A program made the translations under genes and the position numbers. A DNA stretch of 64,000 nt, taken from assembly GCA_043228905.1 (NCBI GenBank), contig JBHGNT010000007.1, positions 1,240,001 to 1,304,000 on the forward strand, read 5' to 3'. Shown here in pieces: positions 1 to 64,000 of this stretch. Origin of the DNA: Azolla caroliniana (Eukaryota; Plantae; Polypodiophyta). How positions within the stretch are numbered: position 1 is the stretch's first letter; each line of letters opens with the position of its first letter. The notes beneath the pieces were generated by a model. That model worked only from the letters and a program-made list of their open reading frames with translations. It was not told the origin of the DNA and searched no databases.

Positions 1-82
1 ACTCGGGTTGTAATTTGATCGGATCAGGATCTACAATCCATTTATGATCAGTGTACGCGAGTACTCGAATGGTGTTATTCTG

Positions 83-325
83 TGTTGGTGTCTTAATGTC
101 TCGCAATTCAGGGTCTTCGAGTCTGTTTGGTGATCCCCTACCTCTCAGGATCAGAGAACCCTCCTCCTCGTGGCCTATCCATTTCTCCATTGTCGTCCTT
201 TGAGTAGCAGATTCCCTAATCAGTAGAGCGTTAATGATTTCCGATCTCATAGTCCATCCGCCCCTGATTCCATGGAGTATGTTCGCCTGATCTTGTAGTG
301 GCATTGACATAAACCGTCGCCAACA
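83..325. mobile_element. Possible solo LTR (243 bp)
   Basis: Starts TGTTGGTGTC and ends GTCGCCAACA (imperfect 10-bp terminal inverted repeat, TG...CA). Flanks TTCTG / TTCTA give a 4/5 TSD match. No second copy in the window. Confidence 0.35.
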
Positions 326-2209
326 TTCTATACTTTTGCCTGGACCTTCTGCAATACATCATTTTTATCCAAAAGACTCAATTTCTAATTTGGTTGTAGT
401 TATTCTTCTTTCGTACATCCTTAGGACAAGAAATTGTTATTTTTTTATAGCAATGAGATATGTTTAAGACGTTGTTGATATCAACTGTGTAACTTTGTAC
501 ATAGTCAAGTTTTTCAATCTCAAACATTGTTTTTATCTTAGTGTGAGCACTTGCACATATGTAGTGTGTGTGCCCTTGTTTATGTACACAACATTAATGG
601 GAAGCTTTTGGCTCTTTGGAAAATTATGTCATGTATAATTAACATCGTTGTCCAGTGAATAAAGGCTCTAGAGTATGGTGTGTCAAAATTTTGAAATCTA
701 TTGGAAATGTATGTATGACATGTAATGCTCATTTTATCAAGTCTTTCAAACATTTGAATGAAACAAAGACAAATGTTGTAGAACATGTTGCAAATGGATG
801 TGCGAAAATGAAACGATGTAATAAAATAACCTTTTTCCCAATCACTTTAGGAAACTTTGATGGTTTTCACATGTAGAAATAGCGGTATAATTGGGATCCT
901 ATTATGACTTCAAAGTGGCTCCGAATATGCATTGACTAAAGTGGGACGAACATTTTGACTTGGAATCAATCTTCTATGCAATTCAAGGTTGTTTAGAAGG
1001 AAGTATAGTATTGCTTATGTTTTTAAAAAAGAAAAATGTACAAAAACATGATTCGTGCATACGGTAAAAGCACGATATAAATTTTTTGTAGCAATTAAGC
1101 CTATTATCTCTTCAAAAACAAAAGAAAATAATGTCATCTGATGAGATTCCCAATGTAGAACTCGACTAGAAATGTAATGATTAATGAGCTTCTAACCTAG
1201 ATAATAAATTAGGATTATCCATTTGGTAAGTGGGTTGGTTTATCACGATTAATACACACGTTGCTACTAGAATATGTATATGACCAGATTCTATGAGTGA
1301 GGTTATAAATGTGATGGAGTTTACAACTGAATGTACGTGGAAATTGAAGCAAAAATACAAGATAATGGAAAATTTGTGCCTACTTACATGAATGTTTCTA
1401 GTGTGCATAGTGTTGCTAGTTGGAGTATCCCCAACCACTAAGTTGTTGCCATGTATGAGAACATATTGCTTATTTTCACGATCATGCCCATGTGAATGGA
1501 CAACAAATATTGAGCAAAATCCATGACTGCTAAATCCGAAAACATATTGCCCACTATCAATCTTCTTAAGTAGATGATGCATGCTTACCTTTACCTTTCC
1601 AATACATACATAATACAAGAGAGAAGCATATATTTAGGCTTTTGTCACCAAGGACATGAACTTTTTCTAAATATTTGAAGCAAGGCAACCATTTTTATTT
1701 TTAAAATGTGTGGTCTGGCATAAAAGCATTTGAATCCGATCTTGTGTCTTTTATAGATATAGTTGCTTAGAATTTTAAGTTGCGTCGTAATCTTTCCCCT
1801 TCCCCCACAAATTTAGTGAGTACACAACCAACGCATTCAACCAATTGTTGCTATCATAATATGTGCTTGAACATAACAACTTCAACCATAATTGTTTAGC
1901 ACACAACCAATTGTCCTTGGAAATAAGATATAATGCTCAATCAATGTTACCGAATCACACCATACCAAGACACTATGATATTGACCCTACTAATCAATAA
2001 TTGTCAAATTGGTATGACCCTAATAACTAGATGATCCAACACATTTTCCAGGCACCCACTCTCAACATCATTGGGCATAAGATCTTCAACCACAACCGGT
2101 TATACTAGGTCAAAACTTGATGCCCCAACACCATAACTTTGTCCTTCAATGACTTGTGAATCAAACTTGAAGGATAATACAAAAAACCTTAAGGAATGAC
2201 TTTGCACAA

Positions 2210-2212
<3 letters not shown>

Positions 2213-2270
<58 letters not shown>
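2213..2270. repeat. (CT)n microsatellite
   Basis: About 29 perfect CT units. Confidence 0.95.
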
Positions 2271-2272
<2 letters not shown>

Positions 2273-2558
2273 ATGAGAGTAATTGACTATGTACACTTTG
2301 CCCTAAACAAGTTTAGAATATGAATATCACATTTTGATACAATGCTCTGCTTCTAATTACATTAGACTATGCTCTCTATACATCTTTGACCAAAACCAAA
2401 ATCTTGCACGAATTTCTCTCACATTCACAGTGTGCTCGATTGTGACTTTGATTAATAAAGTTCTTGAATATCGAGAGTCGCTACTCACTTTCACATGTAC
2501 TACATAAAAAAATGTTCTATTTTTTTGTCTCATAGATCATAGTTAACCTCCGAAGATG

Positions 2559-2561
<3 letters not shown>
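2271..2561 (+). mobile_element. 5'-truncated LINE 3' fragment (CCHC zinc-finger end plus 3' UTR)
   Basis: Translates to L-C-T-L-C-P-K...E-Y-H-I-L-I-Q-C-S-A-S-N-Y-I-R, a C-terminal CxxC..H..C motif. 2336-2540 is clearly homologous to 25322-25520, the 3' end of the LINE split by the gypsy element. Confidence 0.65.

Positions 2562-2601
<40 letters not shown>
2562..2601. repeat. (CT)n microsatellite
   Basis: About 20 CT units. Confidence 0.95.
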
Positions 2602-2604
<3 letters not shown>

Positions 2605-3440
2605 TTCACCATGAGCTCAACATTGTCCCATAGATTGCATTCATTCTCGAATGGTGGTTAATTTCTTTTTGTTATTGGCTTCGTGGTTTGCTCGAGACAA
2701 TGAATGTTATAAAATGAAGCGAACTGAAGCTCAATACTCAATACGGGCTTCATTCCATGGCATAGATTGTATCGGTGTGCCATGGGCATCGAGACGATAA
2801 GTCTCTCCATCCCTCCCAAGGCTTTTAAAACACAAAATAGAAGCAAATTAGAAGAGCTACACAAACCACATAAAAGTGTCTATAACAAGCTGTAACAGAA
2901 CATAACAAGCTGTAAGAGATAAAGGCTCAGCAATCAATTGTTCTGCCTTTCCCCCCCTATCTTGTTTACTGATAACAGAGCAGATTCTACTATCTAGTTC
3001 TCTGTGTTTTATTTCTTAACTGAGAACAGAGCAAATTCTAGCAATCAATGACTCAAACTATTACTATACATCTAGTTTGTCTCTGTGCCTCACTCCCTCT
3101 ACCAATTTTTTACAAAAAATCAGAGAAACTCTAAAAATTAGAGACATAGATCGAAGTGGGTATTTACTATTTTCGTGTTCTATCTGTTTTCTCTACTCAT
3201 TATTGAAAACAGAGAAAATTCTAACTGATAGAGTCTCAGATCAAGGTGGGCATCTTCTAATTCTATCTATTTTCCCTATTATGCTCTTTACTACAGGCAT
3301 ATTGATTTCTGATCAAAGAACAACACTCTTTGCAATTCAAGTTGTGCGGCACAGAAAGGATATAGGTATGGCTTATATGTAAATCTATACTTGAAGTGAG
3401 ATTAACGTTTTTGGGGCTCAAAATATATATGCAAGAAAAC

Positions 3441-4012
3441 ATGGGGGATCCATTGGCAATTCAAAGAAATGGGTCCTCTAGCCTTTCAGAAGAGAGTATA
3501 CGACTCCGCGCAGAGAGAGCAAGAGTTGAACCGCCTTATGATTCTTTTGTATGCCCTCTGACAAAGACAATTATGAAGGATCCTGTCTCTTTGGAGAATG
3601 GCCAGACCTATGAAAGAAGTGCTATCGAGAGATGGTTTCACGAGTGCAGTAGTAATGGAAGGCCTCCTGTTTGCCCGTTAACGGGGAAAGAACTTGAATC
3701 TACAACATTGAAGCCGAGCTTAGCTATTCGGCAAACCATAGAAGAGTGGACTACTAGGAATGAGGCGGCACAACTTGATAATGCGAGATCACTTCTTGTT
3801 TCAGATTCGAACGAGGAGATAATACTTGCTTTGAAAGATCTTCAGAGTTTGTGTTTAAGGAGTACCTTAAACAAACATAAAGCTAGAGGATCTGGCCTTA
3901 TACCTCTCATTGTTGGTTGTTTGAAGAATGATGAGGCTGTTCGGTGCTTGGCGCTTGCAACATTGCGTATTCTTGCCGAAGATGTCGATAGCAACAAGGT
4001 AGATACTCACTC

Positions 4013-4060
<48 letters not shown>

Positions 4061-7000
4061 GAGAGAGAGGATGGATGTAAATCAGTTGGTAGGGTTCTCA
4101 TGCAGAGACAAGAACCCCTACATTCCACACAGTTTAATAAATCAATGAAAATTCTAATTGCATGGATAAAAATATGGTTTAACTCTGTGGTACTCCAGAT
4201 ACGATAAAATAAAATGAGAAGGGGGGGAAGAGAATTAGGGGAGATGGTTCATTGGTTTTCTGTGCATGAAATAAATAGATCTCTTCTCAGCGCATATATG
4301 CACAAGAGAGTATATCCATGCTTTCTCGGCACTTCCATTTAGTCTTCAATGTTCTTTGGAAATTTGGGGTTTGTGGCATAATTGAGAACTCCCAGTACAT
4401 CCCATTATTTTATGGTCGGCATGGTATTGCTACTCCTATTCACCAGTTGAAAGACATATGTTTGTTTCCGTTCCTCTGGGCTATTGGCACATACATGCCT
4501 GTTGGTTATTTGGTGGTGCACCACATTTTATACATAAGATATCTGTGGGATATCGTATATGTTGTTAATGAACTTGTGGTTTGTATCTCCATACTTTACA
4601 AAAACATGACACATTTGCAAGTGATAGAGGGATAGATCAATTTTATTATTGTCCTCAGAGGTCAGAAATGACTAATGGAACGAAAGTGACATTTTCACTT
4701 GGTGTGTATTGGAAAGTGACACTCAATTTTCAGGCTAATGAACATTGCAATTGATAGTGCATTGTGGCAACAGAGAATGTTTGCATGGATAGCTCAGATA
4801 CAGAATGAGAGAGATTAGCATCCTGGTGATGCCAAATGTGACCCATGAGAGAGAGTCAGTGGCTGTGTAGTACTTAGTAAAGTTGTGCGTTGGCGACAGG
4901 AAAGTTTCACTTTGTCGTTTCGTAAAATGTAATTATTTGGAAGAGTGAAACCAATTGTACATGTTAATGATAAATGTCTTGTGACTAAGAGAGATATTGG
5001 GGGGGGGGGGGGGGGGGGGGGGGGAAGAGAGAGAGAGAGGAGTGTGTGTGTATGTGTACATTTTATGAAAAAGAGAGTTCTTTTTAGGATGCTATTGGGG
5101 AAACAGATGCGCTTCGAAATTGTGTCAAATGCTTATCCCGTGATATTTCAAAGGAGAGAGAAGAAGCCGTGTCTCTGTTATACGAGCTTTCAAAGTCAAG
5201 ATCATTGTGTGAGAAGATTGTTTCATTGAATGGAGCAATTTTGATGCTTGTGAAAACTGTCAGTAGCTCTTCAGATAATGTCCTTACAGTTCAAAGAGCA
5301 GATGAGACACTAGACAATTTAGAGAAGTGCGATGGAAGTGTGAGACCCATGGCAGAAAATGGGAGATTGCAACCGCTCCTTCAACGTTTAGTGGAAGGTA
5401 TTTCTTTAATATATTGAAGTATGCATTCATGGGGGATTTAATGTATGTTCATGTCATTGAATGTGTATGACTGATGAGTGTTCTTATATTCAATAGCATG
5501 AAAGTTTGTCATGTTATATTGGCTAGTTACACTTGATTAACATCTACTAGACATTGATCTGGCATGAAATCAAGTCTAATCACAAATAGACCAGGAATAC
5601 AACAAATGATTTATAAGTGTGTAGAAAAGCTTGATTATAATTGTGTATTATACAAAGAACAATTTAGAAGGTTTACATATATAGATAGATCTTAACAAAT
5701 GTTAAAATCTAAAGTGGATGAATACTAGTTCATGTTCCTGGCTTCTAAGCAGTTGTCAGTGCTTCTTAAGGTATTATGCTATTAATCTGAGAGAGAGAAC
5801 TACTTATTCAATGTGATGTATTTTATATATATAACTAGTTCACTTATCTTCAAAACACCCTGAACTAGCAAGCTTCCTGGAAAGAGTAGCAAGCTTGATG
5901 CTTTATTATTTTAGAACTAGGTAAAATCCTCCAAAATATCCCTTGTTGAACAAATTACAAGAATACCCCTCTGAGAGTCAAAATGTACCACCACAGAGGG
6001 GATAACATACTCTCTAAGAACTTACTTAGGCAAATATGCTTTTTAAATGGGAATACTTAAGTTGTGCTCTTCTTAATAGGTAGTGAAGATGTACGGTTGG
6101 AGATGGCCATGGTCCTGTCGGAACTTGTTCTTAGCTCGGAAGGCAATACAAAAGTTGCTGAAGTTGGTGGAAAAACCCTTGTAAACATGCTTCAGAATGG
6201 CTCTTCCACTGGGCGAGAAGCAGCATTGAGGTGTTTATGCCAACTTTCTACCCTCGAAAGCAATGGCCATATCTTAGCACAAGCAGGTATTTTGTCTCCT
6301 CTCATACGAGATTTGTATGCGGTTGGGATCAACCAACTTTCCGCAAAATTGAAGGAAATAGCTGCAACAACTTTAGCTAATGTAGTGAACTCTGGTATCG
6401 ACCTCGACAAGCTCCCAATAGATTCCGATGGCAATACGTTACTATCGGAATCTATAATCCATAATCTTCTTCACCTAGTGAGTAACACAGGTCCAGCAAT
6501 AGAAGCAAAACTGCTTCAAGTATTGGTGGGATTGGCATCCTCAAAAGAGGAAGGGGCAGTAAATAAGGTGGTGATGGCGATAAAAAGTGCAGGTGCCACA
6601 ATAACTCTTATTCAATTTCTTGAGGTGCCACAAAAGGATCTACGTGCAAATTCTGTGAAACTATTATATTATCTATCAGCAAATATGGGCCAAGAAATCG
6701 CCGATGGACTTCGCATAACAACAGGCCAACTAGGTACTTTAGTAAAGTTCATAAGTACAAATGGTGTATCAGAAGAGCAAGCTGCTGCCGCAAAGTTATT
6801 AGCAAACCTTCCAAGTCACGATGCTCAGCTCACACGAGCTTTGCTAGAAGAGGGAGCAATTCCCGCCGCAGTAAATAAGCTTGAAGAATTGAAGCAAGGA
6901 GTGGTTAGAATTGGTGCAAGCCGATTTGTCGGTATGTATAAAGAAGGTTTAGTTGGTATCCTCCTCCGGTTTACTGAGATATATGGTAATAGAGATATCG

Positions 7001-7656
7001 TAACATCAGCTCAAGAACACAACCTGACGTCGTTTTTCACAAGCTTGCTTAACATGGGTAACCTTGAGGAAGTGCAGAGGATAAGTGCATTAGCATTGGC
7101 TAATCTTTCGTCTCATACAAAGGATTTATCAGTATTGCCCGAGATTGAAGATAGTAGTAGTAGTCTTTGCTTTTGCTTGTTCAAATCACCACCAAAAAAG
7201 GTAGGATTATGTGTAGTTCATGGTGGACAATGCTCTGCAAAACAAACATTCTGTCTCTATGAAGCAGGTGCGATTGTGCCACTAGTGGGTTGTTTGGACC
7301 ATGGAAATACCAGTCTTGTAGAGGCATCTCTAAAGGCACTTTCTACTCTTCTATTGGAGGTTGAGAATATTGAAGGAGGTATCAAAGTGCTGACCGATGC
7401 TGATGCGATACAACCCATTCTAGATATCATGAAAGAGCACAAGACAGAGCAATTACATCAGTTGGTGGTATTGGTAGTTGAGTGTATGCTCCGGGATGAA
7501 GGCATTGCTCGAATAATCTCGGGCAATCCTAGCGTCCACACCGTGTTAGTAGAAGCATTCAAACATGGCAACCCTCTTACGAAGCAAGCTGCTGAGAAGG
7601 CATTGAAGCATTTGAATAAAATTCCAAATTTTTCAGGTGTATTCAAGCTTAAGTAG
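3441..7656 (+). CDS. PUB43/44: U-box/ARM-repeat E3 ubiquitin ligase, PUB43/PUB44 (SAUL1)-like. Exons 3441-3998, 5088-5397, 6080-7656 (alternative in-frame ATG at 3429)
   Basis: U-box EPPYDSFVCPLTKTIMKDPVSLENGQTYERSAIERWF...CPLTG...LKPSLAIRQTIEEW, followed by ARM repeats. SAUL1-type C-terminus (GLCVVHGGQCS..TFCL; AEKALKHLNKIPNFSGVF). GT-AG junctions keep the frame (NK|DAIGE; VEG|SEDV). Confidence 0.92.
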
Positions 7657-10091
7657 AGTGCTTTTGTTCCCTATCCTTTGTAACCTTTTCAATAAATTGT
7701 GGTAACTTTAGGATTTGATTATTTTGAACATATCACTCTCACACATTTTTATGTAACAAAGATAATCCAGAAAACCATGCATGAGTGGTAACCAAGCACA
7801 GAATGACACCGAGTTAACTATCCATTTTCCTTAGAAAGGAAAGATTCATGTGCAGCAAGTTTCTGATATGATTGAATATCAGGGGCAACAAATTTTTTAA
7901 CATGATGGAAAGTAAATCATAAAATGCTTAAGATTATTCAATCCACTTGTATGGACACTTACCAAACATAAGTCTTGCAAAATGCCTATGGATTATATAC
8001 TTCCAAGGCACACATGGTTTCCCCTCAATGGTCTTGCATATGTTCAATTGACATTGTTTCTTGTTACAAGCCAACTGATGAACATTTTTGAACCTGCAAC
8101 ATTTGCTTAGCACAAGCTGGTTCAACATTGTAGATTTTTGCAATACTTGAATTAGAGATCAGAAAATAAGCTTTAGATAGAGTAGATGAATTCGAATTCT
8201 ACGAGCATTATTCCTATGGATTTATACAATAATATTTCTTAGGGTAATCCTCTGAACGGACATATTATGAAATAATACAAATTCATTTTTGTTAAGTAAC
8301 CGTGATCTTTAGTATGTCAAGGTTTGTTGATGATGATGTCTTTGTTCCATTCTTTTTTTGGTGTTTCATATCTGTTTCTAGAATTGTTGTATGCCAATGA
8401 AAATCTATCCTCTTCCTAAACCTCCAATGCTTTATCTTCATCAAATTAAGATAAAAATCACTCATTCAAGCTTGCAAATTCAACCTTGGGGTGTTTCCTC
8501 CTTGCATCACCATTGACGTGCTCCTACATTTTTGCCGAAAACGTATGCGAGCAGTGACCACGTTGTTGGAGTAGTCACAAACCTTGTCCTTGCATCACCA
8601 AGATAAGTAATTTATTTCTTGAAGAACTTGCATTTTGAGATCTTCGTGTAGAATTGCTTGTCGCGCAATGTTTGTAAAACAAAGCGGACATGTTTACCAT
8701 GTTCTTCTAATGTACGACTATAGACTAGAATATCATCCGAGAAAATAACGACAAAATTTTCAAGTTGTTCTCGGAAAATGTCATTTAGTTCTTGTTGAAA
8801 TGTGGCTAGAGCATTGGTCAAACCAGAAGGCATGAACAAAAACTCATAATGGCCATAGCGCGTGCGAAATGCCATTTTAGGAACATCTTCCTCACTTATA
8901 CGAATTTGATGGTAGCTTGTACGAAGATCAAGTTTCGTAAAATATCGAGCTCCCTAGAGACAATCAATCAAATCGTTAGCCCGGGGCAATGGATATGAAT
9001 TCTTGATCGTCACTGTATTCAAGTGTCGGTAATTAATACACAAACGCCATGTGCCCTCTTTCTTTTTTACCAAGAGAACAAGTGTTGCCCATGGGGATTT
9101 ACTATAACGTATATAAACCATTCGTAAATAGTCCTTGAGTTGCTTAGATACCTCATCCTCTTCAGATCAACTTAAGCGATATAGAGGTATACTTATTAGT
9201 GCTACGCCAAGTACAATATCTATACGATGGTCTATATTACGTTTAGGAGGTAACCCATGTGGTAGTTCACTCGGAAAAACATCACAAAAATCATTTAAGA
9301 TTTCATCGAGTTGTTGTTCAAAATATGATAAATGGCTCGAAACACTATCGATATTATAAACGTGAATGTTCAAATCAGGTACACAATAAAATAAAGAAGA
9401 ACAAGAAAACTCGGATATTGATGGAGAGGAAACAATCGAAAGAGATTGTTTTTTTACCCATTGAATAAAATGAGTACAATCATTTAGTACAAAGGTAATG
9501 GAATGGTGAACCCAATTAATAGATAAAGAACAGTTTTTATTATAAAACCAGGGATAACCTAGTATTACATCAGTGGTACAAAGATTCATTACATTGAAGT
9601 CTACTTCCTCTATATAAGTATCAATAGAAATTCCTAATGAATGAATCACCCCGTTGATGTATTGTACTCTTCCATCAGCCAAGTGCACCTTATAGGTGTG
9701 ATCACTTATGGTGAGTTGGATTCCCCATATCCGAACCAAACAATCATTCACAAAGTTGTGTGAGCTTCCCGAATCAAATAAAAATTGTACTGGAGATCCA
9801 TTGATATACCCATTTGCACGTAGTAAATCATTGGGTGCCAATACATAGTGAGGGAAAGAACATTTACAATTACTTAAATGATGTGCATAGACCTCAAGGA
9901 CATCATGAATTTGACCTTTATGGTCTGCAACTTTGGTTTTGTTGTCGTGCTCTTTTCGTTAGAGCTTTTGACATTACTCTTTTGTATGACCATTCTTTCT
10001 ATAGAACACACAAAAAGGATTTTGTCGCTTACAATCGTGATCCATGAATTCGTTGGGTGTCTTGTGTTTCCCAGTGAATTGCGACTGCTTA

Positions 10092-11843
10092 GTTCAACTC
10101 GGTTTTGAGACCTTTGGCATACATGGACGATTTCACCTCGTTCAAATCGAGGATGAACATTCGACCATCGCTCCGTCCTTTAGCTATGAGTCGGCCATCT
10201 TTCTCGATGAAGCATCCTTCGTTGTTGAAACGAACTTGCATGCCTTGCTCCACAATTTGACTGACCGAGACCAAATTCTTTGTTATTGTGGGCACGTGCA
10301 AGACATTCTTGATGCAAGTTTGCTCACCTTCTTTACCGAATGGCACATTGCCAATGTGCCGAATGGGATGTGTGGTGTCGTCTCCCATCTCTATGAAGCC
10401 GGGTCAATCGGGTGTGCGCAAAACACTAAACCACTCTTCGTGGGATGTCATGTGATGTGAGACACTGGAGTCGACGAACCACACGCCTTCCGAGTTGAGG
10501 TGCTTGTGGAGTCGGAGGCCAACTTAGAGTTCGCTCTATGTCTGTCTCATTACGAATAGTCCACCGTAGTCGTCGTATTTGGAGTTGGTGGCATAGTTTG
10601 TGAGTTGTTGGCTTGTCGAAGCGGACTCACTTCTCTTCTTTCGACACTCTTCTTCGCAGTGGCCGATTTTGCCGCAATAGTTGCAAGTGATAGGCCACGT
10701 TTGCCAACCTTGTTCTGCATGGAAGCTCCCCCCTCTTCCGAAGGTTCCTCAATGGCTTCCGTCTTGTTGTTGAAGGTTTGAGTTCCCTTCGTGTGATGGG
10801 TCGAATCGACCTCTTCTACCACCTTGTCCTCGGCCACCATCCGAATTCGAGAAGAACATTTGTCCTTCCTACGTGTTGCTTTTGATTTAGGCGTGGTTCT
10901 CTTCAACCAATAACATTGATTGACGGTCGAAGAACGAAGGAGGGTTTTCTCTTGCTAATATAACATTCTTAACGAGTCGAATTGTTGTGTGAGGTCGCCC
11001 AAGCATATTTGAACCATCTTGTCTTCGTCGACGTTTACGTTGATGGAGCCAAGCGAGTCGTAAATGCTCTTGATCTTGGCGATGTAGTCCGACACAGACA
11101 TATCTTTTTGCCGAATATTGTTCAACTCTTGTCGAAGTTGAAGCTTTCGGGCAGTCATGTTGGCGGTGAACATCTTCTTCAAGTTCTCCCACCCCTCTTT
11201 AGGTGTCTTGGTGTCTCGAATGTGGCTAAGCATGTGGCCATCGACACATGTTGCCAAGGAATACATTACCCGAATCGCTCCTTGCTCCCACATTGGGTAG
11301 TTGGCGTTTGTGATGTCTGGTTTGTTTTCGAGTGCGTCGGTGATGTAGCTCCAATACCCTTGGCCAACTAGGTATTTGTTCATCTTGTACTCCCAAGATG
11401 AATAATTGCTCCGATCTAGCTTTTCACTAGGGAGCGAGCTACCCATTTGTGTGTTCATGTTGATTGTAGTGTCTTCCTTTTTCGCTTTTCTTCCTTTAGT
11501 CACGTACATGTGCTACGTAGCGGCACTACAATAGTGGATTGCTGGATTTGTCGTCGGCGTCTCGAACACACAATCACAGAGTTTGGTGGGCTTAGTGGAT
11601 TTTCTAAACCACTTGCTCTGATACCATGTTAAGAATTAGGTAATTAACTACGAGTTAATTAGTACCTAATTATGTGATTAAGCTAAGCGAAAGATTAAAT
11701 GATATGTGTGTGTATGTCATAATGTTAACTTCCTCTCTCTCTTCCTCTCATCACATACACACACATATCACTTAATCTTCCGCTTAGCTTAATCACATAA
11801 TTAGGTACTAATTAACCCGTCGTTAATTACCTAATTCTTAACA
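10092..11843 (-). mobile_element. Ty1/copia 5' fragment (element C1) nested in G1 gag
   Basis: Copia gag (EKLDRSNYSSWEYKM...ARKLQLRQELNNIRQ), zinc knuckle, protease and GAG-pre-integrase region (IKNVLHVPTITKNLVSVSQI). PBS TGGTATCAGAGC at 11615-11626. Gypsy gag sequence resumes on both sides. Confidence 0.88.
11627..11843. repeat. 217-bp palindrome in the 5' LTR position of Copia C1 (91-bp arms, ~35-nt loop)
   Basis: TGTTAAGAATTAGGTAATTAAC... / ...GTTAATTACCTAATTCTTAACA. Four mismatches over 91 bp. Abuts the tRNA-Met PBS. Confidence 0.95.
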
Positions 11844-13116
11844 AGTATCATGTTGTATACTAATGACATGTGCCTCGAGAGCACAATGAGATTGTTGAAG
11901 TTCGGAAATCTTGTGCAAGGTAGAATTAAGGAAATTTTGTATTTGGTGAAAATACGACTCAATGGGAATTGGCCCAGGAGAATTTCCTTGAATTCCTTCC
12001 GCTTGGGCAGATGCCATCGGGTCGTTATTATAAGCCATTGAATGATAATTTCTTGCAAAGAAATAGGATAAGGTCAGACAAATAGTCATAACATTATGTG
12101 CAAACATTAATCGATATCATTATCTCCCGTCAATACCCCTCTAGATGTATGAGATGAGGTTCAAGATCAAGTTACTATGGTAACACAAAGGTGTTTTAAT
12201 AACCATGGGGGTGACAAATGAATGTCTTTCCTTGATCTCTATATTGATTTTTTCATGGCGGCTCCCCGAGGTTCAACCATTTATGTTCGCGTCATGAATA
12301 GTTATACATGAAAAAATGTTAACAATAAACATATTTTATAGTCATATGTATCAATAATGTTGTATGGTCTCGGTCATATTTGAACTCCAAACCTCAAGAG
12401 AAAAGCCGTTAAACACTTGAGCTAACCAAATAGGTTGCTCATATTGAATGCTTAATTTTTTTGCGTATAAGACATATCTGAAGACCTTTGCCCATATATG
12501 TTTTTTTAAAAGAAAACATATTTGTCTAGAAACCTTATTTCTCCCTCGTTAACAAGAAAACTATGTTGGTGCGTTACCCAACCTCAAGTCTCATCATTAT
12601 GATGAGATACCCCAAAGTGCAACCCAATGGTCAAGCCACACAAGCTTCGTAGTAGTCCCACGTGACCCATCACATGGTTACATCATAATTTACGAATGCC
12701 TTCCGAAATGATGATCTCATGGTGGCATCGTAACCATGTAACGAGGGAGGGATGTTGGATGTGTGTCATAGGAGCGACCTCACATGATGTGGATCAAGCC
12801 CTAACGTTCACAACATCATTTTGGTTATGACCGTTTCGTTCTAACGTGTAGCAAAATCGAGGTAACCAACGGGTATGACTACAAAAAAAAATTGTTAAAA
12901 AGGGTGGTGACTACGTCATTCTCACAAAAATGTGAGGACGGCCACCAAGATCCTTTCCCCGAAAAGGACAACGTTCGATATTCCAAAATCACATAATAAA
13001 CACTAATATACACATATTTATGTTTATCACATGTATACGATTAAATACGTATACACATGATTACATATGCATATATTAAAGAATCGTAACATAACATAAC
13101 CAATGAATGATGTATC

Positions 13117-13365
13117 GAGGCATATATCCTCAACCCACACAAAACATCCAAAATAAGGGTGAACGTAATATGCAATTGAGGTATTGACCTCAGATTACGC
13201 ATACGACACAAATCACATATTATTTACATAGAAATCGAGGTATTGACCTCATACGCATACGTAACATATGTATGTGAACATAACACGCAATTGAGGTATT
13301 AACCTCGTACACATACAACACAAATCACATATCAAATATATGTCAAATGAGGTATTGACCTCATA
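13117..13365. repeat. Array of five short hairpin motifs GAGGT-ATTG-ACCTC spaced 56-61 bp in the G1 leader
   Basis: Motif starts at 13117 (degenerate), 13178, 13237, 13293 and 13349. Spacers alternate between two types. Confidence 0.85.
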
Positions 13366-13607
13366 CACATATGTATACGTTTTATACAACCAATTATAAT
13401 TTACCACTACAACATAATTAAATCAATGAAAAAAAATACATATTGACTATACATGATTAGATTGGGTGAAGAAAAAATAGAAAAAAAAATTTAAGGAAGA
13501 GTTACAGAAGTTTTATTGTTGATAGCTATCTGGATCAAGCTCGATCTCACATCAATTGATCACCATCCAACAAGAAGAAATAAAAACAATCAACAAAAGA
13601 AACCAAC

Positions 13608-14061
13608 TATTATAGCTTGATCCTAATGTAAGCATATGATAAGGAATTAATGGATAGATAGATAGAAAGGAAAGAGAGAAAGAAGGGTGTCAATCCACCT
13701 GACCACTCCTGAGCGAAGGGATCGAGATGGACTCGAGCCTCGATCGGCGTCCCATACCACTGTTGTGACATCGAGCCGTACCTAGTGCCAATGCACTCGC
13801 TACAAGAGTTGATCCACCACAAGGACAGAGTCTCGGCATAGTCAATAATGTGTCAAATGAGGGTAGGTAGGCCTCATATCTATAGCCAAACGAAGGGCCC
13901 CAAGCAAGTTCACAATTGGCCTTAATAGGTTGTCTCAATCCCAAGGATTAAAAGTAATTCTTCCCTTCTTTACACTCGTTTAACCCTCACACTTTATCCA
14001 CATGTATAGAATACTACGGTAAAATCTTACCATGGGATATTATATGGTCATGCCCATAACA
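13608..14061 (-). mobile_element. Diverged 5' LTR of gypsy G1
   Basis: Shares blocks with the G2 LTR (TCCACCyGACCACyCCyGAGC; CGTCCCATACCAC; ATGAGGGTAG.TA.GCCTCATAT.TATA). Ends ...CATAACA. PBS degraded. Confidence 0.65.
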
Positions 14062-14279
14062 TGCAACATATAAAGTATAATGTGTGAAGTGTACATCTCC
14101 ATATTTTCCCATGTCATGCTACATTTTCATTGCAAAAATGCCTCATTTACATGCATATGAAGCAAGTGTGTTGTATCCCATCTTCCAAACCATTTTTCCA
14201 TATATTGCATCCAACCAAAGCACAAAATTTTACAAGTTTATGTCTTTTGGATCTTTTTGCTTGCTTCCCATGTACTTCT

Positions 14280-15460
14280 AGGAAGTCGACATGAAGGAAG
14301 TTTTTGAACCTTACGGATGTATTTGACAACCCTTTTCATGGCCATGATCTCAATGGGAAGTCATACCATCTCAAGAAGTAGGAGGATTTAAGGCATTTGT
14401 TTCTTGACCTAGAAAAACTTTGTAACAAAATGCTTTTTCAAACTCTTTCCAAGTGAACTTAGGGATGCTACCTCCCCATACAGAAGCATGGGTGCCATCA
14501 AAGTGTCAAAAAGGTATTTCTTCCCAACACTTAATTTCTTAATGATTATTGTATGTGTTCTACAATTTGAAGGAAGTTCAAGGCCAAGGTATTTGAATCT
14601 TTCCACATTCAAGAGCCTCATTATTGTACATAATGCATGGATTTTTATTTTTGTTGGGGGAGGGGGGGCTCTTCACAAGCATAATTCTTCCAATGGCCTC
14701 ATAATTCTTTTTTTGACACTCAACTTACTATGGATGTATAATTCTTCTAATGCTCTGATGAATTTTTTTGCACATCTCCTAAAGTATTTCACAAAAGCAC
14801 CACATCATCCACATACATCAAAAGTATGATGACTGCATTCCCAATGCCAACGCTTTCTTTCTTTACGAAGTTGGCAACTATTTGTTCTAATTCATCAATG
14901 CATAGACCAAATAGACTTGGTGACCTTACTTAATACCAATAATGTTATTGAAAAAATCTAAAATTCCATCATCAATGCACACATAACATGTAACCTTCTC
15001 ATAAATTTGGGAAATTGCAAACATATATTCAATTGGCACCCAAGTTCTTCCATTCACTTCCAAAGATGCTCATGAGGTACCATATCAAAAGTTTTCTTGA
15101 AGTCTATGAAGCAACAATATAAACCCTTCTCAAGCAACTTTTTTCCATTAATAGTTGAAGGGTGACAAGATGATCGATGATGTTGTGGTGTTTTCGAAAA
15201 TCAGGTCCATTAGCTCTCTTATCATTATTTTCAACTCATGCACAGTCTAACATTTGATTCCATTATACATCCAAATAGTTGTGTCATTAATGAGCCAACC
15301 ATGATGGTTCAGATGTTGTTTACATTATTTACATATGAACCACCTTTATGTAAAGGTTTGACCCATTTTTTAGTCCAATCGTATGGCGTGCCATGTTGTA
15401 ATGCATGATTAAACATATCACTAATCCATGCATGTGTTTCTTTTCCCGTTGTTGCAAATT
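14280..15460 (-). mobile_element. Decayed LINE reverse-transcriptase fragment
   Basis: Minus strand reads GLYCCFIDFKKTFDMVPHEHLWK (RT motif), plus VERFKYLGLE and LFDTLMAPMLLYG. Many stops and frameshifts. Confidence 0.8.
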
Positions 15461-15519
15461 TATGCGTGTACACGTGCTACTTGAGTAGGACAACCAAGAA
15501 CTTGAACCAGAGAGGATGG

Positions 15520-15720
15520 ATGACTCAAAGGCTCGTCAAAGTCGAATGATCATAAGACTCAAAAGATCATTAAACTCAAAAGCTTTGATGAATCTAAGGT
15601 AGGTCAAAGTCGAAAGTAAGTTAGAGTCAAAAGATCAGCAAAGTCAAAAGTTTTGTAGAGTCGAAGATTCTTTCGAGTCAAAGGTTCCTCAAAGTTAAAG
15701 GTCACGAAGACCCGAACAAC
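15520..15720. repeat. Degenerate ~17-bp periodic repeat (core AGTCAAAAG / ACTCAAAAG)
   Basis: About 12 imperfect copies at regular spacing. Confidence 0.6.
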
Positions 15721-17970
15721 AAAATCATACGTAAGATTATGATTGAACCACATAATTAACCCAAAGTTCATGAAATTATGAATAAATTTTATAGTATTAA
15801 ATCTAAAATTGCTAGATTAAGAAAGAAAGAAATTAGGGATTGCAAGTTTTTGGAGGTTTCTTATTACAACAATGGTAAATTTCAAAAATTAAACATGAAC
15901 TAAGAACCCTAAATTTCATGAAGAAGAAAGAAATTAAACCTTACGACAACAAGTATGTTTCGGAGAAGATGAAGAGGAAGAGGAAGAAAAGAATTAGAGT
16001 GACGAAGCTTCAGGGGGAAATCCTCGAGTTTTGAGACAATACACAAGTTTCGATCCACAACATCAAACATGACAACTTGTACATTCAAAAATGTAGCTAT
16101 GAGATCATGTACAAATTTGTCCTAACGATAACTTGGTCACGATATGGTAAACACCCATTAGGGAGTCACAACATTTGGAACTATGATCCATAATGAGTGA
16201 GATCACCAAAGATTCTTGATATTAATGCAACAACATTAGCCATAATAGAGACAATTCTTATGAGCCATTTGATTTCCTTTCAAGAAACCATAAACAAGCA
16301 AGGTGAAGAGATTAGGGCACTCATGACAGAGGATACAAAACTACAAATTATTGTTATTGAAAATGAGAGTCTTAAGAAAACCGTTGCAAAACTTCAAGAG
16401 GAGATTAGAGAAAGTAAAGTAGTTTCATTAGAAACAAAAAAGTGTTTAAACAAGATTTCACTAAAAGAAGAATTGAATAAGGAAAAAATGGACACAATGC
16501 AGGATGTGAGTGAAATGGAAAATGTATGCACAACAAAGGTCTTAGGTGATGTTTATGGTGGGGATGTATTCTCTAACTCACTTGTTATGTATGTGATGAA
16601 TCCATAAAAGAAGCTCAAAAGTATAGATATCCAAGAATTGAAAGAACATTAATAGATATCAATGAATATTGACATCCGTGAGATTAAAGAGGAGACAGTG
16701 GAAACACCTGCATCCATTACAAAGATTATCAATGACTTCTTTAATGTGCATTATGGTATGTCAGATGTGAATTTCTATAGGGCACATACAGTTGGGAAAC
16801 ATGATGTTGCTTGTTGGGGAGAAAGGCCTATTGTATATAGAATGGCCGATGATACCATGTCAAGCATCATAATTGAAAATAGTTGGGTTTCCTCACAGGT
16901 ATGCTTTGTGAGTCAGGGTTACACTATCTAGCAACAAAATGTTTGTTGTAAAGCATGTGAAGAAAAATTGGAAAATAAATTTAAGGATATGCCCAAAAAT
17001 AGAAACATATGCAAATAATGACAATTCATAGTGAATTTTGTAAAGGAAGAAGGCATTAAAGAAGTTTTCATTAGGAATGTAGTCATCACGTTTTTGTTCT
17101 ATGAAGATGATGTGGTACTTTTTACAAATACTTTAGGAGATGCACAAAAGCATATGAGAGCATTGTAAGACTTTTGCATGCATACAAAGTTGAGTGTCAA
17201 TAGCTCTAAAACAAATATTATACTTGTGAAGAGCCAAAATAAGGATAAATCATGCATTATGTACAATAATGAGCCACTTGAAACAATGGAAAGCTTTCAA
17301 TACCTTGACCTTGAAGCTCTTACAAATTATAGATGGAATGAATGTGCTACTTGCCAACTACAAGCAAGAAAGAGGGCATATTATGAAGTTAAGAACACAT
17401 GCAATCATGAACAAATTAAATGTTGAATACTCAAGAAATACCTTTCTTGACACTAGTGCTTCTCTATGGGGTGGAAGTATGGGTGATAGCATCCCTAATT
17501 CCACTTGGGAAGAGATTGAAAATGTCCAAAAACATTTTCATGCAAAGTTTCTTCGCCTTAAGAAACAAACGCCACACCCGCTCCTATTTCTTGAAATAGG
17601 ATCGCTTCCATTTGACATCATGACCAAGCAAAGGCTTGTCAAATGATGCTTACGGTTCAAAAAAGTCCCTCACAAAGAGTCATGCGAGAAGGACTTAGCA
17701 ACAATATACTCCTCTAGTGTTAATAGGCGTGGAGAGTTGTCATAAGGGAAACTTGCAAGTACAATTTGGAGGGAAGGGAATGAACCTAGCAACTTCCAAA
17801 ACTCACATAGAAAGCAACATAAAGATCCAAAAGCCACATTAAAGCAAAATTTTTTGTTCTAGATGGATGCAAAATATGGAAACATGGTTTTGAAAATGGG
17901 ATGCAACACACTTGTTTCTATGATGCATTAATAGATTGCTCTATAAATGAGGCCTTTTTGCAACACCAAT

Positions 17971-18443
17971 TGTTAAGAGTCTATTACTAATTAATAGACC
18001 AAACTAAAGTAAAAGAAGGAAAATAGAATGGATAGAAGAACCCGTTCCACCCGACCACCCCCGAGCTATGATCTAGACATAGCCAACCTACCACCGACAT
18101 CCTATACCACCGGATATTAGGATGACTAATACCTTGGAAGAGATAAACAAGATCGTCGAGACAAAAGCCTAGCCCGCACCACCAGTGTCTAAGACAACAA
18201 CCTTTCGACGTAATATGATTATGAGGGTAGCTAAGCCTCATATTTATACCTTTTCCTAGGCCCCTTGAATCGATGTGCCTTTCTAAAAGGCTCTCCATTC
18301 ATTGGTTGTCCAAATCATGATAGTGCATGCACTTATCATTCCTTCTATCCAATCATTAGTCCCCTTTTTAACATTAGTGAACATACCCTTCACTAATGTA
18401 GATATTGGTGACCTACCCTCACCAACATTATGTGTACATAACA
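17971..18443 (-). repeat. 3' LTR of G2
   Basis: Direct repeat of 24586-25059; adjacent PPT. Confidence 0.95.
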
Positions 18444-18450
18444 TGCTCCC

Positions 18451-21400
18451 CTACTTCAAAAGATTGCACTCTTGCAATATAAAGTAAGGAAATTGTGCCT
18501 TAAGAGTATGCTCGCGTTCCCATGTGGCATCATCAATAGGTTTATCCATCCATTTGATCTTGAAGAGCTGAATCTCTTTAGAACATAAACGTTTAGTACG
18601 AGAATCAAGAATTCGTTTAGGAACATGAGGTTTGTAAGAAAAATCCTCTAATGTTACAAGATCTTGGATTGTGATGGTGTTATCACCAGAGCCTAAAAAT
18701 GGTTTTAGACGACTAACGTGAAAAACAGGATGAATACCAACGTTACGGGGTAAGGCAAGGTGATAAGCAAATGACCCAACCCGCTTAAGGATTTCAAATG
18801 GGCCACAATATCGTGGGGCTAACTTAGCGCACTTGCCCGTAGACAATGACGTAGAGTCAGTAGGGACACGCAAAAAACCTTTTTGACCAATAGTAAATGC
18901 ACGAGGACGTCTATCCTGATCAGCATAAAATCGAGCACGATCTTGAGCTGTCTTGACATTATCTTTGGCAATATGCAACATTTGGTTCATGTCTTGCAAA
19001 AAATTGTGTGTATTGTCTAATGTATCACGATGAATCGTGACATCAACTGGGGCACGTGGCTGAAAACCATACATCAACATAAAAGGACTATATCCAATGG
19101 GTGTATGTTTAAAGCTATTATAGGCAAATTCTAAGATAGGAAGGTATTGCTCCCACTTAGAAGGGGTTTTTGCTATATAAGCTTGAACCATGTCCTCAAT
19201 AATTTGATTAACTTGTTCAGTTTGTCCATCAGACTGAGGATGATATGCGGAACTCATGCTCAACGTAGTTTCTAGTTTCTTAAAGACTTGAGTCCAAAAG
19301 TCACTAGTAAACTTGGAATCTTGATCACTAACAATATCCATTGGCAATCCATAAAAACGAAATAACTCATCAACAAATTGATAAGACAATTGTTGAGCGG
19401 TTACCGTGGTTTTGGTAGGAATAAATCTAGCCAATTTTGTTAGTCTGTCAACGACAACCCAAATGGCATCATGACCCCTCTGTGTACGACGTAAACTAAC
19501 AATAAAATCCATTAAGATACTTTCCCATTTGTTGTTGGGAATATCTGAGGGAAGTAAAAGACCCGTAGCTTTAAGTCGTTCTGACTTATTAATCTGACAT
19601 TGTAAGCATTGAGTTACGTATTTTTGCACGTCAGAGTGCATCTTAGGCCAGAAAAAGTACTCGAGATGAGAACGAGTGTGCATTGTATTCCAGGATGACC
19701 AGCAAATCGTGCATCATGACATTCATGAAGAATTTTCTGTTTTACGTTTGGTAAATCTAGAACATAGACCTTTCCACTACAGTAGAGCAAACTGTTTGTA
19801 ATGTGAAAGGTCGCCTTCGAGGGTAGAGTGCTAGTATCGACATCTAAACTAGATTCGTTTTTCGTCCAGTATTTCAAAAATTTATTGTCATCAAGGTATT
19901 TCCCTCGAAGGTGATCTAAAAGATCAGATTTTATTTCCCTGAAGCTAAGCATGTTAACTTCTTTAATGCGACTAAGAGCATCCGCAACAGAGTTCATAGA
20001 ACCCTTGCGATACCGTATGGAAAAATCAAAATCTTGCATAAGGTCAGCCCAACGGCCTTTACGACCAACAAGATCTGGCTGGTCACAAAAATACTTCAAT
20101 GATTGATGGTCTGTTGTAACCACAAATTTATTTCCATAGAGATAATGCCTCCATGTTTTAAGTGCATGTATTACCACAAACAACTCTTTCTCTTGAACCG
20201 AATACCAAGATTGAGGAACATCAAGCTTCTTACTTTCAAAAGCAATAGGGTGACCGCCTTGATAAAGAATGGCACCAATAGCATAATCACTAGCATTGGT
20301 TTCGATTGAGAAAGGCTTAGAAGGCTCCGGTAATAGAAGAGTGGGAACCTGACACACATGCTTTTTGAGTGTCTCAAATGATTTGTCAAGTTGTTCATTC
20401 CATGCAATCGGTTTGACAATCTTACATGGATGACCTTTTAAAAGGTCAGTTAATGGAGTAGTCAATTTGGAATAGTTACGAATTGATTTTCGTAAAAATC
20501 CAACAAACCCTAAGAATGATCGCGGTTCACAAATATTATGAGGAATGGGCCAAATTTTAACCTTTTCAATACGAGAAGGTTCAATTTCAACACCATTTTC
20601 CATAATTAAATGACCTAGGTACACAATAGATTTTTGGAAAAAATCACATTTTGAATGTTTTGCATAGAAAGAGTTATAGTCACGCAACTTTTGCAAAACA
20701 AATCAAACATGTTGAACAGGATCTTGTAAGGTACGGCTATATATCAAAATATCATCCAAGAAGACGACAACAAAATCACCAAGTTGATCTCGAAAAATGT
20801 CATTCATCGCTTGTTGGAATGTGGCTAGAGCATTGGTCAACCCGAAAGGCATGACTAAAAACTCATCATGGCCATAGCGCATACGAAAAGCGGTTTTAGG
20901 AATATCATCCTCAGCAATGCGAATCTGATGATAACCTATTCGTAAGTCAATTTTCATAAAATATTGGGCCCCATGCAAACGATCAATCAAATCATCGGCA
21001 CGAGCTAACGGATATGCATTTTTAATTGTCATTTTATTCAAACGGTGATAATTGATACACATTCGCCATGAACCTTCCTTCTTCTTAACTAATAGAACTG
21101 GTGCACCCCAAGGTAATTTACTATACCTAATGTGGCCCATACTCAAGTATTCCTTAAGTTGTTTAGCGATCTCATCCTCTTCTAATCGACTAAGTCGGTA
21201 AGGTGGAATGCTGACAGGAGCAGCACCAGGAATGAGTTCAATTTGATGGTCCACATTACGTTTTGGTGGTAAAGTAAGTGGCAATTCGTTAGGAAACGCG
21301 TCTTGAAAATTGTCTAAAATAGAGTCGAGTAATCGTTGTTCATAATGTGGTAATTGTGTGGCGTCAATATTAAAATAATAAAATTGAAGCGCAGGATCAA

Positions 21401-22820
21401 TTACACACAAATAAATTAATGAACTTGAATACTCGCTTAAAGATTTAGAAGACACAAGTGAACGAGAAGGAAGTTTGGAATATTGAATAAAATGTTTACA
21501 ATTATTAAGTTCAAATGTGATTGAGTGATTAACCCAATCAATGGACAAAGAAGGGTTTTTATTAAAAAACCAAGGGTATCCTAAAATGACATCTGCAGAT
21601 TGTAGTTTCATAACATGAAAGTCAAGCTTCTCCAAATAGGTATCTATTTGAATTGGCAGTTGACAAACAATGCCACTGATGTATTGAACACTTCCATTTG
21701 CCATGTGAACTTGATAGATATGATCACTTGCGTTTATGTGGAGTTCCATTTGCTGCACAAAGTGATCATTAAGAAAATTGTGAGAACTACCGGAATCAAA
21801 CAAGAAATGTGCTTGTATTCCATTGATATACCCGACTGCTCGGAGTAAATCATTAGGTCCAAGTAAATGTGAAGGAAAAGTGCATTCACATGAACTTAAG
21901 TGGTTGGTATGAACTTCAACAACATCAAAAGACTCACATGTGTGACTCATAGATTTGTCTTGAAGAGGGGTGTTCATTGACTTCCTCTCAAGACGATGAC
22001 AGGTATCCTTTGTGTGGCCCCGTTTCTTGCAATATGCACAGAAGAGGTTCGGTTTCTTGGAGTCGTAGTCAAGAGTGTCATTGAATTGCTTACGTTTCCC
22101 AATGAACTTGACATTCGGAGTTTTGGCGAACTCAAATTTATTGTGGTCTTTCTTGGAAGTCCTATGGTATCAAAGTACAATGTTGATTGCTTCCTCAAAA
22201 GTTGTGGGGTCCTTGTCATGGACAATCCAATGGTAATCCCCATTAGGAATACCATTCAAAAATCAAGCAACAAACCATTTCTCACCCGTAAGTCCCGATT
22301 TTTGGATCTGGGTCTGAGCATGATGCACATAATCCTCGAGAGAGGCAAATGGCTTACTCGACAACGTGAGCAAGTGTTGCACTTGTTCAGTTTGAGAAGG
22401 TGGCTACAAAAACTATTTCTTAAAAACATCAATGAAACCTTCCCAAGTTATGGGTAAGTTCTTTGCAGTCCTTAGGCCGCGCCACCAAGCAGCAGCTCGA
22501 CCACCTAACTCACGACCAACGTAACCAATTTTTACAGCATCGGGTTGGGGTGGAGCTCAAAGTGAGACTCCCAACGACCAAGCCAACTGCTAATGGCCTC
22601 CTCGGTTCTTTCTTTCTTATCTCCCTTGAATGGACTCAATAGTCAATTCTTGGAATTTCTTTTCCAATGCCATATTGGCCTACCTCATTTCGACCAATTG
22701 ATTCAAGGTAGTAGTGAGCAATTGCTCAATAGTGATCTCAGCTTGTGTGCGAGATGTGGATTGGAGTTGAGAGGTCTCAGTTGGAGAGATTGCTCCAACA
22801 ACGTTCAAAACTTGTTCCAT
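18451..22820 (-). pseudogene. G2 gag-pol polyprotein, disrupted
   Basis: Gag (GRAAAWWRGL) with knuckle [14 protein letters not shown]; [12 protein letters not shown]; [11 protein letters not shown]; RNase H IETNASDYAIGAIL; integrase WESILMDFIVSL...GPFEIL; chromodomain PKRILDSR...KIKWMDKPIDDATWE. Several stops and frameshifts. Confidence 0.93.
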
Positions 22821-23769
22821 GATGCAAGTTGTGGTTATGCAATATAAATAAGGAGGTTCAGAAAATACACAAGCAAAATGAATGCTTGAAATTTTGATTG
22901 TAAGAACTCACATCTTTACCCCTCTAGACATATGAGATGTGATTCGAGATCCGATAACTATGGTAACACTATGGTGTTTTAAAAACCATGGGGGAAAACA
23001 TAGCTAAGATGTTTTTCTTGAATCTCTATCTTGAATAATCATGGCGGCTCCCCGAGGCTCAACCATGGTTCTAACATCAACGTCGTTTCCTAGTTAGCCT
23101 TATATTAGAATGCCAACCCAACATGTATTGATATGGTCGAGAAAGTGTATTACGTGAAAAAACAAGTGCACTCGCAAGTAATATTTTAGTCTTGCGAGTA
23201 ACAAGCAAATGTTATGACAAAAACGATAAAATAAGGCACTACCCATAAGAATCAAGCAGTGACGAAAACAAGGGTCAAAAAACCCATGTGTTACCTACTA
23301 TAAAAAATGTCACAAATAAATGGATGGTGCGAGGTATGCACATATACATCCCAATATGGTGGTTGTAATTTGCACAATTGTGACATAAGCCACAAATTGA
23401 TACAAGTGGCGGTGGTGTTGTGCGCAAAGATGTACAGAACTCAAATCTATGAGTAAAACATCAATAGGGGAACTCATGTGGTTTTACTCGAGTTCTAAGG
23501 CTCAATAATATGAGTTAAACCTAGATGAGCTGTTGGAAAAAATCGATCAAAAAACGGCATGATGCCCACTCAATATTAAAAAATAGTCTACATGAATCGT
23601 TACACCATTAAACGTACGTAAATAGGGTAGATGAACTTAAAATAAGGGCAAGAAAGAGAGTTAATTGTGGGTGGGAAATGACAATTACTAGAGAATCATA
23701 CAAAAGTGAAATGAAAATTTGTGTAATTAGAAATTAATTAGAATAATAATCAATTAGGTGTATGAATCA

Positions 23770-24340
23770 TTAAGCATGCCTTAAGGTATGTAAGGTAGTC
23801 GACATGCACCTCCTCAAGACCACCACATCTCCCTAGAATCCGCCAATTGATGGCTCAATTAAGCATGCCTTAAGGTATGAAACCCTAAGGTAGTCGACAT
23901 GCACCTCCTCAAGACCACCACATCTCCCTAGAATCCACCAATTGATGGCTCAATAAAGACTAAAGTGGGATTATTAGGTAAGCGACATATACCTCGTTAA
24001 GGCCACAACCTCCCATAGAATCGGCCAAGTGATGGCTCAATAGAGAGTAGAGTGGCATAGGTAGGCGACATACACCTCGTCAAGACCACAATATCCCATA
24101 GAATCAGCCAAGTGAGGGCTCAATAAAGGGAAGAGTGACATACTCAACATCATATGCAAAAGGGCCATGAGGTGAGCGTGTGCGATTAGGGCAAACATGC
24201 TCGACCCAATCCACAACAATAATTAATATCGTAAGAGAAGGCTCAAGAGAGGGGAGAGTGGGAGATACATCACAATATGCAAAAGGGCCATGAGTTGAGC
24301 GTGTGCGATTAGTGCAAACACACTCGACCCAATGCATAAG
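23770..24340. repeat. Tandem repeat array in the G2 5' leader
   Basis: Four ~85-100 bp units (GTCGACATGCACCTCCTCAAGACCAC...TAGAATC.GCCAA.TGATGGCTCAAT). Two further units carry GCAAAAGGGCCATGAG.TGAGCGTGTGCGATTAG.GCAAACA..CTCGACCCAAT. Confidence 0.85.
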
Positions 24341-24585
24341 TAGATTAACATCGTATGATGGTAGAAAGAAAAAAGAAAAGAAACGAAAACGTAATACCAC
24401 TTCCATATGACCAAGAAGAAAGCATCATAGAAAAGAAAAGAGAGATCGAGAAAGAAGAATATCGGGTTAAGAATGTTGTTTTGATCCTGTGACGAGCACG
24501 ACGAGCCTTGTTAGATCCCCATCGCTCACACGCAAAAAACATCAAAACAACAAAAAAAAATTGTTAGTAAATGCTCTGATACCAC

Positions 24586-25059
24586 TGTTAAGAGTCTATT
24601 ACTAATCAATAGACCAAACTAAAGTAAAAGAAGGAAAATAGAATGGATAGAAGAACTCGTTCCACCCGACCACCCCCCCAGCTATGATCTAGACATAGCC
24701 AACCTACCACCAACGTCCCATACCACCGGATATTAGGATGACTAATACCTTGGAAGAGATAAACAAGATCGTCGAGACAAAAGCCTAACCCGCACCACCG
24801 GTGTCCAAGACAACAGCCTTCCGACGTAATGTGATTATGAGGGTAGCTAAGCCTCATATTTATACCTTTTCCTAGGCCCCTTGAATAGATGTGCCTTTCT
24901 AAAAGGCTCTCCATTCATTGGTTGTCCAAATCATGATAGTGCATGCACTTATCATTCCTTCTATCCAATCATTAGTCCCCTTTTTAACATTAGTGAACAT
25001 ACCCTTCACTAATGTAAATATTGGTGCCCTACCCTCACCAACGTTATGTGTACATAACA
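24586..25059 (-). repeat. 5' LTR of G2
   Basis: Direct repeat of 17971-18443; adjacent PBS. Confidence 0.95.
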
Positions 25060-27199
25060 CCAATGTATCATGACATGGGGAAAATGTGGAGCTGGCTCAT
25101 GCTTCACATATTATACAATAGATGTTGCACCAAATACAAAACCATGTTATTTCCCGAACAAGGAAACTGATTGCATCAGTACATGTTAGAGCCCATCCAA
25201 ACCATTGTTTCCATGTGACTTAATTCACACTCACTACAATGTCAAACGTGGCATTGGAACACAACTAATTAAAGTAATTAACATGCACTAACCAAGTTTA
25301 GGTGTGTGAGAATCACAGTTCGATACAATGTTTTGCCTTTGATCACTGTCTATACTTTCCACACATCTTCGACTAAACCCAATCACTGCACAAATTTCTC
25401 TCGCGGTCACGTTATGCACTCTCAATTGTGACAATCATTGGTGAGTTCTTGAACATTTAGAGTCGCTATTCACTTTCACATGCACTAAAGGAAATGTTAT
25501 ATTTTTTGTCTCATTGGGCATATTTGATCGTTGAAGCTCAATGTGTATAGACAATGAAACATACGCAATTTTCAATAATATTTATCCAATCATATGGTCA
25601 TGTTTACAAAATCTATTTTCTACAAATTACAAAATTATTTATGGACCCTGTATTGAGAATAAACCATGTATGTTTGATGGGGGGCTGAACATCAATCAGA
25701 TAAGCGTGGCACATAATGACTCATTATAAGACAACTCTAAGAAGGTTATCATCAAAGTCACTCTTATTAAAATTTTCTATTTGAGAAAATATGGGGTAAA
25801 AAAACACATACATAGTGATCATGATGTAAGAACAGTTGTTAAAACTATACTATAAAAGAACAACAACAATAAAATTGGTAGATAGCATACCTACTCCTAC
25901 CATCTTTGTAGATTGTAATTACGAGGGAAATAGTTAGTAGATTGTAATATAGGGATTCAGGAAGTAGCTAGAAAGGAGGTAATGATGAATGGGAACATTA
26001 TATATGTGGATAGATATATTAGATTTTAGTATCGTGTATGTGTGAATATATTAAAAACGGATATAATAGAGATCTTCCTCTAATACTTAACATTGTTCCT
26101 TTTCCTTTTTGTAGAGGGTATAGTTTGATGCATCTAAAACTTAACAAGTTCCTCTCCTACTGAGAGAACAAATGGTGGGTTTCTTTTAAATGCAATCATA
26201 TTATCAAATTATGATCCACTCGGTGTATTGATTGCTCTTGTCACCTTCACTTCATATCTCTCTCACATTTGAATTATCCATCTTGTTCACTATGAGCATT
26301 GATAGTTTGGATTCGCTATTAATTCTCTTTTGTGGTAACTATTGCCTTCTATTGAGTTTTAGAAGAAATGAGTGTATGATCCTTTGGTCTTGTTCCAATA
26401 TCATGGCAAACCATCTACTCATCGATGTTGTTCAATATCATTATTCATTGCATTTTCCCCTTGTTGGTCCACAAATGAAATCAATGCACAATGTGTAACA
26501 TAGCATGTTACCTTTTTGCTTTATAGACTCTTATACGTGTGCATTGTCTTCCTATAATGTGAACTCATAACCTTCACATCATATGTCTATAATTTGTGTT
26601 ATCTAATTAATATTTCATGCAATGTAGATCAAATAGATTTTGGCATATACGTAATCTTCTTCTTTGTAGCAATCTCCTCATCAACACTATCAACATTGCA
26701 TCATAAAAATACAAATCTGTTTCAACAAAAGAGTTTTCATCAACTTGTGATGTAATTTCTTACAATTACCTATTTAAGCATGTTGGTGCAATATTATATA
26801 CCTTAGAACTTTATGGCTATGATCATAATATTTCATCTTTATATTTTGTGATTGTATACATTTTACACCAGTATTCATTGTCCATGACACATAAATCAAT
26901 TACTTGGGTCTCTAAAGGTACATTGCCTCATAAAAGGTGACTCTAATGAAAGGTGATATGGACATATTGAAGAGGTCAAAAGTGGTTCCCATTTAGGAAG
27001 GGAACGTTGGGAAAGGTATGTAGAGTTAAATTCACATAATTCATTGGTTGTAGGGGTTTTTAGAGGAATGCGTGTTAGGATAGAACTTGTGACTTACCAC
27101 GAGAGTCTCGAGTATTTTCTATGTAACCACTTTGCCTTCAATAGTTGACCCTTTGTTGGTGATCAACTTCAGCTCCTTATGCATTCCATTCAGATTTTT

Positions 27200-27560
27200 A
27201 ATTTGATATTTTCAATTGTAAAATCTTATTACATATAATGGAAGAGTGAGAGAAGGATACTATTATGAGTGCCATGGAATTCAAGCCTATAGAAATCTAT
27301 TGGGTGAATTCTTTGTGCTCTATTTTGCCGAATGATAACATTGATGACTCATTGAATTGGATAATCACATTCTATACCATTATTTATTGCTTCATGGTGG
27401 AATATGTGGACCACATGTCGTAGTGTTCATAAAAGTTTGTTTAAAATGTCACCAAGTGAAGACAATTTATGAAGTTGTAAATTGTGCGCTTAGTGTTAGT
27501 GCTTCTAAGGAGTGGACCAATAAATGTGGATTTATATGGACATGTTAGAATATAAAGGGC
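27200..27560 (+). mobile_element. Highly decayed retrotransposon integrase zinc-finger relic
   Basis: ECH... followed by ...VVVFIKVCLKCHQVK resembles the gypsy HHCC integrase N-terminus. Confidence 0.4.
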
Positions 27561-30013
27561 ATTGTATTTCTACTATGACAAGACAGGCTACATATATTGG
27601 GGGTCTACATAGACAACATCTCTCTATCGATAAATCTAGCACATGCCAATATCGAGAGCTAGCATCCCCCCTTTAGGTAAATAAGATGTCATTCAATCAA
27701 GCACTCGCACAGAGATATAGCATGATGGAGATGACGTGATAAAGTCAAATAGATGATGACAAAGAATTGTTTGAGCTCACCTATAGTAGTTATACACATT
27801 AGGATAGACATTTATTGTAGATTTCCGCAAAGGGTGGTGCTATAACGACTTGGAGTTATTTCTAAATGTTTACTTCTATAATTTCCTATAGCATGTTTAC
27901 ATTGAATGAACATGTGTGCAAAGGAAGCGCTGGAGTTTGGATCCAACCATTCTTTTTCCCCACTGACTATTCATTTAAAATATGCCCATTGGGAGCAATT
28001 CATCAATTAGTGGGCCCTCATGTTTCTTTTGTTTTGTATCTATGAAGAATGGAAATAATTGTACATTGAATTCATATTATTCTAATTTACAATTGAAAGT
28101 GATTGATGCTTCTTAGTAATATATTATATAGGTCTCAAAGCAATTTCTTCATGTGCTATTATTGTTATTGTTGTTTCATATCCACATCTTCTTTTATGTT
28201 ACCTGAAGCAAGGGTTGTACGGTAAACCCTCCAAATGTGATTCATTACAATCTTCAATTTTGAGTTTGTGCCATGTCCACGGACCACAACTATATATTCA
28301 ATTGTGTATTGGTTGTTGGGCACCGCATTGTAGAGTCATTGGGATGTGAAAGAGTCTTTGGATTGAAGGCATAAAAGAGATTGGTTTTGGTTATATGGAG
28401 ATGTAATAAAAGAAGAGGTAAGGTGGGGGAGAGCAAGTGATTTGGCTTAGCTTATGTGGCAAGAGCGGGGAAAGTGATGGTGAAAGTCCATGAATAAAAT
28501 AGACACATTAAGAGGTAGGGAGAATATGATTATTATGGCATGAAAGTAGTACATGCTAATTTTAACACGCACACAAGGGATAGATGGTGTTAGTTGTCCT
28601 CAAATTCCAAAGCTTTTTTCTCTTTTTTTCTCTCACTCTAAGATAACACATGGCATATCTCTCATTGGCACTCTTTGATTCTAGTTGGGGGTCACAATTA
28701 TTCTTGGCCCACTCTGTAACTTAGGTAGTACCATAAGGCGATCAAGTTACAAGCATGGCATGGGTTAACTCCCCAACAATTGAGTACGACACATTATCAC
28801 AATGTTTCCCAATGTTTTCATCCTCCACTTTAGATCCGTGGTCACATGTCTTACACATTGGCTATGTGGGAACATTATACAAATACACGCCTCTTCACGT
28901 CAACTCATAACATAGACTCGGGTAGGTAGTATCATATATTTCTCTTCAAGCATAGAAGGCCTATACCTCTTCATGGCGGAATACAAAACACTCTTATCAT
29001 GATTCTTCTTTTCTATATTTAAAATTTTTAGAGATAGAAAACAATTGATCATCCTCTTTTGACTTACAAATGAAAAAGTAGGCATTGAGTGTTTGGTTCC
29101 CTTTATATTTCATGTCTTTTTGGGTAGCTCTTGTAGGTAGTAGTAACCAACTACTTCCTTGCATTGATAGTATAGCAACTTGACCACCTCGAGCTCCCAT
29201 GATAAAATATTATTTCCGTGGAACCTAGATTTATGATCTAATCCGCTAGGATGCCCACAACCCGACTTACTCTCTATTTTTTCCTTCATCGTTGCAACCG
29301 ATGGGCCTCAAGTAGTCATTGAATCCTATTCTATAAAGACATGTATCATTATTCACCCACTTATTTAGTAGATATTACTAAATCCCTTCGTGCAACCACG
29401 ATGGAATGATAGAAAGAAAGTTAGATATCACAGTCATCTCCATCTCAAAATAGATTATCAATGAACGGCTATTTAATGATATCGAAAAGCCTATACCAAC
29501 TCGTCCATCTCATCTCGATGCAATCCACCATTTCACGATCCACGGGGAGGAGGCAGATAATTGAGAACAAGTTACGCCATCGACATGGGAAGGGAAATAA
29601 AGCTATAAAAGGATCATTACAATCTGACACGAGTACGGCGATATAATTATGTGATTTGAGGATGATGTCATTGGCTTGTTGTGATGTGGGGGGGGGGGGG
29701 TGGACCACAACAACGGAGTGTATGTTAGGCAATACGAGGACCAAAAGTGTTTTGGGGGGGTAGATCTACATTTAACTGGAGTGTATGTCAGGCAATACGA
29801 GCAACAAAAGTGTTTGGGGGGAGCAGATGAACCATACGCACCAAAGGATAGATAGATGGGGCTCGAGTGAACTCATTCATTGAGGGCGTCGGGGTTTTAG
29901 CTTTGGTCAAGAGGATGGTGAAGAAGGTCTCTCGGACACTTGGCCTTGGCTCAGCCCAACTACGTGCCCAACTGACACACTAAAAAACCAAGTGTGTGTG
30001 TGTGTGTGTCCAT

Positions 30014-30187
30014 AACAGGGGAAACCAAGCTAAACCTAAAAACAGGGGAAATGTTAAAACCAAGCTAAACCTAAAAACAGGGGAAATGTTAAAACCAAGC
30101 TTAACCTAAAAACAGGGGAAATGTTAAAAACCAAGCTTAACCCTAAAAACAGGGGAAAAGTTAAAACCAAGCTTAACCCTAAAAAAG
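30014..30187. repeat. ~35-bp minisatellite, five copies (AACAGGGGAAATGTTAAAACCAAGCTwAACCTAAA)
   Basis: Unit starts at 30014 (short), 30041, 30076, 30111 and 30148. Confidence 0.92.
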
Positions 30188-30562
30188 GATAGATCACTAT
30201 CACTTTTTGAAGAGACCCCAAGGAACAGAGGAGCAACTTCCCTTTTTATGGGTCCATGCCTCTGTTTCTCTGTGTCTGTGTCTGTGTCTGTGTCTGTCTC
30301 TCTCTGTTTCTCTGCATTTCTGTAATCCTATGTTCCCTCCCTCCATATCATGATTCATGGGGATCAGAGGACAAAAAGTTGCATTGAAGAGCTAGCTATA
30401 CATATATGTACATATGTACATAGATTATAGATATAAACACTTATAGGGCTCTCTCTCTCTCTCTCTCTCTCTCCCACCCTTTTGGGCCCCTTGCTGCAAG
30501 TGATGATGATGGATTGCCAACTTGGATCAAAAAGCAAAAAGAACCCATGCAAACATAGGCTT

Positions 30563-30750
30563 TGGGCTAGGGTTGGGATTAGGATTAGGGTAGGAATAGG
30601 TTAAGGTTAGGGTTACAACTCAGAACTCGGAATTCAGGGTTAACTAACTTTGCGGTTAGGTGTAATGAAGGGTTACAGTTTATGCTGGGGCTATGTTTAA
30701 GGAATAGTAGTAAAGTCTAGGATTCTGTTTAGGGATTAGGGTTAGGGTTT
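30563..30750 (+). repeat. Degenerate telomere-like TTAGGG-type tract
   Basis: GGGCTAGGGTTGGGATTAGGATTAGGGTAGG...TTAAGGTTAGGGTTAC and GTTAGGGATTAGGGTTAGGGTT. Confidence 0.6.
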
Positions 30751-31389
30751 TAATGAACATGAAATGAAACCAATGCAAAGATTTGACATCTTAAGTCTTA
30801 TTGACTACAAAAAACAAGGATGCAGCTAGATCATGATTTGCAATTGAAAGGAAACCTCATTCATCCTTCTCTCTAGATTCTCTCTCTAGGTTCTCTTTCT
30901 TCTTTCCCAATAGACCTAGCTTATATAGCACAGTACACTGTGCTTTACTTTCTCTTCTTCTTCTTATCACAGTCATCGACAAACCCTAACAAGGAGAAAA
31001 CAGTACAAATATAAAAAGTATACAGGGAGACATAGCTAAAAGAGAAACAGAGTTCGAACAACTTCGGACAGAGAAGAAGAAAGAAAAGAGAAGAGAAGTA
31101 AATAATGAAGAAGTTATGGCTTTGTTCTATATAGCATGATTAGATTGTATACAAATTGAAGAGAGAAGAAACTTGTGAGCTATGCTTCCCATGGAAGCTG
31201 TAGTGTGATTGAAGCATAAGATCATTCATTCCTTCTTGTCAAATTGATCTCTGCTATCTGATCTCTATATCTATCTTTATTGGTAGTTTCAGAAGGAAAA
31301 ACCTTGAATTTGAATCAACCTCTCTATTCATCTCCTCTTCACAGGCCTTGGGGAGTTTTCAGGCATTTCCTCCTCCTCCTCCTTTCATC

Positions 31390-33870
31390 ATGCCTAGACC
31401 TGGCCCTAGGCCTTATGAATGTATAAGGAGAGCTTGGCATAGTGACACTCATCAGCCTCTCCGCGGGGCTCTCATCCAAGAGATATTCCGGTATTTAAAA
31501 ACAGAAAAGAACTCAGTCTTTTTAGTCATGTTCATCATCATTAGCATCATCTTCTTCTTCTTCCTTTGAATCTTCATATTGGTAATTTGTTTTTTGGCCT
31601 TCTTTCTAATACAATGACACATGCATATATGTATATTCATGGTTTAGGATTGTCAATGAAATTCACAACCCGATGACAAGAAGGAAGAAAGAATGGCAGG
31701 AAAAGCTCCCGATTGTTGTACTCCGAGCTGAAGAAATTCTCTACTCAAAGGGCAACTCAGAGGTATGAGCGTTATTTTTTGCTCTCTTTTCAGCATTGTC
31801 CATTTTTTTTTTTAAATCTAGTTCTTTAAACAGTGTGTAGCCTCCCTCAGACAGACTATAACGTCACATATATATTGTCTTGAGTTAAGCTTACCTTTAA
31901 TAAAAAGCAGTGCCAAACCTGTATGCATATTGTATTCATGAAAAGCAATGCCAAAGCTCTGTTTATATATTTATGTATGGATGTAGTATTCATGAGAATT
32001 AATGCCAGCCCTCAGCTAGTAATGCTTGTTCAATCATGTGCACCTGACATTTCTCTTTCATGGATTGTATGTATGTATGCACGTAATGTGAGTATGTATA
32101 GGTGTATATATATGTGTGTGTGTGTGTGTATTGTATATGTATGTATATATGTATTTATACATGTCCGTATGCATGCATGTATTGTGGGTGCTTGCATTCA
32201 TACATGTATGTATTCGTGTATGTATGTATGTGATATTTATCTGTAGAAGCGTTGTTTCTTATTCTAGAGTGAGTATGCGGATGTGAAGAGCTTGCGAAGT
32301 AGGCTCGATGATGCTGTAAACACGATGATACGAAGAGAAGAAACAGAGGAAGATGGTGTTTACATAGCACCGTGCATTGAAGGTTTCTATCCTTTCATCC
32401 TCTCATTCGTTAACTTCTTTCACATTAATCTATTAACTCAATACAGCTTTATTGATAGCGAATTTTGTTTCCTTATATTTACAAATATATGTTGCAGCTG
32501 CCCTCTCTCTTGGATGCACCCCAAAGAAAGTACCAAGAGGCCAACGTGCGGCCGGGGCTTCACATTTTCTCCCAAGTTCAGTCAAAAGATCTGGCTCCGT
32601 TATTGAAAATAATGGAAGTTATAGGAGTGTGCCTGATATTATTGAGACCAGTCGTGATGTACAATGTTTTCGTAGTGCTCATGAAAAGCAATGCCAAAGC
32701 TCAAGTATGTGCATTAATGGAAACTGGCCATCAACGCCAGAACAAGGCTCAAATGTGTTTACAACTTCATCATCGGCTCATAGCTCTATTAATGGCTCTC
32801 CGAGATTTAGTACTTCTCGGCGTAATTTGGGCTTAATTAATCATCCTGTCCAATGTCTCTCCTTCAAACCTCCCTCCTCTGCCTCTCTGGAGGTGTCACA
32901 TTCGGCTTGTTCAACTTTGTCCGAGCCTGGTGGTCCTGTCCGATTCCTTCAACCGACACCGAGGTGTGAAATTCCACATGCATCATCGTCAACATCTCAT
33001 CTTCTTTGCAATGCACATCCGGATCCTCAACATGTAAGTAACAAATGTAATGGCAATATAAAAGGTGTACCTTCAGCTTCTGATACCCAAGCCTCAAGCA
33101 TTTCGAGGTTGTCGGAAGAAGCAAGCTACATAGACCAAATTACCCCAGGTTTCAGTAGCAATGAGATTGCCGGATGTGCTAACTCAAGGGTAGGTATTTC
33201 TACACAAAATTCTCAACATTATCATCAAGAAACTAGGTTTAGCCCTAATCTAGCTACATTCTCGACTCGGGAAAATAGTTCACCGCGTGCTCGTATGGGT
33301 TCTCGAGTGGGCTTATCTCATCCATCATCAAATTCTTGTGAAACCGCATCGATGGTGATGCCAAGTAATCATACATCTCCTTTGCAAGTATCTCGTCCAT
33401 CATTGAATTCTTATGAAATAACATCAATGAAAATGCCACGTAATCATACATCTCCTTTGCAAGTGTTATGTCCATCATCTAATTCTAATGAAACAACATG
33501 GATGCTGATACCCAGTAATCCAGCATCCGCTATTGATGTCATATCCCCATTGCAGCAAACTAATGTGTATGATCTTCAGTTGAGGCTTGGTCCTCCTCAG
33601 GGAAGGCAATCGAACATGTTAATCCAACCAAGATCATCCAATAGCCAAAAAAATCCAGAAAATGTTTCTTCTTGGAGTATACCCAGGAATGATCCTATGA
33701 TGGCGGTGCCTGATGGCAAATTGCGACATGTCAAAACTTCGTCTGTCACAGACATTGATATGCCCCCATCAAAGCGCATTAGATTAGATATGCAAAGATT
33801 CAATACTTTGTCATCTAGACAATATAATGGGTTTCATCCACCTCAACAATTTTCACAGCCTCGAGGCTGA
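31390..33870 (+). CDS. KIX8/9: KIX8/KIX9-like KIX-domain/EAR adaptor protein. Exons 31390-31490, 31648-31762, 32268-32382, 32498-33870
   Basis: Diagnostic N-terminus MPRPGPRPYECIRRAWHSDTHQPLRGALIQEIFR-IVNEIH...KEWQEKLPIVVLRAEEILYSKGNSE-SEYAD...PCIEAALSLGC. EAR motif DLQLRLG near the C-terminus. Frame-preserving GT-AG introns. Confidence 0.9.
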
Positions 33871-36041
33871 ACTAAAGATCTTTATGATTCAAAGGCTATG
33901 TATATAACCATTTCAGTTTTGTATGTTTATGAAACCTAGTTTGCGATAAAAGTATCTAACCAGTACTTACAGAGTTCTCATGGACATTTTTTTGAATGGT
34001 GTGGGTGGCTTTGAACTTTCTTCTCTGTAGAATATTTCTTGTTAGTGAAAGAAGAGGAAGAGTGCATCTAGTTTGATTAATGGTATAATGCACTCTGCTG
34101 AATGTATAACAAAAATATAAGAAGTTTTTTTCAATCGCACCGTGATCTATGATCCGATGTTTCCGAAAAACCTTTTGAGATTCTGTAGATTTACCAAACA
34201 ACCTGTAGCTAGCTTAGCCACCACTTTCTCCCACTGACCAAGAGTCATATCATGTTCCTTTCTCAATTATCATGAATAATGACAAGACCTAGTCGGACAA
34301 AAATACAAAATGAATTTGAACATGATTAAGAATATATGGTAGTACGCTGTAGCTTTTATAATATATGGTAGTACGTTGTAGCTTTTATTATAATACTAAC
34401 AATTAATAACAATCAACCAATGTTGTGATGGTGAATTCCAAGAAACACTTATTGCAAGCCCATGCATGATGCATGGCATGTTCACGAAGATAATCATTAA
34501 GTTCATTCCAGCCAAACCAAGCAGTCAGCAATTGAGGGAACTGATTGCAAAATGGCCCCTTTTACATTCTTCCACTTGTGTTGATTCAAGTATCATTGAG
34601 TTTCATTGATGGCCCAAAACAACACCTAAATTCCCTTTAAATGGATTTAATTTAGACTTGTTCATAAACTAATGGCTGTTAGTTAAAAGACTCATATTCT
34701 TGGACCATAGACCAAAGTTTTTGCAAATAATGTCGAGTTTCAAGAGATTCACATTCCTACACTAAAAGGTTTGACAAACAATACCAAATTTCAACTGGCA
34801 TCATATACCAAATTTTCTTATAAGGCATGAATGAGTTTCCTTGAGGGCTGAAAACAGTTAACAGCTAAACTCCCTTTTAATACATTAATGTCAAGTTGTC
34901 AACACATTAATCTTAGACTGAAGGGTATGAAATCTTAGGCATACATATGACCTGCAATGGCAAGCTTTGATTGGCATCATACTAATTTTAGGCCATTCTG
35001 CTGATCAAAACAAGAATTTTCTTATGGTGGACTCATCAAAATTGGGCACTAGTTTGAAGTTCAAATATTTTTCGACTCACAATATCCCAACATTTTTACT
35101 TAATGCAGACAATGCCTGGATTATTTCAATCAACATGCACACATTATTGTTGATTCTTTAATCAACCTCCAACATTAGAGGATTGTTTCATAATTCACTT
35201 AGTATTTAGCATGATTCATTAAGATTTGGGGGCTTAGAGATTGGTATCCTCACGTATCAAATTTCAAAGTCAATCATTAGAACTGTTTCATCATTTTCAC
35301 ATGTTAATCTGATTCTTTCTTAAGAACTGGCATTTAATAGAACGTTATCTTTTTCATCCAAATTCCAACATCCTCTGAGTTATTGTATAACTATTTATTG
35401 ATTAATTATTAATTCGGGTGCATACACATTACTAGGTCTCCCAATGACATTCACCATAAATCTTAACATCCAAACGACTCAATCAAGTGGCTTCTACTTC
35501 ATTACTTTTGAACATGCTTCAACACAAGACCCCATGATGAAGGCTATATCTAGCATCTATTTGTCATTAAAACTCAAACCATGATCTGTAAAGCATATAT
35601 ATAGACAAGATGAAGATTTATATACACTACCACGCCTATCTTTATTGAGATTGTTCAATCCACGTGCAAATAGGAACCAAACATAAAAAGGCATTTTGAT
35701 CACTTGCGTTGATAAACTCATCATATATTACATGTTTCAATTCTATAATTGTCTAAATTTACCCATATTACACTCATCTGTAAAAAACTTAGATTTCCCA
35801 TTTAAAATCAGCAATCAGCAAATACTGTTCCAAAAGCAATGAGTATAACAAAAGTCCAATTCACCTGACGTTTAAGAGGATTCGTGTATGCCTGAGGTCC
35901 TGCTATAATAAGAATTCAACTCTTTACAAAATTGTTACAATCACCACATCACTGAGTCAAATGAAAAACAAATCAGCATATTACTATACAAAAGGTTACA
36001 AAAACCGACACGTAGTGGTTCAACTAGCTTTAACAGTAAAA

Positions 36042-39000
36042 CTAGTCATCCAACTCATCTTCATCATTATCTATATTGTCTCCGTGGCATCTAGACACAA
36101 CACTACGGTGTGTGAGAATTCTATCCTCTTCACTACTACTACTTGCGATATCATCACTGAAGGGCGAGAACACATGTTCATCTTCCATTCCAGTTACATG
36201 TTCACCCAATCTGTCTTCCGGACCATGATGGGTTCTTGTCCTATTATACCCTTTCGACCTTAAAGCAGATCTTCTTCCTTGCCTTGCCTTACGCTTTCCC
36301 TTGGGTACTTCTTCTGGAAGTGCCAAGTTAACATCTTTATTACTGTCAGAATGAGGCCAAGTTTCAACACCATCAACCTCTGCTTCTCGAGAAACTCTAG
36401 TATACCTATGATCATCTCCATCATCACCATAAAGGTGATCTGCATTGTCTGACTCTGCACCTACTACTGACTCAGGCCGCCTTCTTTTCCTTCCAAGGTT
36501 TGTCTATTAGAAAAAAGGTTAAAACAAAATGTGCCTTTCAGTTTTTCGCTCAATTCCAACCAGAGGTCATAAGCTGTCTCCACATTATTAATTTACTATT
36601 TTTATACATTGTTTTCTACTTTTTATATGTTGTTTCCTATTATTACATTGTTAGTTTCCTATATTTATACATTGTTTTTTAACTTTTTATATGGTGCTTT
36701 CTTTATACATTAGTTTTCTATTTCATATGTTTTATATTTTCTACCTTAGGTCCTCTGTCAATAAGATGAGACCATGCAGAACGATTACGTAAGCAATCAA
36801 GAACTGCCTGCCGATGACTAGAATAAGCATACCGTTCTCCATTGTGTTTCCTAAGCTTCGACCAATGCTGCAAACGGGATTTTACAGTTAACAACATACT
36901 AAACATATCCTCACAAATAAACAAGAAGGCTGTTAAGGTTGAGAACATACTGGAAGTACTTCCTCGCAAATAAAATCATATGAAACATTATGCCCCTTCT
37001 CATTAAGAATTTCCTCAATGAGACCTACAAAACAAGTTTGTTTTATTGATTTTAGCCAAGAAATCATGTAGTGCACAAATTAGTACACATACAATCCAAT
37101 ATGGAATAAATTCGTACATGCAAATCTAACTCAAGATTGGAGGGTTTTCATTAAAAATACCCGGAAGAGTAAGAATATTTTCAGCTGAGCTTCTTTTATC
37201 TACTTCATTAAGTTCGTTAGTATTGCATGTATCAATATGTGAGAGCCCCTCTGTCGCAGCTCCAGAGGCAGGAGAAGGATGTCTGCCATCAGTTATAGTT
37301 ATTGATGATGATAATTTGTGCGATATGCAGGACTCTATCATATCTTTATCTTTCTTGGTTGCCACATGTAGAACATTGTTACCATCTTGTTTAGCACCAT
37401 CTCCAGAAACTTCATTCTTAGGCATCTGATCATCAATCCCATGAAAAGCATCTCCTTGCAATTCATCTTTATTTTTCCTCCTATATATCTATAAGTAACA
37501 GCATAGTAACTTTCAAATATGTTCAGATAAATTTTAATCAAAAAATCTGAACATGTAGAGAGCAGAATCTAGAAAGAAAAAAATGAGTATCTTTCTTACT
37601 GGTTGATGATCCTTTTGACTCGCATTTGGAGTAACTGGTGAGGATCCAACGCCGGGACGCTTGGAAGAAAATGGATGACCTTGTCTACCCCTAGGCACAC
37701 GACCAACACGAGGAGAGCTATTCAACTCTTGATGAAGCAGCAGTGCTAGCTATAGAAAAGAAATAATGGAAAAGAAAAATATCGGATTATACAAAAGAGC
37801 ATATAAAATAAATGGAAATACCACTCCCTTTTAACCAAATTACCAATAAAGCCTAGCATATCCAAAACATCCCCCATTTTCTCATATTCCCAATCGATTC
37901 CTCTCTGTACAAATTGCCTATGAATCCCTCTGTAGAATTTCTCTCTATCTTTCCCTCTCTAGAATTACTCCCTCCAAGTGGACTTGTTGGGGAGTTTCAG
38001 AAAATGAGGGGAATTTTGGGAATTTGGTGAAACATTAGGGGTATTTCGATAAATTTCCTAAGAATAGATCTACAAACATTTGTTTACCTCTTCATCATTG
38101 AGAGCCGCAGGAGTACCCGATTCTGCCCCCATCACATGCCTATCTGGTGTCCTTGCAAGTATCAAGAATCAGCAGAGTCTTCTAACACTAACAAGGGCTT
38201 CCCATCATCATAAAACAAAATAGCTTAATGCAACGACCCTACTCGCATCCTATCCATACTTTGCTACTTCTCATGAAAATCCATTAAAAACTTCCAAACC
38301 TACATAAAAAGACTTTAAAACATATTCAATACCTTTACCAAGCAACCGATTGTTACTACATAAATCTTTTCCACGTAGTATTTTTTTTACTATTCTATAT
38401 ATTTGGCTGTGGAAGTATAAATCATAGCTGGCCATGAACAAGAAATTTGGCTTACAAAGCAAGTTTAAGATGGGAAAACAATACCAGGGCTCTCAGGTCG
38501 ATTCTCTGATACTATATCCACTTTGGACGGGTTTATTGCGACGACTTTTGAGTCTGTATCAATATCCTCCACAAAATTCTGAATAGTCACATTTCTAGTT
38601 GTTTTTAGATTCTTTGGTGTAGTCCGAGAAGGCTTTATAGACAATCCCAAATCTTCTTGTGTTGCTTTTCTTGCTGATCCATACTGATGATTATAATCAG
38701 TAGTAGGAGTACTATTCTTGGTTCTTTTCTTACTTATAGAATCTTTTCTATTTCCTTCGTCTCTCCGCCGCTTGCTCTGGTAATGAGCTTTACTATTTTC
38801 ATCTTGTTGAAACCTGTGTCTGTGCTTGTACTCCCTTCTTGGCTCAAATTCATTACTTTTTTCCTTGGGTGAATAATACTTCTCTGCCTCCAGGACATAG
38901 TGTGCATCAATTTTTCCAATTTCAGCTTGTTGGCACTCTCCTTTAACTAGATCCAAAGAAGTGTTATCTTTATCTCCTTGTTTCTCTATATATTGTCCGA

Positions 39001-39481
39001 ATAAAAGGCTCACTTTCTGCTCTGACACCTGTGGAAGCTCATTGTAGGTGAATTGAAACACTTTCGGAATATATCCAGTGCATTTCCATAGTTGGCGAGA
39101 GAAAACTGGTGAGACACCAACAAAAAACTCAGGATCCCCACCTGGAATACCTTGCACATGAGCACGTTCTTCTATAGAAAGCTGTTCTCTCCTTAGGGAG
39201 AAAACCTTATCTTCTAATGGAGGGGTTTTGCTTGGTAATTCAACCAGTAGTTGAGCTACCTCGGATTCTTCGGTTTCTTTCTTTTTCTTAAACTTGCACT
39301 TATCACAAACATAGGAAGTGTGACCTTTGAGGATCCGACAACAGCTTGTGTGGACCCATACTCCACATTCATCACAATCAACCATCTCTTCTCCATCATC
39401 AAAACTCACACCACAAGGACAATCCACCGTCCAAGATTCTTCCGATTCTGGACTAGACGGTGGCCGTGCCCGGCCCTTCAT
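36042..39481 (-). CDS. PHD-finger protein (AT1G32810-like), about 7 exons: 39481-38485, 38143-38088, 37749-37600, 37488-37161, ~37024-36951, ~36867-36745, ~36505-36042
   Basis: N-terminal PHD WTVDCPCGVSFDDGEEMVDCDECGVWVHTSCC...CDKC. Conserved ESEVAQLLVELP, LNDEE|LALLLHQELNSSPRV and HWSKLRKHNGERYAYSSHRQAVLDCLRNR blocks are joined by GT-AG introns. Confidence 0.88.
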
Positions 39482-40739
39482 GACCACGAACGTGATATAA
39501 GAAAAAAGAACCCTGCTTGCCACAGAGTGTTGGTGCTCAGGTAGAGAGAACCTAATTTAGACAGAAAAAATAGTTTTATATCATCAATCTTCCTAGCACC
39601 TGTAAAACCCTAATATCCTACATAATGGTTCTGGAATAACGACCATTAAAAGACATTTATATGTATACACATACTTCCTAGCACTTGTAAAGTGCCAAAT
39701 TTCATACCAACTGACATGAAAGAGAGCCAAAATCCTGTATATGCAGCAAGAAGCTTCCTAGTAACAGTAACAAACCCTAATATGAAAGCACAGAACAAGT
39801 TTTCAAGAAAAAAAAACAGTGTGTTTCTTTACTGTATTTTAGCTGAAGGTCTCTATCCAGAGAAAATCATCAGAAAACCTGTCTAACCCTAATTCGGACA
39901 TCTTACTAAATAAAACTGCGAACACCTGTGAGAAAACCTTGATCAGATAACTTGCATAATGAAATCCTAAACCAGAAAACCATTTAAATCCCTAAGTAAG
40001 GACGCTTGTATATAAATCCTGAATCATGAAAACATGTACAAAAAACCCTAAGTTGGAAAATGTTTAAACGAAACCCTGATCAGAAAACTAAATAGCTCCG
40101 ATGTAAACACAAAAATAGGACAACCCGAGTGAAAGCAGAACACTTGTAAAATAAACCCTAATATAAAAAAGAAACGCAGAGAACATTTAAGAAAAAGAGT
40201 TAAGTTTCGTTACCTTATTTTTCAGGTTCAGTGAAGATGTAAACCACTCTTGTACTAAGAGAGAAACGAATGCGAATCCGAGACCAACAGAAATCTGTAA
40301 ATCAGAGAAAATCCTCACAACAAAACAGAGGACAAATCAAAGGCATAAGGGAATAAGAGGTGGAGTAGGAAGAAGAAGAAGAAGAAGAAACAGGGTAGAA
40401 TATCCCTGAAGAAGGAAGGCAAGATTTGGGCAGAGATGAAGAGCTATGGCGCCTCCAACAGTTAGGAGAAAACAAAAACAGAGCAACCCAGAAAAATAAA
40501 ACAGAGAAAGTTTAGAGAATGAAGAAGATAGATGGGAAAGCAAATTGCTCTGTTTTTTCTTTCCTTCATTTGCTTTCTTTGTTATGGATTTTTTTCAACT
40601 TATAGGAAATTGCAAATATACCCCTCCTTCATTTTACAAAGAAGTAATAGAGTATCATATCAAACCCAACCAACCCCTTCTAGCTCTTACCAAGTTACCA
40701 TAGATGGGTAGGTGTTTTTTCATGATTGGAAGTATTCTT

Positions 40740-41950
40740 GAGTGGAAAGGGGGTATTTAGAGGATAAGACCTTCCGTCTTTTTTATGTGGATAACGCAAA
40801 TCAATTATCTCAATTGTCGGAAATAGTAGTCGATTATCCTTATGTTATGAAACGCAAGATAAGGGTAATAGGATATGTTAATCGCAGATGGTATAGTGAC
40901 CCATCAATAGAGGATATAAGGTCATATTGGAAGTTATGGATGATGGGTAAACAACCTTTGTTAAGATTAGCATAGGACCCAACTAATTATCAACTTGTAA
41001 ATGACAACGAGCACAACTAGAGGATATGCCCATCTTATGCAGTCATGTGCCAACAGGCACAACTCGATGCGCAAGTAACCATTGTACATGACTTACTAGT
41101 AACAACTTTAATTTTTTCCAATATTCTGTACAATTGGGAAGACATGTTTTGCTGGATAAATGAGATGTGTTACCAATTGCATTTCAATATTGGAGTCAGC
41201 AAGGTATTACTCCAAAATTTCTTGCTATGTTCTAGGTTAACCTATGGGCAAGAAACAGTCACAACAATATACTAAGTCATGTACAATGGTTACTTGTGCA
41301 TCGAGTGGTGCCTGTTGGCACATGACTACATAAGATGGGCATATCCTCTGGTTGTGCTCGTTGTCATTTACAAGTTGAAACTTAGAAACATTGTCTATAG
41401 AATTGCATTGAGTCTCAACCGGTATGGCAACGCCTCTTTAGAATATTTGCTAACTACTTTCCATCATCGGTATTCACATGGGGCATGGTGGTTTGGGCGT
41501 CGCTTGTCCACTCTATTTTTCATTACGACGTTGAATCTATAGACCATGGTTTTCACACTTGTCACTAACTTTGGAAGTGTTATGTACTTCCATTAGTGTT
41601 AGTGTGTATGCAGTTTTGGGGGATAAGGAAGGAGGTGCAACTATTATGGGAGATATGGAATAGTACGGTAACTACATTTTACATATGGAAGGCTCAATGC
41701 TCTCTCGTTTTTCATCAAGTTATAGCCTCACCAATTGAATTGGTAAAAAGTATTTGGTTGGACATGGTTCATATTTTGAAGGGTCAATGGGATTGTATTA
41801 TTGGAGACCTGACGATAAAGTTGCTCAGCACCATCAGTTTCTTACTTTGTGAAATGCAACTCCACTTATATCCTTGAAGAATGGCACTCCTTTTTGGTAC
41901 TTTCAACAACCAAAATGGTTGTTTCCTCCTTTGATCACATCGGAATCAAA
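40740..41950 (+). mobile_element. Decayed L1-type LINE 3' region (zf-RVT-like)
   Basis: Trp-rich fragments such as LWEIWNSTVTTFYIWKAQCSLVFHQ, typical of plant L1 ORF2 C-termini. Many frameshifts. Confidence 0.55.
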
Positions 41951-43516
41951 ACTTTGTAGATTGTGTTACACTAATGAATGGATATCTTTTATATAAAAAA
42001 ACCCAACCAACCCTTCATCACTTGCTTATCTTGTCTCCCTCTCTGTCACATTTAGGTTACATGTGCATCATACACCCGAAATTCAGGAAAATTTGGGTTG
42101 CTCAGACCATATGCGCATTTGAGTACCCATTTTCTTGGTGCTTAAATGATGGTGTCCATGGCGTGTATCATCTCAATAAGGGGTAGATCTCAAGATCCAA
42201 TCCACCCATCCACCGCTAAGTTTTGTTTTGTAACTTTCGCTATTTTTGCCCTTTTTGACACTTTTTTTTCCAAAAAAAGATGTTACATTAGTATTATACA
42301 ATGTTGTAAGGCTATATATACAAGATATACCACAAATCCCTTTTTTTCTAAATTCTACCCATTGGCTTAAATAAATATTTTGGTGTCGAGTAAAACCACT
42401 CCACCTTATGAGACAACTATCTATAAAATATACCTATGTCCCAAATGGCATGAAACTCCAATCGCTTAAGCTCCGCTTGTTGCATATTACCTTTTATACT
42501 ATCCAACAAACCTCTGAGATTATGCACAATCTCTGTCCAAATTCCCGAAATTATTTGGGCAAGTCTTTTAGTCATATTTTGAAATACCTTCAAAATCGAG
42601 CCTTCGAAATATACCAAATTGTAACACTACTTACCAATTGCCATATATTGACACTTAAATGAACAATATATTAGTACATATTCATAAAGTCTCTTCTAAT
42701 GCTAATAGCTAGGGCCAAATGTTTGTGAGATTTTTTTTATTGTGAATGAATGAATGTGACATGGAAATAGTCCAATCATGAATTCCAAAGGATTTTTTTT
42801 ACGTGATTTGTTTACTTTAAAGCGCATATGAGGTAGGATGGACCCCTCATGGTTTAGCATCAAGATCATGCTTGGCAGACTAGGTTGTCTAATTGGAATG
42901 CCATGAAGATCATGGATTCAAGTATTTGGCAAAGGCTTTGATTTTTAATCTCACTTTGAAATATCTACAAAATGTTTAGTTTAAACTCATTGAGACTCTA
43001 CTCTAGATTATTATTTTTAAATTGCCCTAAAGTTAATAAAAGACGGTTCATTTTTTGTCCCGAGTATTATGTATATATAATTGCCCCTCGGCATAAATAT
43101 CTTGCATGCAACTATGAGAATTTGAGACAACAATAATGTGTTGCCTATTCTAAGAGTCGCCTTAATAGCTCAAATACAACACGTATTCTTTTTGGCCAAT
43201 TCGAGTATACAAAATTTTCTGTTCTCCTTTAACCAACATGGCAGAAAGAAAGGACAATATCAAGGCTTGAGGTTGTGACATTGGCCGTACTGCCCAACCA
43301 TCATGTGAATTGGACCAAACTATGTCAGGAAGGTGATAGAGGAAATTGACAAGCCCATCTGACAAGATTCACTACCTTGATGAAGCTAGCAATGATCATT
43401 TTCTTTCTACTGATTTCTTAAACCGACATCAAACTGGGGTGACTAAGCAGATCAACATATGACTTGCAAGAAGGGAATTATACTCTTCATATAATATATT
43501 CATCGAGACAAGGAGG

Positions 43517-43800
43517 TATATGATATGATACCAATACCTAGTGCATGCATGCATGCATGTGATGTAATGTGTGTGTGTGTGTGCGCGCGCGCTCTCGCAT
43601 TATATGATATGATACCAATACCTAGTGCATAATACCTAGTGCATGTATGTATGTATGTATGTATGTATGTATGTATGTATGTATGTATGTATGTATGTAT
43701 GTATGATATGATATGATATGATATGATACCAATAGCTAATGCATGTATGTATGCATGTATGTATGTATGTATGTATGTATGTATGTAGATTGTATGTATT
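43517..43800. repeat. Compound microsatellite: (ATGT)n, (ATATG)n and (GT)n separated by three copies of TATGATATGATACCAATAsCTArTGCAT
   Basis: Visible directly in the sequence, immediately upstream of the 43852 ORF. Confidence 0.9.
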
Positions 43801-43851
43801 TGTACAATGTAAACTATACATGGCCTGAATGAAGATGGCGTTTTGTAAGAT

Positions 43852-44862
43852 ATGGCCATGAGAAGGCGCGTGAGAGAACAGAGCAAGGAGCAGGAATCTG
43901 CAGAGCAACGTGTTGATGCAGAAGAAGAAGGATTCAATGGAGACGTGGATGGAGAAAACCTTATCTCAGCAATCATGCCCATCCTTGTTATCTTCTCCTT
44001 ATCCTTCCTCTGGTCCTTGTTTGCACCATGGCCATTCAATCCTTCCTATAACCATGTTACATCACATGGCGGTGCATCCATCAGTCGGAGATTAGAGAAG
44101 GAATCTATGTCAAACATGGTGTTCGACCTCTCCGGAAAGCCTCTCCAATATGGTCAAGATGTGGCCATCCTCGCGGTCATTATTAATGCATCAACAGCCC
44201 CTACTGCCCATCACGATGATTCAACACCGCATGAGAAAATTATGTATTACCTGTATGAGATTGCGAATCGATTGTGTAGTTATGATCTCTACGATTACGT
44301 CCAAATTGCTCGGCATGCAATTGTGGCACAGGGGGCACAATTCATCATCGATCCGGCGGTAAGCGAGCAGGTGCATGTGAAACCGACGGTTCGCCTGCTT
44401 CACGAAGATGCCAAAAGCGACGGCGGTACCAATGGATTCTTCGGACATGAAGAAGACAACTTGGTGCATGGAGAGCCTGAAAAAAAGTTTGTTAGACTTT
44501 CTTTGCCCATTTCATTGCGTAGTTTGGCACCGACTACATGGAACAGATGGCAAATGTGGACCATCGGTCCGCCATCATCGAAACCAGACAACCATGATTG
44601 CATCTTCTTGCATCGAGATGCTAATGCAACTTCTCGACGCTTCTTTTTACAGGCTTCTCCTCTGCACCGATATAGCTACTTCCTCAAAGTCTGCAATTAT
44701 ACTCATCGTGACTCCGAATGGGACCCTCATTCCGATTTTGGTTCAGGTTCACATTGCAAGCCCATTGTCTCTTACGATTCGGGGGGTATAGAATGGGCTT
44801 GCGCCGCTTCTTCTTCAACAAATAGCCCTCCTCTGCTTGTAGCTTTCTCTACTCCCATCTAG
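43852..44862 (+). CDS. Intronless 336-aa protein with one N-proximal TM helix and a putative divergent Kunitz/STI beta-trefoil domain
   Basis: Long uninterrupted ORF with higher GC than its flanks. Hydrophobic LISAIMPILVIFSLSFLWSLF. Motifs VFDLSGKPLQYG, CSYDLYDYVQ, FFLQ...YSYFLKVC and PLLVAF parallel Kunitz STI landmarks. The ORF is likely real; the family call is tentative. Confidence 0.6.
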   Translation: MAMRRRVREQSKEQESAEQRVDAEEEGFNGDVDGENLISAIMPILVIFSLSFLWSLFAPWPFNPSYNHVTSHGGASISRRLEKESMSNMVFDLSGKPLQYGQDVAILAVIINASTAPTAHHDDSTPHEKIMYYLYEIANRLCSYDLYDYVQIARHAIVAQGAQFIIDPAVSEQVHVKPTVRLLHEDAKSDGGTNGFFGHEEDNLVHGEPEKKFVRLSLPISLRSLAPTTWNRWQMWTIGPPSSKPDNHDCIFLHRDANATSRRFFLQASPLHRYSYFLKVCNYTHRDSEWDPHSDFGSGSHCKPIVSYDSGGIEWACAASSSTNSPPLLVAFSTPI

Positions 44863-45571
44863 TTTTCCCACACAGTAAGGATTCAAAGGAGAACAATTTC
44901 TATGGATGATCTTCGAGATTTCTGTAAAGCCATGGTGATGATATTTCTCTGAATCTATCGATCTTTGGCTATCATGATGGATTTGGGAACACCACTGGCA
45001 ATCAACCTTGTAAATTGTTTAGTACATTTATGTACACTAAGCACTCTTGAATCATTTGAATTCTTGGACAATTGACAGTTTTGTTATGATGGATTTATTG
45101 AATTCTTGCACATACACCGAGTCATTATTTAAGCGAGCAGGTGTATTTGAATTCTTGGACAATTGACAGCTTTGTTATGATGGATTGATCGTACTTAAAC
45201 TATTAAGCAAACTTAATGCATTAAATGATAAGAGATTAATTCACATATTTGGAGTCTCTGCCTCTCTCTATCAATACATACCTGCATACATGCATACAAT
45301 ACGACATTGAACCACATGCCATCGAAAGTTAGGGACTACAAAGATATAGAAAAAACATTTCACTCAAACCAAGGCCAAAGAAAAGAAAATTTAGATCTTG
45401 GACTCATTCGATGTACATTGTCTCAATATTGTTACAATTACAATTTATGTACAATACATTTCTTTTCTTGCTATTGATCGTGAGGTGGAATGACAATAGA
45501 AAGAGCACGTGGCAACATGTTAGAAATCTTGTCTTAATTGATGAACGCCAAGACACAAACCATAAATGTTT

Positions 45572-48500
45572 TTAAACATTTGTTCCATCTATTGGTAAGC
45601 CCAAATATATCCATTGATTGACACCATCTTTGAGATGGACGACATTCTTGAAACCAGCCTCTTGCAATTCATATACCGCCTTCAAGGACCTGTGTACCAA
45701 CAAATTCTCATTTTGAACTACAAATCCATATAGCTATAAAATGCATGTTGACATGTGAAGATAGACTCAAAGAGTGACATTGATGCCAACGATTAAATAA
45801 TGTGATGCCAAACACGGTGAATATTCAAAAGAAAGAGCCATGCATGGCTAGTAATTGTTTAACCTCCACTCTTATTATGCATAGGACATACTTGAATTTT
45901 CATCACAATGTTACAAATTTAGCAACATTTGCTAACCATCCACCTCATGAAAAATATTATTAACCTATAAAAAGATCAATCTATCAAGTCACGAAAATTT
46001 AAGCAACCATCTAAAGTTGTTATCAAGCTTCACAATTCTTGGCTTCCAGATTATCCGAAAATTTCATTGGTCAATATACCTATGGTCAACAAGAACCAGT
46101 ACCATTGTAGAGAGGTCAATATGATGCATGGTCCTAATACTGTTCCAGAATCTTTCCAACTGCTAGTCCGAAAATTACGATACATGGGCCTGAATTTGGA
46201 ACATTTCATTTGAGAAATGTTTGAAGAACCCACGGAAAGAATTGTTTGAGCACTTGATCAGATTTTGCGACATTGCATTGCTAAAATTTCATTTTCTATG
46301 ACATTTTGTTGGGCGTGTCTCATACAGATTTCACACAGAAACTTGAGTTGCACCTTGAAAGTCTCAAGGGGAAATAAAATGCCTTTACTAGTGAGGGTCA
46401 TTCCCAAGTATATTCAGGGTAATTCGGTTACAATTTCTCACTACTAGAATCATTCAAATGCATTCATGTGGCGTTGTAGTCCCTTTTGCAAATCAAGCAT
46501 GAAAATAGTTTCATCAAAACATACAATTACTGCTACTAGAATCCATTCTAAAGGTGACAGATGATGACAATGTATTATTGTTCGATGGATGCCAATAACA
46601 TGACATGGGAAGGGCCATGTGCGGATGTGTGGGAGATCAGATGAGGGAGGGATTGGACAAGAGGATACACAAAGTTTATAAGAGACAATGAGCTAATGTG
46701 CAGATGGACTGATGGGAGGATGCATGAGCAGATGAGCAGACCGGAGGAAGATCGGATCAGGTAAGTAGACATGCTGGAGATTAGATAATGTTATAGATCG
46801 GTGGAGCAGAGAGCCAAGACAGAATAATTGAGAGAAAGAAAAACTGTTTTCATAAAAGGGAAAAACAGAAAAACGATGGCTGCAATTTTCTGCCTCTATA
46901 TTGCAGGAGAGGTTTTTCTCACACCATATATCACCAAGTAAAAAATACGAGCACCGGCCATTTTGGCCTTTTCACACTATGTACATGTCTATGTACATAT
47001 AACAATCTCCCACTTAAAAGCCTAAACTAAGAGTGCGAACAATAGAAGGTTGAACTATACAAGGCCTATACCTCCCACCTGATGGGCATGTTACATAAGG
47101 CACTAGGTGATCCCCATCAAGTGACAACAATGCCCCAATGCATCTTGTGGTAAGGCCTTGGTCAATGCGTTTGCGGCATTAGCTAAGCATTCACAAATGA
47201 AATGGTATCGCACTCCAATGTGCTTGGTCTTTGCATGATATACTGGGTTCTTAGCCAAAGCAATAGCACTCTGACTATAACAAAACAATTTGGGTACATG
47301 TTGAGGTATACCCATCTCACTAGCTAATCGAGACAGCCAAATTGCTTCCTTACATGCCTCACTGGCTGCAACATACTCAGCCTCTGTAGTTGACAATGTG
47401 ATACATTCTTGGAGACGGGATCTCCAAGCATGGCACCTCCCATAATTTGAAAAATGTACCCTAAAGTAGATTTCCTACTATCAGCACATCCAACATAATC
47501 TGAATCTGTGTATCTGATGATAGAGACATCGCCTTTACCCAAACATAGACACTTATCTTTAGTGCCACTCAGATATCTCAAAATCAACTTGAGTGCATCC
47601 CAATGTTTCTTACCAGGATTTGACATGAATCGACTTACCGCGCCCACTGCAAATGCAATGTCTGGTCTAGTAGCCACCATGGTGTACATAAGACTACCAA
47701 TAGCAGTTTGATAAGGAACCTTGGTCATGAATTCCTTGTCCTCATCAGATGTGGGGCAATCACACGTGCTCAGCTTTACATATGTAGGCAATGGAGTGCC
47801 CAACGGCTTTGCATTCTCCATATTAAACCTCTTGAGTACTTTCGATATGTACTCAGCCTGAGACAAGTAAATGCATCGTTTATTCCTATCACGAGTAATA
47901 CGCATACCAAGAATATGTTTTGCGTCTCCCAAATCCTTCATGTCAAAAGTCTGACTCAAGTTTTTCTTCAACAAGAATAACTCCTCGTTTTTACCAACGA
48001 TAAGCATGTGATCAACATAGAGTATCAACATAATAGAACTCGCATCTAAACATTTTTCGTATAAAGACATGGATCCTCATTGCTTCTAGTGCACCCCTAA
48101 GTCTTCATAAAAGCATCAAACTTTTGGTACCTCAATCTTGGGGACTGCTTAAGCCCATACAAGCTCTTCTTGAGTTTACATACTAAGTGTTCTTTGCCTG
48201 AGACTTCATAACCTTCTGGTTGTTCCATATAGATCTCCTCATCAAGATCCCCATGCAAGAAAGCAGTCTTTACATCCATTTGAACTGATTCTAAGTCCTG
48301 ATTCGCAGCCAATGCAAGCAACATACGCAATGTAGTCATCTTAACTACAGGAGAGAAAATTTCATCAAAGTCAACTCCTTGTTCTTGCTTGAAACCTTTT
48401 GCTACCAATCGTGCTTTGTACTTTGGAGAAGTTTTATCAGATGTATATTTATACTTGTAGACCCATTTGCATGGTAATGCTTTCCTATCCTCTGGCAAAG

Positions 48501-51500
48501 GTACTAAATCCCAAGTACTATTCTTATGAATACTATCCAATTCACTTTGCATGGCATGCTCCCACTTAGCATGATCGTTATTCAACATAGCTTCCTTATA
48601 GCAAGGGGGTTCACCTGCATCCATTAACATCACATAATCCGTGAGCCTAGCAGGTGGCCTAGAGACACGAGTAGATTGTCTCACTAGTTGCTGAACCGGT
48701 GTCGGAATGTTTCCTGCTTGTACACATGCATCATCATCTTGAACATCCTCATATGGGTGAAAATATGTAGGATTGTCCGGCATAGGTGTGGGATTATTCT
48801 TTTGCACACTAATAGAGGGTGTAACAACTTGAAACACTACTTTCTTCACTTCCACTTCCTTAATTGGCTGCTTATGCATAGTCTTTTCATTGAAAACGAC
48901 ATCACCACTTCTTTTGATTATAGTGAGCGTTTCAAGGTTCCATAAGCAATATCCAAACTGACCATCTATACCATAGCCAAGAAAAATACATTTTCGGCTT
49001 TTGAAATCTGGTTTCTGCCTTAACTGTTTTGGAACACGAACATATGCTTTACATCCAAACACTCTAAGATGATCATAGTGAGGGGTTTTTCCAGTCCACA
49101 GCTCTTGTGCCACTTCCAATCCTTTGGCAATACTAGGTGATACATTAATCACATGAACATCAGTTCGAACTGCTTCTGCCCAAAAACCTTATGGAAGGTT
49201 TGCATGATGCAACATAGAAACAACTCTGTCCTAGATGGTTCTATTCATCCTTTCTGCTACACCATTTTGTACAGTAGTGTAAGGGGCAATATACTCTCTA
49301 CGAATGCCTCTAGACTCGCAAAAAATCCTGATAGATTAATCACATGAACAGCAGTCCGAACTGCTTCTGCCCAAAAACCTTGTGGAAGGTTTTCATGATG
49401 CAACATAGAAACAACTCTGTCCTGGATGGTTCTATTCATCCTTTCCACTACACCATTTTGTACAGTAGTGTAGGGGGCAATATACTCTCTACAAATGCCT
49501 CTAGACTCGCAAAAAATCCTGAACTCATTAGAGGTATATTCACCTCCATTATCAGAACATAAAGCCTTAAGCTTTATTCCTTTTTCAGTCTCAACCAAGC
49601 CAAGCCATTTTCTAAAAATGGGATATACATCACCCTTCCCCTTTATGGAATACACCCACACTTTTCTTGTGGCGTCATCAATAAATGTAACAAAATACAA
49701 AGCTCCACCCAATGATCTAGTAGGCATAGGGCCACATACATCTGTATGAACTAGATCCAAGGGCTGAGTAGAAGAATCAGAACGAATCTGATGTACAGTT
49801 CTTGTTTGTTTACCATATTGACAATGCTCACAAACTGAAAAATTAGAAAATGATAACATGGGTAAATAGCCAAAACGAGACGGAGTTTCCATTCCCCTAC
49901 GAGACATATGGCCTAAACAACCATGTCAAATACAAGTCATGGGCTGTTCTTTGACAGTCAAAAGATGTTCTTTCTGATGGACAACTAAGGGATAAAGTGA
50001 ACCAACTTTGTTTCCTTTCGCAATAATCATATTTCCTTTTGTAATACGAAAAGATTTGGAATGAAATATCACTTTATATCCAAAGTCATCAAGCTGTCCA
50101 ACAGACATCAAGCTACGAGTTAGCTCAGGCACATGGCATACATTTTGTACAAGAATCTGAGAACCATCAAAAAACTGTAGTATAACATCTCCAATGCCAA
50201 CCACATCACACTAACGTGAATCTCCACGCCAGACTGTACCAAATGGTTTAGCTTCATATCGAGTGAATCACTCTGTATGTGGGGTCACATGAAATGAAGC
50301 CCTAGAGTCCAACAGCCATGTATGAGCAAGCGAGTGAGCCATGTTGACCTCAACATAAGTAGCATCATCATCCACGACCAAAATATCAACATCATCATCA
50401 CATGTAGCATTTATTTCCTCTATTTTCATTGAAGATGATGAATTGGTCACCTGCATAACATGCCCATCACCATGAGTTTTACCCTTTTCCTTTTCTCTTT
50501 CTTTGTTCTTCAAGGCATAACAGTCCTTTTCCATATGACCCTTTTTGTGACAGTAATGACATTCCACAAGTCTCTTTCTGGATTTGCTTCTGCTCTTATC
50601 ATTTCCACGATTGTTTCTGGTTTGGCTTCTACCACATTGTTGGTTCTTGCCATAATCAGAATCTCGTACATTATATGCCTCTCCAACCTGTGAGGTAACC
50701 ATAGATTCCCTAGGAATTTCCTCACTTAGCAAAGCTCCACAAATATCAGTGTACACCAATTTGCCTTTTGGTGCACTACTACTATAGTAGTACAGAAAGT
50801 GTCCCATGAGATAGGCAATGTGCATAACAAAAAAACAGATTTCAGCTCATCATCCATGGTCATCTTTTGAGCTTGCAACTGAGACCATAATGCATCAAAC
50901 TCGTTTTGATGAGAAGCAACACTATCAGTGTCCTTCATGCGAAGGTCATAGAGCTTTCTCATAAAAAACACTTTGTTTGCTGCAGTTTCCTTCTCATATG
51001 TATTGCATAACTTTTTCCAAAGTTCATCGGAATTTTTACTGCCTAAAACAGTGAAATACACACTATCTACCAAGTGCAGTCTTATCGTGATTCGTAGACA
51101 TGGTCAAAGCTTCAAGTTCCTCCCAATCATCATCATCCATGTCATCCGGCTTCTTCACTTTGCCGCCTAGAGGCCTCATTTGCTTTCTTTGAACCAATAC
51201 ATCATGCATCTGATTCTTCCACAAAGCAAAATTAGATCCATCAAATTTGCGGATCTCAATATGATCTTTTCCAAGAAACAAATAGTTCTTACATGAACGA
51301 TTACAACCAACAGAAGTGCTACTAGATGCATCCAACGTTTCTGACTCCATGGGAGTGAACAACAGTATCAAACAACTGAGCACAAGAACTTCTCAACTGA
51401 ATAATAGAAGGAAGCAACTAACCAACTTATTGCCCAAAAAATCTCAAAATGATACCAATGAGTGCATATAACATGCACCACTATCCATACACCTTCCAAA

Positions 51501-54500
51501 TATCAACTACAGTGAGCATACATTTCTAAAATCACAAGCTGTAGGCATCTGCTATGCATCCAAAATTTTCAACTCTTTGCGGAATGTAGTGAGGTCTCCC
51601 ACCACAACTTATTTCTTCTGACAAATATGTTGAACAAGCGTGAGAGTTTAAGCAAGAGGAATACCTATGGATAGCAAGCTGTTTTCTTCCTGTCGAGGGA
51701 AAAATGATGTTCAGATGCCAAGCAGCAGATTGATGCTTCATCCAAGTGGCTCCAATCTCCAACGTTGCTACTACAATTCCCAAGCTCCCTATTGTGATCT
51801 CCCATGCTCTGATACCACTGTTATATATCGGTGGAGCAGAAAGGTGGTAGACCATAATGCATTAGGATCATTGTTGGGGTTGCCAGATAGAAACACAAGC
51901 TAGGAAGACTTAGGATCTACCACCTTTCTGTCTTCATAGCTCTTGTTTCTGTTTGGCAACCCCAACAATGATCCTAATGCATTATGGTCTACCACCTTTC
52001 TGCTCCACTGATCTATAACAGATAAGACAATGAGCAGACAAGCGAATGAGTGGGTGGGAGGATGGACGAGAGGATCGGATGATCAGTGGACATGGTCAAG
52101 AAGCTTAATTAGGAGGATTTGGATATGAGCAAATGGAGGAGCAGAATCTAAAGAACAGAGCCAGAACAGGTGAGGGCATGCCATAGTTATGGACTCTTAA
52201 TTGGGGTCAAGAGTTGGGGTTAATTGAGAGTTTGCCAAACAGTGGCTAAATCTTTGCTCATGAAAATGTGAACAAAATCCCAATATTATGCTTCCTATAA
52301 ATGCACCTTTTCTGTGCATTAGGGTTCTCATTTGCTTGCAGGCTATTCGTTCTCCAAGAATATGGTGTCTCAACTATGTGTTGTCAAGACTTGGTGGCAA
52401 TATGCAGTGTAGACAGTTGGGAGGTGAGAGCATTGAGGGGTATGGTGGAGTCTAGATGGTAGAGTATATGTTGGACATGTTGACTATAAGTTTCTGCTAG
52501 TTCATGGTTTAAGTGGATAATTGTACATTTCAGTGAGGTTGGTGAGGACGTGCATGCTTGGTGAGGGATATGGAGAGATAATTGTAGTTGACACCTTGAG
52601 CAGTGTGGGATAATGAAGCTTTTGATGGTTTAATTGGCTTCCATTGTACTGCGGATAAAATCAATTATGCTCCCACTGTCTCCTAGTCGGATACATAAAA
52701 GGTTGCTAGAATTTGGGCATGAGCTCATCCCGTTGTAGGTAACTAGGTGATGTCAAGACCTTGCAGCCGCAAGGGAAGCCTTGAGGCATTGGAGTCTACA
52801 GTTCATTGTCTGTTAATAAGAAAACCAGTAATCACTTTCTACCTTCTTCAGACTCCCTGTTTCCTTGCAGTCTTTTCTTCTCTGTTGCTAGCAAGAATCA
52901 AATCCATGACCTCTACTTTTAAAGTGACGCCAACTACCATTGAACCATCAAAGAAAGTCACGTGGTACGTGGAGCTCTCAGCTTAAATATGTCCTGCGTC
53001 AGAGACCCGATGTCTCCACCACAACACAAATTAGAAATACCTCAATGTCAGGACCATACACTACATTCTGTTGTTTCATGTAGTAAATTAGTGCAATTAG
53101 TGAGGCAAAGGGTTACCAAAAATATGGCTTACCACTAGAGTTCAGCCCTGATGTAGAGAGAGAGAGAGAGAGAGATTGATGATGGTATATTGATGTCCCA
53201 GATATTATATTGAAAATATAATATCCCCATTGCCCCAAAAGGGCACGAGAGAGATTGACAACTGGCATTGAACCAGACTGTTGGACCAATGCCTGAAGGC
53301 TCCGTTATAAGCATCTTTTTCTTGGATAGTGAGAGCAAAAAACAAGGAGAGTTTTATTATCATTCTCAGAAGTCAAATAAGACCTGTGGAACCAAAATAG
53401 AACATTTTCACTTAGTGTGCACACAGTTGGTTATTGATTCTCAATGTTCAAGAGTTCTGCTAATGAACATTGCAACTGAGAGGGCATATTGTGACTAAGA
53501 GAGAGAAATGTGTGCTGGGATAGGTTAAGGTTGGGGAAATAAATTTTAATTGCGTTCAATAGTGGAGGATTGCGATAGAGTGTGATGTGTGAACTTGTTG
53601 AGGACAAAAGTTATTGTCTACCAAATTGGCAATGAACTTCATCAACAAAACAAAAAAAACTTACCGAGATTGTCGCCCAAACATTCGTTCTGGATCTTTG
53701 AATTTTTTGGCTTTTGGGCCTTTCCTTTCCACATATGTTTGCAGTGTGCCACCAATGGTGCACATGACTATCACTTTCTTTCTTTTGTCGCCTCCAACAG
53801 CTTCAATGGCTTGATCAAGGAAGAATGGATTACGCTCTGCCCAAAAAAGGACCCAAGAAAATGATTTGTACAGTGTCCATACTTTGTTAACAATTGACAA
53901 GGCTATGATGGTAGTGAAATAAATAGAAATTAACCTGTCCCAGCAAAATCAGTCAGCAATGCATAGCCTAACCTCCTGAAAGAAAACATTGTTTCAGCAG
54001 GGCATTGAAAGCATGGCGTTATTGTTAATGAACTTGGACTCTATTAAAGAAATCATTGGAGAATTTATGTTTAAAATATATATGATACATTGGTTTTAAG
54101 TGAAAAATACCAATCATTACTGATGAGCGACAATTATCATGCATAAAAATCTACAGAAGAAGAAAAAAATACTTTTAAGTGCATACTATCGAAATAGAGA
54201 TTAATGTGCATGTGGTTTTCTAAAAACAATCCAAATATCAGATGTAAGTGCTTTTTTTTCCAAATTTTAATTTGCTGATACACACCTCATATTTGCTTTC
54301 ATGTCATTTCCTTGTATTAGCCTAAAAAGTGGTGCATTTTTTGCATTTTCTACATGTACCTGAACATAACAACTCTGTGTTACTAAAGAATGATTCAAAA
54401 GTTGCAAAATTGTACAGGGAAAAATTAGCAAGAAAACCTTCTCAAAGTCTTCAGATTCTCGTGCATCAAGAAGAATGGCCTTTCCCGATTTAGCAAGATT

Positions 54501-55708
54501 ATAAGCTTCCTTGCATTCGATGCTTTGCAAGTTCCTTTCAGTGAGCTTTCTATGAACCTCTACAATATACACATGAATGTAAGTACTGGAAGAAAAACAG
54601 ATAACCCTGATAAAAAATGGTCAAGCATTCTGGAATGGCTGCAATTCAACACTTAAAAGTAGATTTGATCGTTGGTCTCCATTGGTGAGAGATAGAACGA
54701 GAAAGAAAGATATATGGACGTATGTATCTATGTACTCTATAGCACCCCCAATGTTTCTTTCATCTTCATAGAGAAAGATACATATGTATATATAGCATTA
54801 TTCACTACCAAGCTGCAAAAGAAGAAAAATGCAAACTTAAAGTTGAATACCTAATTGGTAGTTTCATCATGGCAGAGAAAGGTATATAAATACACAGATG
54901 CACAACAATGTTCAATACCAAGATGTAAATCCAAATTCTAAACACCCTACTTGTTAACAATATTCAAAGGAATGAGAAAGCAAATCCAAATTCTAAACGC
55001 CCCAATAGATAATTTCTCTCATGATTGGAGAGACCGCATAAAGAAACCTCGTTGATCACCAATACAATGAGTCACAAACCCCTTAACACCCAAAATCGCC
55101 AACTCCATCGAGGGCTCTATCTAATCATAATATAGGTCAACTAAAGGAAAATTACCAATAAAATGCTATTATATGAAAAAATTAGCAATATAAGGTCTTT
55201 TCACTAAATGTAGATTTAGCACTTAAGTGGGGTCAATCGCATTCAGGTAGTTTTCAAATATAAACAAAAACTCAAACAGCCAAACACCATGAGGAATAAG
55301 CACCCCTACTTCATCTACAGTGGCAACTATAGTTATAATAGATAGCACAAGACAAAACAAAGTTATCCGCATACCAACCCAAGCAGTGTATTTGAAGGAA
55401 TCTTGAAACCATGATCCAACATAGCCATTTCTCGCAGCAACATCCGATTTGAACTTGCTGAGCTTAGCATCCATACTATTCTCTTTAACAAAGGTATCAT
55501 AGAACCAACCTCGTTTAGTAGGATCTTTACTTCCTTGTTCTTTAGCCATCATTGAGATTTCTCCCCTGTTTCTATAGGACACCCTAGAAGAGAAGAGAGG
55601 ATTTTTCCTCCTCAATTTCTTACTGCTCTTCTCAAAATCTGTGTGAAATTTGTTCATTCCTCTGTCTGCCCATCTACTGGCCGAGGTTCCTTCCATAACT
55701 ATATTCAT
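45572..55708 (-). CDS. Rhodanese-like domain protein (STR14-related, probably plastid-targeted). Exons 55708-55375, 54559-54438, 54359-54286, 53975-53935, 53836-53665, 45689-45572
   Basis: Spliced product reads ...AWVEVHRKL...AILLDARESEDFEKVHVENAKNAPLFRLIQG...RRLGYALLTDFAGTERNPFF...VIVMCTIGGTLQ...FGRQSR|SLKAVYELQEAGFKNVVHLKDGVNQWIYLGLPIDGTNV*. All junctions are GT-AG and in frame. Confidence 0.88.
46789..47004 (-). repeat. 3' LTR of C2 (216 bp, non-palindromic)
   Basis: TG...CA, bounded by the TSD and the PPT. Only its outer 22 nt (TGTTATAGATCGGTGGAGCAGA on +) match the 5' terminus. Confidence 0.9.
49139..49522. repeat. 191-bp tandem duplication inside the C2 integrase
   Basis: 49139-49329 repeats 49330-49520 with ~10 differences. 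Frameshifting. Confidence 0.92.
51819..52020. repeat. 202-bp palindrome in the 5' LTR position of Copia C2 (91-bp arms, 20-nt loop)
   Basis: TGTTATATATCGGTGGAGCAGAAAGGTGGTAGACC... / ...GGTCTACCACCTTTCTGCTCCACTGATCTATAACA. Seven mismatches over 91 bp. Lies between the PBS and the TSD. Confidence 0.95.
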
Positions 55709-57233
55709 CTTCCCCTGTTTCCTAATGCTCTGTCTCTACATTAGCTCTACAATTTTTAGTCTTGTTCAAAAGACAGATACACTGTTGGAAGGGAATAATG
55801 TGAGGCACAACATATTAGCCTAATGATTGTGAGCCACACACAAAGATTTTGTAGTTTCACGTGGAATTTCTTGTAACAATTTCTTCATATTCAGCGTTAG
55901 AACCCGAAAAAATCGATTCGCAACGTTACTATTATCTCGACCAAAATTCGTCTCAACATGAAAGGCCAAATAACTCCTCCGCAATGACACACGAGTTAGG
56001 AACACCTATTTCGTTATTTGTAACTCAACAATACATACATGTGATTGTGGAGCCCTGGCAAGCTTTCTCATTTAATGTATCCTTTTGGTGTACAACATAG
56101 ATTACATATTTGGTTGTAGAATAATTATTCTCAACTTACCTTGAATGTATTGTTACATGCCTAAACATTTGGACGGACAAGAGTAATGTCTGTCTAATGT
56201 CATTCAGATTAGGATATGAGATTTGAAGTGTGTGAATGCACCTTTAAGCACTTTGCAAGAGCACTTGTGTGTCAATCTCAAGTCGCGTAATGGAAACGAG
56301 AGCGCTAAAAAATGAAATGGTCAATAGAATTCAAGTTGGACGAGGAGCTTTGCGTTCCACACCATATGATGTATCGTGAACCTCGTGCCTATTGTCCCCC
56401 TCATCACGTGCCTTCGCTTCTTGACAATGTTTTTTCAAAACTTAGCAATGAATCTGTGTTGATGATCGACAAATCAACGGGATTGTGACTACATACTCTC
56501 TAGTTCTCATAATGTGTCATAACCCCTAGTAGTTAAACTTGTTTTGAGACAAGACAGACCTATGTGTACCTTGCCAAGGCAGGTGGAAGAGTAAAGTAGA
56601 TGGTAGCCTGACTTATTACCAAAGCCGGACAAATCACTCTTGTCACTTGGCCATTTACAGAGAAATGATCCATTAGAAGCAAGATAAATCACTTCCTGTC
56701 ACTTGGCCATGTCTGCAAAGCCATTGGCTTCTATCACTAGAATTCCCTATACATACATGGTATGGCAATTTATGAAGTTTGATGTTTTGACATAGAAAGA
56801 GAAGAGAGAGAGGGAGAAAGAGATTCAGAAGCCCTGTAACGCATGTTTCACATACCCTGAAACGATAGGATTTGAGAAATCCTAACTGCTGCTGCTGCTG
56901 CTGAGTGAGCATGTGATACAGGTTATTTATTCTGCATCCATTTTCGGCCAAATGTCGAAATTATCTTTCAGAAAGAAATAAAAGAATTTTTTTTCTTGCA
57001 CTTACTATTGCTCAAAGGGAGATGTGAACACGTCTATACGAATTGAATATACTTCATCTCATTGAATTGAGGTGGAAAGCCATGTCTTATGTATGTGTAG
57101 AGGTAAGATTCTTATATTGTTTTTTCTCTGAAAATATGAAAGTAGTGAGGAATAACAATGATATTGGGAATGGTTCAGATGAATTGAGCATGAAATACAT
57201 GTCCTATTTGTGTGAAGATATGGTTCACATCAT

Positions 57234-58913
57234 GTGCTTGATATATATTATCTTAAAATCATGACAAATACCAACCAATGCTCATGGGATTCCATCATAA
57301 TCAGTTATATTAAGCATGGAAAACCAGAGCATGCTCTCACCCTATACAAAAATATTAAGCAGGATTATTTTGCACACATTGGTGCTCGAACTATTGTTTC
57401 TTTACTCAAGGCTTGTGCACAATTCAAAGACTTGGAGAAAGGCCTTGACATACATGCTCAAATTCTCGGTGTCGGACTACTTGAAAGAAACCATTTCATT
57501 GGCAATAGTTTGGTCAACATGTATGCCAAATGTGGTTCTATTGCCAAAGCAAAGCAAGTATTTGACAAGATCCCCAATCGGAATGTAGTCTCATGGACAT
57601 CATTGATTTCGGGATATACTGAATATGGACATAATGTAGAGGCGCTCGACTGCTTAGAACGGATGCGTTTGGAAGGAGTGTTTCCTAATTCAGTAACATT
57701 TGTCTGTAGCTTGAAAGCTTGCTCTAATTTGGGTGCCATCACAAAAGGTCAAATGTTACAAATGGAGATTGAAAGACAAGGGTTGTTGGATAGTAACCTC
57801 TTTGTGGGTAGTGCATTGGTTGATATGTATGCCAAAAGTGGTGATCTTGAGAGAGCCCAACATGTATTCAATATATTTCCAGTTCGGAATGAAGTCTTAT
57901 GGAATACATTAATAACAGGGTATGCTGACCATGGTTATAATGAGAAAGCACTTAGATGTTTTGAACAAATGCAACTAGAGGGAATTTTCCAAACGGACGT
58001 CACGCTCATTTGCATTTTGAAAGCTTATGGTAGCATCGAGGCAATGGATAAGGTCGTTGCCATACATTCTCAGATTGAAAGTCAAGGTTTGTTGGGAAAC
58101 AATATTGTTGTTGGGAGTACATTGGTTGACATGTATGCAAAATGTGGTTCTTTTGCTCGAGCTCAGCAAGTGTTCGATAAACTTATAGATCGCAATGTTG
58201 TTTTGTGGACAGTGTTAATTACAAGATGTGCTGAATATGGCCATTCTAAGGCAGCCCTCAATTGTTTTGAACAAATGCAACTAGAGGGTATTCCTCCAAA
58301 TGCAGTTACCTTGATATGCATTTTGAAGGCATGTGGTAACATAGGAGCAAAAGAAAAAGGAGAAGAAATACACGCGGAGATTGAAAGACAAGGACTTATA
58401 GGAAGAGAATATGTCGCTGTTGGGAATTCATTGGTTGATATGTATGCAAAATGTGGGTCAATAGCCTCAGCGAAAGAAGTGTTTGATAATCTTCCAATTA
58501 GAACCATAGTCTCGTGGACTGCACTCATGGCAGGATATGCTCAATTGGGCGATACTAGCAATGTTTTTGTGATGTTAGAGGGAATGGTGGGTGAATGTAT
58601 TAAACCAAACCTTGTAACTTTTGTTGTTGTTCTGAGAGCATGTAGTCGTATGGGTCTATTCAACAAGAGCCAAACGTATTTTCAAGTAATGAGCAAAGAC
58701 TACGGCATCATTCCAACACTTAGGCATCATACATGGATGGTGGATCTATGTGGCCGCGCAGGGAAATTTGACAATGCAATAGCGATGATTAATAAGATTC
58801 CATTTGGTCCTGACCAGATAGTGTGGAAAAATCTGTTAGGTGCATGTAGGAGCTGGGGAAATGCAAAACTTGGAAAACAAGTATTTCAACATTCGGTGCA
58901 TAGCTCAGGTTAA
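57234..58913 (+). CDS. PLS-class pentatricopeptide repeat protein, no DYW domain, E region truncated (first ATG at 57260)
   Basis: Repeated triplets GNSLVNMYAKCGSIAKAKQVFDKIP.RNVVSWTSLISGY....VTFVCSLKAC. Terminal HHTWMVDLCGRAG...WKNLLGACRSWGN. Confidence 0.88.
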   Translation: MLDIYYLKIMTNTNQCSWDSIIISYIKHGKPEHALTLYKNIKQDYFAHIGARTIVSLLKACAQFKDLEKGLDIHAQILGVGLLERNHFIGNSLVNMYAKCGSIAKAKQVFDKIPNRNVVSWTSLISGYTEYGHNVEALDCLERMRLEGVFPNSVTFVCSLKACSNLGAITKGQMLQMEIERQGLLDSNLFVGSALVDMYAKSGDLERAQHVFNIFPVRNEVLWNTLITGYADHGYNEKALRCFEQMQLEGIFQTDVTLICILKAYGSIEAMDKVVAIHSQIESQGLLGNNIVVGSTLVDMYAKCGSFARAQQVFDKLIDRNVVLWTVLITRCAEYGHSKAALNCFEQMQLEGIPPNAVTLICILKACGNIGAKEKGEEIHAEIERQGLIGREYVAVGNSLVDMYAKCGSIASAKEVFDNLPIRTIVSWTALMAGYAQLGDTSNVFVMLEGMVGECIKPNLVTFVVVLRACSRMGLFNKSQTYFQVMSKDYGIIPTLRHHTWMVDLCGRAGKFDNAIAMINKIPFGPDQIVWKNLLGACRSWGNAKLGKQVFQHSVHSSG

Positions 58914-58959
58914 AACAATACTGTAGCATATTATTAAGATTTAAAATCTTTGCGTGTCA

Positions 58960-59400
58960 TACCAAAGAAATCAAAGAGATGTAAGATCGTTGATTAAGCA
59001 ATAAAGTGACTCGATGTGGAACCCCTAGAAGTGGATGCTGCTGATAAATTGCAAAAGTTTCAAAAAACTTTGCATTTACTTCTCATTTTCAGATATTGAT
59101 GGTGTTGTTTTCCACACCATACCGAAATGTTTTGGCACACTTAACATTGCCAATCTGTATCATATCATTGAGGTTCCATTCTTTGCTTGTCATCGCAAAA
59201 AAATCAAAGAGATGTAAAATATTTGATAAAGCAATAAATTGGGTCAGTGTGGAACCCTCTGAAGTGGATGCCGCTGATAAATTGCAAAGCTTACCATTTT
59301 TTTTGCATCTACTTCTAGCTTTTAAATATCGATGATTATCTTGGCTTCCACACTATCCTGGGACGTGCTTGCATGCTTAGCATTTCTGATGATGCTACAG
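58960..59400. repeat. Diverged ~235-bp tandem duplication downstream of the PPR gene
   Basis: AAATCAAAGAGATGTAA...GTGGAACCC...GAAGTGGATGCyGCTGATAAATTGCAAA at ~58968 and ~59201. Confidence 0.8.
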
Positions 59401-60839
59401 AAAATGAACTGAGAAGGTGATACATAATGCATGACATATTCCTTACATTTTTAGTATGCTTTCTAGCTAACACATTTCTCATCTTAGAATGAAGTACACT
59501 AGAACGCCGTATGGTGCATGGGCAAGAGCTTTATTATAAGATATGATTCAAATGTATTCAGAGACTATCCATTGTTTAAGGCACTGGTTTCAAAGTCCTC
59601 AAATTGGTCTTTTACAGAACATTGAAACATGTGTGCTGGTGGAAGAAATTCATTAGTAGGTGCTCTAGTATTTCTCAGTGTCCATGCTATAAGAATTTTG
59701 TACATTTATCCACATTATGAAAATAATATTTCAACTCTACAAGCTTGAAACACCCATTCTGTAATGGAGTGCGTATTTCTAGTTCCCAACCTTTCCATTC
59801 CCCATCAGATGATTAAGTATATTGAAAGGTCATGGAATTCAAGTATATGGAAAGGCCATGCAATTTAAATGTAGTCATTGAATAAACTTTAGAAACTAAA
59901 TAAAACTCTATATTATTTGGTCAAGAAAGATGGACATGTACAACTCAAAATCATGAGAAGATGAGAACCATTTCTTCTTTTCTTTCAACGGTTAAAGTCT
60001 AAATTTTGGCTAAGCTCTCTCCAGGAATTCGTCTTCGTTAGCTACCGGAAACCTTTTGCATAGCCAAATTCCCAATAAGTTTCTCTCTTTCTTTGCCCCA
60101 ATTTGATCCGTGCCCAAATCATTCTTTCTTTACTAGAAAGCTTATGCATATTTGATTGTAGATTTTGATATTGTCATTGTTTCTCTCATTTGATATTGTG
60201 ATTGTAGATTTTGTAAAACCCGATACTCTTCAAAAATTTGATTCCCTTGGAAAACCCTTTTCATCTATTTACACTCATTTTCATATCATAATCTTGCTAA
60301 AACTACCCTTTTCATATGCTGAAATTCTCATCTATATCTATTTTTAGCTCACTAAAGAAGCTCTAAATCTTTTTCCATCTACCCAAAACTTTTTTATATA
60401 TTCGAAAGTGACATTCAAAATTGGAGCCTACACTTTAATGAGTGAGTGCATATTTCTAGTCTTGACTCCTCCATATACATCACATAGTATGTTCAAAAGT
60501 AATTATTAGATGGAATTGACATCCATTGAATAATTTAGCCAAAACCAAAAAGGCAACATTAAGATTCGTTCAAGGTAGATGGACATAGAAAGAGGTAGTT
60601 GCTTGGTTGAATTGTGCCATATCATACATGAAAGTTTAGCACACTATTACAACTAGTATCATGTTCAAGTCACGATAACTATCCCCTAGGATTGGGGGAC
60701 TTCCTTATAATGAATTATCTATCGAATTGTAGAAAGAGACACATACATTTACTTTAAATAAGAAATATTGGGAAATTCTTGAACTTCTTCCTAAGCAATG
60801 GTCCCATTGGAGATTTTGCTGACAACTAGTATAACAACT

Positions 60840-61000
60840 TGACTATTGTGTCAACAATGCAAAGAATCGGCATTAAACATGGCCCAACTATTGGTGTCAA
60901 CAATCCATAGAATAGGTATCACACATGGTCAAAAAGTAAAACAACTCGATGACTATTGTGTCAATAATGCATAGAATAGGCATCAAAGATGGCCCAAAAG
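60840..61000. repeat. Three-copy ~45-65 bp tandem repeat
   Basis: ACTATTGTGTCAACAATGCATAGAATAGGCATCAAACATGGCCCAA-like unit at ~60842, ~60887 and ~60952. Confidence 0.75.
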
Positions 61001-63113
61001 TCAAGAAGGGTCAATTTAACATCTAAAATTGATTTAGGTGCCGAGAAATTCTAAACAATTATGAATTATGAAACGTATGGTATTAGTATTAGCTATCGTT
61101 GATTGATATATGTATTCTTAAATGTTCGATGCTTGCAACGCGTCATTCCAAAATAAGTACCATTTATTATAAACACCAAACACTAGCCACTTAAAAATGT
61201 CATGAACAGTGATCATCACAATAATGGAAACAATTTGGTAGGTAGTTGGTTTAGGAGTCATAGAAATCCAAGGTTTACTAACTATTAACTATGAAATGCA
61301 TGGTGAAAAGTTTATTCATGCCCCATAAATTACAAACTACCTTCCCTAACTATAAACAACACTTCGCCGTTTAATGTAAATGTAACAAACTACATGCTCA
61401 AAATGACTTCACCTTGATTGGGTTCCAGCTCAAGATCTTTTGTTCAAAAGAGCAAAATCATCATGGAATTGCTAAAGGCTTCTAGAATATTATGAGCTTT
61501 ATAAAAAGTCACTAAGTCATGGGGCAAGTTGTGCTCCCAATACATAAACCAACATTGATGATCAAACACATCGAAATATGTTATACAATATTACCCGAGG
61601 CACATCATTTGCCTTTTTGCTCTTAGTATTCTTCCCTAAGGATGACAAGGCAACTTTGAGCCGTACACATATAATCAAAGTTCTTGTCCATGGTCTCCTA
61701 TGCACACGTCATATGATACCAAGATTACAAGGCAAGGGTAGGAGTGAGCAATAAAAATAATGCACAAATGGCACAAAAATTTAACATAGCAACTTAGCAA
61801 CCAATAATAACTCTTTTCTATATTCTACCAAACTATTCTCTTTACAATAAGGTCTTGTGTTTGTTTATATACGTATATATTATTCTTAAACAACATACAA
61901 ACTATTGAGGCATTACATATGTTTTTGAATGCATAATACAACTATAACCTTTTGTCAGTTTCAAACTCGTAGAGGGCCAACACTATGGGATGTATATGGG
62001 ACAATGTACCACACTCATACATTAGAGGGTCAAAATAACAAAAGGAGAGCACAAGAATCCTCGATGTTAGGTGTTACAAGGGATTAGATTACTGATAACC
62101 AAGACCATCTCATCTTCTACATCTTCAACAACGTGAGTGGAAACTTGACATCCTTGGTAGGAAGTGTTGGGGATGGCTCAAGCGTTTGGAGAGCAAAGGG
62201 TTCTGAAGTGAGATAAGAGCTACTAGAGGAACTTCCATGTGGCCGATACATTGATGTTGTCACATGGACAATACCAATGAGCATAAATTGTGGTGCTAAC
62301 CATTAGGTGATGGAACTCACTTGTGTTACTCAAGGAGAAGGCTACACTTTGTCGGGTCATGGGTTTCAATTGTGTTTATTGATCCACACAATTGATGTCT
62401 AGTCCTCAAGATCTTTGTACTTTGCACAAAAAAGCTTATAGATCCAATATGGTATTATAACTAAGGATTAGCTCAACTTATCCCACTCAAGGGTGTTCCT
62501 ACTCTTAATGTTTATTTAGGAGGGTGGTATATTGACACTTTAAGAAATTTTCTACGTTGAATGCATCCATTCTCGCCTCTTATCGACGTCCTCTTTCTTT
62601 TGCGCATGTGGGATAGCCACTCATGCACCTGCCTCTCTAGATATTGACACCATAGGATTGAGAATAACTCAATCCTTACCCTTCATTAATCCTTGTGAAC
62701 CAGCCAACACCCATTAACATTAAGTAACCTTAAGATTAGAGAACTACTGTTCATTATACCATGTGGTCACACTCGTAACACTAGCAAAGACAACATCCTC
62801 GAACACTTGCAAGAAGATGTCCCTATCTTTTCATCGAGGCAATGACCTTGTATCCATGCGTAAGTACGTGAGTGAGCCCACATTTCTAGTCCGCCACCTG
62901 TCCCTCTAGTTTGCAAAATTCAATCCCACACTTTGTTCAAAGGTCAATTCAAAAGTTGTTATTTGAAGAAATTGACATCCATTGAATAATTCAGCCAAAA
63001 CCAAAATGGTCACCATACCATTTGTTTCAAAATGGATAAGACATTGAAAAATGTAGGAATCTTTATCCAAGAAACCTTACAAAAGTCTAAAGCTTAATGA
63101 GGTTCTAAGAGTC

Positions 63114-63120
63114 TATAAAT
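63114..63120 (+). promoter_or_regulatory. Candidate TATA box of the kiwellin gene
   Basis: CTATAAAT about 90 nt upstream of the ATG. Confidence 0.5.
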
Positions 63121-63202
63121 TGTGTTACACCAATATCCTCAATAGCAAGCAAGGTATTCCATCACAAGCAAATCCGTGTGTCCTCAGTGAATCTAGGGTT
63201 TA

Positions 63203-63892
63203 ATGAAGATGTCCCGACAAACATTTGTGCTTCTACTGTCAGTGGCCGCGGCATTCGTATTTACATTATCGATCAATCTTGGTGCCATGGCGCAAAGCGG
63301 CTGCGGGGGGAGTTGCAACACACTCGACGATTGTGACGGCCAACTCATTTGCATCAATGGTAAGTGTGACGATGACCCGGATGTAGGCACCACTATTTGC
63401 CAGGGCAGTGGGGGAGGCGGTGGCACTGGAGGAGACGGCAATACGTGCCCCACCACAAGCCAGAACTCGGACTCGTGTTGCAATAGCAATACATGCCAGA
63501 AGGTGTCGTGCTCCCCGCCGATTTCTTCTAGTGGAACCGCGGCCACTCTCACTCTCAATAGCTTTGCACCTGATGGTGATGGCGGTGGCCCGTCGGAATG
63601 CGATGGCCAATATCATTCGGACGACACTCAAGTGGTCGCGCTCTCGACCGGGTGGTACAGTGGAGGCAGCCGGTGCGGGCGCAACATCCGAATCAATGGC
63701 AACGGCCAGTCCACACTTGCGACCGTGGTGGACGAATGTGACTCGGAGAATGGGTGCGACTCGGAGCACGCCGGACAACCCCCTTGCGCCAACAACATCG
63801 TGGACGGCTCCCCGGCCGTTTGGGCAGCCCTCGGCGTGTCCCAGAATAGCGACATGTATGGCTTCATGGACGTGACGTGGCAAGATGCTTAG
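63203..63892 (+). CDS. Kiwellin / ripening-related secreted protein (Cys-rich N-terminal domain plus DPBB barrel)
   Basis: Signal peptide; [29 protein letters not shown]; [21 protein letters not shown]; VVALSTGWY; [33 protein letters not shown]. Confidence 0.95.
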
Positions 63893-64000
63893 ATTGAACT
63901 GCCACCTTCTAATTGTACTCTCACAAAAAGTAGTAGCCTTTTGGGCTCTCTGCCTTTAACAATAAAAGAAAGGGTCACTAAGGTCATTCATTGGACGTCC

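Follow-up and report, generated by a model that had tools for sequence, protein, structure and literature searches.

An R-U5 palindrome in place of the 5' LTR of a nested Copia fragment, most likely the fossil of a reverse-transcription accident

The window (the whole 64-kb stretch of DNA that was analysed) contains two Copia elements, C1 and C2, and these are its sole members of that class. C1 is a 5' fragment of 1746 bp (10098-11843) nested in the gag region of a chromovirus-type gypsy element, here called G1, and the domains recognised in it by Pfam are Retrotran_gag_2, DUF4219 and Pol_BBD. From left to right the locus is composed of the following features:

8597-10097, minus strand: protease and reverse transcriptase (RT) part of the host gypsy G1 (RVT_1, RVP_2), left of C1
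10098-11614, minus strand: remainder of C1, with the leader followed by two parts identified from Pfam matches, a Copia gag (10955-11509) and the beginning of pol (ORF 10089-10388, Pol_BBD)
11615-11626, minus strand: primer binding site (PBS) of C1, an exact 12-nt match to the complement of the initiator tRNA-Met 3' end
11627-11720, minus strand: proximal arm of the C1 hairpin, corresponding to the final ~94 nt of the family LTR (R'-U5), oriented as usual with respect to PBS and gag
11721-11749, minus strand: centre or loop, corresponding to the R portion just upstream of the arm (TCATAA..., with a CT-rich run)
11750-11843, plus strand: distal arm, corresponding to inverted R-U5
11844-12282, minus strand: gag-side part of the host gypsy G1, right of C1

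As a Ty1/Copia element C1 possesses the tRNA-type PBS and the start of a Copia gag and pol, while U3 is absent at its 5' end and its 3' end is deleted, together with PR-INT-RT, the polypurine tract (PPT) and the 3' LTR. The fragment ends abruptly at 10098, a point past which other copies of the C1 family run on, as seen in loose contig ends from two public runs. An exact look-up of the C1 gag protein in public assemblies returned no record. Elsewhere the window encodes PPR, ARM-repeat and PHD proteins, which is the coding content of plant DNA.

The host on both sides of C1 could be compared with an intact gypsy element of the same window (17971-24980), which has ordinary LTRs of ~390 bp. By tblastx and blastn, positions 8597-10093 of G1 match 20613-22121 of the intact copy, and positions 12124-12282 match 22907-23068. 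Between these, 11844-12123 gave no alignment to the intact gypsy of the window, being too diverged from it; a gypsy contig from another organism aligns exactly from 11844 to 12069, where it enters unlike sequence. At the level of alignment this contig supports the original prediction in its claim that host gypsy sequence picks up directly after the final CA of C1. Judged from the coordinates, the two flanks lack some 500 bp of gypsy between them, and therefore one deletion probably removed the 3' part of C1 along with adjoining host DNA.

The PBS (TGGTATCAGAGC) has three matches in the 64-kb window, all on the minus strand (11615, 24573 and 51806), compared with 0.22 expected by chance, and the one at 24573 belongs to the intact gypsy. 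Directly against the C1 site, with zero spacer, lies an inverted repeat of 217 bp with TG..CA ends (11627-11843), just as had been claimed; the arms of 91 bp with 4 mismatches reported at that time are close to the values we re-measured, which are 94 nt for each arm (11627-11720 and 11750-11843), 5 mismatches (95% complementarity) and 29 nt between the arms. When folded as single-stranded DNA the palindrome reaches -88 kcal/mol (z = -28 relative to shuffles). Its termini read TGTTAAG...CTTAACA. At its outer end, which meets host DNA at 11843/11844, the distal arm complements the U5 terminus exactly (TGTTAAG on the element sense strand), and the earlier wording of "two U5-type att ends" is a fair description. 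The centre runs on collinearly into the distal arm and is thus inverted relative to PBS and gag, showing a GA-rich run on the element sense strand. Read along that strand, the hairpin opens with the inverted R-U5 and its upstream part, continues with a direct and shorter R'-U5, and leads into the PBS.

The five positions at which the arms differ are not of one kind. The innermost (11718/11752) sits in a pre-existing imperfect stem, outside the copied sequence. Among the other four, the proximal arm holds three C>T changes when set against other members of the family, and the distal arm holds a single transversion. Over the copied part this amounts to 4 differences in ~82 positions, or about 5%, a divergence that fits arms that were identical at birth and decayed later. 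With the commonly used plant substitution rate of 1.3e-8 per site per year, the corresponding age would be, very roughly, 2 million years. These same positions bear on whether the palindrome might be an assembly or sequencing fold-back artefact, a reading that we consider highly improbable. Chimeric long reads can produce palindromes, and the public-run evidence, which consists of short Logan contigs of a very high-copy family (four runs, three organisms), neither confirms the exact C1 locus nor yields a count of the fold-back junction, as among the contig pieces listed none bridges the C1 arm and centre. Against an artefact, however, are the five arm differences themselves, three of them C>T on one arm when compared with relatives, as the original prediction had argued from its mismatches, and also the asymmetric centre, the boundaries, which coincide exactly with the PBS and the U5 terminus, and a second case within a target-site duplication in the same window (C2, below).

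Relatives of C1 were gathered with its gag protein from plant DNA in metagenome assemblies (L001, L002, L004, L005 and L010), and in all five the PBS is preceded by an ordinary LTR of about 270-470 bp. These LTRs carry TATA-like boxes; four of them (L001, L002, L004, L010) start with TGTTGAGA or TATTGAGA, and four (L002, L004, L005, L010) end in ...TTAACA or a near variant. No inverted repeat of at least 20 nt was detected in the LTR/PBS regions of these five or of L008, L011, L012 and L013. The 445-bp LTR of L004 is the most instructive for comparison: its positions 303-445 form one collinear block with plus-strand 11709-11843, and its positions 349-445 match the proximal side (11717-11627) at 85.6%, both arms matching it at about 85%. 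L010 and L002 show the same polarity, with the longer unit inverted and distal and the shorter unit proximal to the PBS. Over the last ~95 nt of the LTR, the C1 arms are 76-86% identical to L004, L002, L005 and L010. By these alignments the C1 arms are the R-U5 end of the ordinary LTR of the family. Positions 1-302 of the L004 LTR, namely the U3 with its TATA-like boxes, have no counterpart anywhere in the 64-kb window.

The alignments also locate the point at which the two units of C1 meet. The two R-U5 copies overlap at 11709-11717 (~9 nt) within a TG/CA microhomology. A TATAATATA motif (L004 1653-1661) precedes this fold-back point by 35 nt, and its AATATA core is common to L002, L005 and L010. 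Going by this motif, the RNA 5' end may lie near the fold-back point, which would be compatible with a complete strong-stop DNA. The natural stem at this point in the L004 LTR has a folding energy of -3.3 kcal/mol (z = -0.5), no better than shuffles. When normal LTRs of relatives were folded, this TG/CA stem appeared within the best fold of L004, yet at shuffle level, and it is treated here as microhomology only.

With ordinary LTRs in 5/5 of the fetched C1 relatives, we think it rather unlikely that the palindrome is itself the regular LTR of a propagating and possibly non-autonomous subfamily, perhaps founded by a fold-back and carrying long terminal inverted repeats at both ends. The summed contig depth of arms and centre is very high across the four runs and three organisms, as such a subfamily would have it, but this depth is expected anyway since every normal family LTR holds arm and centre sequence. 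The palindrome moreover is without U3 and its TATA boxes, the 3' LTR of C2 is not a palindrome, and among the relatives fetched from other samples we found none with the same palindrome at both ends. A joint of 11844 to 10362 (12 letters between) was considered as a PPT followed by a palindromic 3' LTR and set aside, an antisense copy nested in the pol gene of another copy being the simpler account.

C2, the second Copia of the window, is complete, and its domains follow in the order rve then RVT_2 on the minus strand. Its features are these:

46784-46788 and 52021-52025: target-site duplication GATAA, a perfect 5 bp
46789-52020, minus strand: C2 element, complete with gag, integrase and RT
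46789-47004, minus strand: 3' LTR, an ordinary LTR of 216 bp after the PPT (...GGGAGAT)
51806-51817, minus strand: PBS of C2, with a 1-nt spacer to the hairpin
51819-52020, minus strand: hairpin of C2, a 202-bp TG..CA palindrome (its inverted repeat extends over 51818-52021) with 92-nt arms, 7 mismatches and a 20-nt centre

In C2 the hairpin stands at the 5' end only. The C2 3' LTR, which is not palindromic, is by sequence comparison a normal family LTR, its start and the PPT being 91% identical to L011 and its ends having homologs in L013, and 4/4 of the C2 relatives with a PBS have ordinary LTRs free of any palindrome. The count made in the original prediction, with hairpins at two of two Copia 5' ends and ordinary gypsy LTRs, is thereby confirmed for the window, and so is its statement that the two hairpins are unrelated: the C1 and C2 palindromes have no detectable sequence similarity when compared. 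Their similar sizes are explained by similar R-U5 lengths, arm plus centre measuring 123 nt in C1 and 112 nt in C2. Another inverted repeat (40983-41385) was looked at as a third case; it is without a PBS and is unrelated.

The match of GATAA across the outer hairpin end and the 3' LTR has a probability of about 1/1024 by chance. It flanks the whole C2 unit, and this favours a single integration in which hairpin and element came in together on a chimeric cDNA. The arms of C2 share only the last ~25 nt with its own 3' LTR, and therefore a second, heterologous RNA must be invoked as donor of the hairpin; a co-packaged RNA of another kind, having the same PBS, could have supplied it through its strong-stop DNA. 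Among the relatives the donor of these arms was not found, with matches confined to the last 25-35 nt. The C2 centre looks pieced together from two short stretches of the arms, a hint that template switching may have happened more than once.

Having two such cases, we considered whether the hairpin could be an independent unit of MITE type, moved by integrase, as had been proposed on the strength of its two U5-type TG..CA ends, and sit at Copia 5' ends by chance. We find no support for this and regard it as very far from probable. Neither hairpin has a second, stand-alone copy in the 64-kb window, and a U3-less unit has no evident promoter; the C1 hairpin is moreover the family's own R-U5 in sequence, and there is no evident source for a double-stranded unit of this kind other than reverse transcription of the whole element. 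The same data separate the two halves of another inference in the original prediction, which had traced the hairpins either to cDNA processing or to a shared property of Copia lineages. The former is supported by arms that correspond to R-U5, by the absent U3 and by the polarity of the centre, and the latter finds no support, LTRs being ordinary in five of five C1 relatives and four of four C2 relatives fetched from other samples. C1 and C2 are aberrant copies of Copia families, not canonical members with two direct LTRs.

Taken together, the anatomy of the two elements suggests that in the C1 hairpin we see not an element of a new kind but, most likely, what an accident of reverse transcription has left behind, and on balance we favour C1 being a Copia insertion that was dead on arrival, produced from an aberrant, snapped-back cDNA. 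The steps that we envisage begin with minus-strand strong-stop DNA, which would be primed by tRNA-iMet at the PBS and would copy U5 and R, its 5' end starting at the primer junction and thus being the complement of the U5 terminus. Its 3' end would then have snapped back at a short TGTGT/ACACA complementarity in R and been extended, with its own strand as template, to the 5' terminus and beyond into the tRNA, a step that would regenerate a plus-sense PBS. The resulting hairpin, of the order rc(U5-R)-loop-R'-U5-PBS, would have replaced plus-strand strong-stop DNA in the second strand transfer, annealing to a full-length minus strand for which the other packaged RNA had served as template. The product would be a linear DNA with no U3 at its left, a normal LTR at its right and a U5-type ...TTAACA-3' at both ends, each of which integrase could use, and in the case of C1 it would have been inserted into the gag region of the chromovirus. 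A normal U3 starts with TGTTGAGA, against TGTTAAGA for the complement of the U5 end; with a difference of 1 base in 8, integrase would hardly tell them apart. The later deletion would have taken the C1 3' part and the ~500 bp of host, while the arms would have drifted to their ~5% difference. In this scheme the C1 distal arm would be the strong-stop DNA itself and the proximal arm its snap-back copy, and the observed layout, with the longer unit distal and inverted and the shorter one next to the PBS, is what would be expected if the minus strand were made first and grew outward from the PBS.

Counting for an accident of this kind are the relatives with their ordinary LTRs, and also C2, in which the same layout is found inside a perfect 5-bp duplication and together with a normal 3' LTR, and the documented self-priming of HIV-1 strong-stop DNA in vitro (PMC4668388, citing Guo et al. 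1997). Counting against a snap-back are the weakness of the natural stem (-3.3 kcal/mol in L004) and the heterologous donor RNA that C2 requires. A further point against it is found just outside the element, where AGTATCA, the 7 bases beyond the C1 distal arm, is similar to the PBS at a 1-nt offset and is not predicted by a clean joining through integrase.

This last observation suits a variant in which the same snapped-back cDNA, possibly incomplete and consisting of hairpin, gag and pol start, entered the chromosome at a break, through end joining and not through integrase. The GTATCA that follows the distal arm looks like a primer-derived remnant or a microhomology, C1 is only 1.75 kb in length, and the missing ~500 bp of host gypsy between its flanks could be read in the same way. 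However, the gypsy contig from the other organism aligns up to 11844, so that AGTATCA probably belongs to the host; the truncation is accounted for just as well by one later deletion; and C2 has a clean 5-bp duplication typical of integrase. We therefore give capture by end joining little credence.

A different origin altogether would be the head-to-head insertion of two family copies, or of one copy beside a solo LTR, after which the middle of the unstable inverted pair was lost, leaving U5-R from one copy fused to R-U5-PBS from the other. It also accounts for the exact outer U5 terminus and for the inverted centre. The family is very abundant and nesting is common, the junction falls in microhomology, and an arm difference of ~5% is within the range seen between family copies. 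What makes us doubt it is that a rare pair and a nearly symmetrical deletion would be needed twice in 64 kb and in unrelated families, that the GATAA duplication of C2 spans the outer hairpin end and the 3' LTR, and that the C2 proximal arm is unlike its own 3' LTR, which is not expected of a normal element truncated by deletion. Head-to-head pairs of family copies are for these reasons an unlikely source, and we return to snapped-back strong-stop DNA as the preferred origin of the C1 hairpin.

If this origin is correct, C1 and C2 would be chromosomal fossils of a side reaction known mainly from in vitro work on retroviruses. They would indicate that the snap-back by-product can complete replication, that integrase takes two U5 ends in vivo and, from C2, that RNAs of different subfamilies can meet in one particle. 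The occurrence of hairpins at both Copia elements of the window suggests that the event may not be rare in this genome, and it is mainly from this recurrence, along with the hint of mixed templates in C2, that the observation draws its interest. At present we can only speculate, and with considerable doubt, on a more general role, in which snapped-back strong-stop DNA would regularly substitute for plus-strand strong-stop DNA in this plant lineage and give cDNAs that have two U5 ends and are competent for integration. Promoter-less copies headed by a hairpin would then make up a sizeable share of the retained Copia insertions, the hairpin being in some cases, as C2 suggests, perhaps derived from another co-packaged RNA, and such copies would escape removal through LTR-LTR recombination and might act as sources of self-silencing hairpin RNA.

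For annotation, hairpin-headed copies would be missed or mis-called by programs that search for pairs of LTRs, and they cannot be dated by LTR divergence, for which the divergence between their arms is a possible substitute. C1, being U3-less and without a promoter of its own, should not propagate. If it were transcribed by read-through, its hairpin could give rise to small RNAs against the leader of the family, and a perfect inverted repeat of the family leader is a plausible trigger of small-RNA silencing.

Several known systems share some of these traits with C1 and C2. In the 5' inversion of LINE-1 elements by twin priming, an inverted 5' segment is found in an otherwise ordinary insertion with one target-site duplication. 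As in our reading of C1, this is an accident of reverse transcription that inverts a 5' segment, but LINE-1 is a non-LTR element and target-primed, the inversion is not a palindromic duplication, and neither a tRNA primer nor an LTR is involved. Mu killer of maize is an inverted duplication of part of MuDR that silences its family through a hairpin RNA. It resembles C1 as a natural inverted duplication of the 5' part of a transposon with the potential to form hairpin RNA against active copies, and it differs from C1, which is known here from sequence alone, in having arisen by DNA rearrangement of a DNA transposon.

Closer to the present case in their class, the LTRs of maize Sirevirus elements, which are Copia, contain a palindrome-rich region that may feed small-RNA silencing (Bousios et al. 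2016, PMC4728375). Similar to the C1 and C2 repeats, these palindromes lie within Copia LTRs and are able to form hairpins. The Sirevirus palindromes are, however, short and multiple, lie in the cis-regulatory (U3) part of both LTRs and are a conserved trait of their family (PMC4728375), whereas C1 and C2 each have one R-U5 palindrome that replaces U3, is seen at the 5' end only and is absent from relatives. In LTR retrotransposons that prime themselves as Tf1 does, a type considered for fungal Copia (PMC5445492), a fold-back adjoining the PBS likewise takes part in priming. There, in the normal mode of replication, the RNA 5' end folds over to the PBS and serves instead of a tRNA primer, in contrast to C1 and C2, which have a standard tRNA-iMet PBS and in which the fold-back would have occurred in DNA and as an abnormality.

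In the literature that we searched, of which coverage was incomplete, no description was found of an inserted LTR retrotransposon with its 5' LTR replaced by an R-U5 palindrome. There is older work on fold-back defective DNA of retroviruses. The biochemical reaction itself is already known, and what appears to be new is a chromosomally inserted 5' LTR that consists of an R-U5 palindrome. The nearest parallel is the self-priming of HIV-1 strong-stop DNA, which PMC4668388 (citing Guo et al. 1997) gives as an established in vitro side reaction and as one suppressed by the nucleocapsid protein. The reaction is the same as the one we propose, the 3' end folding on a hairpin in R and copying itself, and its product is likewise an R-U5 palindrome ending at the primer junction. 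The stem differs, being a TAR-like hairpin in HIV-1 and a weak TG/CA microhomology in C1. So does the fate of the product, for the retroviral snap-back is regarded as a dead-end by-product, whereas that of C1 appears to have finished the second strand transfer and become inserted in a plant chromosome.

At the outer boundary of C1, the Copia 5' fragment nested in a chromovirus gypsy, the seven bases that follow the distal arm of the palindrome (window 11844-11850) read AGTATCA, similar to the GGTATCA with which the PBS (the initiator tRNA-Met primer binding site) starts, at an offset of 1 nt. Judging by this likeness the palindrome seems to slightly overshoot the U5 end. We found, however, that the alignment to a gypsy contig from a different organism reaches exactly 11844, and because of this AGTATCA is probably host sequence with a chance likeness to the PBS, or else a microhomology that was used in joining.

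In C2, the other Copia of the window, the hairpin centre is a patchwork-like stretch of 20 nt (51910-51929), in which TTAGGATC occurs a second time in the left arm (at about 51861) and CTACCACCTTTCTG a second time in the right arm (at about 51990). This patchwork suggests additional template switches while the hairpin formed. Within its integrase region, C2 also carries a 191-bp tandem duplication (49138-49519) whose copies are 95% identical, and a second integrase fragment gave a match at 83% amino-acid identity. A relative of C2 on a 6.8-kb contig from another sample has two PBS sites (positions 4303 and 5551) with differing LTR ends and leaders, both downstream of a complete 1373-aa polyprotein; this contig is two subfamilies, either nested or collapsed in the assembly.

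Other features of the window
6064-7656, host-gene-like ORF for an ARM/HEAT-repeat protein, between transposons
14713-14851 and 17064-17200, inverted-repeat pair of about 140 nt, 77-80% identical, lying about 2.3 kb apart
17971-24980, apparently intact chromovirus gypsy with protease, RT, RNase H, integrase and chromodomain
38465-39523, host-gene-like ORF for a PHD-finger protein, between transposons
40983-41385, inverted repeat whose 116-nt arms (94%) are separated by a spacer of 171 nt
57234-58913, host-gene-like ORF for a PPR protein, between transposons

The inverted repeat at 40983-41385 has no PBS and no relation to the Copia hairpins, and may be a MITE-like element. The pair at 14713-14851 and 17064-17200, situated between the two gypsy elements of the window, may represent the terminal inverted repeats of a DNA transposon. 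The intact gypsy has LTRs that are 96.5% identical, and its initiator-tRNA-Met PBS is the same as that of the Copia elements, so that this common site would allow strong-stop DNA of one superfamily to anneal to the minus strand of the other.

Follow-up and report, generated by a model that had tools for sequence, protein, structure and literature searches.

The element designated C2, which occupies part of the analysed 64-kb stretch of DNA (referred to below as the window), is in our estimation probably a one-off, promoter-less insertion of an ordinary Ty1/copia family, the left end of which originated from snap-back minus-strand strong-stop DNA. We read structures of this type as a recurrent replication accident and not as a new element class. 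The reading is based on the following observations: an intact TSD encloses the whole unit, which finishes on the outer side in an exact inverted copy of the U5 terminus; the 3' LTR has the form usual in the family, and relatives possess ordinary 5' LTRs; the palindromes of two further elements, L006 and C1, consist of inverted and direct copies of the normal R-U5; and the window contains three local inverted repeats exceeding 35 nt, of which two are PBS-adjacent TG..CA palindromes (C2 and C1).

Organization of element C2

The original prediction described a unit bounded by a perfect GATAA TSD, with a normal PPT, a 216-bp 3' LTR and, between the tRNA-Met PBS and the right TSD, a 202-bp palindrome. 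All of these components were located (Table 1). The 3' LTR aligns to L001:6269-6485, L003:1856-2086, and L007:471-691, and the PPT motif also precedes the LTR in L001. The PBS motif TGGTATCAGAGC has three matches in the 64-kb window versus 0.22 expected.

Table 1. Features of element C2 and of the palindrome-bearing end of element C1 (window coordinates).
Feature	Position	Strand	Remarks
Left TSD copy	46784-46788	.	5 bp, GATAA; identical to 52021-52025
C2 element	46789-52020	minus	degenerate Ty1/copia; whole unit between GATAA copies
C2 3' LTR	46789-47004	minus	216 bp; sense TGTTATATGTACATAG ... CTGCTCCACCGATCTATAACA (TGTTATA...TATAACA)
C2 polypurine tract region	47005-47022	minus	sense GGCTTTTAAGTGGGAGAT; directly ahead of 3' LTR
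C2 internal region	47023-51805	minus	degenerate, many stops and frameshifts
RNase H-like motif stretch of C2	47106-47474	minus	recognized by eye, without Pfam match
SH3_retrovirus and RVT_2 of C2	47324-49188	minus	
Tandem duplication in C2	49138-49519	minus	191 bp, 95% identity; in integrase/RT linker
gag_pre-integrase and rve of C2	49260-49925	minus	
GAG of C2	from about 51353	minus	
C2 PBS	51806-51817	minus	TGGTATCAGAGC, initiator tRNA-Met type; single base (G) before palindrome
C2 palindrome	51819-52020	minus	202 bp; 92-nt arms, 92% complementary, 20-nt spacer
Inner (PBS-proximal) arm	51819-51909	minus	final 22-25 nt are the U5 end
Spacer/loop	51910-51929	minus	20 nt
Outer arm	51930-52020	minus	inverted inner arm, terminating in inverted U5 terminus
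Right TSD copy	52021-52025	.	GATAA
C1 PBS	11615-11626	minus	
C1 palindrome	11627-11843	minus	TG..CA, 217 bp; arms 94 nt, 95% complementary, spacer 29

Several features assign C2 to Ty1/copia: the integrase precedes an RVT_2-type reverse transcriptase in the pol order, a tRNA PBS lies by the 5' structure and a PPT by the 3' LTR, and the TSD on both flanks is 5 bp long. Two direct LTRs were not found in C2; the 3' LTR and the 5' structure share 22-25 nt only. The family is a member of Ty1/copia, and C2 itself is an aberrant copy. It is also an old, heavily damaged element.

The palindrome in place of the 5' LTR

Searching the 64-kb window for the 21-nt end TGTTATAGATCGGTGGAGCAG yields exactly three occurrences (0 expected), one at the end of the 3' LTR and one at each end of the palindrome; the original prediction had claimed these three sites for a 22-nt end. 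Each palindrome copy departs from the LTR copy at one position, a different one in each case, so that the LTR version is indeed the consensus of the other two. Both termini of C2 are therefore of the U5 type; the element has 22-bp terminal inverted repeats and lacks a 5' LTR, which bears out this part of the original prediction as well. As single-stranded DNA, the palindrome is predicted to fold with -90 kcal/mol (z = -22 versus shuffles). The arms contain two mismatches in the outer 66 nt and five in the 26 nt beside the loop; such a loop-side cluster is expected from a pre-existing imperfect stem followed by a freshly copied extension. The spacer directly repeats a 21-nt motif of the arm (51910-51930 versus 51982-52002).

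Apart from the terminal ~25 nt, the palindrome bears no relation to the LTR of C2. Compared against shuffles, the arm interior (67 nt) and the loop display no detectable similarity to the element's own 3' LTR or to the LTR of any relative. Neither the window nor the 17 loci fetched for comparison contain a second copy of the arm interior, and it has no match in the genome contig and viral contig collections. A 36-aa open frame through it matches none of 1.84 billion representative proteins. Two candidate sources were rejected. A 14-nt exact match to GAG (50882-50895) is at chance level in a 7-kb self-comparison, and derivation of the arms from a tRNA is contradicted by the failure to find a tRNA and by Rfam scores below threshold. 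The Rfam search, which included miRNA precursors and tRNA, gave no gathering-threshold match (best 46.5 bits versus a gathering score of 80); a sub-threshold match to MIR845_2 had 33.6 bits versus a gathering score of 80.

Since the arm interior resembles neither the element's own LTR nor those of the relatives, plain snap-back of the element's own R-U5 fails for C2 and an extra assumption is required. Because this interior is foreign, strong-stop synthesis probably used a chimeric or variant RNA as template, in which only the last ~25 nt of U5 were retained.

Relatives and recurrence of the structure

The set of relatives comprised 17 loci fetched from public contigs, with L010 representing the same locus as L007. 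A metagenome scan with the leader motif returned contigs already fetched plus L010. A scan with the exact U5 22-mer gave 0 matches, the pattern being too strict (L006 deviates from it at one base). Every readable 5' end among the relatives except that of L006 is an ordinary 5' LTR (L003, L007/L010, L017, and the collapsed LTR of L001), and the same is true of the sister subfamilies in L001, L002, L004, and L005. The sequence of L016 stops short of the 5' end. The 5' LTRs of the relatives start like the 3' LTR of C2 and end in the U5/PBS junction. The sister-subfamily element in L001 codes for an intact polyprotein of 1373 aa, the pol order of which matches that of C2.

L006, an ENA contig of the C2 family, contains a 202-nt palindrome directly ahead of the PBS. 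The segment from 1079 to about 1215 reproduces the final ~137 nt of the normal LTR in reverse complement, and positions 1210-1280 correspond to the last 71 nt of this LTR in direct orientation. C1 belongs to a truncated element with Ty3/gypsy order and an RVT_1-type reverse transcriptase. In the outer part of its palindrome, the final ~135-140 nt of the normal LTR found in L014 and L015 appear in reverse complement, and the turn lies ~35 nt downstream of the TATA-like TATAATATA. The inner arms of L006 and C1 are the last ~70-90 nt of the normal LTR in direct orientation. The description "inverted R-U5, then direct U5 end" therefore fits both; in C2, agreement is limited to the terminal ~25 nt, the interior matching none of the sequences searched. 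For L006, a partial contig, and for the truncated C1, the comparison covered the 5' end, the 3' ends and TSDs falling outside the available sequence. In all three palindromes, the inner arm is directly followed by a PBS copy, with the junctions ...TATAACA-G-TGGTATCAGAGC (C2), ...TATAACA-G-TGGTATCATAGC (L006), and ...CTTAACA-TGGTATCAGAGC (C1). L006 and C1 represent two independent insertions.

Two of the three elements with an initiator tRNA-Met PBS in the 64-kb window carry a palindrome, as does one of ~8 unselected readable 5' ends of the copia family. These small and partly biased samples suggest that PBS-adjacent palindromes are not rare in the fern. A conserved TAR-like hairpin in ordinary relatives was considered and rejected: the strong-stop strands of ordinary copia relatives are predicted to fold no more stably than shuffles, and only those of the gypsy-type relatives L014 and L015 stand out.

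Alternative explanations

An assembly artefact is unlikely for C2 because both flank-to-element junctions recur, with 0-2 differences, in the contigs of X1 and X2, two samples from different studies (X1 may be the source sample of the window). The short-read contigs of these samples break 29-42 nt inside both ends and none covers the entire palindrome; L006, moreover, lies on a contig with 1.7x coverage. Both facts would be compatible with an assembly or library artefact in the form of an inverted chimera. A chimera of this kind, however, would run on into the inverted PBS and leader, whereas the actual palindrome halts at the U5 terminus and is followed by unrelated flank. The structure is also present in three assemblies, and we regard this explanation as extremely improbable. 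Some alignment joints step back by 72/73 nt and are ambiguous: they may represent tandem copies of the arm unit elsewhere or secondary placements, the outer arm plus loop of C2 itself containing a 21-nt direct repeat. It is also very unlikely that the palindrome is a small element in its own right, of fold-back or MITE-like type and with ends resembling those of an LTR, which inserted in the 5' LTR or replaced it. Its 202-bp size and TG..CA ends would suit such an element, and an unrelated MITE-like inverted repeat is present in the window at 40983-41385. No TSD surrounds the palindrome alone, however; on the inner side, it is separated from the PBS by just the one-base spacer usual for the family; and free-standing copies were found neither in the window nor among the 17 fetched loci. 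The arms of L006 and C1, in turn, are LTR ends of their own families.

Little credence was given to a heritable non-canonical lineage, the members of which would replicate with a hairpin at the 5' end and one LTR at the 3' end. The palindrome could, for example, be regenerated in each cycle if strong-stop DNA made a very short jump inside the 22-25 nt of U5 end that are shared. This would account for an arm interior unrelated to the element's own LTR and for three U5 ends that were identical at birth over about 22 nt, where relatives differ; this combination of U5 identity and foreign interior is consistent with a template that already had the foreign sequence attached to its U5 end. An arm read depth of ~2-3.5x single copy in organism A points in the same direction, but is inflated, as each arm contig fits both arms. 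The arms of C2, L006, and C1 differ, and those of the latter two are plain copies of the normal LTR end, which argues that the three palindromes arose separately. Furthermore, the 5' end of C2 retains no U3 or promoter, and the arm interior lacks a second copy in the window, the 17 loci, and the other collections searched. One route suggested in the original prediction combined a very short strong-stop jump with copying of the 5' end by fold-back or from a second tRNA primer; the geometry of L006 and C1 supports the latter component, and the ordinary LTRs of the relatives lend no support to a family-wide or heritable route. The suggestion that the LTR interior was replaced after insertion is disfavoured. 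Rearrangement by fold-back during host replication or repair (template switch at a short inverted repeat), or conversion from another locus, is improbable, despite the age of C2, its many stops and 191-bp tandem duplication, and the overall similarity of just 92% between its arms. It would need to halt precisely where LTR and flank meet, leaving a perfect inverted U5 terminus against an unharmed TSD, and the geometry of L006 and C1 would demand the same coincidence three times. Fold-back repair, in addition, normally duplicates inward and not a terminus outward. The remaining suggestion, an aberrant fold-back cDNA accepted by integrase, is supported by the geometry shared by L006 and C1.

Proposed origin from snap-back strong-stop DNA

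Under the favoured snap-back origin, a tRNA-primed minus-strand strong-stop DNA, complementary to U5 and to whatever stood upstream of it in the RNA template, would miss the first jump. It would fold onto its own 3' end, and extension would proceed through U5 and the tRNA 3' end, giving a hairpin DNA that reads inverted-U5...loop...U5-PBS. A full minus strand, made normally from a second primer and RNA within the particle, would offer the PBS complement at its 3' end; the PBS tail of the hairpin could pair there, so that the hairpin would substitute for plus-strand strong-stop DNA at the second strand transfer. Following completion of both strands, integrase would join the two ends, each finishing in ...TATAACA, with the 5-bp GATAA duplication as a result. 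We infer this order of events and the role of the hairpin as a surrogate in plus-strand transfer, as well as the location of the turn at the 5' end of the RNA. Indirect support for this location comes from the C2 LTR and from L014, where TATA-like motifs precede the position equivalent to the turn by about 30-37 nt.

C2, L006, and C1 each point to a strong-stop length of roughly 120-140 nt. The transcript start is predicted ~105-110 nt before the end of the 216-bp LTR of C2, near GAGGCAGAAAAT; for relatives whose LTRs are longer, the predicted distance is about 137 nt, near GAGAAGCAGAAA. Counted against the snap-back origin are the foreign arm interior of C2, the incomplete sequences of L006 and C1, the strong-stop strands of ordinary copia relatives, which are not predicted to fold better than shuffles, and the requirement for two priming events per particle.

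Implications

If the snap-back origin is correct, these insertions are genomic fossils of a side reaction of reverse transcription, known chiefly from HIV-1 experiments in vitro, and would show that completion and integration of the 'dead-end' hairpin are possible in vivo. Having one LTR and inverted ends, such copies are missed or mislabelled by annotation tools based on LTR pairs, and they are unable to collapse into solo LTRs. The palindrome length offers a sequence-only estimate of the R-U5 length of a family and hence of its transcription start. The long hairpin beside the PBS in each copy is a possible source of silencing RNA.

A bolder and rather doubtful proposition is that self-primed strong-stop DNA is often rescued in this fern lineage, with about one in ten new copia and gypsy insertions carrying a U5-R palindrome in place of the 5' LTR. 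Were this the case, such copies would be promoter-less and not removable by LTR-LTR recombination, and read-through transcripts of the ~90-bp hairpin on the PBS side could yield small RNAs against their own family. The foreign arm interior of C2 would then mean that chimeric read-through RNAs feed the route.

Comparison with known systems

C2 and its family resemble ordinary Ty1/copia elements in the integrase-before-RT order, the initiator tRNA-Met PBS, the PPT, the 5-bp TSD, the TG..CA LTR, and the presence of two direct LTRs in relatives; the best named protein matches are to 'Pol polyprotein from transposon TNT 1-94'. Unlike such elements, C2 has no 5' LTR, both its termini are of the U5 type, and it possesses 22-bp terminal inverted repeats. 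The palindrome is a short unit with terminal inverted repeats, as are fold-back elements and MITEs, but it has neither its own TSD nor other copies in the sequences searched, and its ends are retrotransposon U5.

MIR845-type hairpin small-RNA loci are reportedly derived from LTR/PBS regions (Borges et al. 2018). C2 is similar to these loci in that a long hairpin adjoins an initiator tRNA-Met PBS and that Rfam miRNA-precursor matches occur below threshold. It differs in the position of the PBS, which lies outside the hairpin, and in the absence of an Rfam match at the gathering score.

A close counterpart is self-primed strong-stop DNA. According to the 1997 work as cited in PMC4668388, the 3' end of strong-stop DNA folds back and extends itself into a hairpin of inverted and direct R-U5, which is known as a dead-end by-product in vitro. 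The palindromes of L006 and C1 have exactly this composition, and that of C2 has the same geometry. No report of integrated self-primed strong-stop copies was found in the literature covered, which did not extend to subscription journals. In contrast to the in-vitro product, the one in the fern seems to have acquired a PBS copy on completion, served in strand transfer, and entered the genome with a TSD.

Structure of the C2 element

The body of C2, a Ty1/copia element, is a decayed copia polyprotein with a reading frame broken by numerous stops and frameshifts. GAG, gag_pre-integrase, rve, SH3_retrovirus and RVT_2 were found, and the integrase precedes the reverse transcriptase (RT). The region 47106–47474 is RNase H-like by eye, without a Pfam match. 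Several of the named protein matches of higher identity were from the fern Adiantum.

The original prediction had described a target-site duplication (TSD), a polypurine tract (PPT) and a 3' LTR for C2, with a palindrome between the tRNA-Met primer-binding site (PBS) and the right TSD. All of these are present in the sequence (see table). The U5 end, claimed to occur at the LTR end and at both hairpin ends, was likewise recovered as a 21-nt sequence, TGTTATAGATCGGTGGAGCAG, which occurs three times at C2 and nowhere else within the window. The three copies were probably identical at insertion, since each palindrome copy departs from the LTR copy at a single, different base. Past ~25 nt, sequence comparison revealed no similarity between palindrome and LTR. 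The palindrome arms are 92 nt long and 92% complementary, with a 20-nt spacer; as single-stranded DNA the palindrome folds at -90 kcal/mol (z = -22 relative to shuffles). The PBS sequence has 3 matches in the window versus 0.22 expected.

Plant miRNA precursor models of Rfam, including MIR845_2, gave matches below threshold at 51853–51986 within the palindrome. The MIR845_2 family is known for targeting initiator tRNA-Met (iMet) PBS sequences; the match probably reflects only generic hairpin likeness.

Features of the palindrome-bearing elements C2 and C1 (window coordinates)
Feature	Position	Strand	Details
C2, whole element	46789-52020	minus	
C2, TSD	46784-46788 and 52021-52025		GATAA on both sides
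C2, 3' LTR	46789-47004	minus	216 bp; sense start TGTTATATGTACATAG, end CTGCTCCACCGATCTATAACA
C2, PPT	47005-47022	minus	sense GGCTTTTAAGTGGGAGAT; directly 5' of LTR
C2, tandem duplication	49138-49519		191 bp, 95% identity; within integrase/RT linker
C2, PBS	51806-51817	minus	TGGTATCAGAGC
C2, palindrome	51819-52020		202 bp; single base (G) between palindrome and PBS
C1, body	about 8500-11614	minus	
C1, PBS	11615-11626	minus	
C1, palindrome	11627-11843	minus	217 nt, TG..CA; arms 94 nt, 95%; spacer 29

Representation of C2 in independent assemblies

Logan contigs from four runs were aligned to 46500–52300. Contigs of 1.2–3.1 kb from X1 and X2, which sample the same organism in separate studies (X1 may be the source sample of the window assembly), extend from unique flank through 29 nt of the LTR end, up to 46817, and on the other side from 42–55 nt within the outer arm (51979, 51966) to the right flank. 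Junction contigs of the two samples show 0–2 differences. Summed contig depth amounts to tens to hundreds of times single copy across the highly repeated internal region; outer LTR and arms are low-copy. Because the ends of C2 are repeated, short-read contigs halt inside its termini and none crosses the whole palindrome. Some contig joints 'go back 72/73'; these might reflect an arm unit repeated in tandem at other loci but are equally explained by the 21-nt direct repeat of the C2 locus itself, and were therefore left out of the argument.

The reading of the palindrome as an assembly artefact, namely an inverted chimera, does not fit its outer boundary. Such a chimera would run on as inverted PBS and leader; C2 instead ends at the U5 terminus beside the TSD. 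The independent assemblies, too, contradict an artefact.

Relatives of C2

Relatives were found in ENA metagenome assemblies with the N-terminal GAG piece of C2 (80–91% amino-acid identity), and their contigs were fetched. An ordinary 5' LTR of ~220–245 nt is present in L003 (1856–2086), L007 (471–691; one locus with L010) and L017. These LTRs start as the 3' LTR of C2 (TGTTATATGTACATAGTGTGA...) and finish at the U5/PBS junction. A collapsed PPT-LTR-PBS path with an LTR of the C2 type occurs in L001 (6269–6485), and sister subfamilies in L001, L002, L004 and L005 have ordinary LTRs too. Since the ordinary 5' LTRs of relatives match the 3' LTR of C2, alignment identifies the latter as the LTR of the family and the 5' palindrome as the anomaly.

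The sister subfamily encoded in L001 may be active, because its 1373-aa copia polyprotein (790–4911; ~86% nucleotide identity to C2) is intact. The junction at L001:6170/6171 fuses early GAG straight to 3' UTR/PPT/LTR; it represents either a copy with an internal deletion or a route taken by the assembly through repeats. The 5' flank in L004 (2000–2120) is a short tandem duplication (~80 nt, GCGCCGAGAGCAGGTGGTATCTCCCC...) beside an LRR-type gene.

Further palindromic 5' ends

L006, a contig of 2061 nt from a different ENA sample with a leader nearly identical to that of L003, contains a 202-nt palindrome (1079–1280; arms 71 nt, 94%; spacer 60) immediately 5' of the PBS. The reverse complement of its outer part aligns with ~137 nt of the normal LTR, beginning at GAGAAGCAGAAATATTGCAGCC and reaching the U5 end, and the inner arm is the final ~71–80 nt of that LTR in direct orientation. 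The turn contains TTTCTGCTTCTCC, which can pair imperfectly with GGAGAGGAGAAA further upstream; this short pairing could have primed fold-back.

C1 is of the Ty3/gypsy order, as its domain arrangement indicates, because an RVT_1-type RT directly follows the protease; this arrangement rules out the earlier label Copia. The element is truncated near 8500, beside a host U-box/ARM-repeat gene (3396–7656, plus strand). Ordinary LTRs are present in its relatives L013–L015, where no local inverted repeat was found. The outer arm plus spacer of C1 is the reverse complement of the final ~135–140 nt of their LTR type and the inner arm is its final ~91 nt; the turn lies ~35 nt downstream of TATAATATA in L014.

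Two of the three local inverted repeats >35 nt revealed by a window-wide scan are the PBS-adjacent palindromes of C2 and C1. A 403-bp unit at 40983–41385 (terminal inverted repeats of 116 nt with 94% complementarity, arms 171 nt apart) is MITE-like in appearance, without PBS or TG..CA ends. The third iMet-PBS element of the window (PBS 24573–24584) has a normal LTR pair (17971–18443 and 24585–25060; about 475 bp, 96.4% identity). It may be non-autonomous or belong to another superfamily, because copia INT/RT queries gave no match within it at 1e-5.

The 5' ends in the C2-like subfamily comprise four ordinary and two palindromic ones, one of the latter being C2, chosen on account of its structure; the C1 family yielded three ordinary ends plus C1. 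Palindromic 5' ends appear not to be rare, and this small sample permits no firmer frequency. The possibility that all relatives have ordinary LTRs and C2 is a one-off agrees with most relatives but not with L006, in which the same architecture arose again, as it did in C1 of another family.

Origin of the palindromes

A replicating lineage of hairpin-ended elements is unlikely: the palindromes of C2, L006 and C1 are all different, two of the three simply copy ordinary LTR ends, and the promoter region is gone. Fold-back repair of a normal 5' LTR after insertion would have to stop precisely where LTR meets flank, three times over. A MITE-like insertion as the source of the palindrome would be one with neither a TSD of its own nor other copies in the window and the fetched loci.

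We infer instead a route via self-primed strong-stop DNA. Extension of the fold-back hairpin would have to reach the DNA 5' end and carry on into the tRNA primer. A full minus strand, synthesized from the particle's other primer and RNA, would carry the PBS complement at its 3' end; the hairpin, ending in plus-sense PBS, could therefore anneal to it. Completion of both strands would give palindrome-PBS-body-PPT-LTR, with both termini ending in U5 ...TATAACA and usable by integrase, the TSD being made at integration. The implied strong-stop lengths are similar in C2, L006 and C1 (~120–140 nt), and the spacing between the turn and TATA-like motifs is suitable; both fit this mechanism. Arm mismatches in C2 cluster beside the loop (5 in 26 nt versus 2 in the outer 66 nt), which fits an old imperfect stem with an extension that was perfect when newly copied.

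Neither the 67-nt arm interior nor the loop of C2 is related to the element's own LTR or to any of the LTRs fetched, and no other copy of them was found in the window, the fetched loci or the protein and contig collections searched. Relatives differ at several positions of the terminal ~22 nt; because the three ends of C2 were nevertheless identical at birth, the junction of the last ~25 nt of U5 with foreign sequence was presumably already present in the strong-stop template. This template was possibly a read-through transcript from a parent copy truncated at its 5' end, a product of RT template switching, or an LTR variant outside the sampled set. Strong-stop DNA without R homology would be unable to make the first jump, and fold-back would therefore, we speculate, be favoured.

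A search of full-text literature yielded in-vitro self-priming work and no report of integrated elements with a U5-R palindrome replacing the 5' LTR; this is not proof of novelty, because most subscription journals lie outside its coverage. For HIV-1, self-priming in vitro is established (PMC4668388, citing Guo et al. 1997). The proposed hairpin resembles plus-strand strong-stop DNA in that both end in plus-sense PBS.
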